Positions 1-64,000 of a stretch of DNA of 64,000 bases are shown here, one piece after another. The position numbers were made by a program, and so were the translations under genes. The notes under the pieces are model-generated. The model had not been told where the DNA came from, did not search any database, and saw only the letters and a list, made by a program, of their open reading frames with translations. Numbering within the stretch: the stretch's first letter is position 1; the number at the start of each line of letters is the position of its first letter. This stretch comes from an uncultured Gammaproteobacteria bacterium (GTDB taxonomy: Bacteria; Patescibacteriota; Microgenomatia; Levybacterales; UBA12049), in assembly GCA_964507055.1 (NCBI GenBank), contig CAZDOJ010000001.1, positions 657,313-721,312 on the forward strand. Reading direction: 5' to 3'.

Positions 1-887
1 GGAATTGCCAATACCGCAACTCCTAGAATCATTTTTATGAAAGCGTTCCTCAGACGTGATCGATCATGGGTGAGTTTGGAAAAAATAGGAAACATTACAT
101 AATTGAAAGCATTTCCTAATTCAACAAAAGGCATTACTGCTAAAGAATAAGCAAGTTGATAAATACCAAGTGACGATGCACCAAGCATTCTTCCAACTGC
201 AATGTTATCCATATTGGTAAATAAATAATCAAAGATTGCAGTTCCTGTAATCCATTTACCTCTGTGGAAAATTGTTGCAATATATGCCTTCTCAAAGTGG
301 AAGCTTGGACGAGGAGATACTATTATGTATGACAAAACTAATTCTACTATCACACCAGCAAGAAGACCGACTACAATTCCAATTGGATTTTGTGTAATGT
401 ACGTAACGATAATTGAAACAGTGGTATCAATTACAAGAATAATCGTTTGATACCAAAAATTCTTGGCAAAAAGTAAGTCTTTCTGCAACTTTACAACAGC
501 TGGATTTATAAATCCTCTAAGTAAAGGAACGATACTTATCCAATAAAGAAGTGTTACAGAAGCTGGTGAATGAAAGAAGTTAGCAATAAATGGAGCTGCT
601 ATTAAAAGAATAATCATTATTACGAGACCTCTTAAAATAGAAATGATCCAAGCTGAACTTACATATTTGTCAGTTTCTTTTTCTTGAACTAAAACAACAT
701 TAACACCAGTTTGGGTAATTGTCTCTAAAAGACCAAGTGCTAATAAAGCAATCGCATAGATACCAAACTGTTCTGGAGCAAGAATTCTTGCCAAAATAAT
801 AGTCTCCAGAAAACCGACTGCTTTTGTCAGAAATCGTAAAGAGCCAATAAACGAAAGACCTTTTATAACATCTTTTTTATATCCCAT
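1..887 (-). CDS. Polysaccharide flippase (Wzx/MOP-family), N-terminal ~295 aa; C-terminus lies beyond the window start
   Basis: Reverse-strand translation from the ATG at 885-887 (MGYKKDVIKGLSFIGSLRF...) gives a polytopic protein with multiple TM helices, typical of Wzx/MurJ-like MOP transporters. It is not in the ORF track because it runs off the window edge. Confidence 0.55.
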   Translation of the reverse strand, partial: MGYKKDVIKGLSFIGSLRFLTKAVGFLETIILARILAPEQFGIYAIALLALGLLETITQTGVNVVLVQEKETDKYVSSAWIISILRGLVIMIILLIAAPFIANFFHSPASVTLLYWISIVPLLRGFINPAVVKLQKDLLFAKNFWYQTIILVIDTTVSIIVTYITQNPIGIVVGLLAGVIVELVLSYIIVSPRPSFHFEKAYIATIFHRGKWITGTAIFDYLFTNMDNIAVGRMLGASSLGIYQLAYSLAVMPFVELGNAFNYVMFPIFSKLTHDRSRLRNAFIKMILGVAVLAI

Positions 888-1810
888 AAATGTAAAATCC
901 CACTTATTGTACCATTCATCACTGCAAAGTCAGCAATAAATTGTAATAGTGGTAAATAGAAAAAGGCAGATGCATCTTTAACATAACGATAATTTTTTGA
1001 AATAGCCCACACAATATAAAGCAGAAGAATAAAAGATAAGAAATAAAGAATGAGAAAAGATTTTGTAATTACAAATACAAGAAATAAACCCAAAATTAAA
1101 AGATATCGTACAAAAAGAAATAAAACTTTCGGACGAAAAATACCTGCTTCGGCATCACCATAAGCAAAACGCAGAAACATTATATATGTCTCCTTCAGCG
1201 TATTTCTTGGTATCCAATAAGCAATTGCATCTTTGACAAACACTATATTTGCACCGATCTTTTTTAACTTTTTCGCATATGCATAATCTTCATTATGGGA
1301 CAATACCTCATCAAAACCACCAACCTTTTTCCATATCGATTTTTTGAAAGCAACAGAACGAGTAGCAGGAAGAAAATTATTAGAATCTACTTTATCAGGC
1401 ATCACAAAGACATAGGGAAGCAAGCTCTTATGAAAAGTATTTTGTGTTAAACCTTTATAATAACCAGCGACAACATCAACATCTTTTTCAGTAAAAGGCT
1501 TGGTAATCAATGCAATCCAGTCTTTATCTAAAATATTGCCAGCATCCGAACAAACAATTATATCTCCAGATGCTTGCCTAATTGCCTCATTCCTTCCAAC
1601 AGATCTATTCCCTTTTTTAACAATAACTTTTACTTTCTTAACTGATTTGGGAAATTGGAATTTATTAATGAGAGAAACAGTTTGATCAACGCTCCCCCCA
1701 TCAACAATTATGATCTCATCGGGAAGTTTTGTTTGAGCTGCAAGTGATTGCAGAAAATCTAGAATAGAATTCTGCTCATTATAAATAGTAGTAATAAAAG
1801 AAATTTTCAT
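863..1810 (-). CDS. GT2 glycosyltransferase with two C-terminal TM helices (GtrB/ArnC/DPM1-like polyprenyl-phosphate sugar synthase topology)
   Basis: N-terminal IYNEQ...DEIIIVDGGSVDQT and the GT2 catalytic DAD region. The C-terminal 70 aa form two hydrophobic helices, as in polyprenyl-phosphate glycosyltransferases. Confidence 0.75.
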   Translation of the reverse strand: MKISFITTIYNEQNSILDFLQSLAAQTKLPDEIIIVDGGSVDQTVSLINKFQFPKSVKKVKVIVKKGNRSVGRNEAIRQASGDIIVCSDAGNILDKDWIALITKPFTEKDVDVVAGYYKGLTQNTFHKSLLPYVFVMPDKVDSNNFLPATRSVAFKKSIWKKVGGFDEVLSHNEDYAYAKKLKKIGANIVFVKDAIAYWIPRNTLKETYIMFLRFAYGDAEAGIFRPKVLFLFVRYLLILGLFLVFVITKSFLILYFLSFILLLYIVWAISKNYRYVKDASAFFYLPLLQFIADFAVMNGTISGILHLWDIKKML

Positions 1811-1864
1811 AAATTACATTATATATAGTATATGGTATAGTAGAGCAGATTAATTAACTTTTCT

Positions 1865-2404
1865 ATGACTAATTCTCGCACAATTTTAAGTATTTTGGAA
1901 TGGATAGGAAATGATATCATAAGTGCAATTCCTTCACATACAATAAGGAACTTCTTTTATCGAAATATTGCAGAAATCAAACTTGGAAAGGATAGCACTA
2001 TTTCTATGCATTGCAAGTTTTCGACATTTTCTGATATTACGATCAAAAACAACACTGTAATATTGCAAGGCGTTTTTCTCGATGGACGGGGTGGAATAAC
2101 TATTGGGAATAATGTAAATATTGGGAGGGATGTTTCTATCCACACTGCACAACATAACCCACAATCTCCAGACTTTGATTATGTCGAAAAATCGGTTCAG
2201 ATAAAGGATCACGTATGGATCGCAAGTAGTGTTATTATCATTCCGGGAGTAACGATCGGTGAAGGTGCAGTTCTTGCTGCTGGGGCTGTTGTGACAAAAG
2301 ATGTGGAGCCTTACACAATCGTTGGAGGAAACCCTGCAAAGTTTATAAAAAAGAGAAATAAAAAAATTGCATATAAAACAAACTGGGCTGCACTTTTCTA
2401 TTAA
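1865..2404 (+). CDS. Hexapeptide-repeat (LbH) O-acetyltransferase, WbbJ/Mac-like
   Basis: Repeated [LIV]G-x-x-x-x hexapeptides and a C-terminal [37 protein letters not shown]. It is paralogous to the genes at 53876-54490 and 61013-61540. Confidence 0.8.
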
Positions 2405-2418
2405 TGCATTAAATCAAT

Positions 2419-3492
2419 TTGATGAACAAAAAAACTTCATATAATTTTTCAGCAGATATTATAAGAGTCCTTGCTATTTTTGGCGTATTATTTATTCATA
2501 TCGTTCATCCACTCAACGGCAGGCCAGATTTATTTAGCGAGATTGTATGGTGGTTTGGAATCATTATCGATGCATTATCACGAATTGCTATTCCTTTATT
2601 TGTCCTTTTAAGTGGATATTTTCTTTTAAATAAAGACGAATCTTTCTCTCAATCATTGAAACGAACGGCTACTCGTATTTTTATTCCACTTCTTTTTTGG
2701 TTTTTGTTCTATACATGGTGGTATAGTAGACCATTATCTTTACCAAGCTTTGATAGTTCGTTGCTAGCAAACATATTTACTGTAAATGTATTTCATCTCT
2801 ATTTCCTTATCATTATGCTCGGACTTTATATAGCAGCACCGCTTTTCCGTACGTATCTTCGTACGAAAGCACAATCAGAACACAAAAAGCTTATGATTTT
2901 ATTACTTGCTGTAGGGATTCTTGAAGTTATTGGTCAATATGTCTTGCAACGATGTGCAATGGATAATATCTTTACGTACTGGATACCTTACTCAGGGCTT
3001 TTTGTAGCAGGATTCGTTCTTGGAAATAAAGCACAATCCATAAAAGCTACGAAACCTCTACTACTCCTTTATACTTTTGGACTGATAGCAACGATTGCTT
3101 TTAGTTATTTTCACTATCTTTCTCTTTTTAACGGTGGTAATTTCCTTGGCTCTGCGGGATGCATTGCCTATTATTCCGATTATTATATGAGTATTCCAGT
3201 TCTCCTGATGTCTTTGCCTGCGTTTATACTCTTACTTCGTTTTAAATATCATTTTTTAAATAAAAAGCATATTGCAGCGACTGTCCGCTCACTATCAAAG
3301 GCAAGTTTTGGTATTTACCTTAGTCATTTGTTTATCCTTAATATTATTGAACATTATCTCTTTGATTATCTTTCCCCTAACTTGTTCTATATTATTATCA
3401 AATGGCTGATAATCCTTCTTCTCTCGTACCTATTCACTGTTATATTTATGAGAATCCCATTTATAAATCGAGTATTAGGAGCCAAAGATTAA
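2419..3492 (+). CDS. Acyltransferase family 3 (OafA/OatA-like membrane O-acyltransferase)
   Basis: 357-aa polytopic membrane protein. The N-terminal motif IRVLAIFGVLFIHIVHP is typical of acyltransferase_3. Confidence 0.7.
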   Translation: MMNKKTSYNFSADIIRVLAIFGVLFIHIVHPLNGRPDLFSEIVWWFGIIIDALSRIAIPLFVLLSGYFLLNKDESFSQSLKRTATRIFIPLLFWFLFYTWWYSRPLSLPSFDSSLLANIFTVNVFHLYFLIIMLGLYIAAPLFRTYLRTKAQSEHKKLMILLLAVGILEVIGQYVLQRCAMDNIFTYWIPYSGLFVAGFVLGNKAQSIKATKPLLLLYTFGLIATIAFSYFHYLSLFNGGNFLGSAGCIAYYSDYYMSIPVLLMSLPAFILLLRFKYHFLNKKHIAATVRSLSKASFGIYLSHLFILNIIEHYLFDYLSPNLFYIIIKWLIILLLSYLFTVIFMRIPFINRVLGAKD

Positions 3493-3637
3493 CTAGCAGA
3501 TAGTATTTCATATATCTCAATTGGATAATAATATAGCAAAATATAAATTGATAAGAATTGATCTATTCAAACCACTTTTGCATCAGTTGACTTTAAATTA
3601 TGTATGTGGGATATTCTAAATAGATAAACTCTAGTCA

Positions 3638-4855
3638 ATGAAAAAAATCTTTGCATCTATTTTATTAAGTCTGTCATTTCTTTTATCGAGTGTTAGTCCC
3701 TCTTTTGCAGCAGAAAATATCCACATTGATAGTGCAGAATGGCTTAATTCACATACAATCCGTTTCCATTACTCAGACAATGATTATGCTCCAGGCGGGG
3801 TGGCTTTAATTTTTACAGCAAGTGATGGTAGTAGGACGTTACATGCAGGTGCTCAGAACTATCCCGACACTGATGTGTCAGGCTATTTTGATTTTGATGC
3901 CGGTTCTGACACAGACTCATTATATTGGGGTGCTGACTCAGGATATACAAGATATTATGCACTAACAGGCTATTCAGATGAAGAGAATATGTCTAATACA
4001 TTTCGCTTAGCAGCATACGTTCCTCCTAATATAGTAATTATAGCCTCTCCATCTGCTGGAGTAAGAACAGTCGGGTCACCATTTAGTGTGAATATTACCG
4101 TTAATAGTGAAGGAGAAGCATTTAATGCTGCAAGGGCATCAGTATCAGCTTCTTCAAATCTTACTATTAATAGTATCTCCGCTCCAACATCAAACTCATG
4201 CAACATGCAATATACGCAAACTCCAACTACGTCTAATCCATCATTCGCTGGAGCAATTTACGGTTCATCTTCTGAAAGTTGTAATGTGTACACGATGGTC
4301 GTTACACCAAATGATACAGGGACTGGAACTATCACTTTCACAAATGGTTCAGTAAAGGCATACTCAGACAATTCTGAAATAATGACTGGTGTTACGAATG
4401 CATCTTTCACATTATCTGATGGACCAACCCCAACGCCTACCCCACTTCTTGAATTTGCAGTTACAAGTCCATACGAAACATATAAAGAGAACTTTACAAT
4501 TACAGGAACCAAACTCGATACTATTACAGCAATGTTCTTAAACGGAGATGATACAGACTCTGTCTATCCGACAAGTACAACATGGGAAATCCCTGTAACA
4601 CTTGCTCTTGGTGACAATAATTACACGTTATATGGAAGTGACGGGACCAATCAAACAGCTACACAAAATGTGATTATCGACCGCCATACTCTCGGGGACA
4701 TCAACGGGGATGGCGAAATAGATCTCATCGACGCTTCCCTCTTTGCTGTCGACTGGGATAAAACGGAAGGCCTCACATACATTCTCTCTGATATGAATGA
4801 TGATGGTGTAGTAGATCTTACTGACCTTTCCATCCTCGCAAAATTGCAAGAGTAA
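3638..4855 (+). CDS. Secreted multi-domain surface protein: signal peptide, unknown N-domain, cohesin-like beta-sandwich module, PT-linker, Ig-like module, C-terminal type-I dockerin
   Basis: Signal peptide MKKIFASILLSLSFLLSSVSPSFA. Residues ~130-262 are homologous to the N-domain of the next gene. A TPTPTP linker follows. Residues ~350-405 carry two canonical dockerin Ca-binding segments, DINGDGEIDLIDASLF and DMNDDGVVDLTDLSIL. Confidence 0.6.
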   Translation: MKKIFASILLSLSFLLSSVSPSFAAENIHIDSAEWLNSHTIRFHYSDNDYAPGGVALIFTASDGSRTLHAGAQNYPDTDVSGYFDFDAGSDTDSLYWGADSGYTRYYALTGYSDEENMSNTFRLAAYVPPNIVIIASPSAGVRTVGSPFSVNITVNSEGEAFNAARASVSASSNLTINSISAPTSNSCNMQYTQTPTTSNPSFAGAIYGSSSESCNVYTMVVTPNDTGTGTITFTNGSVKAYSDNSEIMTGVTNASFTLSDGPTPTPTPLLEFAVTSPYETYKENFTITGTKLDTITAMFLNGDDTDSVYPTSTTWEIPVTLALGDNNYTLYGSDGTNQTATQNVIIDRHTLGDINGDGEIDLIDASLFAVDWDKTEGLTYILSDMNDDGVVDLTDLSILAKLQE

Positions 4856-4913
4856 AATATTGCGATGTTTTATTACTTCATGTATAAACTAATAAGTTAC
4901 TGAACAGCTTACA

Positions 4914-5825
4914 ATGTATAAATTAATATTCAATTTTTTTACTTTTTTCTCAATTTCTCTTCTGTTTGTCTCACACGTATATGCTGCTGAAACAACTATT
5001 GGAGTTTCTCCAAATTCAGGGACATTTGATAAAGCCTTTAAAGCAAATATTGTAATTGACGGAAAAGGAGATGTCTTTAATGCAGCGGAATCGAAAGTTA
5101 AAATTTCTTCAAATCTGACCGTAAAAGATATTATTTTAGGCGATTGTAATTTTTCGTATTTAAGTACTCCAACCACAGAAAATCTTTCATTTTCTGGTGT
5201 CATTCTCTCAGGATCTTCTAAAAAATGTACAGTCTATACTATGACTTTATTACCTAAAGAAAAAGGAAACGCTTCAATAAATCTTTCCGACGGTTCAGTT
5301 CGAAGATATGGCGACGCAGTAAACGTCCTTAAAGGAATGAATAATGCGTCATTTACGTTGTCAGGAACTGTCGCATCTGCACAAACAAAAGCTATCACAA
5401 CGAAAGAAACAAATGGTCTCTATACACTGACAATTAATGTAGTCGCGAAAGAGCATGAACCGCTACAAGATGCACTCGTATCCCTTACCTCGCCAGATAT
5501 TAAAAGTGCAGTCAAAATAAAAACATCCGCATCAGGCCAAGCACAATTTACAAAGCTCAAAGAAGGAGTATACGAAGCAACTGTCGATAAAGATAATAAG
5601 ATAGTCGCAAGAACAATTATTAATGTAAAAGGAAGTAATCCGAATATCTCATTTGGAATCAACTTGGAAAACCAGAAAAATAATCCTCTTTTGGGAAATA
5701 CTACTATAAATATATTTGGATTATCACCATGGCATATTGCAGCGATTTTAGGTGTAGGAATTATATTTGGAGCGGGAATAGCATTTACTACTGTTAAACT
5801 TTCTGGAAGAAAAAAGAAAGAGTAA
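4914..5825 (+). CDS. Membrane-anchored surface protein: signal peptide, cohesin-like module (paralogous to 3638-4855), CarboxypepD_reg/prealbumin-like module, C-terminal TM anchor
   Basis: Signal peptide MYKLIFNFFTFFSISLLFVSHVYA. The shared block aligns with the previous gene: SPNSGTFDKAFKANIVIDGKGDVFNAAE...NASFTL versus SPSAGVRTVGSPFSVNITVNSEGEAFNAAR...NASFTL. The C-terminal helix AAILGVGIIFGAGIAFTTV is followed by a basic tail. Confidence 0.5.
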   Translation: MYKLIFNFFTFFSISLLFVSHVYAAETTIGVSPNSGTFDKAFKANIVIDGKGDVFNAAESKVKISSNLTVKDIILGDCNFSYLSTPTTENLSFSGVILSGSSKKCTVYTMTLLPKEKGNASINLSDGSVRRYGDAVNVLKGMNNASFTLSGTVASAQTKAITTKETNGLYTLTINVVAKEHEPLQDALVSLTSPDIKSAVKIKTSASGQAQFTKLKEGVYEATVDKDNKIVARTIINVKGSNPNISFGINLENQKNNPLLGNTTINIFGLSPWHIAAILGVGIIFGAGIAFTTVKLSGRKKKE

Positions 5826-5826
5826 T

Positions 5827-6585
5827 TTACTCTTTCTCAGCTTTCGCCTGTTCATAGCGAAGTCCACCCATTTCATAAGCACTATTTGGTTTTTTTACGC
5901 CACCTTTTATAAGCGTATACAGTGTGTAATAAACATAATCCCAGGTAATCTTCCACGTCCCTTCTACTTCAAATCGACGCATTGAGAAATAGCACCCAAC
6001 TCGATAGATAAGTGTTGGAGAGACACCATGCTTGTGTGCTTTCATGATCAAATTATGATCTTCCCCAATAATAATTGATTCCTCAAAGCCTCCAATTTGA
6101 TCAAACAACTTTTTCTGAATAACAATATGCGGACCTGTTGATATAGGATATCCTACAAGCTTCATTACACGTACAAATGAGATACTGCAGAAAAAGAGCA
6201 AACGATGTAAAAGAGAAGAAGTACTTGGTTGGACAAAAGGCAGATACAAAGGTTTATTATCCTTATCTATTCTTCGGAGGATTTTTTCCATAACGTCTTT
6301 ATCAAGTCGTGTATCTGCATCCAAGAAAAAGATATATTCACTTTTGACATACTTTGCACCAACATTCCGTTGCAGAGCAGCACCTTTGGCTGAAGATTCT
6401 ACAAATTGGAGAGATAAGTTCTTATGAAATGCAGCTGCCACTTTTTTGGTATTATCTTGCGATTTTGCATCAATAACAACCACTTCAAAATTCTTCTCTG
6501 TCTGGTCTACGAGGTCTTGGAGCAAGAGAGGCAGATAGTGTTCTTCATTCAACGTCGGAATGACGATGGTGATTTTCGCACGCAT
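5827..6585 (-). CDS. GT2 glycosyltransferase
   Basis: ITIVIPTLNEEHYLPLLLQDL...VVVIDAKSQDNT...FLDADTRL (DXD region). Confidence 0.8.
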   Translation of the reverse strand: MRAKITIVIPTLNEEHYLPLLLQDLVDQTEKNFEVVVIDAKSQDNTKKVAAAFHKNLSLQFVESSAKGAALQRNVGAKYVKSEYIFFLDADTRLDKDVMEKILRRIDKDNKPLYLPFVQPSTSSLLHRLLFFCSISFVRVMKLVGYPISTGPHIVIQKKLFDQIGGFEESIIIGEDHNLIMKAHKHGVSPTLIYRVGCYFSMRRFEVEGTWKITWDYVYYTLYTLIKGGVKKPNSAYEMGGLRYEQAKAEKE

Positions 6586-6629
6586 AAAAGTATTGTAGTT
6601 TATACGTTCTCATTGTACAATAGCATAAT

Positions 6630-7415
6630 ATGGGCCAAGAAGCCTTAAAAATATCTGTCGTTATCCCCGTCTACAACGAGGAAAAATACATCGGAAAATG
6701 TTTGGAAAGTCTTATGAAGCAAACAGTACCGGCAGATGAGATTATTGTCGTAAATAATAATTCCACTGATAATTCTGCAAAAATAATTAAGCAATTCCCT
6801 ACTGTCCGAGTCATAAGAGAAAAGAAGCAAGGAATGACTCCAGCGAGAAATAGAGGCTTTAATGAAGCACAGTATGACATCATCGTCCGAACGGATGCAG
6901 ATACTATCCTCCCTCCCAATTGGATCAAGCGAATTAAAAGAAGTTTTGCTGACGAAAAATTAGTGGCACTCACTGGTCCAGGAGAATTTTATGACCTACC
7001 AAAAATTATTCATAATTCACGTTGGCAGACAAAAGATGAATGGGTTAAGCTAATCATTGGCTATAACAAACTTGTAAAACAGCTGATCAAACACGACTGT
7101 CTCTATGGACCTAACTATGCTATCCGAAGAAATGCTTGGGAACAAATTAAGAATACGGTTTGCCTTGATGACAAACAAGTGCATGAAGATTTGGATCTAG
7201 CAATTCATATTGCACCATTGGGTAAGATTAAGTTTTATAGAAATCTCATTGTTAAAACATCGGTACGACGTTGGAAGAAACCAGAAGCTTATGTAGAATA
7301 CCTCTATAGAGGCCTCAAATCTATCCAGAAGCATCAATTAAGTACAACACGTCAGAGAAGTACACAATTGGTTAAAAAGATTGTTTCAAAGGCATTTCTT
7401 CTTAACAGACTCTAA
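6630..7415 (+). CDS. GT2 glycosyltransferase
   Basis: ISVVIPVYNEEKYIGKCLESLMKQT...EIIVVNNNSTDNS...RTDADT. Confidence 0.8.
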   Translation: MGQEALKISVVIPVYNEEKYIGKCLESLMKQTVPADEIIVVNNNSTDNSAKIIKQFPTVRVIREKKQGMTPARNRGFNEAQYDIIVRTDADTILPPNWIKRIKRSFADEKLVALTGPGEFYDLPKIIHNSRWQTKDEWVKLIIGYNKLVKQLIKHDCLYGPNYAIRRNAWEQIKNTVCLDDKQVHEDLDLAIHIAPLGKIKFYRNLIVKTSVRRWKKPEAYVEYLYRGLKSIQKHQLSTTRQRSTQLVKKIVSKAFLLNRL

Positions 7416-7456
7416 GGTTGCGTTGACAAATGTTTTTTACCTGAGATAATTAAACT

Positions 7457-8035
7457 ATGAATACTGAAGTGTTAAAAAAAGCTTATTTCTTTACTCTTGA
7501 TCTTCTCCAGACAATTCTTCTTGCAGCATCAATCTTTTTAGTAATTTATATCTTTTTCTTCAGACCGTTTCAGGTTAGCGGAGAATCCATGTATCCGACA
7601 TTTAAAAATAAAGAATATATCCTTACTAACCTTATCACGCTTAAATTTGGCCATCCAGTAAAGGGTGATGTTATTGTATTTAAAGCACCGACCGATCAAG
7701 ATAAGGACTTTATTAAGCGTGTTATTGGAACAGCAGGAGATAGTGTCTCCGTCCAAGAAGGATTTGTCTATGTTAATGGAAAGAAAATTGATGAATCAAA
7801 ATACCTTGATAGTGAAGTAAGGACATATGGTGGAAGCTTTTTGAAAGATGGACAATCAGTCACTGTTCCTCAGGGTGAATTTATCGTCATGGGTGACAAT
7901 CGACCATTTAGTTCTGATTCACGTGAATGGGGATTTCTGAAAGAGAAAGATATTATTGGTAAATCATTCTTCGTCTACTGGCCAGTTAATACAATGCGAC
8001 TTATCTCCAATCCATATCCACCTGCGAATCAGTGA
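7457..8035 (+). CDS. lepB: Signal peptidase I
   Basis: N-terminal TM helix, then the S26 motifs GESMYPTF, GDVIVFKAP, KRVIGTAGD and GDNRPFSSDSREWGF. Confidence 0.85.
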   Translation: MNTEVLKKAYFFTLDLLQTILLAASIFLVIYIFFFRPFQVSGESMYPTFKNKEYILTNLITLKFGHPVKGDVIVFKAPTDQDKDFIKRVIGTAGDSVSVQEGFVYVNGKKIDESKYLDSEVRTYGGSFLKDGQSVTVPQGEFIVMGDNRPFSSDSREWGFLKEKDIIGKSFFVYWPVNTMRLISNPYPPANQ

Positions 8036-8152
8036 ACACACATGTCATGCTAAGTCCTCGAATGAGGAGAACTTGTTTCGGCATCTCCAATTAGCAAAAC
8101 ACTATGTATAGGCTCCTGAAATAAATTCAGGATGACAGAGAAGAAAGTTCTA

Positions 8153-8974
8153 TTATTTCGTGAGAATTTCGTGGATTTGTTTTAATTTTTCTGTTGTTAT
8201 TTCAGGTGAACCTTTGATAACTAATGTTAAACGAGCTAATTTACTCGACTGAAAGATCTGCACTTTATCATAATCAAACTTCTCTTCAATTTCTTTCGCC
8301 ATTTGATCTTGCTCAGGAACCCAGAGCTGATCCTTTGGTTGTGCCACTTCTTTCTTTTGTGTCTCACCTTTCACTTTACGAGCAAGCTCTTCTGTTTGCC
8401 GTACAGTATAGTTATCACGAAGAATTGTCTTAAAGACATCCAACATCAACTTTGGATCACCAAGTGACAATAACGGGCGTACATGACCTTCTGTGATAAC
8501 GCCTGCGACCAATGCATCTTTGATAGCATCTGGCAATGAAAGTAATCGAATTGTATTACTAACAGCTGGGACACTTTTACCAACTCTTTTTGCAACTTCT
8601 GTTGTACCAAGGCCGAATTCATCGATAAGCCTTCGATAAGCCAATGCTTTTTCGATAGGATTAAGATCTTCACGCTGGACGTTTTCAACGATAGACATTT
8701 CCAGCATTCTTTGTGGAGTAGTTATCTTAACAACAACTGGAACTTTCTGAAGTCCAAGAATCTTTGCGGCTCTCCATCGTCGTTCTCCAGCAATGATTTG
8801 ATATCCAGCTGGTGTTTGAGCGACAACGATAGGTTCGAGAATTCCTTGTTCGCGGATTGATTCGACGAGATCTGTTAGTGAGTCTGGGGTAATAACGCCA
8901 CGAGGCTGCAGTGGGTTAGATTGCAGATGATTAGTTTCTAATTCGTATAATCGATCTCCAGTTTGATTATCCAT
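8153..8974 (-). CDS. parB: Chromosome partitioning protein ParB/Spo0J
   Basis: ParB N-terminal box (IxPNPxQPR context), the GERRWRAAK motif and an HTH region. It overlaps rpmA by 8 nt. Confidence 0.85.
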   Translation of the reverse strand: MDNQTGDRLYELETNHLQSNPLQPRGVITPDSLTDLVESIREQGILEPIVVAQTPAGYQIIAGERRWRAAKILGLQKVPVVVKITTPQRMLEMSIVENVQREDLNPIEKALAYRRLIDEFGLGTTEVAKRVGKSVPAVSNTIRLLSLPDAIKDALVAGVITEGHVRPLLSLGDPKLMLDVFKTILRDNYTVRQTEELARKVKGETQKKEVAQPKDQLWVPEQDQMAKEIEEKFDYDKVQIFQSSKLARLTLVIKGSPEITTEKLKQIHEILTK

Positions 8975-9218
8975 GGATTACCTCTACATATTTTTTGCCT
9001 TTAAGTGTCTTGAAGTGGACAGTTCCCTCCTCAACTGCAAATAATGTAAAGTCGCGTCCCATGGAAACTCCGTTTCCAGCATTAAACTTTGTACCAACTT
9101 GGCGGATGATGATACTTCCTGGTGTTGCTTTTGAACCACCATAAATTTTAACACCACGTCGCTTTGGTCGTGAGTCTCTATTTCCTTTTACTGATCCTTG
9201 TGCTTTTGTATGTGCCAT
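8967..9218 (-). CDS. rpmA: 50S ribosomal protein L27
   Basis: MAHTKAQGSVKGNRDSRPKRRGVK...IIRQVGTKFNAGNGVSMGRD is a canonical L27. Confidence 0.9.
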   Translation of the reverse strand: MAHTKAQGSVKGNRDSRPKRRGVKIYGGSKATPGSIIIRQVGTKFNAGNGVSMGRDFTLFAVEEGTVHFKTLKGKKYVEVIHG

Positions 9219-9274
9219 AGTTTTTTAGTGAAAACTTGAGTTAATAGTACGGCAAGTTTTCGATCCTGTCAAGA

Positions 9275-9610
9275 TTATTCAGCCTTCTTTGCACCTTTAC
9301 TCTTGAATCCAGTTACCTGAACCTTTGTAAGTTGTGCTCGGAAACCAATTGTTTTTCGGTATTTAGCTTTTGCCTTGAACTTAGAAACTCGGATCTTATC
9401 ACCTTGAGTTTGTTCCAAAACTTTTGCAGTTACGGTAACTGCATCCAAGAACGGAGTTCCAAGGTTTACTGAATCACCATCAACAGTCATAAGTACCTGA
9501 TCCAAAACATATTCTGAACCTGGTTCTGCTTGTAGCTTATCGAGTTCGAGGACTTGTCCTTCAGTAACTTTATATTGTTTTCCGCCGTTGGCTATAATTG
9601 CATATTTCAT
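9275..9610 (-). CDS. rplU: 50S ribosomal protein L21
   Basis: MKYAIIANGGKQYKVTEGQVLELDKL is a canonical L21 N-terminus. The rplU-rpmA order is conserved. Confidence 0.9.
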   Translation of the reverse strand: MKYAIIANGGKQYKVTEGQVLELDKLQAEPGSEYVLDQVLMTVDGDSVNLGTPFLDAVTVTAKVLEQTQGDKIRVSKFKAKAKYRKTIGFRAQLTKVQVTGFKSKGAKKAE

Positions 9611-9660
9611 ACTACGAGGAAGATTATATCAAACTCTTCACGCTTGGGCAAGGAGCAGCC

Positions 9661-10743
9661 TTACTTGATCTCTAACACATGTTTATGCTTTTCTGAAGTA
9701 CTCATTGAAGACAGCAAACCAAGAAAGATAAAATTCGATAAGAGTGAACTTCCCCCAAAGGAAACAAATGGTAACGTAACACCTACAATAGGCACGATTC
9801 CGATATTCATACCAATATTTACGAACGCTGGGATGAGGACGATACCAAATGTACATGCCGCAAAAACTCGAATAAACGCATCATTGGTTCGTGAATAAAT
9901 AAGATAAATTCGATAACACAAGAACATAATAGTCACGATAATGATCAAAGCTCCAAAGAAACCAAGCCCCTCAGCAATTGTTGCAAAGATAAAGTCAGTT
10001 TGTCTTTCAGGCAAGAAACGTAACCCTGATTGTGTCCCCTCAGATAAACCTTTTCCAAGAAAATGTCCCGATCCCACAGCAATCATCGCTTGAATTGTAT
10101 TGTAGGAAATGCCCAAAGGATCGGATGTAGGATTAAGAAAGGTTAAAATACGCTCTCTTTGATAATCATGCATTCGCATCCAAAGAAATGGTGACATAAT
10201 AATAAATGGAGCTATGAGTGCAGCAAACCATCGAAAAGGGTAACCACAAATTACTAAAGCAAACATTGCTGTACTGGCGTAGAGAATTGCACTTCCTAAA
10301 TCCGGTTGGAATTCAACGAGAAGAAAGATTGGTGCAATTAATAGTAATGTCCTGAAAAATGATTTCATATTGGGAGTTTTTTGATCTGCAACCCACGATG
10401 CAAAAGCTATGGCAAGAAATGGCTTTAAAATTTCAGAGAATTGTAATCGAATACCGAAAACATCAATCCATCGTGTCGCCCCACGACTCTCGATACCAAT
10501 AGCTAAAGTAATACAAAGAATAACAATTGAAACAATATAGATTGGAAGTCGGAACTTTTGTATAAAGTGTGTATTTACCTGTGAGAATAGAAGGAATGCA
10601 AGTGATGCGATGACGAGTGAAATAAGCTGGCTTTTGAAAAAAGCGGGATTCAGTGAAAGAAGTGTTACAAGGCTTAATGAGACGAGAATGATCACTGGGA
10701 TCATTAATTGGTAGTCGATCTTAATCTTCGCTTTTGCTTTCAT
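9661..10743 (-). CDS. SEDS-family peptidoglycan glycosyltransferase (RodA/FtsW paralog)
   Basis: Polytopic, with a conserved SEDS loop ...RQTDFIFATIAEGLGFFGALIIIVTIMFL. The start is taken at MKAKAKIK (10741-10743). The ORF-track extension to 10848 reads through an intergenic inverted repeat. Confidence 0.75.
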   Translation of the reverse strand: MKAKAKIKIDYQLMIPVIILVSLSLVTLLSLNPAFFKSQLISLVIASLAFLLFSQVNTHFIQKFRLPIYIVSIVILCITLAIGIESRGATRWIDVFGIRLQFSEILKPFLAIAFASWVADQKTPNMKSFFRTLLLIAPIFLLVEFQPDLGSAILYASTAMFALVICGYPFRWFAALIAPFIIMSPFLWMRMHDYQRERILTFLNPTSDPLGISYNTIQAMIAVGSGHFLGKGLSEGTQSGLRFLPERQTDFIFATIAEGLGFFGALIIIVTIMFLCYRIYLIYSRTNDAFIRVFAACTFGIVLIPAFVNIGMNIGIVPIVGVTLPFVSFGGSSLLSNFIFLGLLSSMSTSEKHKHVLEIK

Positions 10744-10770
10744 ACGTTTAGAATTTATCCATATTATACA

Positions 10771-10862
10771 CGTCATCCTCGCGAATGCAGGGATCCAGAA
10801 ATAATATAAGTTAAAAACTAGCTGATCGGTGGAGCTGGATTCCTGCATTCGCAGGAATGACG
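10771..10862. repeat. GC-rich imperfect inverted repeat: 28-nt arms (10771-10798 and 10835-10862), 36-nt spacer, each arm with its own CCTGC/GCAGG mini-hairpin
   Basis: Arm 1 is CGTCATCCTCGCGAATGCAGGGATCCAG. The reverse complement of arm 2 is CGTCATTCCTGCGAATGCAGGAATCCAG, matching about 24 of 28 positions. It lies between the ileS stop (10867) and the SEDS gene start. Its GC content is well above the local background. Confidence 0.7.
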
Positions 10863-10866
10863 AAGG

Positions 10867-13695
10867 TTATTCGCGGCTTTTAACACTAAATTCTCCTTTA
10901 GAAATTGCGTGAACAAGTGCATTCTTTTGAATGTATGATTCAAAATCTTTTGGCCATGTTTCAAGTGTAACTTCTACTCTTTCATCCAGCTTCGTGCCAA
11001 GCTTTTTGCGTTCTTCCTGAATCTTACGGACAATTTCTCGAGCATGACCCTCAGCAATGAGAGATTCAGTTAAACTTGTATCAAGTTCGACACTCATCTC
11101 ATTGGTTTTTGCGTCATGGAATGAAACTTCTTTTACATTAAGTTCATCCAAGATGAGCTGATGCAAATTTGCATCAATTGCTACATCTTTTGATAAAACA
11201 CGAATTGATGCCAAAGGCTGTTTTACTTTGATTTGTTTTTCTTTGCGTTGAGCTAGTCCCATTTCTACAATCTTACGTACTACTTTCATCTGCTCCAATA
11301 AACTTTGATCCTTTGCTTCAAGCTTCTTACTCTCAGGCCAATCTGTAAGATGAACTGATTCTTTATCCGTTAAATTAAGGTACATCTCTTCAGAAACAAA
11401 TGGAACGATTGGAGCGAGCAGTTGTGTCAATGTCACTAAAACATGCTGTGTTGTTTCATAGAATGCTTTCTTATCTGCTTGATCTTCAGCACTTGGTCCA
11501 ACTCTATCACGACTTCGACGGATATACCATGTTGAAAGATCAGTAATAAATAATTTGAGCGAATCAATAGTACTGACAGTATCATAATTATCTAAGCTCT
11601 TCGTAACATCAGCTTTTACTTGTTCAAGCAAGGTAAGTATCCATTGATCCAAAACATTTGTTGCCTGAGCTGAGTCGAAAGTTTTATCAGATGGCTTCCA
11701 TTCATCGAGATTTGCATATGTGATAAAGAAGTTATATGTATTCCAAAGAATAAGCATTGTCGTACGAAGCTGCAATTTATATTGATCTTCTGAAATGAGT
11801 ATGTCTTCTCCACTCATAACTGGAGTACCAAGAAGGTATAAACGAAGTGCATCTCCACCATATTTCTCAAGCATTTCTGCTGGATCTGGATAGTTCTTGA
11901 AGTTCTTACTCATCTTTCGACCATCAGTTCCGAGGATAACTCCAGTGACACTTACATTTTTGAATGCTTGTTGTTTGTACAAAGCTGCTCCGATAACATG
12001 TAATACGTAAAACCATGACCGAATCTGTCCTGTGTATTCGGAGATGTAATCAGGTGGGAAGAAATCTTCAACTTTTTCAGTAGAATCAAATGGGAAATGA
12101 CGTTCTGCAAATGATGCGGATCCAGCCTCAATCCAACTATCCAAAACTTCAGGGACGCGATGAGCAGTACTACCACATTCTTTACACTTGACCGTCACAT
12201 CATCAATTTCTGGACGATGGAGTTCAGTGATTTTTTGTCCAGAAGCTTTTTCAAGCTCTGCAACAGATCCTGGAACATATCGCTCGCCGCATTCACATTC
12301 CCACACAGGCACAGGACTTCCCCAATACCTATTTCGTGAGATGTTCCAGTCCGGAGCATTTTCCAAACTCTTGAGGAATCGACCTTTCTTAAAATGCTTT
12401 GGGTACCAATTTACTTTTTCATTTGTTTCTTTCAAAAGAGGTTTGAGATCTTTGACATTTACATACCACGCATTAATTGGAGCGTAATAGAGGCGTGTGT
12501 GGCATCTCCAACACAATGGCACACGATGCATATAATCTTTATTTGAATAAATTAATCCTCGCTCTTCCAAATCCGCATTTACAGCTTTATTTGCCTTGAG
12601 ATAATACATGCCACCGAATTTTGGTACATCTGGCTTTACAGTTCCTTCATCATCAAGGTGGGTTTCGATATACACGCCTTGCTCCTGCATAACTTTCAAA
12701 TCCTCCTCACCGTACGCTGCGATAGTTACGATGCCGGTTCCCTCATCAGCTGAGACATAATCGGCACCAATGATTTCAAAAAATTTCCCTGTTGCTCGAT
12801 CTTTGTAGTAATCATAATGAGGAACAAATTTTTTACCAACTAAGTCTTTTCCTTTGTAGTGCTCGACAATTTCAAACTTCGGTTCTTCATGAAGCATCTT
12901 GAGCGTCGTCTCTGCAAGAATGTAATATTCATTCCCCTGTTTTACCTTAACGTATGTTAGCTTAGGGTTAACAGCGAGAACTGGTGTATTAATCTTATTC
13001 CAAGGTGTTGTGGACCATGCTAAGAAATATGTATCTTTTTCACCAGCAAGTGGATATTTGTATGTGGTTGAAGGATCGACAAGTTCTTTATAATTTTCTG
13101 CATCCATTGCGACTTCGAAGTTTGAGATAGGTGTCGAGCAATGTGGACAATAGAGATTTACTTTATAACCTTTATAAATATGCCCTTTGTCATACATTTG
13201 CTTGAAGACCCACATGACTGATTCCATATAATCTATCTCCCATGTCTTGTATGCATTTTTGAAATCCACCCAACGTCCGATACGATCGACATACCATTCC
13301 CAATCTGATGAGACGACATCGACATATGATTTACATGCATCAATAAATTTCTTAACGCCAACTATCTCTTCAATATCCTTTTTGCGTGCGATCTCTAATT
13401 CATTCTCTACCTTATTTTCAATTGGCAATCCATGACCATCCCATCCCCAAACACGTCGGACACGATAGCCTTTCATGGTCCAATAGCGTCCAAAAACATC
13501 TTTTGGCAGACTTGAAAGCAATGATCCGTAATGAGGCATACCGGTCACAAATGGTGGACCATCAAGAAAAGTCCATCGCTTATCAGCTGGACGAGAGGTA
13601 ATAGATTTTTCAAAGATTTTATTTTCTTTCCAATATCGATTGATATTTTCTTCCAACTCGGGAAAACTTACTTTTGGAGAAACTGGTTTTAGCAT
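10867..13695 (-). CDS. ileS: Isoleucyl-tRNA synthetase, type 2 (eukaryote/archaea-like)
   Basis: 942 aa. It has an FLDGPPFVTGMPHYGS HIGH-region, WDGHGLPIE and a KMSKNFKNYPDP KMSKS-region, all characteristic of type-2 IleRS. Confidence 0.9.
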   Translation of the reverse strand: MLKPVSPKVSFPELEENINRYWKENKIFEKSITSRPADKRWTFLDGPPFVTGMPHYGSLLSSLPKDVFGRYWTMKGYRVRRVWGWDGHGLPIENKVENELEIARKKDIEEIVGVKKFIDACKSYVDVVSSDWEWYVDRIGRWVDFKNAYKTWEIDYMESVMWVFKQMYDKGHIYKGYKVNLYCPHCSTPISNFEVAMDAENYKELVDPSTTYKYPLAGEKDTYFLAWSTTPWNKINTPVLAVNPKLTYVKVKQGNEYYILAETTLKMLHEEPKFEIVEHYKGKDLVGKKFVPHYDYYKDRATGKFFEIIGADYVSADEGTGIVTIAAYGEEDLKVMQEQGVYIETHLDDEGTVKPDVPKFGGMYYLKANKAVNADLEERGLIYSNKDYMHRVPLCWRCHTRLYYAPINAWYVNVKDLKPLLKETNEKVNWYPKHFKKGRFLKSLENAPDWNISRNRYWGSPVPVWECECGERYVPGSVAELEKASGQKITELHRPEIDDVTVKCKECGSTAHRVPEVLDSWIEAGSASFAERHFPFDSTEKVEDFFPPDYISEYTGQIRSWFYVLHVIGAALYKQQAFKNVSVTGVILGTDGRKMSKNFKNYPDPAEMLEKYGGDALRLYLLGTPVMSGEDILISEDQYKLQLRTTMLILWNTYNFFITYANLDEWKPSDKTFDSAQATNVLDQWILTLLEQVKADVTKSLDNYDTVSTIDSLKLFITDLSTWYIRRSRDRVGPSAEDQADKKAFYETTQHVLVTLTQLLAPIVPFVSEEMYLNLTDKESVHLTDWPESKKLEAKDQSLLEQMKVVRKIVEMGLAQRKEKQIKVKQPLASIRVLSKDVAIDANLHQLILDELNVKEVSFHDAKTNEMSVELDTSLTESLIAEGHAREIVRKIQEERKKLGTKLDERVEVTLETWPKDFESYIQKNALVHAISKGEFSVKSRE

Positions 13696-13789
13696 GAATA
13701 CAATTGTACTTCAAACCTAAAACTAATTCAATAGAAGGGTAAGCAGAAATAAAGAAAGAAGTTATAAAATTTCTATTGAGGGAAAGTAA

Positions 13790-14347
13790 CTATTGTGCAC
13801 ACCAGTAGCAGTTATTTGTACCACCTTGAGATTTGCATGTAGTTCCCGCAGTACCACTTTGGGTGTATCGGGTGTTTGAATCTCGTTGCTGTGACTCAGA
13901 TTTAGGTTGGAAACAAACGATTGTATCCGCAGCATTACTTGTTTGTGGATTTGGATTAGTAACAATTGCTTGATTAAGATTATTTGCATTAAGGAATGAT
14001 TGCTTGAGTTCTCCTTCGGTAATAAGTGTTTGGATACATGCAGTGAGACTACTCATAGGAACTGAAGCCAATGTCGTACCACTTGTATAACATGCAGCAC
14101 CACCGCTAGCTGTTGAATTCCATGGAAGAGCATTTTTTACTGAGAAGTATCGAACATTTGCACTTACGAACTGTGCAGCGACATTTTTAAGGTTTGTATC
14201 TTGTGCTTTGTTAAGCTGTTCAACTGGATTGATTGTAGCGAGGAGTGCGGCAGCGAGAATACCAAGGATACCGAGTACTACGAGTAACTCGATAAGGGTA
14301 AATCCTTTTTGGATCTTTTTTGTTAAGCTAGGCAGATTCTTTAACAT
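13790..14347 (-). CDS. Type IV pilin / pseudopilin with class III signal (prepilin peptidase site)
   Basis: Taking the start at MLKNLPSLTKKIQKGFTLIELLVVLGILGILAA gives G|FTLIEL, a prepilin cleavage and N-methylation motif. A C-terminal Cys pair (CKSQGGTNNCYWC) fits a disulfide loop. Confidence 0.75.
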   Translation of the reverse strand: MLKNLPSLTKKIQKGFTLIELLVVLGILGILAAALLATINPVEQLNKAQDTNLKNVAAQFVSANVRYFSVKNALPWNSTASGGAACYTSGTTLASVPMSSLTACIQTLITEGELKQSFLNANNLNQAIVTNPNPQTSNAADTIVCFQPKSESQQRDSNTRYTQSGTAGTTCKSQGGTNNCYWCAQ

Positions 14348-14432
14348 AAATTCTAATCTCAGCATAATTACATCACATGACAAACAGCGGTGTCAATAGG
14401 GAAACATTAGTATTTTTTGCTATAATTTCCTT

Positions 14433-15134
14433 ATGCTAATAAAAGTTCTCTCTTGGAACATCTGGTTTGGGAACCACTACCATGATATTGTCGAACATCT
14501 GAAAAACGTCGAAGCAGACATTATTGCACTTCAGGAAGTTATTCAGGATGTCGATGGAAAACATAATACAGCTGAAAACATTGCAAAAGAACTAGGCTAT
14601 CACTGGAAGTATGAAGAATCTATGCAGTTACAGTTGAATGGAAAAACTGTCAGCTGGGGAAATGCTATTTTGAGCAAACACAAACTTCTTTCAACAGAAT
14701 TGCATGAGCTCTCTACTGGAGAGAATCGCAGAACTGCACTTGAAGTAAAGATCGAGATCGAAGGGAAAGAGATTTCGGTCACATCAACGCAACTTACACA
14801 TACACATCAACAACCTTCAGACCTGCAAGATGCACAAGTAAAAAAGCTTTTTGAGAGTCTACCGACGACAACTGCTATGGTTATGGGAGACTTCAATGCA
14901 CTTCCTGAAAGTAACACCATCAAATATATGTCGGAACGATTACAAAATACTGATTCGCAACTCGATCCTACATGGTGTATGTATATCGATGGATGCAATA
15001 TCTGTAAAATTGATCAACTGACGCATCGTTTGGATTATATTTTTACGACGAAGGAATTTAGGGTCCACTCTTTCCAAACCGATTATTCAAAGGGATCAGA
15101 TCATTTGCCTATTGCAGTATCACTTGAGATTTGA
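14433..15134 (+). CDS. Endonuclease/exonuclease/phosphatase (EEP) family hydrolase
   Basis: VLSWNIWFGN...ADIIALQEV...GDFNA...SDHLPI are the hallmark EEP motifs. Confidence 0.75.
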   Translation: MLIKVLSWNIWFGNHYHDIVEHLKNVEADIIALQEVIQDVDGKHNTAENIAKELGYHWKYEESMQLQLNGKTVSWGNAILSKHKLLSTELHELSTGENRRTALEVKIEIEGKEISVTSTQLTHTHQQPSDLQDAQVKKLFESLPTTTAMVMGDFNALPESNTIKYMSERLQNTDSQLDPTWCMYIDGCNICKIDQLTHRLDYIFTTKEFRVHSFQTDYSKGSDHLPIAVSLEI

Positions 15135-16012
15135 GGTTTTCTTCTTCGTGTTTTTCTTAACGGTTCAATAACAGGTACTTCTTCTTTTTGAAATTGTTCA
15201 CTTCCAAAGACATACAATCCAGTTAGTATAATCAATGTTTGTGCGACACCAATCCAATCAAATTCGGAAGAGGTTTCGACTGTAGTCAATGGATCAAAAA
15301 AGAGAGATCCAAAAACAATGATTCCAGAGAAAAGTAATGAATTAAGCAGTAATGTCACTTTCCACCAATTCCATGTATATCGCTTATATTCAAGTGTTAT
15401 CCATAGCCAGAAAATTAGAATCGGTGCAAATATTATCATTCCTGAGTATGTATCGGAAGAACTTGCAGTTGTAGCAGATTCGATCGATGTCGTAGGTAAA
15501 AGCGATAACACTAAGAGTACACAGATAAAAATGAGCGAATAACCCCAAAAAGCCATTTGAATCATCCCCCACTTTTTATTTTTCTCTAAGATTTCTTTTG
15601 CTCGTGTTGGGATAGAAAGATAACGATTTGCTGCCAATTGGTACATAGCAAACATATACGGCAAGCTCAAAAGCAATCCCACCATTGTATTAAGAAGCAA
15701 ATTCTCAGTATCAGCACTATACGCTAAAAATGACAAATAACCGATCACAGGATGTTCTGGAGCTGCTGCGTAGAGTAAGAATAATGCAGAATATGCAATG
15801 TTAAACCAGAAAAAATACCTCCAGAAATTTGTCTCAAAAATCTGTTTTCTAAAAATATATGAATATACACCTGTAAGCCCTACTGCATAGACGACTATAT
15901 CTGTAAGAAATAATCCAACAGGTGCAGAAGGATATGAGAATTCAATAATAGTTACCAAAGCAAGTAACACCACATTTAACCAGAAATAGACTTTCCACCA
16001 AAATAGTTTCAT
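15101..16012 (-). CDS. Polytopic membrane protein, unknown function
   Basis: 303 aa with about 8 hydrophobic helices and no recognisable motif. Its 3' end overlaps the convergent EEP gene by about 34 nt. Confidence 0.4.
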   Translation of the reverse strand: MKLFWWKVYFWLNVVLLALVTIIEFSYPSAPVGLFLTDIVVYAVGLTGVYSYIFRKQIFETNFWRYFFWFNIAYSALFLLYAAAPEHPVIGYLSFLAYSADTENLLLNTMVGLLLSLPYMFAMYQLAANRYLSIPTRAKEILEKNKKWGMIQMAFWGYSLIFICVLLVLSLLPTTSIESATTASSSDTYSGMIIFAPILIFWLWITLEYKRYTWNWWKVTLLLNSLLFSGIIVFGSLFFDPLTTVETSSEFDWIGVAQTLIILTGLYVFGSEQFQKEEVPVIEPLRKTRRRKPQISSDTAIGK

Positions 16013-16053
16013 AACTCAGGAAATTATATCAGAAAGTTTTGAGCAAAGATTCA

Positions 16054-16629
16054 TTAATAGGATGTTTGGAGGTTCGCATCTTTGTCGATTTGCTGAATCG
16101 GACTTTGTGCTTGTGTCGGATTAAATTCATTAACTATGATTGTCGATGGATTTTCAACAATTTTTACACTTGTCGTGAAAGGCTTGCCGGTAACAACCGC
16201 TTGTTTCGCTGCAACTGTAGGTTTTGCCGTAACAACTGGTGTTGTACTGACATATATATAAATAGTTGGTGTTGGTTCAATCCTTGTCGGAGATGTAGTC
16301 GTTTGTGCAGCTTTGGGTTCAGGTGTGAGTGTAGGAATCATCGTAACTGTAGCCTTTATTTCTGATCGTGGGAACTTGGTTGGTTTTGCAGAGACAGTTA
16401 AACCAGCTGCTGATGTTGCAGGAATCGTAACTCCAGCTGATTTGGTAGCAGTTTGCATTGCAAAAATTGTCGGAGTCGGAGAGATGACATCTGTCGGAAC
16501 AACTGCTTTTGTGACTGCTACACCTTGTACTGATTCTTTTGTAGGGGGTACGATAAATGACACTATCGCTGATGAAACTGGGATAGCAATGAGTAGGCAG
16601 GATAGAAAGATGATGATCTTCTTATCCAC
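16054..16629 (-). CDS. Thr/Pro/Ala-rich secreted or membrane-anchored low-complexity protein (mucin-like)
   Basis: N-terminal hydrophobic segment MDKKIIIFLSCLLIAIPVSSAIV, then TPT, KPT and PTPT repeats. The opposite-strand Cys-rich ORFs look like frame shadows. Confidence 0.4.
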   Translation of the reverse strand: MDKKIIIFLSCLLIAIPVSSAIVSFIVPPTKESVQGVAVTKAVVPTDVISPTPTIFAMQTATKSAGVTIPATSAAGLTVSAKPTKFPRSEIKATVTMIPTLTPEPKAAQTTTSPTRIEPTPTIYIYVSTTPVVTAKPTVAAKQAVVTGKPFTTSVKIVENPSTIIVNEFNPTQAQSPIQQIDKDANLQTSY

Positions 16630-16666
16630 GAAAAGATTATAACATCAATATAAATTAATGCAAAGA

Positions 16667-17209
16667 CTATTTTCTGATTCTGAAGTTCAAATATTTATTG
16701 CCCCAATTATTTAACTGCAATCCTGAAGCATGTAATACTGAAGCGGATCCAATATTGTCAACATGTACATTCGCCCGAAGTTCTGTATAACCTCTTTCTT
16801 TAAAAGCATAATCGACAAGTGTTTTTACAGAAGTTTGCATATAGCCTTTATGCTGATATTCTCCGCCTAAATAATAACCCACAATTCCAATATCTGGCCT
16901 GTCCCCTGTCGGAGTTAAATTAATACTTCCTACTAGTTCATTCGTCTCATTCCAAACACCAAATCGAAGACGTTTTGGATCCCTACCTATGCTTTGTTGA
17001 AATGATTCTAAATTCGGATAATGCGAAGCTGTCGCCTCATCAAATTGTGAGAGATGCTCTCGATTTCGATCAATTAAATCAAAAGCAGCGGGAGCGTCTT
17101 CCATAGTGTATTGCCGTAAAATAACTCGTCCATCTGAAGAAACAAGTTGTATAGGCTGATGCATAGTATCCTCTTGGTGAAAGTACTGTTGTCTCTCTTT
17201 CGAACTCAT
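16667..17209 (-). CDS. GNAT N-acetyltransferase (RimJ/RimL-like)
   Basis: GNAT core ...GYYLGGEYQHKGYMQTSVKTLVDYAFKERGYTELRANVHVDNIGSASVLHASGLQL. Confidence 0.7.
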   Translation of the reverse strand: MSSKERQQYFHQEDTMHQPIQLVSSDGRVILRQYTMEDAPAAFDLIDRNREHLSQFDEATASHYPNLESFQQSIGRDPKRLRFGVWNETNELVGSINLTPTGDRPDIGIVGYYLGGEYQHKGYMQTSVKTLVDYAFKERGYTELRANVHVDNIGSASVLHASGLQLNNWGNKYLNFRIRK

Positions 17210-17257
17210 GGAGAGAATTATAGCATGCTGTTGTCATTTTAGATTATATAACCTATA

Positions 17258-18190
17258 ATGCCGCAAATGGTAGAGCAAGAAACAAAAGCAATAGTAATTC
17301 ATGGAGGAGCAGGGGCTGTAAATATGTTTGATCAGCGAGATAAACAGAATCTTTCTGATAAAACGATTGCACTCGCAAGAATTGTCAGTAATGGATGGAA
17401 ACAATTAGAAGCAAATAATTCAGCTCTTGAAGTAGTCACCAGTACTGTTATGCAATTAGAAAATGATCCAGCTTTCAATGCAGGGATCGGTGCTGCCATA
17501 GGACTTGGACGTGATGGCGAGCCGTTGGTTTCTCTGGACGCGAGCATCATGTTCGTTGACGAAGAAGGAAGTATTTGTTTTGGTGGTGTAACCGGCGTAA
17601 CAAATATGGCAAATCCTATACTCGCGGCACGTGAAGTTATAGATACAGGCAGCATTTTGTTACATGGCGAAGGTGCCAATGATATAGCTGCGGCAGCTGC
17701 AGAAAAATATGCAATACCTCCTATTACGAACGAAATGATGATGACTGATTTAAAACTCGAAAGATTTCATGCGGGTCGAAAAACTACTGAAGGAGGAACA
17801 ATAGGAGTCGTTGTATTCGATGGGACAACTATCGTTGCGGGTACTTCAACAGGTGGACGCAATAGAAAAGATTTTGGCAGAACTGGAGATTCATGTGTTC
17901 CAGGAAAAGGAACATATGCAAATAGACTTGGCGGTGCTTCCGCAACTGGAAATGGAGAAAAGATTTTGATACATGGAACAACGGAAAAAGCTGTAGAGCT
18001 ACTCAACGATGGAAAAACTCCTCAAGAAGCGGCGGAATTAGTATCAAGCGAACTTGAACGGATAGGTGGAAATGGTGGGATAATTCTTTTGGATCGATTG
18101 GGAAGGATAGGAGTAGCAACAAATTCCACACACATGCCAAACGCCAGAATGTCCTCAAGAATGAGCCTGCCAAGGATAAATGTTAGATAA
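17258..18190 (+). CDS. Isoaspartyl peptidase / plant-type L-asparaginase (Ntn hydrolase, Asparaginase_2)
   Basis: IVIHGGAGA at the N-terminus and the nucleophile context GGTIGVVVFDG. Confidence 0.7.
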   Translation: MPQMVEQETKAIVIHGGAGAVNMFDQRDKQNLSDKTIALARIVSNGWKQLEANNSALEVVTSTVMQLENDPAFNAGIGAAIGLGRDGEPLVSLDASIMFVDEEGSICFGGVTGVTNMANPILAAREVIDTGSILLHGEGANDIAAAAAEKYAIPPITNEMMMTDLKLERFHAGRKTTEGGTIGVVVFDGTTIVAGTSTGGRNRKDFGRTGDSCVPGKGTYANRLGGASATGNGEKILIHGTTEKAVELLNDGKTPQEAAELVSSELERIGGNGGIILLDRLGRIGVATNSTHMPNARMSSRMSLPRINVR

Positions 18191-18204
18191 TAAACTTGAA
18201 ATTT

Positions 18205-19395
18205 TTAATTTCTCTGTCTGAGGAATGCGGGGATATCCCATTCGTCTTCTACTGACTTTTCGTCTTTCTTCTCCGGTTGTGGAGATTGGACATGTTGCTG
18301 TGGCTGTTCTTCGTCTTCGTCATGATCCTTTTGCTGATTTTGTTGCTCTTCTTGCTGGACTGGTGGTTGGGTCCTTGTCAAGGGAGTATCCGTAACTTGT
18401 GGCGTTGGCTGTTGGATGACGAATTGCTGCAGTCTTTGTTTTGCTTGATCGAATCCTGTTGCAACAACAGTGATACGGATCTGGTCATGCATGGTTTCAT
18501 CAATAGTTGCACCAAAGATGATATTTGCATCAGGATCAGCTGCACTTGAAATGATCTTTGCTGCTTCATCAACTTCAGTCATCGTCAAATCATTACCACC
18601 GACGACGTTAAACAACACACCTCGTGCACCTTCCATACTGATTTCAAGGAGTGGAGAAGCTATCGCAGAACGTGCTGCCGTCTGGGCTCGATTTTCGCCG
18701 ATACCACTGCCGATACCCATAAGGGCTGAACCGGCATCGGACATAATATTCCGGACATCGGCGAAATCGACATTGATAAGACCAGGCATTGTGATGATCT
18801 CAGAAATACCTTGGACACCTTGTGTGAGAACTGAATCAGCAACTTTGAATGCATCAAGCAAACTTAACTTTCGATCGACAACATCAAGGATTCTTTGATT
18901 TGGAATAACGATAAGAGTATCAACTTTGTCTTTGAGGTTGTCGATACCTTCTTCTGCACTAACCATTCTTCGAGTTCCTTCAAACATAAATGGCTTGGTA
19001 ACAACAGCGACTGTCAAAGCACCAACTTCTTTTGCAATTTCAGCAACGACTGAAGTTGCTCCTGTACCTGTTCCTCCACCCATACCAGCTGTGAGAAAGA
19101 CCATGTCTGAGCCCTCAAGTGCGTTTTTAATTTTTTCACGTGACTCTTCAGCAGCTTGCCGACCAATTTCAGGATCTCCACCTGATCCGAGTCCTTTGGT
19201 AAAGATTTCACCAATTTGAATCTTGGTATCAGCTTTGTTGAGAAGAAGTGCTTGTGCGTCTGTATTGATGGCTATGAAATCAACACCGTGGATACTTCCA
19301 CTTGAGATCATTGAGCCGATAGCATTGCTACCACCACCACCAACACCCATGACACGAATTTTTGCGAAGTTAGTGGATTGCGGACGAATTAACAT
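18205..19395 (-). CDS. ftsZ: Cell division GTPase FtsZ
   Basis: [24 protein letters not shown] (tubulin signature), a Q/E/P-rich linker and the C-terminal peptide DIPAFLRQ. Confidence 0.95.
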
Positions 19396-19538
19396 AGTCT
19401 TGTGGGCTGGTCAAATCCTACCAAATCTCTATCAGGTTTGCAATAAGTAAATGAGTATATTCTTGCTTCAGACTACAAGGATTTCCCCAATTTAGCTTTA
19501 AAAATAAAATTTTGCAAACAGTTTTTTTAGAGAGGTAT

Positions 19539-20819
19539 TTAAGGAATGAAGCTTTTAACGAGGTTGATAACTTTTTTCATTACCTTGGAGGCACCACCAT
19601 TTCCTGACGGCATTGAGAATCGTGAAGTCGTTCTTGCCGGAGCATTACCAATCCCATAGCGTATCAAACCAACAGCTGTAGAAAATGCTGGGTGCTGGAC
19701 TTCATCAATAATTCCTTTGACATCGGTTGGCATACCGATTCTGACAGGCATTGCAAGTGAGCGTCGTGCAGATTCACGTAAACCTACAGTCAAAGCACCG
19801 CCACCTGTAAATACGATTCCTGCTGGAGTTTGTGCAGCAAAACCACTTTTCTTAATTTCGAGTCCAATCATTGTACAAATTTCATTAAGTCTTGGTCTTA
19901 TGATGCCATCGACGAGAGTTTTCTGGGAGACTTTTCGGATTTCTTCCTGAAGATTCAGTGGCGTTAGATCAACTTCATCTGATGGCTTGTGGGTACTTTC
20001 ATCATCACCTTCTCGAACTGTTCTTTTATTTTGGTTTTGTGAGAAGAAGAGTTTGATCTTTTCTGCACTCTCAAGTGAGATACGAAGCCCAATTGCGAGG
20101 TCGTTGGTTACATGTCTGGCTCCAATTGCGAGGACTGAAGAATATGCTACAGATCCTTCTGTATAAATTGAGATATCGGTAGTTCCTGCTCCGATATCAA
20201 CTAAGATGACACCGAGTTCTTTTTCGGTATCGGAGAGAACAGCGAGCGAACTTGCATAACCACTAAATGCAAAACTATCGATATCAACTCCAACTTCTGA
20301 GAAAGCTTTTTCAAGATTTCGAAGAGAAACACTATTTGCTGTCACAATATGCGTATCAACTTCCAAACGTGTTCCTGACATCCCGACAGGATCTTTGATC
20401 CCTTCTTGTCCATCAACAATATAATTTCGTGGGAGAACATGGATAATGTCTCGAGTTGATGGGATTGAAATCGCTTTTGCAGCATCAATAACTCTTTGAA
20501 GATCACTTTCTGAAATTTCGCCATTTGGCGTAGCTACTGCGACTACTCCACGAGAATTTTGACAATCAATCTGACTGCCACCGAGTGAAACTAAAACATG
20601 GGAAGCAGAATATCCGGCCATTCGTTCAGCGGACTCAAGTGAAGCATTGATAGCATGTACTGCTTCTTCAATATCTACAACTTGTCCTTTACGAATACCT
20701 TGTGATTTAACTTCAGAAACACCGAGGACGTTAACAACATTGTCTATGACTTTTGCTATGACAGTAACGATTTTGTATGTTCCTACATCTATTGCAACAA
20801 GAATTTTTCCTTCGTTCAT
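19539..20819 (-). CDS. ftsA: Cell division protein FtsA
   Basis: Actin-like ATPase with ILVAIDVGTYKIVTV and DIGAGTTDISIY. It sits immediately upstream of ftsZ. Confidence 0.9.
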   Translation of the reverse strand: MNEGKILVAIDVGTYKIVTVIAKVIDNVVNVLGVSEVKSQGIRKGQVVDIEEAVHAINASLESAERMAGYSASHVLVSLGGSQIDCQNSRGVVAVATPNGEISESDLQRVIDAAKAISIPSTRDIIHVLPRNYIVDGQEGIKDPVGMSGTRLEVDTHIVTANSVSLRNLEKAFSEVGVDIDSFAFSGYASSLAVLSDTEKELGVILVDIGAGTTDISIYTEGSVAYSSVLAIGARHVTNDLAIGLRISLESAEKIKLFFSQNQNKRTVREGDDESTHKPSDEVDLTPLNLQEEIRKVSQKTLVDGIIRPRLNEICTMIGLEIKKSGFAAQTPAGIVFTGGGALTVGLRESARRSLAMPVRIGMPTDVKGIIDEVQHPAFSTAVGLIRYGIGNAPARTTSRFSMPSGNGGASKVMKKVINLVKSFIP

Positions 20820-20826
20820 AATCTCA

Positions 20827-21270
20827 TCATTTGAGCACGATTACGGGCTTTTCAAAACGCAAATCTAACCGTGAAAACAGCTTACCTTCCATTGTAAGGT
20901 GTGAAAGGATGAATTGTAAAGAGGCTATTTGGGCTATTATATCCTTTTGGGACGAAAATGTCACGAGCCCACCTTGCTTCAATTCTACAATATAGCTCTC
21001 CTCATCAGGCTTTTCGATTTTTGTATATGCAATGTGTTCTTTTTCGAGCTGTTTCTTTAATGTCTCAAGCTTCATGTCTTTTTCACTTGCTTGTACAAAT
21101 TTCATACTCGCAAGCGGACTGACATACAGTGGTTTATTCATTTGTACCGTGAAAACATAAAAAGTTCCAGCGGCTATAGCAAAGATACTTCCTAGTCCAA
21201 TTAAGCCAAAACCAATTATCTTTTTGGCATATCTTTTTTGTTTTCTATCGATTGTGTTTGTCTTTTTCAT
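20827..21270 (-). CDS. Short bitopic protein in the FtsQ/DivIB position (minimal FtsQ-like)
   Basis: 147 aa: a basic N-terminus, one TM helix (IIGFGLIGLGSIFAIAAGTFYVF), then a small extracytoplasmic domain. It lies between murG and ftsA. Confidence 0.4.
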   Translation of the reverse strand: MKKTNTIDRKQKRYAKKIIGFGLIGLGSIFAIAAGTFYVFTVQMNKPLYVSPLASMKFVQASEKDMKLETLKKQLEKEHIAYTKIEKPDEESYIVELKQGGLVTFSSQKDIIAQIASLQFILSHLTMEGKLFSRLDLRFEKPVIVLK

Positions 21271-22372
21271 GTTGTACTACCTCTATAATTTTTTTGGCTG
21301 CATCTTTATTGATTAGTTCTTGTGTAACCATTGCGTGACTTTGGTAGGTTTCAATATTGGCAATCATCTCTCCAATCTTTTCAGCAAATAATTCTGGAGT
21401 TAAATTATCTTGATTATATGTTTCTCCAAGGCCAGTACTTTGAACAAACTCCGCATTTGTTTGTTGTTCATTACGTTGACCATATGGAAGTGGGATAAGT
21501 AAACAAGGCTTTCCTAAGTATAATATTTCACTCACTGTACTAATTCCAGATCTCGAAATGACTAGATCAGCATTAAGCATAACTGATACCACCTTGTCCG
21601 CTGGAATAAATTTCACTACTTCATACCGCTTTTGCAAATGATCAGACAAGTTCATTTTCTTATCCATCAATCGTTCAAAATCTCCAAACTCCTGAGCATT
21701 GCCTGTTTGATGAATGATCAAATATTTCTCAAGAAGCTTTTCCAATGCACCTTCAACCAAAAGGTTTATTCCATGTGCTCCACCGCTTCCTCCTGTAATG
21801 TAAAGTAATGGAACTTTCCCATTCGAGCGTCGTTCAGCTTCATCAGCATGTTCAAAGAATTCTTTGCGTAATGGATTTCCTGTCAGTATTGTTTTATTTG
21901 CTGGAAAAAACTGCTCTGAATATTTCCATGAGATACAAATCTTATTTGCAAATTTACTCGCAAGTTTATTTGCAAGGCCGGCTTGGAGTGTTTGCTCATG
22001 GACAACAATTGGAATCTTTTGCATTTTTGCGGCAACAGCAATTGGTACAGCAACATATCCTCCAAATGAGAGTACGACATCTGGCTTAAAATCCTTAAGA
22101 ATTTTTATCGCTTGTTGCAATCCTGCGGGAATCTTTAGGAGTGAACTAAAAGTATGTGTGGTTATTCTGCGTTGCAACCGACCAGTTGTCAAAGCGATAA
22201 AAGGCAAACCTAATTTTTGTGCAGTTTGATACTCAAAGGAAAGTGCGTCATCGCCCTCAAAAGCATGCTTTCGTCCAACAAGCGTATATTCCCAATCTTG
22301 TGGCAATTTATCTAAAACAGCTAATGCGGGTGCAAAATGACCACCTCCACCAGCCACGATAAGAAGTTTCAT
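21245..22372 (-). CDS. murG: UDP-GlcNAc:undecaprenyl-PP-MurNAc-pentapeptide GlcNAc transferase
   Basis: LIVAGGGGHFAPALAV, PDVVLSFGGYVAVP and HEQT match E. coli MurG GGTGGH, PDVVLGMGGYVSGP and HEQN. Confidence 0.9.
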   Translation of the reverse strand: MKLLIVAGGGGHFAPALAVLDKLPQDWEYTLVGRKHAFEGDDALSFEYQTAQKLGLPFIALTTGRLQRRITTHTFSSLLKIPAGLQQAIKILKDFKPDVVLSFGGYVAVPIAVAAKMQKIPIVVHEQTLQAGLANKLASKFANKICISWKYSEQFFPANKTILTGNPLRKEFFEHADEAERRSNGKVPLLYITGGSGGAHGINLLVEGALEKLLEKYLIIHQTGNAQEFGDFERLMDKKMNLSDHLQKRYEVVKFIPADKVVSVMLNADLVISRSGISTVSEILYLGKPCLLIPLPYGQRNEQQTNAEFVQSTGLGETYNQDNLTPELFAEKIGEMIANIETYQSHAMVTQELINKDAAKKIIEVVQHEKDKHNR

Positions 22373-22414
22373 GTCTTAAGTATATCATTCTTAAGAAAAC
22401 CTGAGGAAAGAAAC

Positions 22415-23140
22415 TTAAGATTTAGAACGCTCACCAAACCATTCTGTAATAATTGAAATAAATACAGATCGGAATTTCTCACTCTTCAAACTATGATCCG
22501 CTCCTTTAATTACTTTATGCGTTAGTTTCTTTTTATCTGTAATTGCATTCATATAATTTTCCATTGTTTGATGCGGACAAAGTTCATCTAATTCAGATTC
22601 GATGATCAGCATATCATTTTTAAAAGTATGGAGTGCACGAAGAGATGCTGTAGCCTCTAAAGAAAGTTTTTCTTTTCGCCATTCAGTTGTTTTTCTATTT
22701 GCGAATTTCACTTGTGGCTGGTCAAAACCCTCATCAGGATAATTTGCAGGAACACGAAGAACTAACCATTTTATTGCACGTTCCGCAGAAAGAATTGCTG
22801 CAAGATATGATCCAAAACTCGAACCGATCACTCCAATTCTTTCAGGATCTACTCCTTTTTGAGAAAGCAACAAATCATATGCTGCCGTCATATCATCCAT
22901 ATAATCTTCTCGAGAAAGTTTTCCTCGTTCACCTTCACTTTCACCATGACTTCGTAAATCAAATGTCATGCAAATATACCCTAATTTATTCAATTCTTGG
23001 GCATAAAGAATATTTCTTCTTTGACTACTCATCCAACCATGAACAAAAATGATTGCAGGATTTTTCTCTTTTATATCTTGTGGATATTGGATCGTTGCAG
23101 AAAGCTTTTGTCCATCGACTTGAAATGTGAGGTGCTCCAT
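22415..23140 (-). CDS. Alpha/beta-fold hydrolase
   Basis: IIFVHGW...GSSFGSY (GxSxG nucleophile elbow). Confidence 0.65.
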   Translation of the reverse strand: MEHLTFQVDGQKLSATIQYPQDIKEKNPAIIFVHGWMSSQRRNILYAQELNKLGYICMTFDLRSHGESEGERGKLSREDYMDDMTAAYDLLLSQKGVDPERIGVIGSSFGSYLAAILSAERAIKWLVLRVPANYPDEGFDQPQVKFANRKTTEWRKEKLSLEATASLRALHTFKNDMLIIESELDELCPHQTMENYMNAITDKKKLTHKVIKGADHSLKSEKFRSVFISIITEWFGERSKS

Positions 23141-23158
23141 TAGGTGATTATACCAAGT

Positions 23159-24262
23159 TTATGATTTTGATTGCTTGGCGATGTTAAGAAGAATTCCTAT
23201 GGATGCAAGGTCAACAATGAGGGCCGATCCTCCGTATGAAATAAATGGCAAAGGAACTCCAGTAAGGGGGACGAGGGCTGTCATTGCAGCCAAATTAATA
23301 ACACATTGAATTCCAATGAATGCAATTATTCCCCCTGCAAGCAACTTACCAAAAGCATCTTTCGCACGAGATGCAATATATAAGCATCGCCAGATAAATG
23401 CAGCAAAGACAAAAATCAAAACCACAGAACCAAAGAATCCGAATTCTTCAGCGATAATTGGAAAAATCGAATCAGTAACATTTTCGGGGAGATATGCGTA
23501 TTTCTGTAATGAGTTACCGACACCTAATCCAAATAACCCTCCAGAACCAAGTGCGATAAGAATTTGTTTTACGTGATAGGATGTATCATGAAGTGATCCA
23601 CCAAGATTAAGAAAACTTGTTAAACGCCCGAGACGATAAGGTTCTGAAACGATATAGAAGAATGCACCTACCGCAACTACTGGTGCAATGAAGAAGAAAT
23701 ACATAATGTTCCCACCCGAAAGATAGTAAATAACTACGGCTTCAAACATAATGATTGAAGCTGTTCCAAGATCAGGCTGCATCAATACCAAAAATAAGAT
23801 GGAACCCATCAATAAAATAAATGCACCAAATCTTCCTTTTTCTTTTTGAGAGAACCAAGCTGCTAAATAAATAGCTAATGCAAGTTTGATAAATTCAGCA
23901 GGTTGTACAGAAGTAAATCCTAAATTGATCCACCGACTTGCACCCAAAGCATGTGTCCCAATCCCGGGAACGAATACGAGAATGAGCAATCCAATTGCAG
24001 TAATTAATAAAGGAACTGCGAGATTATAAAATCTGTGATAATCAAATTTATAAGCAAAAAATAATGCGATAAAACCCAATACACACCATACAACTTGATC
24101 TCTAATAAATCCATATTTATCGCCGAAAAGATTGTATGCAATTACGGATGAGGAATTGAAAATCATCAGCAAGCCAAATAAAGTGAGGGCTGTCACCAAA
24201 CTGAACAGCACAATATCAAACTTACCAGTAGTTACTTTTTTTAGACGAAATCTTGCTTTCAT
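23159..24262 (-). CDS. ftsW: SEDS-family lipid II flippase / peptidoglycan polymerase FtsW
   Basis: Polytopic SEDS protein with the loop ...TDSIFPIIAEEFGFFGSVVLIFVFAAF. It sits at the dcw position between mraY and murG. Confidence 0.85.
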   Translation of the reverse strand: MKARFRLKKVTTGKFDIVLFSLVTALTLFGLLMIFNSSSVIAYNLFGDKYGFIRDQVVWCVLGFIALFFAYKFDYHRFYNLAVPLLITAIGLLILVFVPGIGTHALGASRWINLGFTSVQPAEFIKLALAIYLAAWFSQKEKGRFGAFILLMGSILFLVLMQPDLGTASIIMFEAVVIYYLSGGNIMYFFFIAPVVAVGAFFYIVSEPYRLGRLTSFLNLGGSLHDTSYHVKQILIALGSGGLFGLGVGNSLQKYAYLPENVTDSIFPIIAEEFGFFGSVVLIFVFAAFIWRCLYIASRAKDAFGKLLAGGIIAFIGIQCVINLAAMTALVPLTGVPLPFISYGGSALIVDLASIGILLNIAKQSKS

Positions 24263-24278
24263 TTGGGCAGAAGCGATA

Positions 24279-25283
24279 CTAAACTAAGGCAATGAATATA
24301 CCAAGTACCGCCAAGAGGAAACCTATTAACCATGCACGCATTACGATCTTTGGCTCTTCCCAACCCTTTTTAAGGAAGTATAAATGTAATGGTGCAACAG
24401 GAAGTAATTTGCGTCCGAGATATTTCTTACCAAGTAATTGAATCAATGAGGAAGCAATTTCAACAACAAAGACTCCACCAATAATCATCAATGCAAACAC
24501 TTTTCCTGTCAGCAATCCTGTCACAGCCAATGCTGCTCCAAGCGATAGTGAGCCAACATCACCGAGCCAAATACGTGCTTTATAAATATTAAAGTAAAGA
24601 AAAGCTGCGACACTACCGATAAGAATTGCCAAGAAAATTCCTAATGGTTGATCCAGAGTAACTGAGTTAATCGCGAGGAAAGCAAGCAAACAAATGATGA
24701 GTAATCCTGATGCCAATCCATCAAGTCCGTCGGTAATATTAAAAGCATTTACGAACGAAACGATTACAAATGCTGCAAATGGTATAAAGAACATGCCGAG
24801 GAACATCTGTCCAACTCCATGAATAAATATAAAGTTATATCCGAGTTGGAAATAGAAAACCCAAGAGATTATTAATGCTAATATCCATTGGATGATAAAC
24901 TTGTGCCGAAATCGGAGACCAAAGAATTTTTCTTTCCCCGGAACCATTTTCTTTAAGTCATCGTAAAATCCAAGCAGTCCAAAACTAACAAAGGAGAAAA
25001 GAATAACAAAAACTTCCCATGGATTACTCTTAATATTAAAGATGCCATATGCCCATAGAGACCAAATTAAAACGACAACTATAATGAGTAATCCGCCACC
25101 ATAGGGTGTTCCGGCTTTCCATGAATTATATTTGTCAAAAAGAGGTGTGCGATTGTCAAACATGTCTTTTGTGACCTGTTTGTGACGTCGGAGTTTTATC
25201 TTATATAAAAAGTCGATGAATGGCACGAGCAAAATTGCCGTGACAAAAGCAGACGATAACATAAGCCCTAACAGTCGTATCAT
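24279..25283 (-). CDS. mraY: Phospho-N-acetylmuramoyl-pentapeptide transferase
   Basis: N-terminus MIRLLGLMLSSAFVTAILLVPFIDFLYKIKL and the DDLDGLA-type motif NITDGLDGLASG. Confidence 0.9.
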   Translation of the reverse strand: MIRLLGLMLSSAFVTAILLVPFIDFLYKIKLRRHKQVTKDMFDNRTPLFDKYNSWKAGTPYGGGLLIIVVVLIWSLWAYGIFNIKSNPWEVFVILFSFVSFGLLGFYDDLKKMVPGKEKFFGLRFRHKFIIQWILALIISWVFYFQLGYNFIFIHGVGQMFLGMFFIPFAAFVIVSFVNAFNITDGLDGLASGLLIICLLAFLAINSVTLDQPLGIFLAILIGSVAAFLYFNIYKARIWLGDVGSLSLGAALAVTGLLTGKVFALMIIGGVFVVEIASSLIQLLGKKYLGRKLLPVAPLHLYFLKKGWEEPKIVMRAWLIGFLLAVLGIFIALV

Positions 25284-25328
25284 TGCTACAATTATACTCT
25301 AATTTGCCTGAAATAGTAAATTGCTGGG

Positions 25329-25808
25329 TTAACTGTCAGTTTTTTTACCGTAATGAAAGATCTTTCGGTAGATATTTGTATCACGTTTTTTAAAGCCTAA
25401 TTTAGTATACAGACTGTTTCCTGAGACACGTTCTGGCCTTGAAGTAAAGTCTACATATGCCGCTCCATGTTCTTTTGTAAATGAAACTGCATGCTCCAAT
25501 AATGCAGAGCCAATACCCTGTCCTTGATAATGAGTATCTACAATGAGATCGTCCAAATAAGCTTTTCTCACATAAGGAATTCTATAGACCAGTGCAAGTA
25601 TCATACCGGCAATTGTCCCATCAGAGGATGTAGCAATGAAAAGAAAATGATTTGGAGATGCAAGCATCTCTTTGATATCAGCGTCTGTTAACTCCTGATA
25701 ATTATCGCCAACTTGTTGTGAAAGTAATCTGAGAGAATCACCTATTTCTGGAGAAAAAGATGTAAGCTGCTGTATTTTATATGATTGCTGTTCCATAGAA
25801 GTAGCCAA
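25329..25808 (-). CDS. GNAT-family N-acetyltransferase (candidate sugar-amine N-acetyltransferase)
   Basis: 159 aa with a GNAT core ...YQGQGIGSALLEHAV.... It starts 4 nt after the GlmU-like uridyltransferase gene. Confidence 0.65.
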   Translation of the reverse strand: MATSMEQQSYKIQQLTSFSPEIGDSLRLLSQQVGDNYQELTDADIKEMLASPNHFLFIATSSDGTIAGMILALVYRIPYVRKAYLDDLIVDTHYQGQGIGSALLEHAVSFTKEHGAAYVDFTSRPERVSGNSLYTKLGFKKRDTNIYRKIFHYGKKTDS

Positions 25809-25811
25809 AAA

Positions 25812-26582
25812 TTACTCTTTTGGCTCATTTGCTTTGATACTTTGATAGAGATTTTCGGCTTCTTGCAATTCCTCAGGAGTATTTACACCACGCCAAGGGA
25901 TTTCGACTTGAATCGTTTCAATCGTCTCTCCTTGCTCTGCCGCAAGCTCAATTAAACTGACAATATAATATTCACCAGTCACAGGACTTTTTTTAATTTT
26001 CTTGAGGTATTTTTTCAAAAATGCAGTTGAAAAGAAATAGCATGCTGCGTTAATTTCCTGAATCTTTCGTTGCTCTTCAGTAGCATCTTTTTCTTCAACA
26101 ATCGATGTCACTTTACCATCTTTATCTCGGACTACACGTCCAAGTCCAAAAGGATTGGGAAGTTTTACCGTTAAAAATGTTATCGCTGCATTTTCATCTA
26201 TATGTTTTGCAGCAAGTTGGGAAATAACTTCCTTGGTATAAAAGGCAGAATCATCCCCATTGATCACTAGGACATCAGATACATGTTCTGGAACCTTTTT
26301 AAACCCACTTGCAACAGCATGTGCAGTTCCGAGTCTTTTTGTTTGTTCAGCAAAGATGATATGTGTATCATCTTTCAAAACTTCTTTGACGGATTCCTTG
26401 GCAAATCCTACAACCACGATGATTGAATCGAAATACATGTGCTCAAGAAGATCTATGGAATGTTTGACAAGTGGTTTGTTGGCAAGTTGAAAGGTCACTT
26501 TATTCATGCCTTTTGCTTTCATGCGCTTTCCTCGTCCTGCAGCTAAAACGATTGCTCCTAAATTTCTTTCCTCCTTTGTCAT
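25812..26582 (-). CDS. Sugar-1-phosphate nucleotidyltransferase, GlmU uridyltransferase-domain-like (no LbH acetyltransferase domain)
   Basis: AIVLAAGRGKRMKA (compare GlmU LAAGKGTRM) and a 256-aa Rossmann NTP-transferase fold. The protein ends where the GlmU LbH domain would begin. It overlaps murA by 4 nt. Confidence 0.7.
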   Translation of the reverse strand: MTKEERNLGAIVLAAGRGKRMKAKGMNKVTFQLANKPLVKHSIDLLEHMYFDSIIVVVGFAKESVKEVLKDDTHIIFAEQTKRLGTAHAVASGFKKVPEHVSDVLVINGDDSAFYTKEVISQLAAKHIDENAAITFLTVKLPNPFGLGRVVRDKDGKVTSIVEEKDATEEQRKIQEINAACYFFSTAFLKKYLKKIKKSPVTGEYYIVSLIELAAEQGETIETIQVEIPWRGVNTPEELQEAENLYQSIKANEPKE

Positions 26583-27910
26583 TCCTCCTCAGTAACCCTT
26601 TCAATTGATGCTCCTAAATTTGTGAATCGTGTCTCAAATGCTTCGTAGCCCCGATCTAATTTTTCAATACCAAATATTGTTGAAGTTCCTTTCGCAGCCA
26701 ATGCAGCAAGTACAATTGCTGCACCAGCACGGATATCAAGTGTTGTCATGACGGCATTATGGAGTGTATTTGGCCCGGTAATTTTTACTGCATGGAAGTA
26801 TTCAGGTTTATCATCCTCCAAATTATAATTATAAACCAATTCAGGATCTTTAACTTCTGGATTGAATAACTTGACCTTTGCACCCATTCGTTTGAGATCA
26901 GCAACATATCCTAATTTATTCTCAAAAACAGTTTCGTGGATAATTGCTTCACCTTCTGCTTGCGTCATGAGAATTGCCCAAGGTGCTTGCCAATCGGTCA
27001 AAAATCCTGGATGAATTCCTGTCTCAACATCAACTGCTTTTAGCGTACCATTTGCAAAGAATCTGATACCATCTTCTTTGATTTCGTATCCAGCACCTGT
27101 TGCTTTATATTTCTCCATGAAAGCATCGATATTTGCTTTATGAGCATCTTTAACAAAAATATCTCCTCCAGTAATAACAGCAGCAATGGCAAATGTTGCA
27201 ACCTCAATACGATCAGGACTAATTGTCACTTCTGCTCCATGTAATTTCTTGGCACCTACAATTGTAATTTGACGATGTGCTGTTCTTTTGACATTCCCGC
27301 CCATTTTATTAATGAGTTCTATTACATCGTTTATTTCTGGTTCTTCAGCTGCATTATCCAAAACTGTTGTTCCTTCAGCTAAAGCAGCTGCGATAATCAT
27401 TGTTTCGGTACCAGTATGTGTACTCTTTGGGAAATGGTAATTTGACGCTTTCAAACCTTTTGTGCGAGCATGAAAGTATCCATCCTCACTGTGATACGTA
27501 ATATCAACCTGAAGCTTTCCAACGCCTTCAACTGTTCTATCAATCGGTCGTGCACCAAGTCTGCAGCCACCTGGATTTGGGATAATAGCTTCTCCAGTTC
27601 GAGCAAGTAAAGGACCAATAAACATAGATGATGTTCGAGCACGTGCAGCTTTATCAAGTGGGATTGATGAATGAGCAAATGATTGCATGCGTACCGTAAC
27701 GGTATGATCTTCAAGCTTTACCTCAGCTCCAAGATCTTTCATGATATCAAGCATCACAAAAACATCTGCGATCAATGGAACATTGTGAATAATAACTTGC
27801 TCATCAGTAAGACAAGCTGCAACGAGGACCTTTAATGCTGCGTTTTTTGCTCCGGAAATACCAATTTCACCTTGTAATTTATTTCCGCCTTTAATAACAA
27901 ATTTCTCCAT
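26579..27910 (-). CDS. murA: UDP-N-acetylglucosamine 1-carboxyvinyltransferase
   Basis: KFVIKGGNKLQGEIGISGAKNAAL and the catalytic Cys loop NPGGCRLGARPIDR. Confidence 0.9.
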   Translation of the reverse strand: MEKFVIKGGNKLQGEIGISGAKNAALKVLVAACLTDEQVIIHNVPLIADVFVMLDIMKDLGAEVKLEDHTVTVRMQSFAHSSIPLDKAARARTSSMFIGPLLARTGEAIIPNPGGCRLGARPIDRTVEGVGKLQVDITYHSEDGYFHARTKGLKASNYHFPKSTHTGTETMIIAAALAEGTTVLDNAAEEPEINDVIELINKMGGNVKRTAHRQITIVGAKKLHGAEVTISPDRIEVATFAIAAVITGGDIFVKDAHKANIDAFMEKYKATGAGYEIKEDGIRFFANGTLKAVDVETGIHPGFLTDWQAPWAILMTQAEGEAIIHETVFENKLGYVADLKRMGAKVKLFNPEVKDPELVYNYNLEDDKPEYFHAVKITGPNTLHNAVMTTLDIRAGAAIVLAALAAKGTSTIFGIEKLDRGYEAFETRFTNLGASIERVTEEE

Positions 27911-27912
27911 AA

Positions 27913-28623
27913 TTATTTAATGATGCTCTTTTTCTCTGTTTCTTCTCTTCTCCAAGCCACTGCCGCTTCTCCATGTTCCCATAATATTTTCTTTTCAGCA
28001 GGTATCAATTTAAATGCCGCTGATAAAATAATATCATTTGTCTCTTCCCACGCTCCATCAGTATATACGAAATGTGGCATTTGTCCATTATATGTTTGGA
28101 TCTCCCCATTCTCGTGTAAAATCCGTACTGATTGCAATGCCTTATTTACTAGCAAATATTTTGGAATATATTTTGCATTTGTATAAATAGCTCCACCGAC
28201 GGTTCCAGGTAATCCCAATTGATATTCTAGTCCAGCTAATCCTTCTTCAATTGTAAAGCGAACAAGCTGGTTCATATTTACACCGGATTCGGCATAAACA
28301 AGTATTTCTTGTACACCCATCTGGTTTTGCCTGATAGAACCTTTCATACTTGCCTTATCAAATCTTCTGCAATTGTTCTTAATTACCAAACCTGGTATAT
28401 CTCTGTCCGATTCTATTCTAGCACCACCGCCCAGCATTCGAACAGGGATCTTCAGTTTTTGTGCTGCTGTTACTATCTTAATGATCTCATCAAGTTTGTC
28501 AATTTCGAGGTACAACTCTGCGTTAACATCAACTTTTACAATGGTATGTGTTGCTAATGATTCGTTTTGTTTTACTCGTTTTTCACCGATTAACTCTACA
28601 ATCTTCCTGATACTATCACTCAT
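27913..28623 (-). CDS. murB: UDP-N-acetylenolpyruvoylglucosamine reductase, short form (FAD-binding domains only)
   Basis: It aligns with B. subtilis MurB over the FAD-binding domains (LATHT, GGGARIE, GLEYQLGLPGTVGGAIYTNA). At 236 aa it ends about 70-100 aa before the usual substrate-binding C-domain. Confidence 0.6.
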   Translation of the reverse strand: MSDSIRKIVELIGEKRVKQNESLATHTIVKVDVNAELYLEIDKLDEIIKIVTAAQKLKIPVRMLGGGARIESDRDIPGLVIKNNCRRFDKASMKGSIRQNQMGVQEILVYAESGVNMNQLVRFTIEEGLAGLEYQLGLPGTVGGAIYTNAKYIPKYLLVNKALQSVRILHENGEIQTYNGQMPHFVYTDGAWEETNDIILSAAFKLIPAEKKILWEHGEAAVAWRREETEKKSIIK

Positions 28624-30035
28624 AAAAAAGCCAGTTTGGTGTGGATCGTGTAGATATCACCTGCTCCCATGGAGACAAGTATTGTATCTGACCTAAACCT
28701 GTTTTCGTTGATATATTTTACCACATCATCCAAAGTCTCAAGGTAAATTACCTCTTTGTGATGATTACTTATGCCTACCGCAAGTTGCTTTGCCGAAACG
28801 CTTGGGTCAGCTTTTTCACGCAATGAGGCATAGATATCTGTTACGACAATGGTGTCGACATCTTCAAAAACTCTCAGAAAATCATTAAAGAGTTGTTTGG
28901 TTCGTGAATAGGTATGCGGTTGAAAAAGACAGACAATTTTTTTCTTTGGATATTGTTTGCGTAATGCTCCAAGAGTTTTTCTAATCTCGGTTGGATGATG
29001 TGCGTAATCGTCATATACTTTCGCACCTGTCTGTAAATCTCCGATAAATTCTAATCTACGTTTTGAACCTTCAAAAGCAAGTAATCCCTTTCTCACTTTT
29101 TCGATTGATAAGCCAACTTCAAGAGCAATGATAATTGCTGCCAATGCATTCAAAGCATTATGTTCACCGGCAACCCGAATTGCGAATTCACCCAATGGCA
29201 CACCATGAGATTTTACCCAGAAGAATGTTTGATCACCTGAAATTGTCGCACGCTCAAGGACATAATCATTGCCAGCTCCAAATCCATATGTTACGGCTTT
29301 ACGCTCATATTCTTTGAGTAACTTCCGAACTTCTGGATCATCACCACATGCAATCAGTAATCCTTTTGGAGACAGGTTATTTGCAAACTCTAGAAATGTT
29401 GAGCGGACAGAATCAATCGTTGGGTAAATATCAGGATGATCATGTTCAATATTGGTAAATATTGCAAAAGTTGGATGCTGCCAAAGAAATCTCGCACGTC
29501 TATCGTGAACTGGTTCTGTTGCATATTCATCAGCTTCGGCAACAAAATAACGACCTTTCCCTAAATAACCTGGCACACCAAGTGATTTTACATCCCCCGT
29601 ACCAATAATATACGAAGGATCAAGCCCGTTTTCTTTTAGGATTGTGGCAATCATTGCTGTTGTTGTCGTTTTTCCATGCGTTCCTGCCACGGAAATACCA
29701 GTAAACTGTTCACCTAGGATTTCACCTTTCATAAAGGCTCCCGTTGCTTCACCGGCTGACATGACAGGAATCTTTTTTAGCTTTGCGGCATGGACTTCAA
29801 TATTGTCATATCCTCCATGTGCTCCCGTTGTAATGACGAAATCCGGTTGGCTGACATGTTCTGCAGCAAATCCCTTGAGCGGTGTAATCTTTGCTTTTTT
29901 CAGTGCTGCATCAGTAATAAATTCCTGATCGACATCTGAGCCGGTTACGTCATACCCAGCGGATTTTGCAATCAAAGCTAGCGGCATCATATTTGTGCCT
30001 TTAATTCCTACAAAATGTATCTGTTTTTTTTTCAT
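28620..30035 (-). CDS. murC: UDP-N-acetylmuramate--L-alanine ligase
   Basis: IHFVGIKGTNMMPLA, GTHGKTTTTAM, DDYAHHPTEI and LFQPHTYSRT give colinear matches to E. coli MurC. Confidence 0.9.
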   Translation of the reverse strand: MKKKQIHFVGIKGTNMMPLALIAKSAGYDVTGSDVDQEFITDAALKKAKITPLKGFAAEHVSQPDFVITTGAHGGYDNIEVHAAKLKKIPVMSAGEATGAFMKGEILGEQFTGISVAGTHGKTTTTAMIATILKENGLDPSYIIGTGDVKSLGVPGYLGKGRYFVAEADEYATEPVHDRRARFLWQHPTFAIFTNIEHDHPDIYPTIDSVRSTFLEFANNLSPKGLLIACGDDPEVRKLLKEYERKAVTYGFGAGNDYVLERATISGDQTFFWVKSHGVPLGEFAIRVAGEHNALNALAAIIIALEVGLSIEKVRKGLLAFEGSKRRLEFIGDLQTGAKVYDDYAHHPTEIRKTLGALRKQYPKKKIVCLFQPHTYSRTKQLFNDFLRVFEDVDTIVVTDIYASLREKADPSVSAKQLAVGISNHHKEVIYLETLDDVVKYINENRFRSDTILVSMGAGDIYTIHTKLAFL

Positions 30036-30748
30036 ACTAGACTTATCACACTGATAAATAATGCATTTCTATCACCTCTACGGTAAGAGTAGAAACGATC
30101 ATCATGCAGGGTACATATCTCTGAAATCGAAATATTTTCCTTAAGTATACCTTCTCTCATAAATATTTGCATCGCAACACTTCGTAGATCTAGATAAAAT
30201 TTTCCTTGCTTTTCTTCCGATATATTCGTAAATGTGGAAAAAACATTCTTAAACTCCTTAATAATATCTTCACTGACTTCGTAACATGAAGCTTCAATCG
30301 AAGGACCGACACCCACGATAATATCTTTGGGATTTGACCCAAAATTTTCAATGAATACCTTTATTGTTTTTTGAAGAATTCCTGCAGCTAAGCCTCTTCT
30401 TCCAGCATGGACCGCACCAATGACATGCTTCTCTGGATCATAAAAAAAGACTGGCAAACAATCAGCAGTCTTTATGGCAAGCGGTAATTCCCTTTTATTT
30501 GTGACCATTCCATCGGTTTGCTCAAGGACGAGTTCCCGATCGTTTTCTACAATCGCAACATTTGTACCATGAACTTGTTTCATAGTAATCGGCATTTTAG
30601 GGAAGTTTTGAGCTTTAGCAAACTTAAGTACGTTGGCAAAATGAAGCTCTCCATTTTCTTTCTTCATCGAACCAAATGCTTTGGTGGAAATTGCGTGTGT
30701 TATTGCTGTGTAATCTGCAAAAATGTCCAATTTTACTACATCACTCAT
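30032..30748 (-). CDS. pgeF: PgeF/YfiH (DUF152) laccase-domain peptidoglycan editing factor
   Basis: The motifs ADCLPV and VHAGRRG are present. ylmD-type genes are common dcw passengers. Confidence 0.8.
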   Translation of the reverse strand: MSDVVKLDIFADYTAITHAISTKAFGSMKKENGELHFANVLKFAKAQNFPKMPITMKQVHGTNVAIVENDRELVLEQTDGMVTNKRELPLAIKTADCLPVFFYDPEKHVIGAVHAGRRGLAAGILQKTIKVFIENFGSNPKDIIVGVGPSIEASCYEVSEDIIKEFKNVFSTFTNISEEKQGKFYLDLRSVAMQIFMREGILKENISISEICTLHDDRFYSYRRGDRNALFISVISLV

Positions 30749-31992
30749 AAAAGTTTTCTCTCTTGTAGTGCTTCTTTTGCTGTTGCATTTTCATCCCATG
30801 GTTCTTCGCCTTTACCATAATTAATAGATTTCTCATGTCCTTTACCTGTCATCATAACGACATCGCCTTTCCCCGCAATCTTGATTGCAAAATGAATTGC
30901 TTCTTTTCTATCAGGAATAACAAAAACATACTTCTGTCCGCTTTTCATCCCAGAGCCGGATGCAATCAATGTGTGATCATGAACAATTTCGAATCGCTTA
31001 TCAGTAATTCCTTTGAGAATCTCACTACTAATCTTATCAATAGGCTCATCTCGAGGATCTTCCGCTGTTACGATAATCACATCTGAATATCGTGAAGAGA
31101 TTTTCCCCATTTCCGGCCTTTTATATGTATCTCTTTTAGCTGCAGCTCCAAAGACATGAATCAAGCGATTATTTGCAAGCTTCTTAATTTCCGGTAGTAT
31201 TTCCGCAAACGAATTTGGAGTATGTGCAAAATCATTGATAACCATAAACTCCTTTTTATAAAGAATTTCTTGACGGCCAGTTGGAGCTTTGAATGTAGCT
31301 ATACCTTTACGAATTGACACTTCAGGAATATGTAATTGCTGGAGTGCCGTAATTGCAGCCAGACAATTATATTTATTAAATTGCCCAATCAACTTCGTTG
31401 TGAATTGGAACGTATGTGGATTTACGTCTGAATCCTTTTTCATACCATATGTCACAATCTCTTCTTTTCCTTTTAGTTCCTTTTTTCTGATCTGCCAATA
31501 TGAATGATCATCTTTATTCACAACTGCGACCTTTGCTCGACGGAGAAGTTTGGATTTAACATGTACATAATTCTCGTAGGTTTTATGATAATCCAAGTGT
31601 TCACGTGTAACATTAGTAACGACGCCAACATCAAAATGTACACCAGAAACTCGATGCTGATCAAGTGCGTGTGACGTAACTTCCAAAACCACATATTGCA
31701 CACCTGCACTCTTTGCTTTTCGCAGATACGATTGGAGTGCAAATCGACCAGGGGTTGTTACATGAAATCCGATATCACTTGCATCACCATTAATAATTGC
31801 ACCATTTGAAGAAATTAAAGCAGCCTTATATCCGGCTGCAATTAAACAGTGGTAGATGAGGCTAGAAGTCGTTGTTTTACCATCCGTGCCGGTCACACCA
31901 ACAATGGTTAACCCTCGAGCGGGAAATCTATACGCAACATTTGCGATAATTGCTTGACCTAAATGATAGACGTTTTTTGCTTTTTGCCACAT
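30745..31992 (-). CDS. murE: Mur ligase, MurE-like (UDP-MurNAc-tripeptide synthetase) lacking the N-terminal domain
   Basis: P-loop GVTGTDGKTTT at residues ~33-43, central domain, and a C-domain with TGRQE, DFAHTP, EDPR (compare the E. coli DNPR mDAP motif) and TGKGHE. It is only 415 aa. Confidence 0.65.
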   Translation of the reverse strand: MWQKAKNVYHLGQAIIANVAYRFPARGLTIVGVTGTDGKTTTSSLIYHCLIAAGYKAALISSNGAIINGDASDIGFHVTTPGRFALQSYLRKAKSAGVQYVVLEVTSHALDQHRVSGVHFDVGVVTNVTREHLDYHKTYENYVHVKSKLLRRAKVAVVNKDDHSYWQIRKKELKGKEEIVTYGMKKDSDVNPHTFQFTTKLIGQFNKYNCLAAITALQQLHIPEVSIRKGIATFKAPTGRQEILYKKEFMVINDFAHTPNSFAEILPEIKKLANNRLIHVFGAAAKRDTYKRPEMGKISSRYSDVIIVTAEDPRDEPIDKISSEILKGITDKRFEIVHDHTLIASGSGMKSGQKYVFVIPDRKEAIHFAIKIAGKGDVVMMTGKGHEKSINYGKGEEPWDENATAKEALQERKLL

Positions 31993-31994
31993 AG

Positions 31995-32573
31995 TTATTT
32001 TAAATAATGCCTGAGTAGCTCAAGAATTTTATCATAATATATGTAATAAATATAACCATTGATAATAAGAAGCACAGGAAAAAGAATAAACTTTTCAAAA
32101 AACTTTCCAGTTGTAACACGAAATGCTCGGATAGGAGGAAATCCAAAACTCCACGGCAAGGGCAAAAGCCATGGAACTCCTTCTTTGGTAAATGTATCCA
32201 TCACTAAATGGGAAACAAAACCAATCATAAAAGCCCACCACACTACTTCTAAATTGATATCCGGGATACTGGGTTGAAGAAATTTGAGGAAGAGATTAAA
32301 AAGCGTTCCAAAGACAATAACACCAATGATTGAGTGAGAAAGAAATCTATGACCACCAAGTAATTTCCCAAAGAATCGTCCAAAGACATTCATAATGGGA
32401 AGATTACGCCAAAAAGGTGCTGTTGACTGATCAATATCAGGAGCAATCCCGCCAACCATATTTGCGGCCAATGCTACAATGGCTGTTCCCATAGTGACCT
32501 CAGGCAAAGGGTGTGTAACGACAACAACAGAAAGTGCTGTAAATGCAGCCAAATCATGTGTTCTTCCTGTCAT
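31995..32573 (-). CDS. Membrane-bound metal-dependent hydrolase, YdjM-like
   Basis: MTGRTHDL..., HRFLSHS and SHLVMDTFTKEGVPWLLP match E. coli YdjM HRGFTHS and SHILADMLTPAGVPLLWP. Confidence 0.55.
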   Translation of the reverse strand: MTGRTHDLAAFTALSVVVVTHPLPEVTMGTAIVALAANMVGGIAPDIDQSTAPFWRNLPIMNVFGRFFGKLLGGHRFLSHSIIGVIVFGTLFNLFLKFLQPSIPDINLEVVWWAFMIGFVSHLVMDTFTKEGVPWLLPLPWSFGFPPIRAFRVTTGKFFEKFILFPVLLIINGYIYYIYYDKILELLRHYLK

Positions 32574-32646
32574 AATACTCAGTATAGCAAATTTTGCTGA
32601 GCTATCCTATTTTGGATTGAGCTTGTTTCAACAATCTAAATATGAG

Positions 32647-33003
32647 ATGCTAAACCAAATTCATATGAAGATTGTAAATAAAACAAACCAAATTACATTG
32701 GCCGAGAACATAATACAGGCAACATCACTGCGAGATCAAACATTGGGTTTACTGGCTCATAAAACTCCAGTGGCAATGCTTCTAAAAAGTAGATTTGGTA
32801 TCCATACATTGTTTATGAAGTATCCGATCGATGTCCTAATTCTTGACAAGCATAACCAGGTAGCAACTATGAAAGAATATATGCAACCAAATACCTTCTT
32901 TATTTGGAATCCTTTGTATAGCACTATTATTGAACTACCGGTGGGAACGATATCCATGACAAAAACAGTACTGAAGGATAAGATTCTATTTATACAATTG
33001 TAA
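32647..33003 (+). CDS. DUF192 family protein
   Basis: From the internal ATG at 32647 (MLNQIHMKIV...) the protein reads ...GLLAHKTP...MLLKSRFGIHTLFMKYPIDVLILD, a DUF192-like pattern. The ORF-track start at 32479 would overlap the convergent YdjM-like gene. Confidence 0.55.
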   Translation: MLNQIHMKIVNKTNQITLAENIIQATSLRDQTLGLLAHKTPVAMLLKSRFGIHTLFMKYPIDVLILDKHNQVATMKEYMQPNTFFIWNPLYSTIIELPVGTISMTKTVLKDKILFIQL

Positions 33004-33047
33004 GACAGACTATAGTAAACAAAACAAAATCTGATATAATCACACTA

Positions 33048-33377
33048 ATGAAACCACAAATTACATATGACGATTTCGTAAAACTAGATATCCGAGTTGG
33101 TACAGTAATTAACTGCGAAGAAAAACAAGGTTCAGATAAGCTCCTCCGTTTAACTGTAGACTTCGGCGAGCATGGAACTCGAAATATTCTTTCAGGAATC
33201 AAGCAATGGTATAAACCCGCTGATTTAAAGGATAAGCAATTTGTATTCGTTTTTAATCTCGCACCACGAAAAATGATGGGAGAAGAGTCTCAAGGAATGA
33301 TCCTTGCGGCTGAGGGTAAAAAACCACAACCACTTAAACCTAAAGCGAAGGTGCCAGCAGGCTCACCAATTCTTTAA
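33048..33377 (+). CDS. tRNA-binding protein (CsaA/Trbp111-like, OB-fold)
   Basis: FVKLDIRVGTVINCEEKQGSDKLLRLTVDFGE...RNILSGI is the EMAP/MetRS-C-like tRNA-binding domain. Confidence 0.8.
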   Translation: MKPQITYDDFVKLDIRVGTVINCEEKQGSDKLLRLTVDFGEHGTRNILSGIKQWYKPADLKDKQFVFVFNLAPRKMMGEESQGMILAAEGKKPQPLKPKAKVPAGSPIL

Positions 33378-33381
33378 TACA

Positions 33382-33945
33382 ATGAACTACTTAGAGTTTG
33401 CCCTTACTATTGGGAAACTAAAATCGTTAAAACGTACCGGATGGGTTCGAAGAAACGTCCCTGATCCTGAAAATGTTGCAGCACATTCTTTCCGAACGGC
33501 CGTCCTCGCTATGACATTAGCACCCCAAGTTGGAGCTGACATTAACAAAACAATGAAAATGGCTTTGATTCATGATATCGGTGAAGCAAAAATTGGAGAT
33601 GTTGTAGTTGCTTCGTGGGATGGAAAACGATTAGACATGCCCAAACTTGTACAAAAAAATGTTGAAGAAACTGCAGCTATTCATGAGATATTTGCTCTTA
33701 TCGATGATACAGATTCTCCAGCACTTTTCGAGGAATTTCAAAAGAAAAAGACACTCGAAGCAAAACTTGTGACAGAAGTAGATAAGCTCGATATGGCAAT
33801 CCAAGCGTATGAATATGAGAAAGCTTATGGAATTGATTTACAAGCATTTTTTAACAATGTCACTTCTATATTAAGGATAAAAGAGGTAAAGAAAATTTTT
33901 AATGAAGTCGAAGCAAAGCGAAAACATCTCACAATTCAACGATAA
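33382..33945 (+). CDS. HD-domain hydrolase, YfbR/HDDC2-like 5'-deoxynucleotidase
   Basis: From the internal start at 33382 (MNYLEF...) the protein carries H..R...LA...MALIHDIGEAKIGD. The ORF-track upstream extension overlaps the previous gene. Confidence 0.7.
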   Translation: MNYLEFALTIGKLKSLKRTGWVRRNVPDPENVAAHSFRTAVLAMTLAPQVGADINKTMKMALIHDIGEAKIGDVVVASWDGKRLDMPKLVQKNVEETAAIHEIFALIDDTDSPALFEEFQKKKTLEAKLVTEVDKLDMAIQAYEYEKAYGIDLQAFFNNVTSILRIKEVKKIFNEVEAKRKHLTIQR

Positions 33946-33947
33946 TA

Positions 33948-35645
33948 CTACTTATCTTCGGTAATAGGCTCTGTTGGGGGAATTCCATAATACGTCAAGA
34001 TGTTTTTTGCGACATTGAAAAAGATTGGAGCAGCAGTTTCTGAACCATAGATTGAAGTTGATGGTCGATCGACAACCACAAGCATTAAGAATTTAGGATC
34101 ATCCGCAGGTGCAAACCCTACAAATGACGCAATTGTTTTATTTGGATCATAATGCCCCTCTACTGGAATTTGAGCTGTACCGGTTTTTCCAGCTATTCGG
34201 TAGCCTTTGGGTGCAGCCCATTTTGACTCCCCATCTTCAACAGCTTTTACCATCATCTCAGTCATAACTCTCGCACTCTTGGGAGAAATAGGCTGACTCA
34301 ATTGCTTTGGAGGGATTGGGATAACATTTCCATCAGCTGTCTGTACACTTGCAACGACATGAGGCTCCATCCGCTTCCCGTCATTTGCTATTGCAGAGAA
34401 TGCGGTAAGTAAATTAATCGGAGTTAATGTTAAACCCTGTCCAAAAGTTGCAGTTGCTTGATCAATTTCGTACCAACTATCACGCTCTCGTAAACTTGGA
34501 TATACTTCACCTTGTAAATCAATTCCCGTTGCCTGACCTACACCGAACTTTTCCATATACGCAAGCATCCTATCCAGTCCTAATAATCTTCCAGTGTAAA
34601 CCATTCCCGTATTATCTGAATGGACAATAACATCGGTCATAGTACTATTCTCTGTATATTCATCATTCCACGTTTTAATTTTGTAACCACTTATCTCTAC
34701 TGGCCCTGCACAAATCGGACATTTCGTATCAGGTTGCAATAACCCAGCGTCTAATGCTGAGGCCATAATGAGTGGCTTAAAAGTCGATCCAGGCTCATAG
34801 GCAAAAGATATAAAGGGATTTGAATAAAGCTTATCTGAGAAATCTTGATATGAACGAGGATCGTACGTGGGATATGATGACATGGCAAGGATACCTCCGG
34901 TCTTTGGATCCATTACAGCGGCCATACCACCTTGTGCACCATATGCCTGAATTCCCTTCTTTAATTCTTGGTCGAGCATGAATTGAATACGACGATCAAC
35001 ATGCAGTATCAAATCACGTCCATCAACCTTTTCTGTATTATCATTCATGTTTGCAAGGATAGGTTGACCACGAGCATCCTTCACGACAATTGCCATGCCA
35101 TCTTTTCCACGCAATTGTCTATCATAATATCCCTCTAGACCAAAATATCCTTTATCCTTTCCTACATCATCTTTACCCACGAAACCCAACAAATTCGCTG
35201 CAGTTGATGCTTCTGGGTAAAAACGAATTGTCTGTTCTTGGAAGCCCACACCTGGTAATTCTTTCGCCTCAATTTTCTCTTTCAATACATGCTCAATTGG
35301 AGACTTCAACGGAACCCAAAACCTATTCATGGAAAGCTGAGCACTTATGGTAGCTTTATCGATATCAAGAAACTTTCCGAGCATTTCGGATTCTTTTTCT
35401 TTATCCTTTACTTCCTTTGGATTGGCAAAAACGAGGTAGGAAAGCTTATTTGCAGCAATTGCATAGTTATCGGAGGTTTTTATTTCTCCTCTTGTGGCAG
35501 TAAGAGTCACTTGGGCATCATATTGTTCCTGACCAAGTGCAGCTAACTCCTGAGCACGAACAACCTGCCAATAGAATAACCGTGAGATAATCAGCGAAAA
35601 CAAGAAAAGAAAGAATAGTAATGTAAATCTATATCGCCATGTCAT
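33948..35645 (-). CDS. ftsI: Penicillin-binding protein, FtsI/PBP2-type transpeptidase
   Basis: N-terminal TM helix, a dimerisation domain, STFKP (SxxK), SDN and KTGTA motifs, at the dcw position. Confidence 0.85.
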   Translation of the reverse strand: MTWRYRFTLLFFLFLFSLIISRLFYWQVVRAQELAALGQEQYDAQVTLTATRGEIKTSDNYAIAANKLSYLVFANPKEVKDKEKESEMLGKFLDIDKATISAQLSMNRFWVPLKSPIEHVLKEKIEAKELPGVGFQEQTIRFYPEASTAANLLGFVGKDDVGKDKGYFGLEGYYDRQLRGKDGMAIVVKDARGQPILANMNDNTEKVDGRDLILHVDRRIQFMLDQELKKGIQAYGAQGGMAAVMDPKTGGILAMSSYPTYDPRSYQDFSDKLYSNPFISFAYEPGSTFKPLIMASALDAGLLQPDTKCPICAGPVEISGYKIKTWNDEYTENSTMTDVIVHSDNTGMVYTGRLLGLDRMLAYMEKFGVGQATGIDLQGEVYPSLRERDSWYEIDQATATFGQGLTLTPINLLTAFSAIANDGKRMEPHVVASVQTADGNVIPIPPKQLSQPISPKSARVMTEMMVKAVEDGESKWAAPKGYRIAGKTGTAQIPVEGHYDPNKTIASFVGFAPADDPKFLMLVVVDRPSTSIYGSETAAPIFFNVAKNILTYYGIPPTEPITEDK

Positions 35646-35720
35646 AGTGCAGTAGTAATAAGTGTATCAAAGCATAGACATAACAGAAAGGCCTGATACA
35701 GCTTCTGTAAATGTAAATGA

Positions 35721-36002
35721 TTATCGCTTAGCCAATGGTAACGGAGCGGCCATGTTGAGATGTGATTTGGCTGGAGCAAATCCCATGGATTTTGCCTTAG
35801 CATTAATTGTTGTAAAGGAAGCTGCCTGAAGATATTGCTCTTTCAATAATTCGTTTTCTTTTTTCACTTCTTCAGCCTGATTTTGCAGATCAACAAGAGC
35901 AACTCCAGTTGTAGAGATATTGTTCACAAGATAAATGCGGACAATAGAAAGGACTACGACTATAAATCCTAGACCTCCTAATAATAATATTGGTTTTTTC
36001 AT
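35721..36002 (-). CDS. FtsL-like small bitopic division protein
   Basis: 93 aa: a TM helix followed by a coiled-coil (QNQAEEVKKENELLKEQYLQ). It lies between rsmH and ftsI and overlaps rsmH by 4 nt. Confidence 0.5.
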   Translation of the reverse strand: MKKPILLLGGLGFIVVVLSIVRIYLVNNISTTGVALVDLQNQAEEVKKENELLKEQYLQAASFTTINAKAKSMGFAPAKSHLNMAAPLPLAKR

Positions 36003-36886
36003 ATTTTTTCAAAAACCCGCAATTTTGAACTTCTCGATCTACTATTTTCGGCAATCTCTTCTTGCGTCGGTATCACAGGCTTTTTCGTAATAATCTTCCC
36101 GAATCCTTTCTCTTCAAAGTCCAAAAATGCACGTTTTACAATCCTATCTTCCAGTGAATGAAAAGATATCACAGCAAGTCTTCCTCCCGTTGCCAGTAAT
36201 GGAATGGCTTTGGGCAAAACTTCCCGTACACTATTCAGCTCATCATTGACTGCAATTCTTAACGCCTGAAAAACCTTTGTCGCAGGATGTATTCCTTTAG
36301 GCGACGAAGGTACCGCTCTTCTGATAATCTCAGCAAGCTCAGTTGTTGTTTCAATCCGTTTTATTTGACGGGTGCGAATAATACTCTCGACAATGGATCG
36401 AGAAAATCTTTCTTCACCCAATTTAGTAAATAATTCAAATAATTCATTCTTTGTTAATGCATTCACTAGATCACTTGCTCGAACCCCCAACTCCTGATCC
36501 ATTCGCATATCAAGAGGTGCTTCCTTCATAAAGCTAAAACCTCTTTCAGCTGCATCAACATGATGGCTCGAGATTCCAAGATCTAAAAGAATCCCTGCCA
36601 CATTTTCAAAGCCATGCTCTTTTGCAAGAACATCAATATCTTTAAAATTACCTTTTGCTAAGATTAATTCTTTACCAATCGTATGTTTTCCGGCTTTAAA
36701 TTTTTTGGCAACATAGTTCAAAGCATCCTGGTCTTGATCAATTCCCAAAACTTTCCCCCCGTGTTCCAGGATGAGTGCAGTATGTCCCGCTCCTCCTAAT
36801 GTTCCGTCTATATATTTTTTCTCAGGCTGTACATTCAGTAATTCAATTGTTTGTCGTAAGAGTACACTTACGTGATAATTATTCAT
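35999..36886 (-). CDS. rsmH: 16S rRNA (cytosine1402-N4)-methyltransferase
   Basis: VSVLLRQTIELL...YIDGTLGGAGH is a canonical MraW/RsmH. Confidence 0.9.
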   Translation of the reverse strand: MNNYHVSVLLRQTIELLNVQPEKKYIDGTLGGAGHTALILEHGGKVLGIDQDQDALNYVAKKFKAGKHTIGKELILAKGNFKDIDVLAKEHGFENVAGILLDLGISSHHVDAAERGFSFMKEAPLDMRMDQELGVRASDLVNALTKNELFELFTKLGEERFSRSIVESIIRTRQIKRIETTTELAEIIRRAVPSSPKGIHPATKVFQALRIAVNDELNSVREVLPKAIPLLATGGRLAVISFHSLEDRIVKRAFLDFEEKGFGKIITKKPVIPTQEEIAENSRSRSSKLRVFEKI

Positions 36887-36898
36887 CCTGCCATAACT

Positions 36899-37327
36899 CT
36901 ATTCTGACTCAGATAGCCTTTCCGCTATTGAATCAATATTCTTTGCTAGTTCTTTTTGATGTTCATCCCAATGTTTCTTATCCCACACTTCAACAAATCT
37001 CTGGATCCCTACAAATACTATTTCATCTTTAATATTTGCAAAATTTCGTAGATACTCCGGAAGCACACATCTTCCCTTACTGTCTAGCTCGATATCTGAC
37101 GCACTTCCCAATAAAAACCGTTGCATCTCACGTGTCGATTTATTTGTAAATGGTTTACCCTCTGTCCCTTCGAGCAAAGTTTTCCAGTTTTCTTCCGATA
37201 CGATGATCAAACAATTTTCAAAACCTTTCGTAACAATTAACTTCTCGCCCAGCTCGTCTCGGAATTTTTTTGGTAGTCCTACTTGATATTTTTCACTAAT
37301 TCGACTTTCGTATTGACCCAACAGCAT
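36899..37327 (-). CDS. mraZ: Transcriptional regulator MraZ
   Basis: MLLGQYESRISEKYQVGLPKKFRDEL...VTKGFENCLII is a duplicated MraZ fold. Confidence 0.9.
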   Translation of the reverse strand: MLLGQYESRISEKYQVGLPKKFRDELGEKLIVTKGFENCLIIVSEENWKTLLEGTEGKPFTNKSTREMQRFLLGSASDIELDSKGRCVLPEYLRNFANIKDEIVFVGIQRFVEVWDKKHWDEHQKELAKNIDSIAERLSESE

Positions 37328-37333
37328 ATGTAT

Positions 37334-37398
37334 TATTATCCTACTTTTTCCTACTTTTGACTACCTTTCACTATTTTCCTCTTTCCGTGAAAAGTTGT
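37334..37398 (-). promoter_or_regulatory. mraZ promoter region: -35 TTGACA (37392-37397, minus strand) followed by three 10-bp-phased AAAG(G)TAGG direct repeats (candidate MraZ operator) ending in the SD
   Basis: Minus strand reads TTGACAacttttcacggaaagaggaaaatagtgAAAGGTAGtcaAAAGTAGGaaAAAGTAGGataataatacatATG. Confidence 0.45.
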
Positions 37399-37500
37399 CA
37401 ACATATAAGATGTGATTTGTAGTGGCTTGAGGGAATTGAAAGCACAAAATGTAGTGTTTTGGAATGTAAGAAAAACTTATTATAGGAGATGTGAAAAGTA

Positions 37501-38001
37501 TTACTCTTCTACTTGGAGGGTGTCTTCAACATTGTAGATATTACCGTCATCTTTTGTAAGCTTAAGTGTGATGTCAACACTACTAACTCCTGAGTCATAT
37601 CGGCAAACATTTCGAGAACAACTACCGAGATCTAGCTCTTCTGATTCATAACTTGATGCACCGGATTCGACATCAGCTTCACCAGTAATCCCTCGCTGTA
37701 CTCTATCTTCGCCGCCTTCACTCTTTTCCTGTGCTGTTGAATCGGCTTCATAAACGAGTTCATATTCAATTGATTCTATACCTTGAGCTTTTGCAATTTT
37801 AAACATCACTTTTTTCTTATCCGGAGTAATTTCCATTGTAAGACCAATTTCTTCTGGGGTAATTGTCTTCACCATAGTTTCTGAAGCTTGCTCTTCAGGT
37901 TCAGCGGTGTTTTGATTGGCGACAAAGTAAAAGGCTCCAAGAGCAAGGAGGACGACAACTACTACGCCTACAGCAATGAGCACACTTTTATTCTTCAACA
38001 T
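37501..38001 (-). CDS. Membrane-anchored acidic hypothetical protein
   Basis: N-terminal TM helix (VLIAVGVVVVVLLALGAFYFV) followed by a D/E/S-rich extracytoplasmic region. Confidence 0.4.
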   Translation of the reverse strand: MLKNKSVLIAVGVVVVVLLALGAFYFVANQNTAEPEEQASETMVKTITPEEIGLTMEITPDKKKVMFKIAKAQGIESIEYELVYEADSTAQEKSEGGEDRVQRGITGEADVESGASSYESEELDLGSCSRNVCRYDSGVSSVDITLKLTKDDGNIYNVEDTLQVEE

Positions 38002-38108
38002 CTCCTACAGAATAACGGAAAGAATGCTCTGCTGTCAAGTGGAGTACTACTCTGACCTACTTCTGACATATTGCTGACCTAAAGAATAAATGGTAGAGTT
38101 AAATTACA

Positions 38109-39776
38109 GTGATAGAAGGTTGCCCGCGTTCTGCTGTTACTTCAAAGTTATCTGAAGGTCGTCCCTTACTACCTCTTACTGCGGTTAAAAAATCTCCTGA
38201 ATTAGTACATTCCACTGAAAGAACCATTCAAGAAGAATGTGGTGTAGTGAGCTTTTATAATCCCAATGGCATTAAGCCTGGTGACTTGCAAGACATGTTC
38301 ATGCAAGGTATGCAAGGAGTAAAACACCGCGGCCCCCAAGGGGCCGGTTTTGTATTAAGAACTATGGAAGGTCGAGTAAGTCGTTTTACAGGTGCCGGTA
38401 AGCTCGAAGAATCAATCCCTCAAGATACTTTAAAGAAGGAAATCAATGAAGATAAAGTTACCTGGATGATGGGACATACAAGATATGGAACAACTGGCGG
38501 CTATGCTCCAGAGAATATTCAACCATGTATTGCAGAAGCACTCGATGGCACAAAAATTTACGTCGCACATAATGGCAATTTCTCCGCTACTGAAAAGATG
38601 CGAACAATCCTCGATAAACAATATCCAGAAGATATAAGTGATACATACCTCTTTACACAAGTTCTTGCACAAATGGAGGGAGACTCATGGGATGAAAAGA
38701 TTAGAAAAACAATGAATGCTATTCCCGGAGCTGCAAGTGTTTTGATAGGAATTGGTGATGCACTTTACGCTGCACGAGACAAAAAAGGGATGAGACCATT
38801 TGTCATTGGTAAAAAGGATGATACATGGATGACTGCTTCTGAGACGCTTGCATTTGATAATGCAGGTGCTGAGGTATACAGAGAGATACTCCCAGGTGAG
38901 ATCGTACGATTCGATGATGAAGGTATAACAACTATAAAAAATGGCTCAAAGGAAAAGCAACGAGAATGTGCTTGGGAAGGAGTTTACTTTATGCAAGGTG
39001 AATCGCTGAGCAATCCTTCCCCTGAAGATTTACCACCATCTGAATGGGTTGAAAATAATGTTCTTCGTCGAAGTATCGGTATGCAATTAGCTGAAGAGGA
39101 AAAAGCAAGAGAAATGCATAAGAAACATATCGCCGAAAGTGAAAGGATTGCATATAAACCGTTCCAACCTGACTTTGTCGTAGGAATTCCCCAATCTGGC
39201 ATACCGTTTGGAGAGGGATATGCTGAAGGAATGGGAATACCATATCTTCCACTTGTTAAGAAAATCACACAGGAGCGACAATTTCTTGACCAGGATGTAA
39301 CAGGCATTAAAGAACGAGTCTCCGATAATCTCCTCATTCACGATCCTGAATCATGGAAAGGAAAAGTTGTTGTTCTTGTCGATGATTCAATTGTTCGAGG
39401 AAGTGTTTCAAAAGGATTAACAGAGACACTTCAAGAACTTGGAGCAGAAGTTCACTGGAGATCAGGTCTTCCAATGATTATGGATACATGTCACCTTGGA
39501 GTTAGTATCCGTGAAGAGAAAGAACTTATCGCTGCACGAAACCATGGAGATGAAGATGCAATTGCAGAAGAGGTTGGAGCAGCGAGTGTCCATTATATAA
39601 CTGATGAAGGCTTTAACAAAGGCCGCCGCGGAGAACTGTATGTAGCACCACAAAAAGGCGAAGATGTTTATAAAGTGAATGGATTATGTGGAGGTTGTTT
39701 TACGTCTGGAGAAAACGATTATGCGTACAATAGAGAAAGACCTGTTACAGATATTTTTGTGAGCTTACGACAATAA
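38109..39776 (+). CDS. purF: Amidophosphoribosyltransferase (B. subtilis-type, propeptide + [4Fe-4S] cysteines)
   Basis: QEECGVVSF aligns with B. subtilis NEECGVFGI. The Ntn glutaminase domain and PRTase motif VVLVDDSIVRGS are present, and the C-terminal CGGCFTSGE matches the cluster ligands. The true start is probably downstream of 38109. Confidence 0.8.
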   Translation: MIEGCPRSAVTSKLSEGRPLLPLTAVKKSPELVHSTERTIQEECGVVSFYNPNGIKPGDLQDMFMQGMQGVKHRGPQGAGFVLRTMEGRVSRFTGAGKLEESIPQDTLKKEINEDKVTWMMGHTRYGTTGGYAPENIQPCIAEALDGTKIYVAHNGNFSATEKMRTILDKQYPEDISDTYLFTQVLAQMEGDSWDEKIRKTMNAIPGAASVLIGIGDALYAARDKKGMRPFVIGKKDDTWMTASETLAFDNAGAEVYREILPGEIVRFDDEGITTIKNGSKEKQRECAWEGVYFMQGESLSNPSPEDLPPSEWVENNVLRRSIGMQLAEEEKAREMHKKHIAESERIAYKPFQPDFVVGIPQSGIPFGEGYAEGMGIPYLPLVKKITQERQFLDQDVTGIKERVSDNLLIHDPESWKGKVVVLVDDSIVRGSVSKGLTETLQELGAEVHWRSGLPMIMDTCHLGVSIREEKELIAARNHGDEDAIAEEVGAASVHYITDEGFNKGRRGELYVAPQKGEDVYKVNGLCGGCFTSGENDYAYNRERPVTDIFVSLRQ

Positions 39777-41273
39777 TTTTTTTGCAAAATATTCTTTAAG
39801 CTCTGCAAGCTTAACTCGTTCTTGCTTCATTGTATCTCTGTCTCTGACCGTTACAGCATCATCTTCAAGTGTTTCAAAGTCGACCGTCACACACCATGGT
39901 GTACCGATCTCATCTTGTGCAAGATATCTCTTTCCAATATTTCCGCGAGCATCAAAAATAGCCATGAAATCGTTACTGAGATCCTCAAAAAGAGCATTTG
40001 CTTTCTTTACTAGTTCCTCTTTATTCGCAAGGAGCGGGAAAACAGCAACTTTGTATGGAGCAATCTTTGGATCAATCTTAAGTACAGTTCTATTTTCTTC
40101 TTCAGTGTACGCATCGGCCAAAACCATAAGCATCAAACGATTGACACCAACTGCCGGTTCAATAACATGGGGTACGATTTTTTTCCCTGTTTGTGGATCA
40201 ACAACAGACAAATCTTTATTTGAATAGTTAATATGCTGCGTTAAATCGTAATCAGTTCTATACGCGAGTCCCCATAACTCTTTTATTCCAAATGGAAATG
40301 CATATTCAAGATCTTCAGTTTTTTTACTATAGAATGATCGCTCTTCATCTGTATGAAGTCTCCATCGGAGATTTTCTTCTTTAATCCCTAATTGCTTTGT
40401 CACGAATTCGTGCATTCGCTTTTTCCAAGCTTCGTATAGCGGCTCCCAATCCGACTCTTGCGGATCAAAGAAGTATTCTATCTCCGCTTGATCGAATTCG
40501 ATAGTGCGGAAAATAGAATTACCTGGTGTAATCTCATTTCGGAAAGATTTACCTTGTTGTGCGATACCAAAAGGTAACTTTACACGATTTGATGCTAGAA
40601 CATTTTTAAAGTTAGTAAAGATTAATTGAGCAGTTTCTCCACGAAGATACCCCTTGCCCTCGTCTCCTTCGACAATTCCTAATTGGATAGGAAAGAGCTG
40701 ATTAAACTTACGTACTTTTGTCCAATTATTATCCTTCTTTGGTGTTGAACCACACTTCGGACAAGGAATATTATGTTGTTTAATAATCGCATCAAATTGC
40801 TTTGTACTTAAACCTTCAACTTTTCCTGTCGAAATATATGCTGAGACAACCTCTTTTGTTAAAGGCTCTTCAAATTCTTTATGCTTTTCTGCGTAATCTT
40901 TTAATTCATCTCCATGCACTTCAAGATAATCTTCAACGAGATGGTCTCCACGCATACGTGCTTTACAAACTTTACAATCAACTAAGGCATCAGCAAATCC
41001 CGCTACATGACCTGATGCTTCCCAGATTTTATGATGAGAAATAATACTTCCATCGAGTCCAACCATATCAGGACGTTTTTGGACAAAATATTTCCACCAA
41101 AGATTTTTTATATTTCGAAGGAGTTCTGTACCAACAGGCCCATAATCATAGGTGTTTGCAAGCCCCCCATAGATCTCAGATCCCGGATAAATAAACCCAC
41201 GACGTTTTGCTAGAGCAACAATCTTTTCCATTTTACCTGTGTCAATTGAGGTTTTCTTTTCTTTATCAGCCAT
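39765..41273 (-). CDS. glyQS: Glycyl-tRNA synthetase, alpha2 (archaeal/eukaryal-like) type
   Basis: RRGFIYPGSEIYGGLANTYDYGPVGTEL and the class II motifs. It is a 502-aa single chain. Confidence 0.9.
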   Translation of the reverse strand: MADKEKKTSIDTGKMEKIVALAKRRGFIYPGSEIYGGLANTYDYGPVGTELLRNIKNLWWKYFVQKRPDMVGLDGSIISHHKIWEASGHVAGFADALVDCKVCKARMRGDHLVEDYLEVHGDELKDYAEKHKEFEEPLTKEVVSAYISTGKVEGLSTKQFDAIIKQHNIPCPKCGSTPKKDNNWTKVRKFNQLFPIQLGIVEGDEGKGYLRGETAQLIFTNFKNVLASNRVKLPFGIAQQGKSFRNEITPGNSIFRTIEFDQAEIEYFFDPQESDWEPLYEAWKKRMHEFVTKQLGIKEENLRWRLHTDEERSFYSKKTEDLEYAFPFGIKELWGLAYRTDYDLTQHINYSNKDLSVVDPQTGKKIVPHVIEPAVGVNRLMLMVLADAYTEEENRTVLKIDPKIAPYKVAVFPLLANKEELVKKANALFEDLSNDFMAIFDARGNIGKRYLAQDEIGTPWCVTVDFETLEDDAVTVRDRDTMKQERVKLAELKEYFAKKLLS

Positions 41274-41291
41274 GAAAGTATTATAACACGC

Positions 41292-41957
41292 TTATTGTAG
41301 TTTGGAGAAGATATTGTGGCTTTTGAGCTTACGCTCGAGGATGCTTTCTATCATTGTGTGGGTGTCGAAGTTCTTTGAAAGTGGATCTGATTTATTCCAA
41401 TATCCTAACTCCGAAAGGAGTTCAATCTCGAAATGATGGAGTGTTTCATGCAAAGTCCCTCCTGCCTTTGATAAAGAAACTCTGGGAGCATCATTAACTC
41501 CTAGTCCAAATGTACCAATTGTATAATCATCAATATCTGAAGGAATCGTCAGTGGAGCGTTCATAACAATGTCCTGGTTGGATAAAAGGTTCAGAGTATT
41601 CTTTAATAAATAATACACATTACTATTCTCCTGCTCTTCTGGACAGAGTCCATCAACCAATTCACAGAGATGATACGCAAATCCTACTTTAGTAAAATCT
41701 TGCTTGATCTTGGCATGATCATCAATCATTTTTACTTCTGTCAATACATGCATTCCTTTTCCTTTATAAAGATTTAATGTTGCATGGTTAAGAAGTTCTA
41801 TATGTGCAGATCTCCGACTTGTAATTTTGCGAACACCAGTAGCTTTAATAGTGAGTTTCCCAAAATGCGGGGTAAGAACTGTGACTAATCTATCTGCTTC
41901 ACCTAAATTCTTTCTCTTGATGATGATTCCCTCAGTGCGAGTATTACGCATTGGCAT
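41292..41957 (-). CDS. recO: DNA repair protein RecO
   Basis: N-terminal OB domain TEGIIIKRKNLGEADRLVTVLTPHFGKLTIKATGVRK matches the RecO pattern. Confidence 0.65.
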   Translation of the reverse strand: MPMRNTRTEGIIIKRKNLGEADRLVTVLTPHFGKLTIKATGVRKITSRRSAHIELLNHATLNLYKGKGMHVLTEVKMIDDHAKIKQDFTKVGFAYHLCELVDGLCPEEQENSNVYYLLKNTLNLLSNQDIVMNAPLTIPSDIDDYTIGTFGLGVNDAPRVSLSKAGGTLHETLHHFEIELLSELGYWNKSDPLSKNFDTHTMIESILERKLKSHNIFSKLQ

Positions 41958-42007
41958 TATTAAAGTATATCAGTTTATGAACGAGCAATCGAGCTGAGCT
42001 AGAAAAT

Positions 42008-44017
42008 TTAGAGGTCGAGTTTGGTCTCTTTATCGGTTGTAAGATTAAATGTCTCTTCGGCTTTACCATTAATCGTTGTTGTATATTCATTTCCTGCAGT
42101 ACCAGGTTGCTTTTGGATAAGTAATGGCAATGGTGACCCTTTTTCAAGTTTGAATGGAAGCTTGTATTTAACTTCAAGTGAGCCAACACCCTTTGGCCGA
42201 ACAGTCACAAATCCTTCAATTACTGTCTTTCCAAGGTCTTCAGACGTTGTCATCTTAACTTGGGAACCTTTACTATCAATCAATTCACTACCCTTAGGAA
42301 CATATATACGGATCCAGTCACGATATTCTGCATTCAAACAAAGTCCTCCACGCTCTAGATTACAATCTGATGGTGGGAATGGATTTTTATATTTGATCGT
42401 GAGCGTTTTTGTGATATTTCCGTCTTTGTCGACTTCATATGCATTATCTACAGTTTCTTGCATAAAGATATTTACTTTTGCACCAGAGAAATTAACTTCA
42501 TTAATATGGAGATAATCACCCTCAAATGGCCTTATTTGGCCAGCCGCATTGAGAGCAACGATACCTTGTTGTGCTTGCTCATCATAAAGCTTAAACATAA
42601 TATGCTTTTGCTGCGTCTGAGCAATAATTGATTGGAACAACGGTCCCCAGTATTGTTGTGGAGATGAAGAAAGTGCTTTCACCATAATTGCTGAGATCAA
42701 ATCTCCGATAACACTCTTTCGATCAGTTTTTATGTAATTAACAGGACGGGAGATATCATTCTCAAGTGCGTAAATAACTTGTGGACAATCACATCGTGCA
42801 TCTGTTTCTGTTGTAAACGTCTGGCCACCAGCTTGAACTTGATCATCGAGAATCTTAATTGTAGATACAAGAACATGCGTATCAATAGCGATAATGCCAT
42901 CAACATCTTCCTTTAATGCTGCACGATTGTACATCTCTTCAAAAGTTTTCATCGACTCTAAGAAATCTGGTGATAAATTACTGTCACGCAAATTCAATGT
43001 GTACACCTTTGGAAGGTACTTCAAGATTGGAGCTGGAGCTTTTGGCTTATTTGGGATGGAATCATCTAGCTTATAAATATCATCTGATTTTTCGAATTTA
43101 ATAATACCCTTATCAATACTAAAGACAGCATATGCTGTGATAAATCCACCAGTCGCACGAAGTTCTTTATCATTTTGGAATATTACGAGATACCGCTTCG
43201 CTTCTTGCTCTCCGAGAAGAGATGGAAGTGTTTTGATAAGAGGTTTTGCGTCACTGACAGCTGTAGCTGTTTGATCAGCTGTTACTCGAAGCATTGTAAG
43301 TTGATCTTTTACTTTATTACCAAAAATAATCTTTGGATAATGATTTGGATCTACTTGATCGATCTCTTCTTGAACTTTAACAAGTGAAGCTTCGATCTTA
43401 TCTATTTCAGGTGTGATCTTACCCATACTCAAAACAGCTGTTTTGATACGATCTTCTGTTGATCCACCTGCAAAACTATCATTTCCCTTAAGTCCTAATA
43501 CATCAGCATATGGAGTTAAAGAATCAGCAACTGTTTTTGCACTATCCAATCCATGTTCTCCAGCATTAAGCATATGCTCTGCATCCGAGTAATACCAGCC
43601 AACAATAGGAACAAACTTTAATGGAAGGAGATATCCAAGATTCTTCTGTGTCTCTTTTAATGAAACTTGTGTCTTGGAGATTTCTTGTGAGGCAAGTTCA
43701 ACATTTTGTTTCTTCAATGCATTTTTAATAAGCATTGCTTGTCGATATGTCTTTAATCCAGATTGATATGTAGCGTATGCTGGAATACTAATTAAAACGA
43801 CGATAAGAGCGAATATACCCAAACCAATATAAAGCTTTTTTGAAACTTTAAACTTTTTACCTCCTGTACTTCCTTTTCGTCTTTTTGCCATAGGATCCTC
43901 CGTTATGCTTTTACTGTTTGCGAAATCCTGCGGAGCTTTTCTCGATACATTTGTTGATGATTGTGCTGCAGGAGTTCTTGTTGATTGTGCAAATTCTATT
44001 TTATCAAATCCAGCCAT
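42008..44017 (-). CDS. Large N-terminally anchored extracytoplasmic protein, DUF4012-like
   Basis: 669 aa. A basic N-terminus precedes a TM helix (LYIGLGIFALIVVLISIPAYA). The block RYLVIFQNDKELRATGGFITAYAVF resembles the DUF4012 signature as I recall it. Confidence 0.4.
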   Translation of the reverse strand: MAGFDKIEFAQSTRTPAAQSSTNVSRKAPQDFANSKSITEDPMAKRRKGSTGGKKFKVSKKLYIGLGIFALIVVLISIPAYATYQSGLKTYRQAMLIKNALKKQNVELASQEISKTQVSLKETQKNLGYLLPLKFVPIVGWYYSDAEHMLNAGEHGLDSAKTVADSLTPYADVLGLKGNDSFAGGSTEDRIKTAVLSMGKITPEIDKIEASLVKVQEEIDQVDPNHYPKIIFGNKVKDQLTMLRVTADQTATAVSDAKPLIKTLPSLLGEQEAKRYLVIFQNDKELRATGGFITAYAVFSIDKGIIKFEKSDDIYKLDDSIPNKPKAPAPILKYLPKVYTLNLRDSNLSPDFLESMKTFEEMYNRAALKEDVDGIIAIDTHVLVSTIKILDDQVQAGGQTFTTETDARCDCPQVIYALENDISRPVNYIKTDRKSVIGDLISAIMVKALSSSPQQYWGPLFQSIIAQTQQKHIMFKLYDEQAQQGIVALNAAGQIRPFEGDYLHINEVNFSGAKVNIFMQETVDNAYEVDKDGNITKTLTIKYKNPFPPSDCNLERGGLCLNAEYRDWIRIYVPKGSELIDSKGSQVKMTTSEDLGKTVIEGFVTVRPKGVGSLEVKYKLPFKLEKGSPLPLLIQKQPGTAGNEYTTTINGKAEETFNLTTDKETKLDL

Positions 44018-44087
44018 TATATATAATCCCTTTTCAAAATATTGTACTCACCCGTTCGTAGTCATTAGCGGTACACTCTATGATACA

Positions 44088-44117
44088 GAAAATTTTCTTC
44101 GCTTGTCAACTTGACAA
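44088..44117. promoter_or_regulatory. Two adjacent perfect palindromes, GAAAATTTTC (44088-44097) and TTGTCAAcTTGACAA (44103-44117), in the promoter region of the DUF4012-like gene
   Basis: Read directly from the sequence. The site lies between the stop of the PglC-like gene (44126) and the start of the 42008-44017 gene. The minus-strand reading contains a TTGACA -35-like hexamer. Confidence 0.35.
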
Positions 44118-44125
44118 TATCTGAA

Positions 44126-44794
44126 TTAAGAAGCACCCTTCCCTGAAACCATGGCCCAAGGAGTCTTGAGGATGATGTAAATATCAAGCAAAATTGAATT
44201 TTTTCGTGCGTAATCTGCATCCATTTGGATACGTTTATCAAATTTTACTTCACTACGGCCTGAGACTTGCCAATAGCCGGTAATACCAGGCTTAACAGAG
44301 AGCACTTCTTTCACAAGTCCTTTTGTTTGTGGGTAGGTTTTTTGTTGTCTTTCAAGCTCTTCTGGATAATATGGACGAGGGCCAACAAGACTCATTTCTC
44401 CTTTGAGCACATTTAAAAGCTGAGGGATCTCATCTAATGAATATTTTCGAATAATTCTTCCAAACCGTGTTATTCGTGGATCATTTTTAATTTTGTAATT
44501 TCCACCTTTTTGCTGTTCTTCATATGCTTTTTTAAATTTTGGATCTGTTTTTAATAAGTAATATGCGTTGACGATCATTGATCTAAATTTATATGGATAG
44601 AAAAATTTATTGTCTCTTCCAACTCTTCGTGGAGTGTCTGCAAGAATAGGACCCTTTGATTCTAATTTAATTGCTATCGCGACAAAAATAATAATTGGAG
44701 AAAATAAAAGAAGGAGAAAAACAGAAGAAACAATATCAATAGTTCTCTTTACTATTTCGTAGGTTATGCTTTGAGTATGTTTTTTTGAAGACAT
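44126..44794 (-). CDS. Polyprenyl-phosphate sugar-phosphate transferase (PglC/WbaP-C-like small monotopic PGT)
   Basis: Bac_transf hallmarks SLVGPRP and PGITGYWQVSGRS, with one N-terminal re-entrant helix. Confidence 0.85.
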   Translation of the reverse strand: MSSKKHTQSITYEIVKRTIDIVSSVFLLLLFSPIIIFVAIAIKLESKGPILADTPRRVGRDNKFFYPYKFRSMIVNAYYLLKTDPKFKKAYEEQQKGGNYKIKNDPRITRFGRIIRKYSLDEIPQLLNVLKGEMSLVGPRPYYPEELERQQKTYPQTKGLVKEVLSVKPGITGYWQVSGRSEVKFDKRIQMDADYARKNSILLDIYIILKTPWAMVSGKGAS

Positions 44795-44796
44795 GG

Positions 44797-45882
44797 CTAT
44801 GCCAGATGTTCGTAATCTGTCCCGCTAAGATTTTGTACGAACTTCTTTATCTTAGGGACAGAATCTTTTGGACAAATGAGAATAACATCGTCCATGCTTA
44901 CAACTACTAGACCTTGCAAATCGATACCCACAATCAACTGTTTTGTTTCATTATGCAAAATCGAATCGACACAATCTTCAAGCAATACTTTACCTTTTGT
45001 GACATTTGCATCAATATCATCACTGAGAGCTTCTTTTAAGGCTTCCCATGCACCAATATCACTCCATCCAATATCAGCTGAAATTACCATACCTGCTTTT
45101 GGATCCATCTTTTCTAAGATAGCATTATCAAAGGAGATCTTGTCTAATTTAGGATATGTTTCAGCCAATACTTTTTCATAGTCATCGGTACCATGTGCAT
45201 CTTGAATCTTTTTAAGATCTTTAAATAACTCTGGTGAAAACTCTTCAAATAGCTTCCAGAGAAATCTTGGAGTTGTAGCGAAGTATCCTAAATTCCATGA
45301 ATGTCGATTATCTTTTGCCCATTCTTTTGCAGTTTCAAGTGCAGGCCTATATTGAAACCCTGTAAATTCATGCACAGGAAATCCTTCAACATTTTCAGTT
45401 TCTTTCCCAAATTCAATATAACCAAGGTTTTGATTCGCGAATCGAGGCTTTTGTCCGATAAATACTATTTTCTCAGGATCCTTAAGAACTAGTTTTTCAG
45501 CAACACGAAGAATCTTACGGAACTCTGCTTCCTTCTTCACAAGGTGATCACTTCCCCAAAGAAGGACAATTGGTTCATCTGGGTTTGTTTTAACGAATTG
45601 CGAGATAACGAGTCCAACAGCGGGACCGACATCACGCATTTCAGGTTCAACAATGACGTTTGTCTCAGGTAGCTCAGGCAATTGCTCATGAATATGTCCT
45701 GCGTATTGTGTACCTGTTGAGATGTAGACATCTTCCCATGCAAATTCAGGGAATAACTTGTGAACAGCTATTTGGAGCATGGAACGATCAGCGATGATCT
45801 TTCCAAATTGTTTGGGAGCGTTTTTACGTGAGAGTGGCCATAATCTACTTCCAACTCCCCCTGCAAAAAGAACTATTTTCAT
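44797..45882 (-). CDS. Mannose-1-phosphate guanylyltransferase (ManC/GMP-like NTP-transferase)
   Basis: MKIVLFAGGVGSRLWPLSRKNAPKQF is a canonical ManC N-terminus. Confidence 0.8.
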   Translation of the reverse strand: MKIVLFAGGVGSRLWPLSRKNAPKQFGKIIADRSMLQIAVHKLFPEFAWEDVYISTGTQYAGHIHEQLPELPETNVIVEPEMRDVGPAVGLVISQFVKTNPDEPIVLLWGSDHLVKKEAEFRKILRVAEKLVLKDPEKIVFIGQKPRFANQNLGYIEFGKETENVEGFPVHEFTGFQYRPALETAKEWAKDNRHSWNLGYFATTPRFLWKLFEEFSPELFKDLKKIQDAHGTDDYEKVLAETYPKLDKISFDNAILEKMDPKAGMVISADIGWSDIGAWEALKEALSDDIDANVTKGKVLLEDCVDSILHNETKQLIVGIDLQGLVVVSMDDVILICPKDSVPKIKKFVQNLSGTDYEHLA

Positions 45883-45905
45883 ATCGTATCTGTACCATTA
45901 TAGTA

Positions 45906-46991
45906 TTAAATCACTTTCTTCACAAGTCTAAGAAACTCCTCCTTAAACTTTTTTTCACTGAACTTCTCGGCATTCTTTCGAACAGCTTTTTTATCAAACT
46001 TCATTTGATCAAATTGTTTCAGAGCATCAATAAGCGACCCAACCGTTTGTTGCTCAAAGAATAAACCTGTTTTCCCTGCTACAACGGTATCCAACGTACC
46101 GCCTTTGCGTAATGCAATGACAGGCTTTCCAAAAGCTTGTGCTTCAACGACCACCAATCCAAAATCCTCAACTGCTGGGAAAATGAGTGCTTTGCAATCT
46201 CGATAATAGGTAATCAATTCTTTATCGGTTAAGTTTCCAAGAAATTCAACTGTTGGACCAGCCATTGATTCTAGCTCTTGCTTCCAACTTCCTTCTCCAA
46301 CAATTTTTAGAGGAAGCTTTAATTTATTACATGCCTCGATAGCGATATCGACACGCTTATACTTGGTAAACTTTGAAAGACGCGAAACTACAAGAAAGTA
46401 CCCTTTGTCTTTACTTTGTGCCATCGTTTTAGCTGATGGAGCCAACGTAACTGGAGGATACACAATGAGGGATTCACGTTGGTAGTATTTTGTAATTCGT
46501 CCCTGAACTTCTGATGATATTGCCACTAACATATCCGGACGTGCTGCAGCTGCTTTATCCCATTTCCGTAAATATGATACAACTGGATTTGCGGCCATAC
46601 GTAAACCGGGATTTTTAAAATACTCTTCATAACCGCTCCAAAGATATCGAGTAGGAGTCAAGACATAGCTAATGTGTTTTGTTCCAGGCTTGGTAATTAT
46701 TCCCTTTGCAGCTTCACTTGTCACAGATATAACTAAATCATAGTTCTCAAATGAAAACCGCTCAAACGCCATCGGCATAAGAAATGGATACATTTCATGA
46801 TTTTTAACTGCATGAGGATATTTTTGTAAAAAAGAGGTTTTGATATCAAACACATCTGCCCACTTTGCAGTATGGGAATTATATACAGATGTAAAAAGAG
46901 GAGCTTTTGGGAATAGCTTGTGCAGGGCGAGAAGAACACGCTCTGCCCCACCCCATTTATTAACTCTATCGTAAACTAACGCTACTTTCAT
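45906..46991 (-). CDS. GT4 glycosyltransferase
   Basis: Retaining GT-B C-domain ...EDFGLVVVEAQAFGKPVIA... (EX7E region). Confidence 0.8.
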   Translation of the reverse strand: MKVALVYDRVNKWGGAERVLLALHKLFPKAPLFTSVYNSHTAKWADVFDIKTSFLQKYPHAVKNHEMYPFLMPMAFERFSFENYDLVISVTSEAAKGIITKPGTKHISYVLTPTRYLWSGYEEYFKNPGLRMAANPVVSYLRKWDKAAAARPDMLVAISSEVQGRITKYYQRESLIVYPPVTLAPSAKTMAQSKDKGYFLVVSRLSKFTKYKRVDIAIEACNKLKLPLKIVGEGSWKQELESMAGPTVEFLGNLTDKELITYYRDCKALIFPAVEDFGLVVVEAQAFGKPVIALRKGGTLDTVVAGKTGLFFEQQTVGSLIDALKQFDQMKFDKKAVRKNAEKFSEKKFKEEFLRLVKKVI

Positions 46992-48105
46992 AAACTTTCA
47001 CTGTTTCTTCAGCCATTTTCTTCCATGAGAACTGCTTTGCAAGAGCCATACCCTTTTCCTTTTTGGCTTGATATTGTTCTATATTTTTTAGAACTTTTTG
47101 CATTGTATCACTCATATTATCTATATCAAGCGGATTAAAGTAGATTGCAGCATCTTTATAGATTTCTTTAAATACCGGAATATCTGATGCAAGCACTAAG
47201 CACTGCTGCTGCATAGCTTCTAATCCTGGCAATCCAAACCCTTCCATCAATGAAGGAAAAACAAAGGCTTGAGCATTCTTATAGAGAGAACCTAGTTCTT
47301 CATCCGACACTATGCCTGTAAAAATTATACTTTTTTCAATAGATAATGTACTTGCATATTTTTCAAGCTCTTGGTAAAAATAATTCTTTTTTCCGACAAG
47401 AACTAGTTTTGTGGCAGGGAACTTCTCCAAAACATTTTTAAAACTTCTCAGCATACGTTCAATATTTTTATGTGGATAGGCATTCCCAACATACAATAAA
47501 TATTGCGTGCTATGAAGCGAGTGCAGCAGATCATTCTTTGAATGTGTATGTATTGATAAATGAGGGTCTACTCCCTCGTAAATAACGGCTATCTTTTTTT
47601 CTGAAATAGGTAAATGATCTTGTATCTCTCGTTTTGTTGCTTCTGAAACAGCAATAATTTTTTGAGCTTTTTTAGCTGTTTGCTTAAGAATAAATTTATA
47701 CCCAAGTCGTTTTAAATGGTACATTAGCGAAGGCAATGTCGATGCTTTACCTGTTGGAAAATGATTGATAATAAGATCGTGAATTGTAATAACGTAGGGC
47801 TGATTATATAGAACAGGAATAGAGAAGTAAGGGAAATGCACAAGATCTAAAGACTCGTTTTCTAAAACTTTATAAAATAATAATTGCTCTTCAATACTAT
47901 GCCATTTGATATCAGTTTCTACCAATTTCCATCGACTAGCTTTCGCTTTTGTAAAGTTAAAAACTTCATTCGACGATGCAGCTGGAGTAACAAATAAAAC
48001 ATACTGATTCTTCGTATCTATTTGTTGAAGTTCTGTAATAAGATTGCGGATATATCTACCTACACCAGTTTCATTCCAAAGCCTGGCATCAATACCTATT
48101 CTCAT
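46966..48105 (-). CDS. GT4 glycosyltransferase
   Basis: From the internal start MRIGIDARLWNETGVGRY (ATG at 48103-48105) the protein runs to a C-domain EGFGLPGLEAM. Confidence 0.8.
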   Translation of the reverse strand: MRIGIDARLWNETGVGRYIRNLITELQQIDTKNQYVLFVTPAASSNEVFNFTKAKASRWKLVETDIKWHSIEEQLLFYKVLENESLDLVHFPYFSIPVLYNQPYVITIHDLIINHFPTGKASTLPSLMYHLKRLGYKFILKQTAKKAQKIIAVSEATKREIQDHLPISEKKIAVIYEGVDPHLSIHTHSKNDLLHSLHSTQYLLYVGNAYPHKNIERMLRSFKNVLEKFPATKLVLVGKKNYFYQELEKYASTLSIEKSIIFTGIVSDEELGSLYKNAQAFVFPSLMEGFGLPGLEAMQQQCLVLASDIPVFKEIYKDAAIYFNPLDIDNMSDTMQKVLKNIEQYQAKKEKGMALAKQFSWKKMAEETVKVYESSVSLR

Positions 48106-48128
48106 GAATAAAGTATAACACAGCCGTA

Positions 48129-49328
48129 CTATACTGATTTTGTGGTATCTGAATATACTGCATGGAGCTTCTTTGAAATCTGTTTCCAAGTATAGTTCTT
48201 CTCAATAAACTCTCTACCATTTTTGCTTACGGAGTTATACAAATTTTCATCCTTTAACACTTTAAGCGTTTCATCGGCCAACGATTCAGCATCATTTCCT
48301 ACAAGTAATTCTTTACCATCTTTCGCTTCAAGAGCATCTGCACTTAAAGGCATTGTGATAACCGGAGTGCCACAACTCATAGACTCAAGAATTTTATAGC
48401 TTGTTCCACCTCCAACTCGAATTGGAGCTAACAATACTGCAGCTTTTTGAAATATCTCAGGTGTTTGCATAGCGGAACTTTCTTCATCAAAGAGTACATC
48501 TGGATCATTGGTCAAGTTACGAATTGAATCAGGTATACTACGTGCAACAAACCAAAGCTTCACATTATCTTCAGATAATTTTTTCTTTAAAATTGGCCAA
48601 ATATCTTGAATAATAAATGTTGCACTATCTTTATTTTGAATCCATTTAAAATCTCCAATAAATAAAATTCTTTTCTCTTTCCGATCTCTTTTTTGAAAAG
48701 ATAAAAAAGAGAATTGGTCTATATTTACTCCATTTGATACAACTTCGGCGTGAATACCGGATTTTTTCATAATGATAGTGTCATCATTTGAGACCGCAAC
48801 GACCTTTTGAGCTTTTCGCCAAAGGAACTCTTCTTCATTTTTTATTTTCTGAATATCCAATGACAAAAGAGGCCTCAAGAAAATTGGAGCATTATTCATA
48901 TATCGCTCATACACTTTATATTCGATATTATGTTCGACGAGCACTATTGGGATTGAAGTTTCAGGGATATTTTGCATGACGTAATATGTTTCGACATGAA
49001 TAACATTAAAGTTTTTTTCTTTTAATAAGTTTTTAAGTACCGCTCGCATTTCTGGTAGATCATGACCTGTTGAAAGAAAAGATTTTGAAGAACTTGTGGC
49101 TTTCACGAGATTAGAGAAACTCCACTGCTTTTTTCTTTTTACAGTTATAACTTTATGACAAATCTTCTCAACTTCATGAACATCATCGTCGGTTTCATTT
49201 GGTCGTCTTTCACAAACAAGAGTAATTGTATAGAGGTGAGATAACTCTTTTATAAGATTGTACAATCTTACCTGACCACCTGAATAAAGAGGGTATGGTA
49301 AATACGATGAAACAATAAGGATATTCAT
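48129..49328 (-). CDS. GT4 glycosyltransferase
   Basis: MNILIVSSYLPYPLYSGGQVR... and a C-domain GGGTSYKILESMSCGTPVI. Confidence 0.8.
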   Translation of the reverse strand: MNILIVSSYLPYPLYSGGQVRLYNLIKELSHLYTITLVCERRPNETDDDVHEVEKICHKVITVKRKKQWSFSNLVKATSSSKSFLSTGHDLPEMRAVLKNLLKEKNFNVIHVETYYVMQNIPETSIPIVLVEHNIEYKVYERYMNNAPIFLRPLLSLDIQKIKNEEEFLWRKAQKVVAVSNDDTIIMKKSGIHAEVVSNGVNIDQFSFLSFQKRDRKEKRILFIGDFKWIQNKDSATFIIQDIWPILKKKLSEDNVKLWFVARSIPDSIRNLTNDPDVLFDEESSAMQTPEIFQKAAVLLAPIRVGGGTSYKILESMSCGTPVITMPLSADALEAKDGKELLVGNDAESLADETLKVLKDENLYNSVSKNGREFIEKNYTWKQISKKLHAVYSDTTKSV

Positions 49329-49329
49329 A

Positions 49330-50790
49330 CTACTTTTTATGCAAGTCGAAAATGGCGTACTGCTCTGTAAATGTAATTACTTTATATTCTTTTTCCCATT
49401 GCATTTTGTCTTGTTCTGACGGATTAATTAGTACTAAATAATCAGCACCTTTTTCAATAAGCTCAGGTATTGGATTTTGGAAACTTGCCCAGCCTTTCCT
49501 ATTCATTTGATATAAAAGGGATGTATCTCCATTATAATTTGCCACTATTAAAGCATCATTTGGCGTAAGCTGTTGGACCGCAGCTCCCGCAGCTAATATT
49601 GAACGATTATTAATATTGAAATATTCTTTGACAATATTCCAGCTCATATAGAAACTTCCAGCTATGATTAATACCACAAGAACTTTTCCAAATGGAAGGA
49701 ATTTAAGCTTCCATTGCATAAGATAATAACTTCCTATTGCCATAACTATAGCAACACTTGGAATAGTAGGAATTTGATAATAATCATGCTGCACATTTCC
49801 CGTCGCAATAATAGAAACAAAAAGAAGCGGACTTATGATAAAAGACACAAAAAATGGCCATTCTTTTATCGCACGTAATTTATATGCTCCAAAAGCAAGT
49901 AATGCTATACCAAAATATCCGCTTATTAATACAGTAAGCCTTTCATAGAAAATCCATCGAAAAAATGAAGGTCTAAAGCGGATGCCATTGCTGTTAAATA
50001 GCCATATATTTGCAGGAATCCCCTCGGGGAATTGTGATATCCATATCCGCCATGCTAAAAGAGGTGCAACTGCAAGAAAGGCAAAAATCCACATGTACCA
50101 TTTCAGAACTATCCTCCAACCAAAATGTTTCAATGCAATATAAACGATTGGGAGAATAAAAAATAGAGAATGCGGCTTAAGCAAAAATGCTGTAGCTGTA
50201 AATAGGAGTGCTAATATAAATTGTATTACGATTGATTTAGTTTTTGATTTCTTTCTAGAAAGTTCTTCAATCCATCTATCAAAGAAATAAATTGCTCCCA
50301 AAAAGGCCATAACCATCGTAGTGTCTGGAAGTATAGTTCGACCATAGTAAATATTAAAAGGGATAAACATATAGAAGAATGCACTCAATAGTCCAATCGT
50401 GTTATTACTGTGACGTTTAACAATTAAATAAAGGAAAAGACCTGCAGCAACTGATGCAGACATGCTCACTAGCCTACCCCATTGTTCAATGGTAAAGACA
50501 CCAAATAGCATAAATAATCCTGCCTGTAGGGCATTGTATATTGGGAATTCAACAAAGAAGTAACCATTCGGATTATCTAACCCTGATTGCACATTGGAAA
50601 TATTAACCATCTTAGGATAGAGTAAATTAATTCCTTCGACAGTGTAGTTTCTTGAGACTGAAGAAGTTTCAGACTGGCGCCAGCTATGCCAATCAGCTAT
50701 TGGATTATCAAATCCATATAACCGGACAATAAATCCTCCAAGGAGAATAAGAGCGAGAATAAGAAGGGTGTGGTTTTTTAGAAATTTCAT
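49330..50790 (-). CDS. GT-C-fold polytopic glycosyltransferase, ArnT/PMT (GT39/83)-like
   Basis: From the start MKFLKNHTLL (ATG at 50788-50790, overlapping the TGA of the upstream gene as ATGA) the protein has a first extracytoplasmic loop DWHSWRQSETSS and about 12 TM helices. The ORF-track start at 50958 lies inside the upstream gene. Confidence 0.55.
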   Translation of the reverse strand: MKFLKNHTLLILALILLGGFIVRLYGFDNPIADWHSWRQSETSSVSRNYTVEGINLLYPKMVNISNVQSGLDNPNGYFFVEFPIYNALQAGLFMLFGVFTIEQWGRLVSMSASVAAGLFLYLIVKRHSNNTIGLLSAFFYMFIPFNIYYGRTILPDTTMVMAFLGAIYFFDRWIEELSRKKSKTKSIVIQFILALLFTATAFLLKPHSLFFILPIVYIALKHFGWRIVLKWYMWIFAFLAVAPLLAWRIWISQFPEGIPANIWLFNSNGIRFRPSFFRWIFYERLTVLISGYFGIALLAFGAYKLRAIKEWPFFVSFIISPLLFVSIIATGNVQHDYYQIPTIPSVAIVMAIGSYYLMQWKLKFLPFGKVLVVLIIAGSFYMSWNIVKEYFNINNRSILAAGAAVQQLTPNDALIVANYNGDTSLLYQMNRKGWASFQNPIPELIEKGADYLVLINPSEQDKMQWEKEYKVITFTEQYAIFDLHKK

Positions 50791-53700
50791 TTTACTTCTG
50801 AAATTGTACCATTCTTGTATTGGAAGATGTACGTATTTGCCGGATTTGCTACTTTTGCAGATGTCGCCTGATCCAATGAATTTGTTTGTACAACCTTTGG
50901 TGTTTTCTCTCGATAGATGAACCACAATCCATCTTGTAAGCCAACAGGGAATAACCATACATCTTGATGTTTTGCAGGTACATTTACGAGATATAGCGTG
51001 TCCTTTGGAGTAAAGCTTGCATATCCTGTTCTAAATGTTAAGAGCATTCCTTGTGCAATCGAGCCTGATTGTGACCATTTTAACTGCTCATTTTTATTCT
51101 GATTACTAGCGAGGAGAGCGACAATAGCAAAGAGAATAAGAATAACACTTACAAATAATGTCTTTTGTTTAATAATCTGCTTAAGGAATGCATAGACAAT
51201 AATAACAAACGACAAGCATAAGCCGAATGAGCCTAGATACATATATCGTGCAGAGATATTCCCCAAAGGCAAGAATGGAAGAAGTGAAATAAATGCAAAG
51301 ATAATACCAAAAAGTATTAATTGGGCATTAGTATGCGTTATGAGTTTTGTTAACTGCTTTTTAGCTTTATAAAAGTAATACGCTCCAGCACCTAGGATAA
51401 GTAGACTTACGCCACTAAGAACAAGCCATTGTGATCGCAAATTACTTCGTAATCCGTCATACGCAGGAAGGAATGAAGCCCCGCCAAAGAACAATCCCAA
51501 GTATCCTAAAAAATTCCCTATGACATTAGGAACTATTTTGGCAAGATTATAGCTATAATCGCCCCCACCTGAAAATGCTCCAGATACGGATCTCATAACG
51601 AAGTACAACACAACCAGTAGAACAAAAGGTAGATATGTCATAAGCAATTTTGCAGAACGCTTTGGTTTATAAATAAGTACATCCATTGCAATAAATAGTA
51701 ATGGGATAATTACTGAGATTTCATATGAGACAAACGCCAAGGCACTTAATATTACTGCACCTACATAAGCCACAGTCATATGTTTTGTTCTGAAATAGTG
51801 ATAGCAAAGCATTGCATATAAAATAAACATTGATGCTAAACCAATTGAAAGGGTTGAGAACCAGAAGAGATTTTCTGTATGAGCAGGAAGCAACGCAAAT
51901 AATACTGCAGTAAGGAACCCAACTAACCGTGATTTCGTTAAACGACTACCTAAAAGATATACGGCCACTGTTGATAAGAAATGAAGTAGCAGGATAAAAA
52001 GATGGTATCCTTCTGGATTGAAGGAGAATAACATATACAAGAAATAGACAACTACCTTATCCAATGGACGATAGAAGAAGTCTTGTGCATTCACAAAGTA
52101 CATAGGTAGATCTGTTGGCATTGCGGTTGCAGCCCATCGCAACCAGGTAAAATCATCAGCAACAAAGAAGTTCTTAATCGAAGCTGCATAACCAACTAAA
52201 ATTATAATTAATAAATAAAGAAGAAGCATAATTGGGGCCGTGAAGAAGCCCTTGAGTGATTGCTTGTAATCTATTGGCTTTTTTTGATAAAGTTTTGCAG
52301 CACCGACTCCAATACCCATAAGTATCCAGAACGGTTCCGCTACTTTAGAAGCTTCAAATACATCAATTAATACAGCATTTACTAATAGACCAATTGTTCC
52401 ACCAGCCAAACCAAATAATAAAGCTCTGACAATCGGATCTTTCGTGTCTTTAACACTATGTTTCATGAAAATACCTAGAATCACAAAAATGAATAAGAAA
52501 GTTAGCAATCCTACTAATCCCGTTTCACCTAAAGCTCGTAGGTAATCATTATCTGTCGCAAGCGTCAAAGAAGAGTAACCTGTGCCAAAGATAGGACTAA
52601 AAAGGAACGCATTCCAATTTCTTGGCCATTCTGCTTGAAAACGAGTAGTAAACGAAATATCTAACGCATATGCTTTTTTAATGAGGAAACTTCCTGAAAC
52701 AGAAGAAATTGCTATGTCCCCATTTTGGATTGATTGCAATTGTTCTTGTGTTAAGACAGTGGTGTATCCACTCTGAGATCCAGTTTTATCAGATCCAACA
52801 GTAAAATCACTTGCAGGCGGAACTTCGGCATTCTTTTGTTCCTCAGCCTTTTTGGCATCTGCAATTATTTTTTGAAGATCTGCAGGTAATGCATTTTCAC
52901 TTGAAACCACTTGAACTTCCTGGATGGTATTTGAGAATCGCTGAATCGTTGCATTACCAAATAGCATCATTACACCAACACTTACAACCATTATCGGAAT
53001 AATCCATCGCTTCTTTTGCCAAAGAATAAGCATACCAACAACACCGATAACATATGCCCCAAATGATGTACGCGATGAAGTAAAATTGAGAACTTCCAAT
53101 GCAAATAAAGCAAGGATTGCGATAAGTATTTTCAATGACCATCGCTTTACTGCAAATACTAAAGCAATAAGGACAGGAATAACCATTACCATATATGCCG
53201 ATAGGTCATAATGACCACCAAATGTTGAACTTACTCTGGATAATTCGTTTAGGCAAAGGGGTGTACCTTTTGCGAATTCTTCATTTCCAGTGAGAAAGGC
53301 TGGGAAGCAAAATGGATAGGTTTGGAAAAAGTCAGGAAAAATCTTCCAAAGTATTGTATAAAAACGCTGGCCAAAACCATAAAAAACGATACCTAAAATA
53401 GTTATACAAAGTGTTATAAGGTAGAAATAAACATCTTTGACATTTCTCACCGATGAGAAGGCGATGAAAAAGAGAATCATATATTCTATACGTCGGAAGT
53501 ACTGGAGCCAAGCAACACTCGGGAAGAAATTAGCGAGCGTAGGAGCAATAAAGGTAAGACAATAAAGGAGTGAAGCAAGTCCAGCAACCCAATAGAGAAT
53601 GAGTGCATAGCCTTCAGGTCTTGGTAGTGAGACTTTTCTCCGGACAAGCTGTATAAGCCAAATCAAAGCTAAAGCTGCAATAACAAAGTCTTCTAAACGA

Positions 53701-53825
53701 ATGTATACCCATGTATTATCGATATTAATACTTGGAAGCTTAGGATAAAGTGCAGTAAAAAGAATCGCAAAAGCGACTCCAAAACGTAGAATATTATTAT
53801 CAATAAGCTGCAATAACTTCTTCAT
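50787..53825 (-). CDS. Fusion membrane protein: N-terminal O-antigen-ligase/PglL-like Wzy_C domain + C-terminal GT-C-like (PMT/ArnT-like) polytopic domain
   Basis: 1012 aa. The N-half has a Wzy_C core ...SSRTSFGAYVIGVVG..., a large extracytoplasmic loop and GTGYSS...TDNDYLRALGETGLVGLL (compare WaaL HNxYLqxLaETGiiG). The C-half has about 12 further TM helices and a GT-C-like loop. Confidence 0.5.
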   Translation of the reverse strand: MKKLLQLIDNNILRFGVAFAILFTALYPKLPSINIDNTWVYIRLEDFVIAALALIWLIQLVRRKVSLPRPEGYALILYWVAGLASLLYCLTFIAPTLANFFPSVAWLQYFRRIEYMILFFIAFSSVRNVKDVYFYLITLCITILGIVFYGFGQRFYTILWKIFPDFFQTYPFCFPAFLTGNEEFAKGTPLCLNELSRVSSTFGGHYDLSAYMVMVIPVLIALVFAVKRWSLKILIAILALFALEVLNFTSSRTSFGAYVIGVVGMLILWQKKRWIIPIMVVSVGVMMLFGNATIQRFSNTIQEVQVVSSENALPADLQKIIADAKKAEEQKNAEVPPASDFTVGSDKTGSQSGYTTVLTQEQLQSIQNGDIAISSVSGSFLIKKAYALDISFTTRFQAEWPRNWNAFLFSPIFGTGYSSLTLATDNDYLRALGETGLVGLLTFLFIFVILGIFMKHSVKDTKDPIVRALLFGLAGGTIGLLVNAVLIDVFEASKVAEPFWILMGIGVGAAKLYQKKPIDYKQSLKGFFTAPIMLLLYLLIIILVGYAASIKNFFVADDFTWLRWAATAMPTDLPMYFVNAQDFFYRPLDKVVVYFLYMLFSFNPEGYHLFILLLHFLSTVAVYLLGSRLTKSRLVGFLTAVLFALLPAHTENLFWFSTLSIGLASMFILYAMLCYHYFRTKHMTVAYVGAVILSALAFVSYEISVIIPLLFIAMDVLIYKPKRSAKLLMTYLPFVLLVVLYFVMRSVSGAFSGGGDYSYNLAKIVPNVIGNFLGYLGLFFGGASFLPAYDGLRSNLRSQWLVLSGVSLLILGAGAYYFYKAKKQLTKLITHTNAQLILFGIIFAFISLLPFLPLGNISARYMYLGSFGLCLSFVIIVYAFLKQIIKQKTLFVSVILILFAIVALLASNQNKNEQLKWSQSGSIAQGMLLTFRTGYASFTPKDTLYLVNVPAKHQDVWLFPVGLQDGLWFIYREKTPKVVQTNSLDQATSAKVANPANTYIFQYKNGTISEVK

Positions 53826-53875
53826 CTACAAACAACTATATTACTAACAGATTGCCAACTTAGCAAGAACGACTT

Positions 53876-54490
53876 TTATCGGAACCATGCGGCACGCCCT
53901 AATTTATAGTGCAGATCTTTTGATTTACGTTCCCCAATGACTTTTGCAGGAACACCTCCAACTATAGCATATGGTTCAACTGATTTGGTAACAACAGCAC
54001 CAGCTCCTACCACACTTCCCTTACCGAGAGTTACACCTGGAAGGATAATTGCACGTGGACCAATAAAGACATAATCATCAATGACTACCCTCTCCGAAAT
54101 TGCATGAAAATCATCACTATGAATATCATGTTGGCTGTTATAGATCATGACTTCAGAAGCAATATCAACATGATCCCCAATAACCAACTTCTCTCTTCCA
54201 TCTAAAACAGCATATTCACCTATAATTGTATCTTTTCCAATAACTATATTGCTTGGATTGTAGAAACGTGCACCTTCATGAAGCGTTGATCCTTCGCGAA
54301 TTGTCATCCCTGCCAATCGATAAACGAATCTTCTGACATGATGCGAAGGGAAATGTCCTACGAGATGCAAAAGAAAAACAAAAAATTCACGTGCTACTGT
54401 GTTCGATCTGTTTTTTGCTTTTCTTTGAAATTCGTCTGAAAATAAATTCTGATTTAACTTACTTGCCATATTATTTTGCCGCAATATCAA
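53876..54490 (-). CDS. Hexapeptide-repeat (LbH) acetyltransferase
   Basis: GVTLGKGSVVGAGAVVTKSVEPYAIVGGVPAKVIGER is paralogous to 1865-2404. Confidence 0.8.
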   Translation of the reverse strand: MILRQNNMASKLNQNLFSDEFQRKAKNRSNTVAREFFVFLLHLVGHFPSHHVRRFVYRLAGMTIREGSTLHEGARFYNPSNIVIGKDTIIGEYAVLDGREKLVIGDHVDIASEVMIYNSQHDIHSDDFHAISERVVIDDYVFIGPRAIILPGVTLGKGSVVGAGAVVTKSVEPYAIVGGVPAKVIGERKSKDLHYKLGRAAWFR

Positions 54491-55622
54491 CGAGTACTTT
54501 TAATGTTTCTTTTGCAGTTTTTTCCCAGCTAAACTTATCAGCTTGTTTTTTCCCTTTTTCTACCAAAGTCTTTCGTAGTTCCTTATCATTTATAACCTTA
54601 GTAAGTTTTTGAGCAATGTCTTGGCTATCTTTGGGATCGATATAAATAGCAGCATCGCCGCCAGCTTCAGGCATACTGCTTATATTACTTGTAATAACAG
54701 GACATCCTTGCTTCATAGCTTCAACAACAGGCAAACCAAACCCTTCATAGAGGCTTGGAAGTACATAACAGAGAGCATTTTTATAGAAGATTTTAAGTTC
54801 ATCATCATTTATTCCTTCAAGAAATCTCACTTTGTCCTGGACACCATATTTTTGTGGAGCGTTGAGTATCTCTTCATACAACCAACCTTTTTTACCAATA
54901 ATTACTAATTGAAGATCGTCTTGATATTCAGCATGTAACTTTTTACTTTCCAGTAATAAAGCAAAAGCTTCAATGAGTCGTGATATATTTTTTCGGGGTT
55001 GTAGGGTACCAACAAATAGAACAAAATTATCGCTGATATTGTACTTTGCTTTTAGTTCGTTCATGGCGTAAACATGAGGTTCAAGTGAGACAGATTGCTT
55101 GATCCCAGGGTAAATTGTCTTCACTTTTTGCTCAGGAACTTTATATGTTTTAATTATATCATTTCTGCTTGAGTTACTAATTGTTAATACTTTACTTGCT
55201 TTCTCAACAGAATATTTTGTCCAATTACGAAGTTGATACATATCAGATTTATTAAATAGCTCTGGAAATTGGAGAAATGCTAGATCCATAATTGAAACAA
55301 CGGTAGGGATCGGAGAAAATCTTGGAGCATAATGGGTTGGGCTAAAGAACACATCAGGTTTCGTTTTAGTGAGAAATAGACTCAATGGCAATCCAAATTG
55401 CGTCCAAAACTTACCAGGCCCAACAATCTTATATTTCCAATTAGAAGTCTCTTTAGGCAATACTTTAAGCGGATGTTGTTTTAAATAAATTACAAACTGT
55501 ATATCAACCGATTTATTGGACTCTGCAAATTTTGCAAAATAATAGAGTAACCAATACGCATATTCGCTAATACCAACTCTTTTTTCTACATTTGCTTCAT
55601 TACCATCAATTGCAATAATCAT
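54471..55622 (-). CDS. GT4 glycosyltransferase
   Basis: N-domain IAIDGNEANVEKRVGISEY and C-domain EGFGLPVVEAMKQGCPVI. Confidence 0.8.
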   Translation of the reverse strand: MIIAIDGNEANVEKRVGISEYAYWLLYYFAKFAESNKSVDIQFVIYLKQHPLKVLPKETSNWKYKIVGPGKFWTQFGLPLSLFLTKTKPDVFFSPTHYAPRFSPIPTVVSIMDLAFLQFPELFNKSDMYQLRNWTKYSVEKASKVLTISNSSRNDIIKTYKVPEQKVKTIYPGIKQSVSLEPHVYAMNELKAKYNISDNFVLFVGTLQPRKNISRLIEAFALLLESKKLHAEYQDDLQLVIIGKKGWLYEEILNAPQKYGVQDKVRFLEGINDDELKIFYKNALCYVLPSLYEGFGLPVVEAMKQGCPVITSNISSMPEAGGDAAIYIDPKDSQDIAQKLTKVINDKELRKTLVEKGKKQADKFSWEKTAKETLKVLVDIAAK

Positions 55623-55637
55623 AATTGTTTCATCAAC

Positions 55638-56162
55638 TTAATTTCCTGGATACGTTACAAATAAGCGAGATTCTTCAATACCTAAGATTTCTTTTGCATC
55701 TTTTTTGGTTGCCTCTGAGATACAGAATATTACGTCCGTTTCTTTTTTTACCCAAGCCAATTTCCTTTTTTGTGTTTCAATAATTTTTTGTGCGGTCTCT
55801 TCAGGAAATTTGTAAATGATAAGATCATAAAGTATTGTTGCCTTTTTTGCTTTTTTGGTTGGCGGTTCAGTCCAATCTGAAGTAATAAACATATCGACAT
55901 TACCAATGAAATTTTCAATTGGCAGAATATGCATCCTATTCCAAAGAAGATCAAGAACTGTGGGAGGAATTTTAAAAGTTTTTACCCTGACGTTTTTTGC
56001 TTGTATAAAATCTAACGGAATTGTCCTTCGTAAACTTGAATAAAAAAGAATATATTCGTTATTTGGATCTGAGGTAATCATAGAAGACAAGAGGTTCTTA
56101 AGGTAATTTCCAACACCAGTCCTCTCATATGCCATTTGTGAAATATCTATACCAATCTTCAT
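55638..56162 (-). CDS. GT4 N-terminal domain only (stand-alone half-GT or truncated remnant)
   Basis: MKIGIDISQMAYERTGVGNY... aligns with GT4 N-domains. The protein stops at ...FVTYPGN, where full GT4s continue into the sugar-donor-binding C-domain. The next gene, 15 nt downstream, is a complete GT4. Confidence 0.55.
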   Translation of the reverse strand: MKIGIDISQMAYERTGVGNYLKNLLSSMITSDPNNEYILFYSSLRRTIPLDFIQAKNVRVKTFKIPPTVLDLLWNRMHILPIENFIGNVDMFITSDWTEPPTKKAKKATILYDLIIYKFPEETAQKIIETQKRKLAWVKKETDVIFCISEATKKDAKEILGIEESRLFVTYPGN

Positions 56163-56215
56163 AATTTTCTCATTAACTCATTCTAACATAATTAACTTTT
56201 TGAAGTATTTTTGCT

Positions 56216-57784
56216 CTATCTGAAAAGAAGTGAATCAATAATATTTGGGTCAGATTGAATAGTTCTTTGTTTATCATTAAGTATATATTTCTCTATTCTA
56301 AAATGATTTGGAAATGTCCATGTTTTTTCTGGTTTTCCATCAATTCTTACTCTATTTTTTCGCCACCAATCACCCTGTGCATAATAATTTTCTTCATCTC
56401 CAGGAGCAATAATTAAATAGGTGACTTCTGATTTCTTATACGGTAAGACTTTGATTTGAGAATGTTCTTTACCAACAAAATTCATCGCATATCGAGGACT
56501 ATAACCATAAGCATCAGGAGAAAAAATGTAATAACCAAATTCTTTATCACCTTGTTTATAGATAGTCTCAGCTAAACTTTTATTAAATAACCAACTCCCT
56601 GAATTTTTCCCAATAAAATTGTCGTATGACTGCATAACGGAATATGTGTATGTCATTATTGAAATTAATAAATATATAAATAAAGGATAGAAAATATATT
56701 TTTTTAAGCTCAATAAACTGGAACAAAAGATAATAACTATCATTGGTAAGAAAGGCCAGTAATAGTAACCCCATACGGTTCCCTTAAAGAAACTTGTAAG
56801 TATCCAAAAGCCTGCAATAAAGTAGAAGATTAGCATATATAATCTTTTGTACTCTGTCCTTTTCCTGATTGTTTGTATGAGTAGCCATGCAAAAATGGAT
56901 AATATACAAAGAATAAGGAGAGTAGAAGGATATGGAACCATAGAAAAAGTGGAAATTATCCCATCGAAACGATTAACAATAAATTCTTGCATTGTCAGTT
57001 TTTCTCCTGCAGATTTAGTTATATGACTAATAAGTGCATTTGTTTGCAAAAAATTATTCCTCAGTTCAAAAACAATATATGTAGATAAAGGCAAAATGAT
57101 ACCCGATAAGGCTAATAACTCTTTATATCGTTTTGTTTTTATTATCTTTATAACTACAAGGATTGTTGCTAGTACAAGTAATGGTCCTCCAAAAGCTATT
57201 TGGAATTGTATAAGAAGTCCAAGAAGAAGATACGAAAAGAAGAGTTTTATAAAATTTTGATTTTGCAAATAAGAATAAAAAATGAGGAAAAAGAGAGGAA
57301 AGACCATAACGGCTCCAAAAGGATTAAATAAGCTCGATGCCATCGTTATGGATAAGCCAGAAATTAATAACGAGCTGAGTAAGCCTACACGCTGATTAAA
57401 GAGAGATTTACCCACATAAAATGTTATATAGGTTAAAATGAAAATCAGGCTTACCCAAAACCATCCTACTATCACTGGGTCTCCATTTGCAATGATGAAA
57501 GCAGGTAGATTAACATAAAACCATAAAGGTCCATGAAATACACCGGATATGCCGCCTGAGCGAGGTCCTAATAATGTTGGACTATGTGTTGTAACAATAT
57601 CTTCAAGTAGAAGAAAATCTCGTGCAATATCTGTATGGAAAAAGATATCTTGATGAAGAACAAACCAAAAACTAAACGAGCTAAAAATTAGTGTGCCTAA
57701 TATTAATAATATATTTATGGCATATCCAATACGGTTAGAATTATTTTTTTTTACTTCATTTTTTTTCACTTTTTTCTCAGTCAT
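56216..57784 (-). CDS. Polytopic membrane protein, putative GT-C-like glycosyltransferase
   Basis: 522 aa with a Lys-rich N-terminus, 12 or more TM helices and a C-terminal soluble domain. There is no decisive motif. Confidence 0.35.
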   Translation of the reverse strand: MTEKKVKKNEVKKNNSNRIGYAINILLILGTLIFSSFSFWFVLHQDIFFHTDIARDFLLLEDIVTTHSPTLLGPRSGGISGVFHGPLWFYVNLPAFIIANGDPVIVGWFWVSLIFILTYITFYVGKSLFNQRVGLLSSLLISGLSITMASSLFNPFGAVMVFPLFFLIFYSYLQNQNFIKLFFSYLLLGLLIQFQIAFGGPLLVLATILVVIKIIKTKRYKELLALSGIILPLSTYIVFELRNNFLQTNALISHITKSAGEKLTMQEFIVNRFDGIISTFSMVPYPSTLLILCILSIFAWLLIQTIRKRTEYKRLYMLIFYFIAGFWILTSFFKGTVWGYYYWPFLPMIVIIFCSSLLSLKKYIFYPLFIYLLISIMTYTYSVMQSYDNFIGKNSGSWLFNKSLAETIYKQGDKEFGYYIFSPDAYGYSPRYAMNFVGKEHSQIKVLPYKKSEVTYLIIAPGDEENYYAQGDWWRKNRVRIDGKPEKTWTFPNHFRIEKYILNDKQRTIQSDPNIIDSLLFR

Positions 57785-57823
57785 ATTTCTATAGTATCAG
57801 AATCTCAACTGCAAATATATGAG

Positions 57824-58918
57824 CTATTTATTTTCATTTTTATATTCAATAAGTGCATGTATCAGTCCTGCACAAAGGAATAAGAATGCCCATGCAGCTG
57901 TAAGCTCTGCCAAATGTTCGTAATATATATAATAAAGGGTACTACTTAACACAAGGAAAAGACCTGAAACAATAAAAGAAATCTTACTTTTGAATTCCCC
58001 TGCGAGGATATATATCCATATTCCAATAAGTACAATATAGACAGCAGCATAAGTAATTTGAAAAATAAAAATATCGCTAAGAATCATTACCAGTAATAAA
58101 GATAAAAGAAATACTTTTATATATGTCAGATCAAATAAGATTTTTGATTTAGAATAAATTTGTTTTGGTATACGACTATAGATGAACGTATTAAATCGTC
58201 CAGAGACTTTCTCTCCTTGTGGTGTAATCAGCAGAAAGTGAATAATAAGAGGTAATAGGAAAATAAAGGAAACATATAAAACTTCTGCTGTTTTTAGTGC
58301 ATTAAACTTTTTTAAAGTAAAGTAAACAAACTCTTTTTTATCAGATAAAAGAAAAGCTTTTGAAGTTTCATATTTACTGATTATGACGGGTTCACGTCTT
58401 GATACAGCAACAGCGTTTCTCTGATTTCCTTCAAGAGATTGTATTTCAAAAACATATTGTTTTCCCTGAGAATCAAGAATTTTAGGAAAACCAAATGGAA
58501 AAACAGGAACATCATAGATAAGACCTGCTCTATAATTATTCTGATAGTACCAGTCTTTAGCACCTTTCTCTTTAATACGAAAAACTACCTTATCTTCGTC
58601 TTTATATGGCACCCTACTAAAAATGGTAAATCTTACCGCTACAATGCCCAAATTATTTTCTGCGGCAGTAAACTCACCCTCTACCTTGTCTCCCGTTAGA
58701 AGTTTTTCATGCTGTACTTTAGTGAAAGTATCCTGACTATGATTATATGAAAGGATAAGAAAACTTTTATCATATGATGTTATATAAAGTAATGTGAATA
58801 CTCCCCAAAGAGCAAAAAGTATCAATGGAACAAGCCCATATATTAATGATTTATTTAGTACACTTTTTCTTTCAGTTTTTTTCATATCGTTTTTTGAACT
58901 TGATAACGCTATATCCAA
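57824..58918 (-). CDS. Membrane protein, unknown (N-terminal TM, extracytoplasmic domain, 4 C-terminal TM helices)
   Basis: Hydropathy pattern only. Confidence 0.3.
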   Translation of the reverse strand: MDIALSSSKNDMKKTERKSVLNKSLIYGLVPLILFALWGVFTLLYITSYDKSFLILSYNHSQDTFTKVQHEKLLTGDKVEGEFTAAENNLGIVAVRFTIFSRVPYKDEDKVVFRIKEKGAKDWYYQNNYRAGLIYDVPVFPFGFPKILDSQGKQYVFEIQSLEGNQRNAVAVSRREPVIISKYETSKAFLLSDKKEFVYFTLKKFNALKTAEVLYVSFIFLLPLIIHFLLITPQGEKVSGRFNTFIYSRIPKQIYSKSKILFDLTYIKVFLLSLLLVMILSDIFIFQITYAAVYIVLIGIWIYILAGEFKSKISFIVSGLFLVLSSTLYYIYYEHLAELTAAWAFLFLCAGLIHALIEYKNENK

Positions 58919-61016
58919 TAAAACTTAATACTACTATAAATGTTGCTAGACTAATAATACCTCCAATATATGTATATGATTGTGGCTTGAAGTATAAAGT
59001 AATATTCATAGTATAACTACCATCTTTATTAATGACGCAATCGAATTTCTGACAGATCTCTCGCGGATCAATTTTATATGAATTAAGATATGCTTCATTC
59101 TTTAAATGAATATCGTCAGGAAGAAAGTAATTTAAATTTGTAAGAACTGCAAACCAATTAAAGTCACCCACTCGTACTTTCCATTGTGGATGATATGATT
59201 CTGAGAAATTTAAATAAAATGGTTCCTTTACATTATTTAATGTAATCGTATATTCAGTCGCATCATTAAATTGATAAGGAACTTCTTTTAAAAGAACTTT
59301 AGACTTTAGTTGCAGATTTTGCTTAGTCGTAAATATGTATGGAAGAAAATTTTTGTTCTCATAAACTGCGACCTGATCGGTACCTACATCAATTCTTTGG
59401 AGATATGAAATTCGATTAAGTTCTTTCAGATAATAGTCTCTATTTTTGCCATAGAATCTAAAGAAATCATCATCATTGGCGGTATCACGGAGAGGGATAA
59501 TAACATATTTAATTGAAGAATTGTCGAGTAAATTATCCGCAATCGGTTTTTGCAAATTCTTTATGACTAACTCTGCCTCTGTATATTTGTCTAATTTTCT
59601 CTCTGCCTCCGTAATCTCCTGCCATGAACCATTTATTTGATCGACAGCCGATACTTGTGGATGATTATTTGTATATGTTGCCCAACGAGAATAAGTCGGA
59701 ACCCAAAGTGTCCGAGAGAATGTATCTTGGTTGTTAATAAAGCTACTTAATACCTCGTAATCATGTGGAATATGCCGAGCAACAAAAAGAGTTTGTATTT
59801 CAGAAGTAATTAACGGCTTTGTGTTCCATAGAGTAAGAATAGCTATTAAAATTGTTGCAGCATACTTACCATATATTTTCCATTTCCCTTTACTCCAATT
59901 TTTCCATATCCAATCAATAAAAGCAGCAATAAGCACTGAATATCCGAGAACAATAAGAAAGAAAAATTTACTTGCTTCTCTATATGCATTAAATCCAGGA
60001 AAATTATCATACAACCATGGGTAAAAACCCGAAAATGGCTGTCCAACTTGTTTTGTTAATAAAATTCCAAGCAAGGCAATTATGCCAAAAAAGAGTACAT
60101 ACGGATTCCTTCTTTGTAAGAATAAACCTAAAATTGCAGCTAGGGGTATTAATAAAAAGTGAATAGGTATGGTTTGTTGAATAAAATCTGTCGTATGTCC
60201 ACCGGTCCAGAATGGATGGAATAAAGTAAATGCATAATTAATATTAAGAAATTCATTACCAAAAAGTGATCGACTAAAGATAGTATTTGTTGCCAAAGTG
60301 CCCATGTTGACAAAACCTAATAGCCAATAGAGATTTAGTAACCCTACTATTATTAATGGCAATGAAGCATACAATGCAGTCATTATAAAAGTTTTTTTAT
60401 TTGTTGTTCGTTGCAAAATGAACTGATAATAAAGATAATAAAACCCAAGTACGAAAACGATAATATAAAACGCTCTGAATTCATAGAAACTAATAAAAAA
60501 GAGTATAAGCCCGGAGACAACTGCATAAAACATTTTTTTTGACTCAAGCACTTTTTGAAAAAAGAGAAATCCTAAAGGTGCCAAGGCAAATGCGGTCATT
60601 AAGGTCAAATGCCCTGTTTGGATACTAAGAAAGTAAGTATTATATGCATAGATGAGTGAACCTATAAATGCTGCAATGACACTATTGATATTCTTTTTAA
60701 TTAAAAAATAACTGGAAAATACACTAAAAAAAACGAGTGGCCACATAAATACTATTCGTTCAATGAGACCGTAGCTAAAATTAGCATTTGCTAATAGTCC
60801 ATACAATAATTGAAATGGATAAAACGACGCAGTTACATTAACAGCACCCATTGATGTATTGGTCCATAGCTGAGGAAATGCTAAAAATTCTTTTAGAGTT
60901 ATTGCAGACTGATAGCCCCAATCTCCGGATGTAAGTATTGAGAGGTTACTAAACCAACTCCAATGTGTAATTATTGCTATACACAATAGTAGTATGTATA
61001 TTCCTATTGTCATCAT
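58872..61016 (-). CDS. Large polytopic membrane protein with C-terminal extracytoplasmic domain and terminal TM anchor (YfhO/GT-C-like)
   Basis: 714 aa with about 13 N-terminal TM helices, a soluble domain of about 300 aa, and a final helix IGGIISLATFIVVLSFIGYSVIKF. Confidence 0.4.
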   Translation of the reverse strand: MMTIGIYILLLCIAIITHWSWFSNLSILTSGDWGYQSAITLKEFLAFPQLWTNTSMGAVNVTASFYPFQLLYGLLANANFSYGLIERIVFMWPLVFFSVFSSYFLIKKNINSVIAAFIGSLIYAYNTYFLSIQTGHLTLMTAFALAPLGFLFFQKVLESKKMFYAVVSGLILFFISFYEFRAFYIIVFVLGFYYLYYQFILQRTTNKKTFIMTALYASLPLIIVGLLNLYWLLGFVNMGTLATNTIFSRSLFGNEFLNINYAFTLFHPFWTGGHTTDFIQQTIPIHFLLIPLAAILGLFLQRRNPYVLFFGIIALLGILLTKQVGQPFSGFYPWLYDNFPGFNAYREASKFFFLIVLGYSVLIAAFIDWIWKNWSKGKWKIYGKYAATILIAILTLWNTKPLITSEIQTLFVARHIPHDYEVLSSFINNQDTFSRTLWVPTYSRWATYTNNHPQVSAVDQINGSWQEITEAERKLDKYTEAELVIKNLQKPIADNLLDNSSIKYVIIPLRDTANDDDFFRFYGKNRDYYLKELNRISYLQRIDVGTDQVAVYENKNFLPYIFTTKQNLQLKSKVLLKEVPYQFNDATEYTITLNNVKEPFYLNFSESYHPQWKVRVGDFNWFAVLTNLNYFLPDDIHLKNEAYLNSYKIDPREICQKFDCVINKDGSYTMNITLYFKPQSYTYIGGIISLATFIVVLSFIGYSVIKFKKRYEKN

Positions 61017-61540
61017 CTTTTTTTTATAACTTTAGCTGGGACACCAGCGGCAATTGCGTTCGCAGAGATGTTTTTGGTAACAACAGCTCCAGCACCTATT
61101 ATTGAATAATCACCAATTGTAACTCCAGGAAGAATAATTGCCCTTGTTCCAATCCATACATTCTTTCCAATTGTAATATTTTGATGTGGAAGTTTATATC
61201 CCTGCTCTTGAATAGGTTTATTTTTATCTTTAAACTCATGCATGTTATTCACAAATGTAACATCATGCCCTATTAAAGCACCTTGTTGGAGAATAATTTT
61301 ACCGCCAATCGCGTAGCCCAATATGACATTACTCATTATTGAGACATCATCATGTATCTCAAGCAACTGAAAAGAACCAATATTCACTTTATTACTTATA
61401 GTTATATTTTTTCCAAACTTATTACCAAGCTTTACCTTAAAATAAATTTTACGCAAATAATTTCCTGGTGCAAAGGGAATTGATGCAATTACCATTGTAT
61501 AAAATATATAATTTAGAAAAGAGAAAAACTTATTTATCAT
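61013..61540 (-). CDS. Hexapeptide-repeat (LbH) acetyltransferase
   Basis: GVTIGDYSIIGAGAVVTKNISANAIAAGVPAKVIKKR is the third paralog. Confidence 0.8.
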   Translation of the reverse strand: MINKFFSFLNYIFYTMVIASIPFAPGNYLRKIYFKVKLGNKFGKNITISNKVNIGSFQLLEIHDDVSIMSNVILGYAIGGKIILQQGALIGHDVTFVNNMHEFKDKNKPIQEQGYKLPHQNITIGKNVWIGTRAIILPGVTIGDYSIIGAGAVVTKNISANAIAAGVPAKVIKKR

Positions 61541-61543
61541 AAT

Positions 61544-62743
61544 TTATTTGATTAGATTTTTATAAATATCAACATACTTGGGAATTATGGCAGTATCCCA
61601 ATCATAATACTTTTCTGCATCATTGCGTGCTCGAATGCTTATTTCTTTGAGAATTTTTGGGTTATCCAAAAGAGAGATTATTTTTTTTGCAAGAGTTTTA
61701 TAATCTTCTTGTTCTACCAAATAACCATTTATGCCATCCCTTATCGCATTTTCAAAGCCACCCACTTTTGAGCTGATAATTGTCAATCCTGAAGCCATTG
61801 CTTCCAAACAAATAGTCGCAAAACCTTCTGCTCTACTCATATTTAAAAATATATCAGCAGAATTATAGTATTTTCCCATTTCATAATGTGGGACATACCC
61901 TTCAAATTTTACTACATCTGCAATACCGAGTTTCTTCGCAAGTTGTTCTAAACTTTTACGCTGAGGTCCATCACCAACAATTCTTAACGTAAAATTATTC
62001 TTTTTTTTAACAACTTCGGCAATTCCTTTGAATAAAGCATCAAATCCTTTTCTCCGCATCAATGCTCCAACAGCCAGTATTTCAACTTTTTGATTATTTA
62101 TCTTATTTGTATGACTTATATATTTTTTGCAATCTATACCTGGAGGAATTATAACAATTTTATTTTGAGCTATTCCCCTCTCTATGAGTATTGCTTTAGT
62201 TTTTTCATTGATAACAATTATTGTATTTGCTTTTTTGAGAGTCGAAGTAGAGAGAAATTTGAGTAGAGGATGTGCAAAAGATGTAATAACTTTTTCCAAA
62301 AAAATTATATGTATACCTTTTTTGTCAGAGGATACATCATGCATATTATCAGTAAATATTGGTAATTGATTTTGTATAGGGCCAATTACTTTGGGTACAT
62401 TACTAAAAAGAAAAGAAAAATTAAATGTTCTATCGATTCCAAAAGGCAAGACATGATGAAGAACATCAAACTTTTCTTTATTCAGTAACTTTAATGCAAA
62501 TTTCGAATAAAGGAGGTTAAATCTCAAGCTATTAGTAAGACTCAAATCAACTTCTCTTTTGTTAGGTTGTACTGCTATAACATTAAACGGAACTTTGTTC
62601 TTAAGATTCTTAAAGCCTGTAACTACCACTGAGTTAGGATTTTTATTTGCGATTCTTTGTGCAATTTGATAGGCCCAAGAGAGCTCTGAACCTCTATCAC
62701 CATCGTCAAACACATAATGACACGGACAAAATAATATTTTCAT
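61544..62743 (-). CDS. GT4 glycosyltransferase
   Basis: C-domain RAEGFATICLEAMASGLTIIS.... Confidence 0.8.
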   Translation of the reverse strand: MKILFCPCHYVFDDGDRGSELSWAYQIAQRIANKNPNSVVVTGFKNLKNKVPFNVIAVQPNKREVDLSLTNSLRFNLLYSKFALKLLNKEKFDVLHHVLPFGIDRTFNFSFLFSNVPKVIGPIQNQLPIFTDNMHDVSSDKKGIHIIFLEKVITSFAHPLLKFLSTSTLKKANTIIVINEKTKAILIERGIAQNKIVIIPPGIDCKKYISHTNKINNQKVEILAVGALMRRKGFDALFKGIAEVVKKKNNFTLRIVGDGPQRKSLEQLAKKLGIADVVKFEGYVPHYEMGKYYNSADIFLNMSRAEGFATICLEAMASGLTIISSKVGGFENAIRDGINGYLVEQEDYKTLAKKIISLLDNPKILKEISIRARNDAEKYYDWDTAIIPKYVDIYKNLIK

Positions 62744-62752
62744 AATTTATTT

Positions 62753-63811
62753 TCACTTGGAAACGTCTTTAATTATTGCATGTAATTGGGTTCTAAATTC
62801 TTTATATTTTTGGCTATTAAGCGTTTTAAACATATTAAATGTCATCTTTCTTCCTTGAATGATTAAAAAGGATGGTGTAATTTTTGCTACCATAAAACCT
62901 ATTTTAAACTTTCTGGAATTTTTGACGGATGGAAATAACTCAGAAAACTTCCTATAATTTTCTTCCATTTGTACAGTTCCAAGATGCTTTTTTTCCTTAA
63001 ACATCATAACAATTTGCAAATTCATAAGCTCCTCTGCTACAAAGTCCTCACTTAGATTTAGCTTATACTTTCTTTTTAATCGATTAAATATTGCAGAGAA
63101 TTCAACGGTCGTATGTTCTCCAGCTTGTCGAATCTTTTTATCTTTCAGTGCACGAAATATTATTTGATCATCATGTGAACGAAAACCAATATTATTCTGT
63201 GCCAAACCATACGCATCATAATTATTAACGACATGGCCAATGAATTCTACTTGTGGATAAAGCGTCTTTGCTGCGGGAAAATATTTTAAAATGTTCTTAT
63301 TATTGCGTAAAGCCAATCCTCCTATAAAAAGAGATTTCATCCAAATTTTCTTCATCGCATCTTCTCCTTTATTGAAGTACGTATCCTTTGGTACATAATT
63401 GATTATATATTCGATATTCATGTCTTCTGAGAATTGAACTAAATTACTGCAAACAAATGCAACCTTAGGATTTGCTTTAAAAATCTTTACATAGTTAGAA
63501 AGAACTTCGGGATTAAGAAGTACATCATCATCACCTAGCGTCACGATATAATCGCCTGTCGATCTTACCATTGAAGCTTCATAGTTCTTGGCAAATCGCA
63601 AACTTGTTTTGTTATGAAAGTATTTTATATTTTTATTTTTATAACCTACCACTAATTGTTTAATTGAATCGTTAGGTGTATCGTCTGAAATAATTAACTC
63701 TTTATTCTTATAATCTTGACGCAGAAAGGAATTAATTAATTGGCGGAGAGTATCAGGTCTATTATATGTGGGGACACAAACACTTATCTTATGCATACTA
63801 GTTAATGGCAA
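62753..63811 (-). CDS. GT2 glycosyltransferase
   Basis: ISVCVPTYNRPDTLRQLINSFLRQDY...LIISDDTPNDS. Confidence 0.8.
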   Translation of the reverse strand: MPLTSMHKISVCVPTYNRPDTLRQLINSFLRQDYKNKELIISDDTPNDSIKQLVVGYKNKNIKYFHNKTSLRFAKNYEASMVRSTGDYIVTLGDDDVLLNPEVLSNYVKIFKANPKVAFVCSNLVQFSEDMNIEYIINYVPKDTYFNKGEDAMKKIWMKSLFIGGLALRNNKNILKYFPAAKTLYPQVEFIGHVVNNYDAYGLAQNNIGFRSHDDQIIFRALKDKKIRQAGEHTTVEFSAIFNRLKRKYKLNLSEDFVAEELMNLQIVMMFKEKKHLGTVQMEENYRKFSELFPSVKNSRKFKIGFMVAKITPSFLIIQGRKMTFNMFKTLNSQKYKEFRTQLHAIIKDVSK

Positions 63812-64000
63812 GGAATCGTATCAGTGCGTCATCCCATTGTGGCAATTCTATACCAAGCTTCTTTGCTTTTCTATTTTCGAGCGGGGTAAAAAGTGGAGGT
63901 TTTGAGGCCCTTTTATAATCCGCAAGTGCTACTGGAGTTATTTCAACATTCTTGAGATTTTTTATATCAAATGCTTTTTTTGCAAATTCCAAGCGAGAAC
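63798..64000 (-). CDS. rfbD: C-terminal end of dTDP-4-dehydrorhamnose reductase (RmlD-like); N-terminus beyond window end
   Basis: ...ITPVALADYKRASKPPLFTPLENRKAKKLGIELPQWDDALIRFL resembles RmlD C-termini (...YPTPARRPHNSRL...LPQWELGVKRML). The reading frame stays open to the window edge. Confidence 0.45.
   Translation of the reverse strand, partial: SRLEFAKKAFDIKNLKNVEITPVALADYKRASKPPLFTPLENRKAKKLGIELPQWDDALIRFLAIN

Follow-up and report, generated by a model that had tools for sequence, protein, structure and literature searches.

A candidate non-cellulosomal cohesin-dockerin cassette for surface display in a probable ultra-small bacterium

Of the high-affinity connectors between bacterial proteins, cohesin-dockerin pairs are understood best, although most work on them has been in cellulolytic Firmicutes. 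The surface biology and host attachment of ultra-small bacteria are poorly understood. One of the closest described systems is that of R. bromii, in which Amy4, a GH13-cohesin-dockerin protein, was found experimentally to bind both the sortase-anchored single-cohesin protein Sca2 and its own cohesin, the latter suggesting multimerisation (PMC4611034). In Cellulosilyticum lentocellum, ClcC and ClcD, which are encoded by adjacent genes and carry a single cohesin and a single dockerin, form a heterodimer (PMC13487519). Cohesins and dockerins outside cellulosomes have been described from all domains of life (Peer et al. 2009, cited in PMC10066038). The name cohesin-domain protein has already been given to some proteins of Patescibacteria. 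A non-exhaustive search of the literature on cohesins or dockerins together with CPR, Microgenomates or Patescibacteria yielded no description of the cassette reported here.

ORF calling and translation identified two ORFs, A and B, on the same strand and 58 bp apart, in the stretch of DNA analyzed (64 kb, referred to below as the window). The original prediction described them as two adjacent secreted proteins, and both ORFs were as described, each with a Sec-type signal peptide in its sequence (Table 1). A promoter-like site precedes gene A, in a region in which the count of such sites is not above shuffle expectation. No terminator-like site was found between A and B in a site scan of the region, and a terminator-like hairpin is located at the end of gene B. 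The family HMMs matched the window at exactly two cohesin modules and a single dockerin, and no other cohesin or dockerin was found in the 64 kb with these HMMs and a Ca-loop motif search in six frames. Rfam and tRNA scans of the window gave no matches.

Table 1. Coordinates of the features of the cassette, counted from the first nucleotide of the window.
Feature	Position	Strand	Details
Promoter-like site TTGACT-17-GATATT with TG	3587-3615	+	~23 bp 5' of gene A; consensus match only
Gene A	3638-4855	+	Secreted, 405 aa: signal peptide, N-terminal domain, cohesin, PT linker, small conserved module, dockerin
A signal peptide	3638-3709	+	aa 1-24, Sec-type, SPSFA/AE, cleavage after SFA; read from translation
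A N-terminal domain	3710-4024	+	aa 25-~129 (~105 aa); variable payload position
A cohesin-fold module (A-clade)	4028-4420	+	Family HMM E 6.5e-54; fold by homology to modelled B module
Cys pair in A	4199-4201 and 4280-4282		aa 188 and 215
Pro/Thr linker PTPTPTP	4424-4444	+	Read from sequence; PTPTPT in A-type consensus
Pre-dockerin module	4445-4681	+	~80 aa; fused to dockerin without linker; X-module-like position
Dockerin	4682-4852	+	Two Ca-binding loops; family HMM E 3e-34
12-residue Ca loop 1	4697-4732	+	DINGDGEIDLID
12-residue Ca loop 2	4790-4825	+	DMNDDGVVDLTD
Gene B	4914-5825	+	Type-I membrane protein, 303 aa: signal peptide, cohesin, prealbumin-like stalk, TM helix, basic tail
B signal peptide	4914-4985	+	aa 1-24, Sec-type, SHVYA/AE, cleavage after VYA; read from translation
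B cohesin-fold module (B-clade)	4983-5369	+	Family HMM; sequence used for structure model
Cys pair in B	5145-5147 and 5226-5228		aa 78 and 105
B stalk, Prealbumin/CarboxypepD_reg-like	5427-5600	+	27.6 bits, below 32.3 cutoff
B C-terminal TM helix and basic cytoplasmic tail	5736-5822	+	Helix aa ~275-294; tail KLSGRKKKE
Terminator-like hairpin	5814-5838	none	Gene B end; common to convergent GT2 gene

The two proteins had been thought to share a module of ~130 aa, at 4025-4424 and ~4990-5380, and this was confirmed: aa 136-260 of A and aa 31-150 of B are 43% identical (BLASTP, E 2e-29), far beyond chance, and the family HMM delimited one copy in each protein. Of the Pfam HMMs named as a check on the module and the dockerin, Dockerin_1 matched A, and Cohesin (PF00963) gave no match at E<=1 in either A or B, its curated threshold not being reached. 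This model weakly matched only four of 60 family modules (best E 5.8e-4), sub-threshold BatD matches being commoner, and matched none of 96 full-length relatives (51 B-type and 45 A-type) at E<=1e-3. When a broad profile of 60 sequences (A2) was compared with all PDB sequences, three R. flavefaciens ScaB cohesins came out on top, with weak matches (E 1e-3 to 1e-2) limited to the N-terminal 55 residues. We treat this link as weak, because a control, the tight profile A3 (10 sequences, the two most divergent members having been left out), found no solved cohesin among the PDB sequences. A better sequence bridge than A2 was provided by P0155, a Patescibacteria protein that passes the Pfam Cohesin model (31.3 bits, threshold 24.1) and was aligned with A3 by hhalign over 105 columns (probability 91%, E 1e-6).

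The AlphaFold2 model of the B module, based on a 60-sequence alignment, had a pLDDT of 97.1 and a pTM of 0.89. It is all-beta, with nine main strands and no helices, and fits the nine-stranded flattened beta-sandwich (jelly-roll) cohesin fold. In a Foldseek comparison of this model with the PDB, 49 of the best 50 matches were to type I, II and III cohesins, and the best match was 2xdh, a non-cellulosomal cohesin of A. fulgidus (E 3.3e-9, TM 0.71). The model resembles type I, II, III and non-cellulosomal cohesins about equally; a helix in the cohesin, which the model lacks, is a type II feature. The original prediction had called the module cohesin-like with some reserve, and the structure prediction upheld that call; the unrelated Ig/fibronectin fold envisaged as the alternative was not seen. 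According to this modeling, the modules of A and B are both cohesin folds. The assignment is mainly by fold, because neither the Pfam Cohesin model nor the tight profile found anything by sequence. Conceivably, the modules might instead be adhesin, glycan-binding or structural beta-sandwiches rather than dockerin receptors, with the dockerin binding a cell-wall polymer, a host-cell ligand or something else. We consider this improbable, given that cohesins rank above every other fold in two independent methods, that the profile link leads to a Pfam-validated cohesin, P0155, and that a highly conserved dockerin strictly accompanies the cohesin clade, both in the same protein and in the neighboring gene.

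The two clades of the module have in common the motifs FNAAxA, in predicted strand beta3, and PSFxG, in beta6, as well as two near-invariant Cys residues, at module positions 55 and 82 (98-100% in both clades). In the cohesin topology, beta3 and beta6 are neighbors in the dockerin-binding 8-3-6-5 sheet, and the strand order would place the conserved residues on the binding face. The Cys pair suggests a putative disulfide; to our knowledge, such a pair is no general feature of classical cohesins.

The C-terminal part of A was recognized by Pfam Dockerin_1 (PF00404) with a score of 24.0 bits (cutoff 22.9), over aa 352-402 and profile positions 1-54 of 57. It comprises two tandem segments, each consisting of an EF-hand-like Ca2+ loop (D1, N/D3, D5, D9, D12) followed by a helix. 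The two loops are 31 residues apart and are the sole motifs of this kind in the six frames of the window, and the halves of the dockerin have a common DLxDxS(I/L)(L/F)A pattern. The family dockerin profile gave full-length alignments with solved dockerins, including 2y3n_B (E 1.9e-11) and CelS (E 1.7e-7). The sequence of A thus includes a genuine dockerin. It had been put forward as a canonical type-I dockerin; the bit score and both Ca loops bear out the dockerin, whereas "type I" is found only in the name of the Pfam family and is unproven as an assignment, the nearest solved dockerin, 2y3n_B, being from an entry titled type II complex.

Outside these modules, the N-terminal domain of A had no family match in Pfam, and no catalytic or CBM family was found with Pfam in A or B. 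The pre-dockerin module was kept in about 40 of the 45 A-type members, and its profile gave only weak, partial CBM-like matches with the PDB (best E 2e-3). In B, the stalk separates the cohesin from the TM helix, and its family was matched in the same place in 32 of the 51 B-type relatives (E<=1e-3). The C-terminal TM anchor attributed to the second protein was indeed present, as a helix followed by a basic tail (Table 1), and a single-sequence AF2 model of full-length B (pLDDT 38) had a helix at 272-298 and a helical signal peptide. A TM helix and a basic cluster are found family-wide at the B-type C-termini, and no conserved sorting motif was detected before the helix in them. We read this C-terminus as a simple membrane anchor of type I and not as a sortase-like signal.

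An exhaustive HMMER search for the family returned 472 cluster representatives (50% clustering) at E<=1e-3 and 96 at E<=1e-30. A word-indexed homolog search was insensitive, with two matches for the module alone, six for the 60-sequence profile and only fragments of 58-105 aa for the dockerin profile. The family consists of two classes: long proteins with a C-terminal dockerin and no anchor (A-type), and proteins of ~300 aa with a C-terminal TM helix and no dockerin (B-type). Dockerin_1 was matched in 40 of the 45 A-type relatives, and nearly every dockerin-bearing family member has a cohesin too, followed in the A-type proteins by a PT-rich linker and a conserved module of ~80 aa joined to the dockerin. 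The payload position, the region 5' of the cohesin, varies from 2 to 452 aa across loci and is occupied in relatives by GH16, GH44, LCAT-like lipase/esterase, beta-helix, Laminin_G_3, Kelch or RCC1 domains. Close family members are named "hypothetical protein" in their sources, with no Pfam domain recorded for the cohesin.

A cohesin- and dockerin-encoding gene followed on the same strand by a cohesin- and TM-encoding gene, with a gap of -23 to +82 bp, was found with the family HMMs in at least 21 genome and metagenome loci (L005-L007, L012-L018, L020, L021, L024, L025, L028-L030, L038, L040-L042); the genome scan with the tight alignment yielded four loci, and the larger locus numbers come from the metagenome scan. 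The few exceptions to this pairing, in L008 and L032-L035, are proteins with a single cohesin. Conservation is limited to the pair, its flanks varying by locus (IleRS, NUDIX, methyltransferases, transposase, MBOAT, helicase, UvrA and others). Mean pairwise identity, calculated for 16 pairs, was 64% for the dockerin, 53% for the A-cohesin, 48% for the B-cohesin, 40% for the pre-dockerin module and 27% for the stalk. The presumed binding modules are the most constrained, since the dockerin and cohesins have the highest identities. The A- and B-cohesins are 40% identical, both within and between genomes, and constitute two old, separately maintained paralogous clades. Each clade has conserved positions of its own, and this, together with the 40% identity, suggests that the A- and B-cohesins may differ in specificity.

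Some relatives depart from the common architecture. A few A-type proteins have two cohesins (L005 5818-7371, L007 4374-5936, P0076 and P0103), the second of which is much nearer to classical cohesins in sequence (INGMETQITYPSNLLDLVSV) and could be an evolutionary bridge between this clade and the Pfam-recognized cohesins. Two dockerin-only secreted proteins, L005 8934-9815 (-) and L029 786-1889 (+), lie 1-3 kb from a cassette and have PT-rich linkers, beta-sandwich-like payloads and a dockerin subtype unlike the conserved A-type; they are candidate clients of one of the two cohesins.

The remainder of the window contains ordinary chromosomal genes, encoding IleRS, RodA, PBP2, FtsA, ribosomal proteins L21/L27, ParB and signal peptidase I. 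Cell-envelope glycan genes surround the cassette (863-3492 and 5827-7415) and encode three GT2 glycosyltransferases, a hexapeptide acetyltransferase and an Acyl_transf_3 protein; a Polysacc_synt flippase, two NTP-transferases, a HAD hydrolase, WavE and GDPD are encoded further upstream (L009 1-9855). This glycan-biosynthesis neighborhood was considered as part of the system and rejected, the flanks being different in every other locus. Glycosylation of A is conceivable, because of its PT linker. Other genes of the window encode a 197-aa type IV pilin-like protein with an N-terminal methylation motif (PF07963), another surface-appendage component, which adjoins IleRS (13790-14383, -), a 542-aa PMT_2 glycosyltransferase (49330-50958, -) and a 1012-aa Wzy_C (O-antigen ligase-like) membrane protein (50787-53825, -). 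The longest ORFs of the last two overlap by ~170 nt, which is probably due to the choice of start codon in the mechanical ORF list.

The original prediction saw the locus as a cellulosome-style surface scaffold. This interpretation was supported, the anchored cohesin and the soluble dockerin-bearing partner both being found. The locus is not itself a cellulosome, with no multi-cohesin scaffoldin, enzyme or CBM. A genuine, minimal cellulosome for the breakdown of plant or algal polysaccharides is, in our view, highly improbable. Some long, distant family members do have GH16 or GH44 upstream of the same cohesin-dockerin tail, and PT linkers are typical of cellulosomal proteins, but A has neither a catalytic nor a CBM domain, A and B have only one cohesin apiece, the 64 kb contain a single dockerin and no multi-cohesin scaffoldin, and the window otherwise consists of housekeeping and envelope genes. 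The payloads of the family are, moreover, heterogeneous (lipase/esterase, Kelch, RCC1, beta-helix, lectin-like). Cellulosome identity was rejected on both membership counts: a multi-cohesin scaffoldin with many enzymes, and dockerin-bearing glycoside hydrolases together with a cellulose-binding CBM.

We consider it fairly probable that the locus is a non-cellulosomal, two-gene cohesin-dockerin cassette for surface display. This reading is supported by the cohesin folds, the genuine dockerin, the topology signals, the conservation of the pair and the dockerin and cohesins being its most conserved parts. B would be exported and its signal peptide removed, the C-terminal helix keeping the protein in the cytoplasmic membrane with its basic tail inside and the prealbumin-like stalk presenting the single cohesin away from the membrane. 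A would be secreted, and its Ca2+-dependent dockerin, with the fused pre-dockerin module, would plug into the cohesin of B, so that A, with its variable N-terminal payload, would be held at the cell surface. Binding of the A dockerin to the B cohesin is inferred, as is any partner of the A cohesin. The cohesin of a tethered A would be a further socket, which could receive the dockerin of a second A, giving head-to-tail chains, or that of another secreted protein (an adaptor role). Self-chaining is favored because cohesin and dockerin are near-universally coupled in one polypeptide, and the adaptor role is kept in play because of the dockerin-only neighbors in L005 and L029 and the clade-specific cohesin positions.

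Self-assembly might, however, come first, with the A dockerin binding mainly the A cohesin, in trans (non-covalent head-to-tail chains) or in cis (an intramolecular clasp), and the B cohesin mainly capturing other dockerin proteins or only capping or anchoring the chain. The presence of a cohesin in nearly every dockerin-bearing member fits this arrangement, and the cohesin of R. bromii Amy4 binds its own dockerin (PMC4611034). The top fold match, 2xdh, is among the multimerizing-pair systems cited in the same paper, and the repetition of the DLxDxS(I/L)(L/F)A pattern in the two dockerin halves is compatible with two binding modes. We nevertheless judge this reading unlikely: it leaves unexplained the TM-anchored cohesin gene directly downstream in at least 21 loci, and it is not mutually exclusive with the surface-display model, in which A is held by B.

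The host is probably an ultra-small CPR/Microgenomates-like bacterium. This placement is based on the low GC content (31-43%) and on relatives whose records bear the titles Candidatus Microgenomates, Candidatus Levyibacteriota or Patescibacteria group. Further copies of the same sequence came from a single set of metagenome runs (SRR142713xx). Two cassette records, L005 (CAYOTA010000013.1) and L007 (CAZKYX010000003.1), bear the title "uncultured Gammaproteobacteria bacterium"; both are probably third-party assemblies with a wrong label, a suspicion arising from the occurrence of the cassette otherwise in Microgenomates/Levyibacteriota-type records. More speculatively, the cassette might constitute a lineage-wide surface-display system of Microgenomates-type CPR bacteria, with B as the base and A subunits daisy-chained into non-covalent filaments or short stacks, showing interchangeable payloads (hydrolases, lipases, lectin-like and propeller domains) to a host cell or substrate. 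Such a polymer would serve episymbiotic attachment and feeding rather than cellulose breakdown, an extension of the surface-display reading that we regard as doubtful.

What is new here is a large cohesin clade unseen by the Pfam model, with its own motifs and Cys pair, a conserved two-gene cassette with a TM-anchored base, and, as a rule, a cohesin within the dockerin-bearing subunit itself. This divergent clade would amount to a minimal, conserved socket-plus-plug operon in ultra-small bacteria. If the predicted binding is true, it would explain how diverse secreted enzymes and binding domains are tethered to the cell surface, many unannotated proteins would join the cohesin superfamily (the 472 representatives above), and a compact, possibly disulfide-stabilized cohesin/dockerin pair would become available for protein engineering.

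Among known systems, the R. bromii amylosome pair Amy4 (Sca1)/Sca2 has the same architecture, a payload-cohesin protein with a C-terminal dockerin and an anchored single-cohesin protein. It differs in its sortase signal, the anchor here being a C-terminal TM helix with a basic tail, in its GH13 amylase payload, as opposed to a small domain without a family match, and in its Firmicute host, as opposed to a probable CPR bacterium; here, the two genes form an adjacent conserved cassette, and the cohesin is missed by Pfam. Identity to the A. fulgidus cohesin 2xdh is only 14%, and the family described here is distinguished from it by the near-invariant Cys pair, the FNAA and PSFxG motifs, a bacterial lineage and a dedicated TM-anchored partner gene. 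Like ClcC/ClcD, the locus encodes a cohesin and a dockerin in adjacent genes, but that pair enhances cellulase activity (PMC13487519), whereas no enzyme domain is present here, and both of our proteins have a cohesin, one of them being membrane-anchored. The anchoring scaffoldin/X-dockerin systems of cellulosomes (type II of C. thermocellum and type III, ScaE, of R. flavefaciens) share with the cassette a cell-bound cohesin, a small module fused before the dockerin and PT-rich linkers. In the X-dockerin dyads, the module directly before the dockerin is Ig-like and contributes to cohesin binding; the module here has given weak, CBM-like matches only. Unlike these systems, the cassette lacks SLH and sortase anchors as well as a multi-cohesin scaffoldin, and its B cohesin is modelled without a helix.

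Follow-up and report, generated by a model that had tools for sequence, protein, structure and literature searches.

Organization of the locus

The window (the whole stretch of 64,000 nt that was analysed), from a member of the Microgenomatia (Levybacteria-like Patescibacteria), carries a gene encoding a membrane protein composed of two polytopic modules joined by a Lys-rich linker (Table 1). Both halves were tested and agree with the preliminary description, which had recognized a WaaL/Wzy_C-type and an ArnT/PMT-type module. The motifs quoted there, GTGYSS and NDYLRALGETG, were found at aa 414-419 and aa 426-436, respectively. According to a crude hydropathy scan and the helices of the AF2 model, each half contains about 12 TM helices, giving about 25 in total.

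Table 1. Features of the fusion gene and its neighbours (positions within the window)
Feature	Position	Strand	Description	Basis
Whole fusion gene	50787..53825	(-)	1012 aa + stop, ATG start	ORF list and translation
N-terminal module, aa 1-511	52293..53825	(-)	WaaL/Wzy-type (GT-C_B) 12-TM domain; large outer loop aa ~299-430
Catalytic-loop motif T424-D425-N-D-Y-L-R-A-L-G-E-T-G436-L-V-G439	52509..52556	(-)	Asp for His	WaaL-pattern regex
Inter-module linker, aa 512-530	52236..52292	(-)	Lys-rich, KLYQKKPIDYKQSLK	AF2 helix map and sequence
C-terminal module, aa 531-1012	50790..52235	(-)	GT-C_A (ArnT/PMT-type), ~12-13 TM helices; small alpha/beta outer domain aa ~936-1012
A556-D557-D558	52152..52160	(-)	First outer loop of GT-C module; putative catalytic/metal-binding acidic pair
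ATGA stop/start overlap	50787..50790	(-)	Fusion gene and downstream GT-C gene	Sequence
Second, separate GT-C gene	49330..50790	(-)	PMT_2 family, 486 aa	PMT_2, 47.2 bits (cut-off 26.1)
Upstream partner block	53876..56162	(-)
Hexapeptide acetyltransferase	53876-54490	(-)	Upstream partner	Pfam
GT4	54471-55622	(-)	Upstream partner	Pfam
174-aa protein resembling the GT4 N-terminal domain	55638-56162	(-)	Upstream partner	Pfam
Downstream partner block	44126..49328	(-)
Three GT4 genes	48129-49328, 46966-48189, 45906-46991	(-)	Downstream partners	Pfam
ManC-like nucleotidyltransferase	44797-45882	(-)	Downstream	Pfam
Bac_transf	44126-44794	(-)	Initiating phosphoglycosyl transferase, downstream	Pfam

The operon order GT4N>GT4>acetyltransferase>FUSION>PMT_2>GT4>GT4>GT4 is conserved. 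The upstream partners were syntenic in 62-70 of 80 loci and the downstream GT4 genes in 52-68, while manC occurred within the 6-kb flank in only 6 loci. The gene immediately downstream of the fusion, previously described as ArnT/PMT-like, proved to encode a PMT_2 protein, and it occupies this place in 65 of the 68 loci with enough sequence. As had been described, the fusion's TGA (50787-50789) overlaps the ATG of this gene (50788-50790). The same 4-nt overlap is present in 27 of 70 related loci, some overlap in 43, and a gap of at most 30 nt in 22 more. This conserved tight spacing supports the translational coupling that the overlap had suggested, but it does not by itself prove a physical complex.

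A complete cluster of peptidoglycan and division genes is also present in the window. LPS genes, a flippase gene (wzx or ABC type) and genes for pilin, an S-layer protein or an LCP ligase were absent from the window, and no clear polyprenyl-P-sugar synthase gene was located next to the fusion gene.

Distribution of the fusion in related genomes

The identical protein (100%) is encoded on 8 contigs, which represent at least two different sequencing runs. More than 120 full-length homologs share 45-100% identity, with coverage nearly always 99-100%, and at least 381 loci with full-length relatives at 32-74% identity were found in a collection of species-representative genomes. The named relatives belong mostly to Levy-, Gottesman-, Shapiro- and Woesebacteria or other Patescibacteria. 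Among 80 loci of species-representative genomes, 76 had an uninterrupted ORF of at least 900 aa; two of the others were cut by contig ends and two were interrupted, neither of them at the module junction. The copies on 8 contigs and the intact full-length relatives rule out an assembly artefact and refute the earlier suspicion that a sequencing error had joined two genes; the junction itself lies slightly downstream of the stretch flagged for this reason (52300-52500). The fusion protein is thus a genuine 1012-residue membrane protein conserved throughout an entire class of uncultured, ultra-small bacteria.

A search for split versions in related genomes, as the preliminary description had proposed, revealed no separate, adjacent N- and C-terminal halves. 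The statement that such a fusion is unusual holds among characterized enzymes, whereas within this lineage the fusion is the norm (at least 381 species-representative loci). Stand-alone relatives of the C-terminal half are real genes (481-503 aa) located inside glycan clusters. In two loci (L087 and L085), they are extra paralogs after a complete fusion gene; in a third (L084), the gene lies in an ABC-transporter glycan cluster, and no fusion relative was found among the three upstream ORFs compared. Their occurrence within glycan clusters suggests that the C-module type can function as an autonomous enzyme.

In public records the protein is named 'O-antigen ligase family protein', and its C-terminal 480 residues are left undescribed. 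No paper on this family emerged from literature searches directed at the fusion or at glycan ligases of Patescibacteria.

N-terminal module

The N-terminal module adopts the WaaL fold, with 12 TM helices and a large loop on the outer side. The domain search gave a Wzy_C match (PF04932) above the Pfam gathering threshold (38.3 versus 31.7 bits), which covers the entire profile at aa 238-444, in line with the preliminary description; the same match was obtained for 40 of 43 homologs. A regular-expression search found the H[NSQ]x9GxxG frame only at residue 425, with Asp in the position of His, and a scan of the fusion protein detected no His within aa 290-445. D425 is invariant (77/77 sequences), as are R252, R296, R395 and R430 in the same 77 sequences, down to 32% identity. 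The WaaL/PglL signature reported earlier therefore holds for the fold but not necessarily for the reaction, since the motif cited lacks the catalytic His.

In WaaL, the acceptor-activating His is His-313 of 7TPG, and within the inverting clan, which comprises WaaL, SEDS and some Wzy proteins, this position is occupied by Asp in SEDS and by Asp or Glu in polymerases (PMC10920833). In register with 'TDNDYLRALGETGLVG' of the fusion, the window's own FtsW contains 'TDSIFPIIAEEFGFFG' and its RodA 'TDFIFATIAEGLGFFG', the common pattern being TD...E..G..G. WaaL also binds the Und-PP phosphates through two Arg residues. Using hhalign, R252 was aligned with R215 of E. coli WaaL in a weak match (E 0.06), and the family profile gave a weak local match to the window's FtsW (E 0.42) and an E of 0.089 with the adjoining PMT_2 protein; these alignments served only for the motif register, and the WaaL/SEDS residue equivalences are those of motif register and weak matches rather than of residue-level structural superposition. 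A literature search for the WaaL residues H337/R215 returned nothing. Confidence in the AF2 model is lowest in the loop that carries D425 (pLDDT <50 at aa 417-426).

The replacement of the WaaL His by an invariant Asp, which gives a "TD" motif of the SEDS/inverting-polymerase type, indicates that the N-terminal module is not a canonical His-type O-antigen ligase. The module may be a polymerase; the Asp or Glu that marks inverting Wzy polymerases (CAZy clan GT-C1) is present as the invariant D425. The combination of a Pfam FTSW_RODA_SPOVE match and a SEDS fold, characteristic of SEDS proteins (GT119), was not found in the fusion.

C-terminal module and junction

The C-terminal module has a GT-C_A membrane-domain fold of the ArnT/PMT/STT3/ALG type, and a transporter fold for this half was rejected. 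D558 is present in 77/77 and D557 in 76/77 homologs. In the AF2 model this pair directly follows TM1 of the module, placing acidic residues in the first extracytoplasmic loop. E651, R586, K590, R793 and R860 are, like D557, nearly invariant (77 sequences, down to 32% identity).

Sequence identity to solved GT-C structures is only 8-16%, and the fusion protein scored below the cut-off of every Pfam GT-C family. Its only such match was PTPS_related (PF10131; 18.2 bits, threshold 26.4), and the PMT_2 threshold (PF13231) was likewise not reached; among 43 homologs, PMT_2 was matched in 3 (best E 4.7e-9) and PTPS_related in 5. A sequence search of the PDB with the family profile gave nothing even at E 10, WaaL chains included, and NCBIfam offered no meaningful match for the fusion or the PMT_2 protein. 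The oligosaccharyltransferase motif WWDYG, sought as W[WY]D[YWF]G, is absent from the fusion protein, and an STT3/PglB/AglB identity was rejected accordingly. The C-terminal outer domain comprises only ~75 aa in the model.

The spacing from W500 to D558 is 58 residues in 71 of 77 homologs, despite a linker identity of only 27%. The helix map, the Lys-rich and presumably cytoplasmic linker, and this fixed spacing point to a same-side topology of the two modules.

Proposed function of the fusion protein

Based on the folds, motifs, conservation, synteny and junction length observed, we infer the donors, acceptor, order of reactions and a polymerase or ligase role as follows. The cytoplasmic enzymes of the operon (phosphoglycosyl transferase, several GT4 proteins, acetyltransferase and ManC) would build a lipid-linked precursor. 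In the N-terminal module, R252, R296 and R395 may hold an undecaprenyl-diphosphate (Und-PP)-linked oligosaccharide, and Asp425 may act as the base activating the acceptor hydroxyl, the glycan block being transferred with inversion either in chain polymerization or in ligation onto a final acceptor. The C-terminal module would use a polyprenyl-monophosphate-sugar as donor and transfer one sugar from it via the D557-D558 pair. The short linker of fixed length would set both active sites on the outer membrane face, where one module could act on the other's substrate, preparing or decorating it, as in Brucella WadA. The second, translationally coupled GT-C (PMT_2) would act together with the fusion; the conserved operon and stop/start overlaps suggest such coupled action. 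The product is expected to be a glycopolymer or glycoconjugate conserved on the surface of wall-bearing cells presumed to lack LPS.

Judging from the invariance of R252, R296, R395, D425 and D558 and the near-invariance of the other residues, both modules appear to be active. The protein most likely couples two outward-facing active sites, one for Und-PP glycan-block transfer and one for polyprenyl-P-sugar addition, and its role is probably to complete a conserved glycan of the cell surface. As an overall explanation, we favour, with moderate confidence, a bifunctional ~25-TM enzyme that makes a surface glycopolymer or glycoconjugate with its operon partners. Weighing against this explanation are the missing flippase gene in the window, the lack of a clear polyprenyl-P-sugar synthase gene beside the fusion, the weak alignments to WaaL and SEDS, the low model confidence around D425, the scores below the Pfam GT-C cut-offs and the empty PDB sequence search. 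More tentatively, the family could represent a new 'assembly-line' class, in which one polypeptide would fix the relative geometry of a GT-C_B module (block transfer or polymerization of Und-PP-glycan, Asp as base) and a GT-C_A module (single sugars, polyprenyl-P-sugar as donor). The two would dock the second GT-C, supplied by translational coupling, and with it carry out all extracytoplasmic steps of the signature envelope glycopolymer of Microgenomatia.

Several other explanations were considered. Protein O-glycosylation, in which the Wzy_C module would be a PglL/WsfB-type O-oligosaccharyltransferase acting on pilin, S-layer or other surface proteins while the PMT-like module and PMT_2 glycosylate Ser/Thr with single sugars, seems unlikely. 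It is still less probable that only one module is catalytic and the other is a degenerate scaffold for a complex or substrate, for example an N-terminal half inactivated by the His-to-Asp change. The missing canonical His would fit such a scaffold, as would the outer loop, a low-confidence stretch of the model whose length varies widely among homologs (124-184 residues). However, the Asp and several Arg residues of this half are invariant, no part of the protein is better conserved than the TM core of this half (47-49% mean identity versus 34% for the GT-C half), and Asp is the normal catalytic residue here in SEDS and inverting Wzy families (PMC10920833). For an artefact, either two neighbouring genes wrongly joined or a transporter taken for a glycosyltransferase in the C-terminal half, nothing was found in favour; its probability is close to nil, and we count it as already refuted.

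Patescibacteria form an abundant and mostly uncultured group whose members rely on contact of their cell surface with a host or partner. An operon conserved in hundreds of species, with a rare covalent pairing of both classes of lipid-linked-sugar transferases, is a concrete target for reconstitution. With its linker of fixed length, the fusion offers a way to study how Und-PP block transfer and polyprenyl-P single-sugar transfer are coordinated on the outer membrane face, and the Asp that replaces His in a WaaL fold is relevant to the divergence of ligases, Wzy polymerases and SEDS proteins. The name 'O-antigen ligase' is misleading in organisms thought to lack LPS. If the assembly-line reading is true, the operon would open the cell-surface chemistry of this major uncultured lineage to genetics.

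Comparison with known systems

The O-antigen ligase WaaL (CAZy GT121; Cupriavidus metallidurans structures 7TPG/7TPJ; E. coli WaaL) differs from the fusion: its acceptor-activating His is replaced by the invariant Asp, the outer loop of the fusion is longer, and the fusion is covalently joined to a second glycosyltransferase. As far as we know, Patescibacteria make no LPS, so the lipid A-core acceptor of WaaL would be missing in these hosts. With SEDS proteins (RodA/FtsW, GT119) and inverting Wzy proteins (GT-C1), the fusion shares the register of the catalytic motif, including Asp. In comparison with GT-C_A enzymes of the ArnT/PMT_2 type (GT83/GT39-like, including GtrC-type periplasmic glycan modifiers), the C-terminal module is distinguished by its position behind a Wzy_C module, by scores under all Pfam GT-C cut-offs and by its low identity to solved structures.

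The closest precedent is WadA of Brucella/Mesorhizobium, a bifunctional O-antigen ligase (GT25 + GT121) that likewise combines a glycosyltransferase and a Wzy_C-type ligase module in a single polypeptide, one activity preparing the acceptor of the other (PMC9938171, PMC10920833). The glycosyltransferase of WadA is a soluble, cytoplasmic, nucleotide-sugar-dependent N-terminal GT25 domain, whereas the partner in the fusion is a polytopic C-terminal GT-C module, and the Pfam search of the fusion protein revealed neither a GT25 domain nor a soluble GT domain of another kind. Moreover, the two sites of WadA face opposite sides of the membrane, while both sites of the fusion would face outward, and WadA keeps its His (H605), in contrast to the Asp of the fusion.

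A further parallel is TacL, the lipoteichoic-acid ligase of Streptococcus pneumoniae, a Wzy_C protein by which an Und-PP-linked polymer is passed to a glycolipid of the membrane (PMC5727136). It resembles the fusion in being of the Wzy_C type and in occurring in a bacterium that has no outer membrane, but TacL is a single module of 397 aa as opposed to the two-module fusion. Its membrane glycolipid is a plausible model, by analogy, for the acceptor of the fusion.

Fusion Gene and Its Conservation

Coordinates of the features are collected in the table. The preliminary description had reported a 1012-aa ORF, which is present, ATG-initiated and contains both quoted strings (GTGYSS, aa 414–419; NDYLRALGETG, aa 426–436). 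Its TGA stop shares the sequence ATGA with the start codon of the neighbouring gene, and the ArnT/PMT-like assignment of that neighbour was borne out by Pfam. A crude hydropathy scan and structure models gave about 12 TM helices per half of the fusion. Very probably, the protein is a bimodular enzyme, in which a WaaL/Wzy-type GT-C_B half (N module, aa 1–511) is joined to an ArnT/PMT-type GT-C_A half (C module, aa 531–1012).

Features of the window (positions in nucleotides unless given as aa)
Feature	Position	Strand	Description
Glycan cluster	42008–63811	-	DUF4012 protein, Bac_transf phosphoglycosyl transferase, ManC-like enzyme, three GT4 genes; PMT_2 gene, fusion, hexapeptide acetyltransferase, GT4, 174-aa GT4N; unassigned membrane proteins of 522, 364 and 714 aa, second acetyltransferase, GT4, GT2
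DUF4012 gene	42008–44017	-	669 aa, single TM helix, large outer domain
PMT_2 gene	49330–50790	-	486 aa; Pfam PMT_2 47.2 bits (cut-off 26.1)
Fusion gene	50787–53825	-	ATG start, 1012 aa (ORF list and translation)
Inter-module linker	aa 512–530	-	Lys-rich stretch KLYQKKPIDYKQSLK
GT4N gene	55638–56162	-	174 aa
522-aa membrane protein	56216–57784	-	8–9 TM helices, large soluble C-terminal part
364-aa membrane protein	57824–58918	-	one N-terminal TM helix, soluble domain of ~170 aa, five C-terminal TM helices
714-aa membrane protein	58872–61016	-	8–9 TM helices, large soluble C-terminal part
Division/cell-wall cluster	21245–36886	-	MraW, FtsI, Mur ligases, MurA, MurB, MraY, FtsW, MurG, FtsA, FtsZ
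Alpha/beta-hydrolase gene	22415–23140		between MurG and FtsW
Cu-oxidase_4 gene	30032–30748		YfiH/PgeF-like, between two Mur ligases
Second SEDS gene	9661–10848		
Distant glycan genes	863–1810 (-), 2419–3492 (+), 5827–7415		315-aa GT2 with three hydrophobic segments, Acyl_transf_3 membrane acyltransferase, two further GT2 genes

The joining of two genes by a sequencing error, raised earlier as a possible artefact, is refuted by a 100% identical protein recorded on eight contigs and by intact ORFs in related loci. The two of these eight places that were displayed came from separate sequencing runs and had the same neighbouring genes. More than 120 full-length relatives (~1007–1082 aa, 45–100% identity, coverage nearly all 99–100%) were found by the homolog search, and a scan of a species-representative genome collection confirmed at least 381 fusion loci. 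The best 80 of these, 32–74% identical to the fusion, were used for the related-loci comparisons; they align over essentially residues 1–1012, save two copies truncated at contig ends, and most of them come from records titled Levybacteria, Gottesmanbacteria, Shapirobacteria, Woesebacteria, Microgenomates or "Patescibacteria group". An uninterrupted ORF of at least 900 aa occurs in 76 of the 80, two end at a contig edge, and two are broken, both away from the module junction.

The broken copies have a stop after ~233 aa (locus L010, 5992–9030) and a change of frame after ~752 aa (locus L017, 5959–9029), and are either sequencing errors or pseudogenes. It should also be noted that the Microgenomatia-type fusion gene appears in many records titled "uncultured Gammaproteobacteria", "Acidiferrales", "Sulfotelmatobacter", "Lysobacterales" or "Pacearchaeota archaeon" (L005, L007–L009, L011, L014–L016, L070 and others). 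The probable explanation is a placeholder or incorrect taxonomy in the titles, or mis-binning of the contigs.

Relatives of the fusion are already in public databases as "O-antigen ligase family protein", bifunctional ligases such as WadA are known, and both folds are well known. Literature searches found no paper on this two-module architecture. New features are a single polypeptide that unites the two GT-C structural classes and has two sites predicted to be directed outward, an Asp instead of the His inside a WaaL fold, and the conservation over a whole class of Patescibacteria within a fixed operon.

N-Terminal Module

The label of a WaaL/PglL-like Wzy_C domain held at the superfamily level. 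Pfam Wzy_C covers aa 238–444 over the entire profile at 38.3 bits (cut-off 31.7) and is also matched by 40 of 43 fusion homologs. However, a defining feature of canonical O-antigen ligases, the catalytic His, is absent. The WaaL pattern H[NSQ]x9GxxG, located at H338 in E. coli K-12 WaaL, has a single frame in the fusion, D425-N-x9-G436-x-x-G439, with Asp in place of His, and no His was found in aa 290–445. D425, R252, R296, R395 and R430 are identical in all 77 sequences compared, and R252 falls on R215 of E. coli WaaL in a weak hhalign match. In WaaL, two Arg residues bind undecaprenyl-PP (Und-PP) and the His activates the acceptor; the His position is Asp in SEDS proteins and Asp or Glu in inverting Wzy polymerases (PMC10920833). 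The window's own FtsW reads TDSIFPIIAEEFGFFG and its RodA TDFIFATIAEGLGFFG, in the same register as TDNDYLRALGETGLVG of the fusion. The Wzy_C match, the invariant D425 and this register point to a WaaL fold bearing a predicted polymerase/SEDS-type catalytic Asp.

C-Terminal Module and Junction

The GT-C-like character of the C half with about 12 TM helices was supported by modelling. Residues 530–1012, modelled alone with 42 homologs (pLDDT 91.6, pTM 0.91), form ~12–13 TM helices followed by a small terminal alpha/beta domain. Acidic residues in the first outer loop are a GT-C hallmark, and here D557 is conserved in 76 and D558 in 77 of 77 sequences; E651, R586, K590, R793 and R860 are almost invariant. 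Of the GT-C clan families, the fusion itself matches only PTPS_related, at 18.2 bits, under the cut-off. Among 43 homologs, three match PMT_2 (E down to 4.7e-9) and five PTPS_related, while distant stand-alone relatives of the C half match PMT_2 or GtrII weakly. Pfam detected no MIR domain in the fusion. An oligosaccharyltransferase identity was ruled out for this module, because the WWDYG motif is absent.

Based on the positive-inside rule and the helix map from the AF2 model, the linker is placed in the cytoplasm, so the WaaL-type outer loop (aa ~299–430) and the first GT-C loop (aa 552–603) would share the outer side. W500 and D558 lie 58 residues apart in 71 of 77 sequences, even though the linker itself has only 27% identity; unlike this fixed junction, the outer loop ranges from 124 to 184 residues across homologs. 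The fixed length suggests that the arrangement of the two modules relative to each other is important.

Stand-alone relatives of the C half (481–503 aa, 34–43% identical) are genuine mid-contig genes, so the GT-C module appears to be an autonomous enzyme type. One of them, at locus L084, belongs to an ABC-transporter glycan cluster; comparison of three ORFs upstream of it gave no match to the fusion. No genome with the two halves as separate neighbouring genes was found among the related loci and stand-alone relatives examined. Locus L087 (984–7966) carries a variant operon, GT4-acetyltransferase-fusion-GT2-stand-alone GT-C-PMT_2-GT4, whose fusion has 1061 aa and the same DN-x9-G motif. The order GT2-stand-alone GT-C-PMT_2-GT4 recurs in L085 (1–4558), where the contig stops within an upstream ORF matching the fusion C terminus. 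The stand-alone GT-C of these loci is an additional paralog of the fusion's GT-C half, giving three GT-C_A modules in succession.

Operon and Proposed Pathway

All genes of the glycan cluster relate to glycan synthesis and lie on one strand. The core order GT4N>GT4>acetyltransferase>fusion>PMT_2>GT4>GT4>GT4 is recurrent across the best 80 of at least 381 loci. Of 68 loci that extend far enough, 65 have the PMT_2 gene directly 3′ of the fusion. In 43 of 70 loci the stop codon of the fusion overlaps the PMT_2 start codon (by 4 nt in 27), and the gap is at most 30 nt in 22 more.

We suggest the following pathway. The phosphoglycosyl transferase and GT4 enzymes would build an Und-PP-linked oligosaccharide, the substrate of the N module, which would move this block with inversion using Asp425 as the base. 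The C module would add a single sugar from a polyprenyl-P-sugar via D557 and D558, and covalent fusion would let one step prepare or decorate the other's substrate. A precedent is Brucella WadA, whose ligase domain uses an acceptor sugar supplied by its GT25 domain (PMC9938171). The translationally coupled PMT_2 protein probably performs a further outer-face step, and the product is probably a conserved envelope polymer, glycolipid or glycoprotein. As TacL shows, glycolipids can serve as acceptors for polymers ligated by Wzy_C enzymes in monoderms (PMC5727136). The whole scheme of an outward-acting bimodular glycan-assembly enzyme, with both module steps and the product, is in our opinion moderately probable.

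The N module may be a ligase or a polymerase. On the side of a polymerase are the putative Asp base and the fact that no other recognisable Wzy-type polymerase was found among the operon genes. The WaaL-like fold and the unusually conserved, non-variable operon are as compatible with a ligase as with a polymerase that makes a conserved polymer.

Other Genes of the Window

Within the 64-kb window, no gene was found for a flippase, an LCP enzyme, a pilin or an S-layer protein. The 364-aa protein, for which no family match was found, is a possible candidate for the cluster's missing flippase or chain-length factor. The DUF4012 gene forms the end of the cluster and adjoins the phosphoglycosyl transferase gene; its product could be an attachment or export factor. 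The 522-aa and 714-aa polytopic proteins have no significant Pfam match, faintly resemble the GT-C-like DUF6044 and GT-C_AftD, and are poorly conserved (3/80 and 11/80 related loci, respectively). Should both be GT-Cs, the GT-C_A modules of the cluster would number four. GT4N, which resembles a GT4 N-terminal domain, lies just 5′ of a complete GT4 gene and matches Glyco_transf_4 weakly (positions 119–165 only, E 0.0012). Since it is kept in 62 of 80 related loci at ~59% identity, it appears to be a maintained half-size protein and not a pseudogene.

The full division/cell-wall cluster indicates that the host makes peptidoglycan. This cluster contains unusual inserted genes (see the table), and its MurB-like ORF is short (236 aa, FAD_binding_4 only). 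Among the glycan genes far from the glycan cluster, the 315-aa GT2 is a possible polyprenyl-P-sugar synthase, which could supply the GT-C enzymes.
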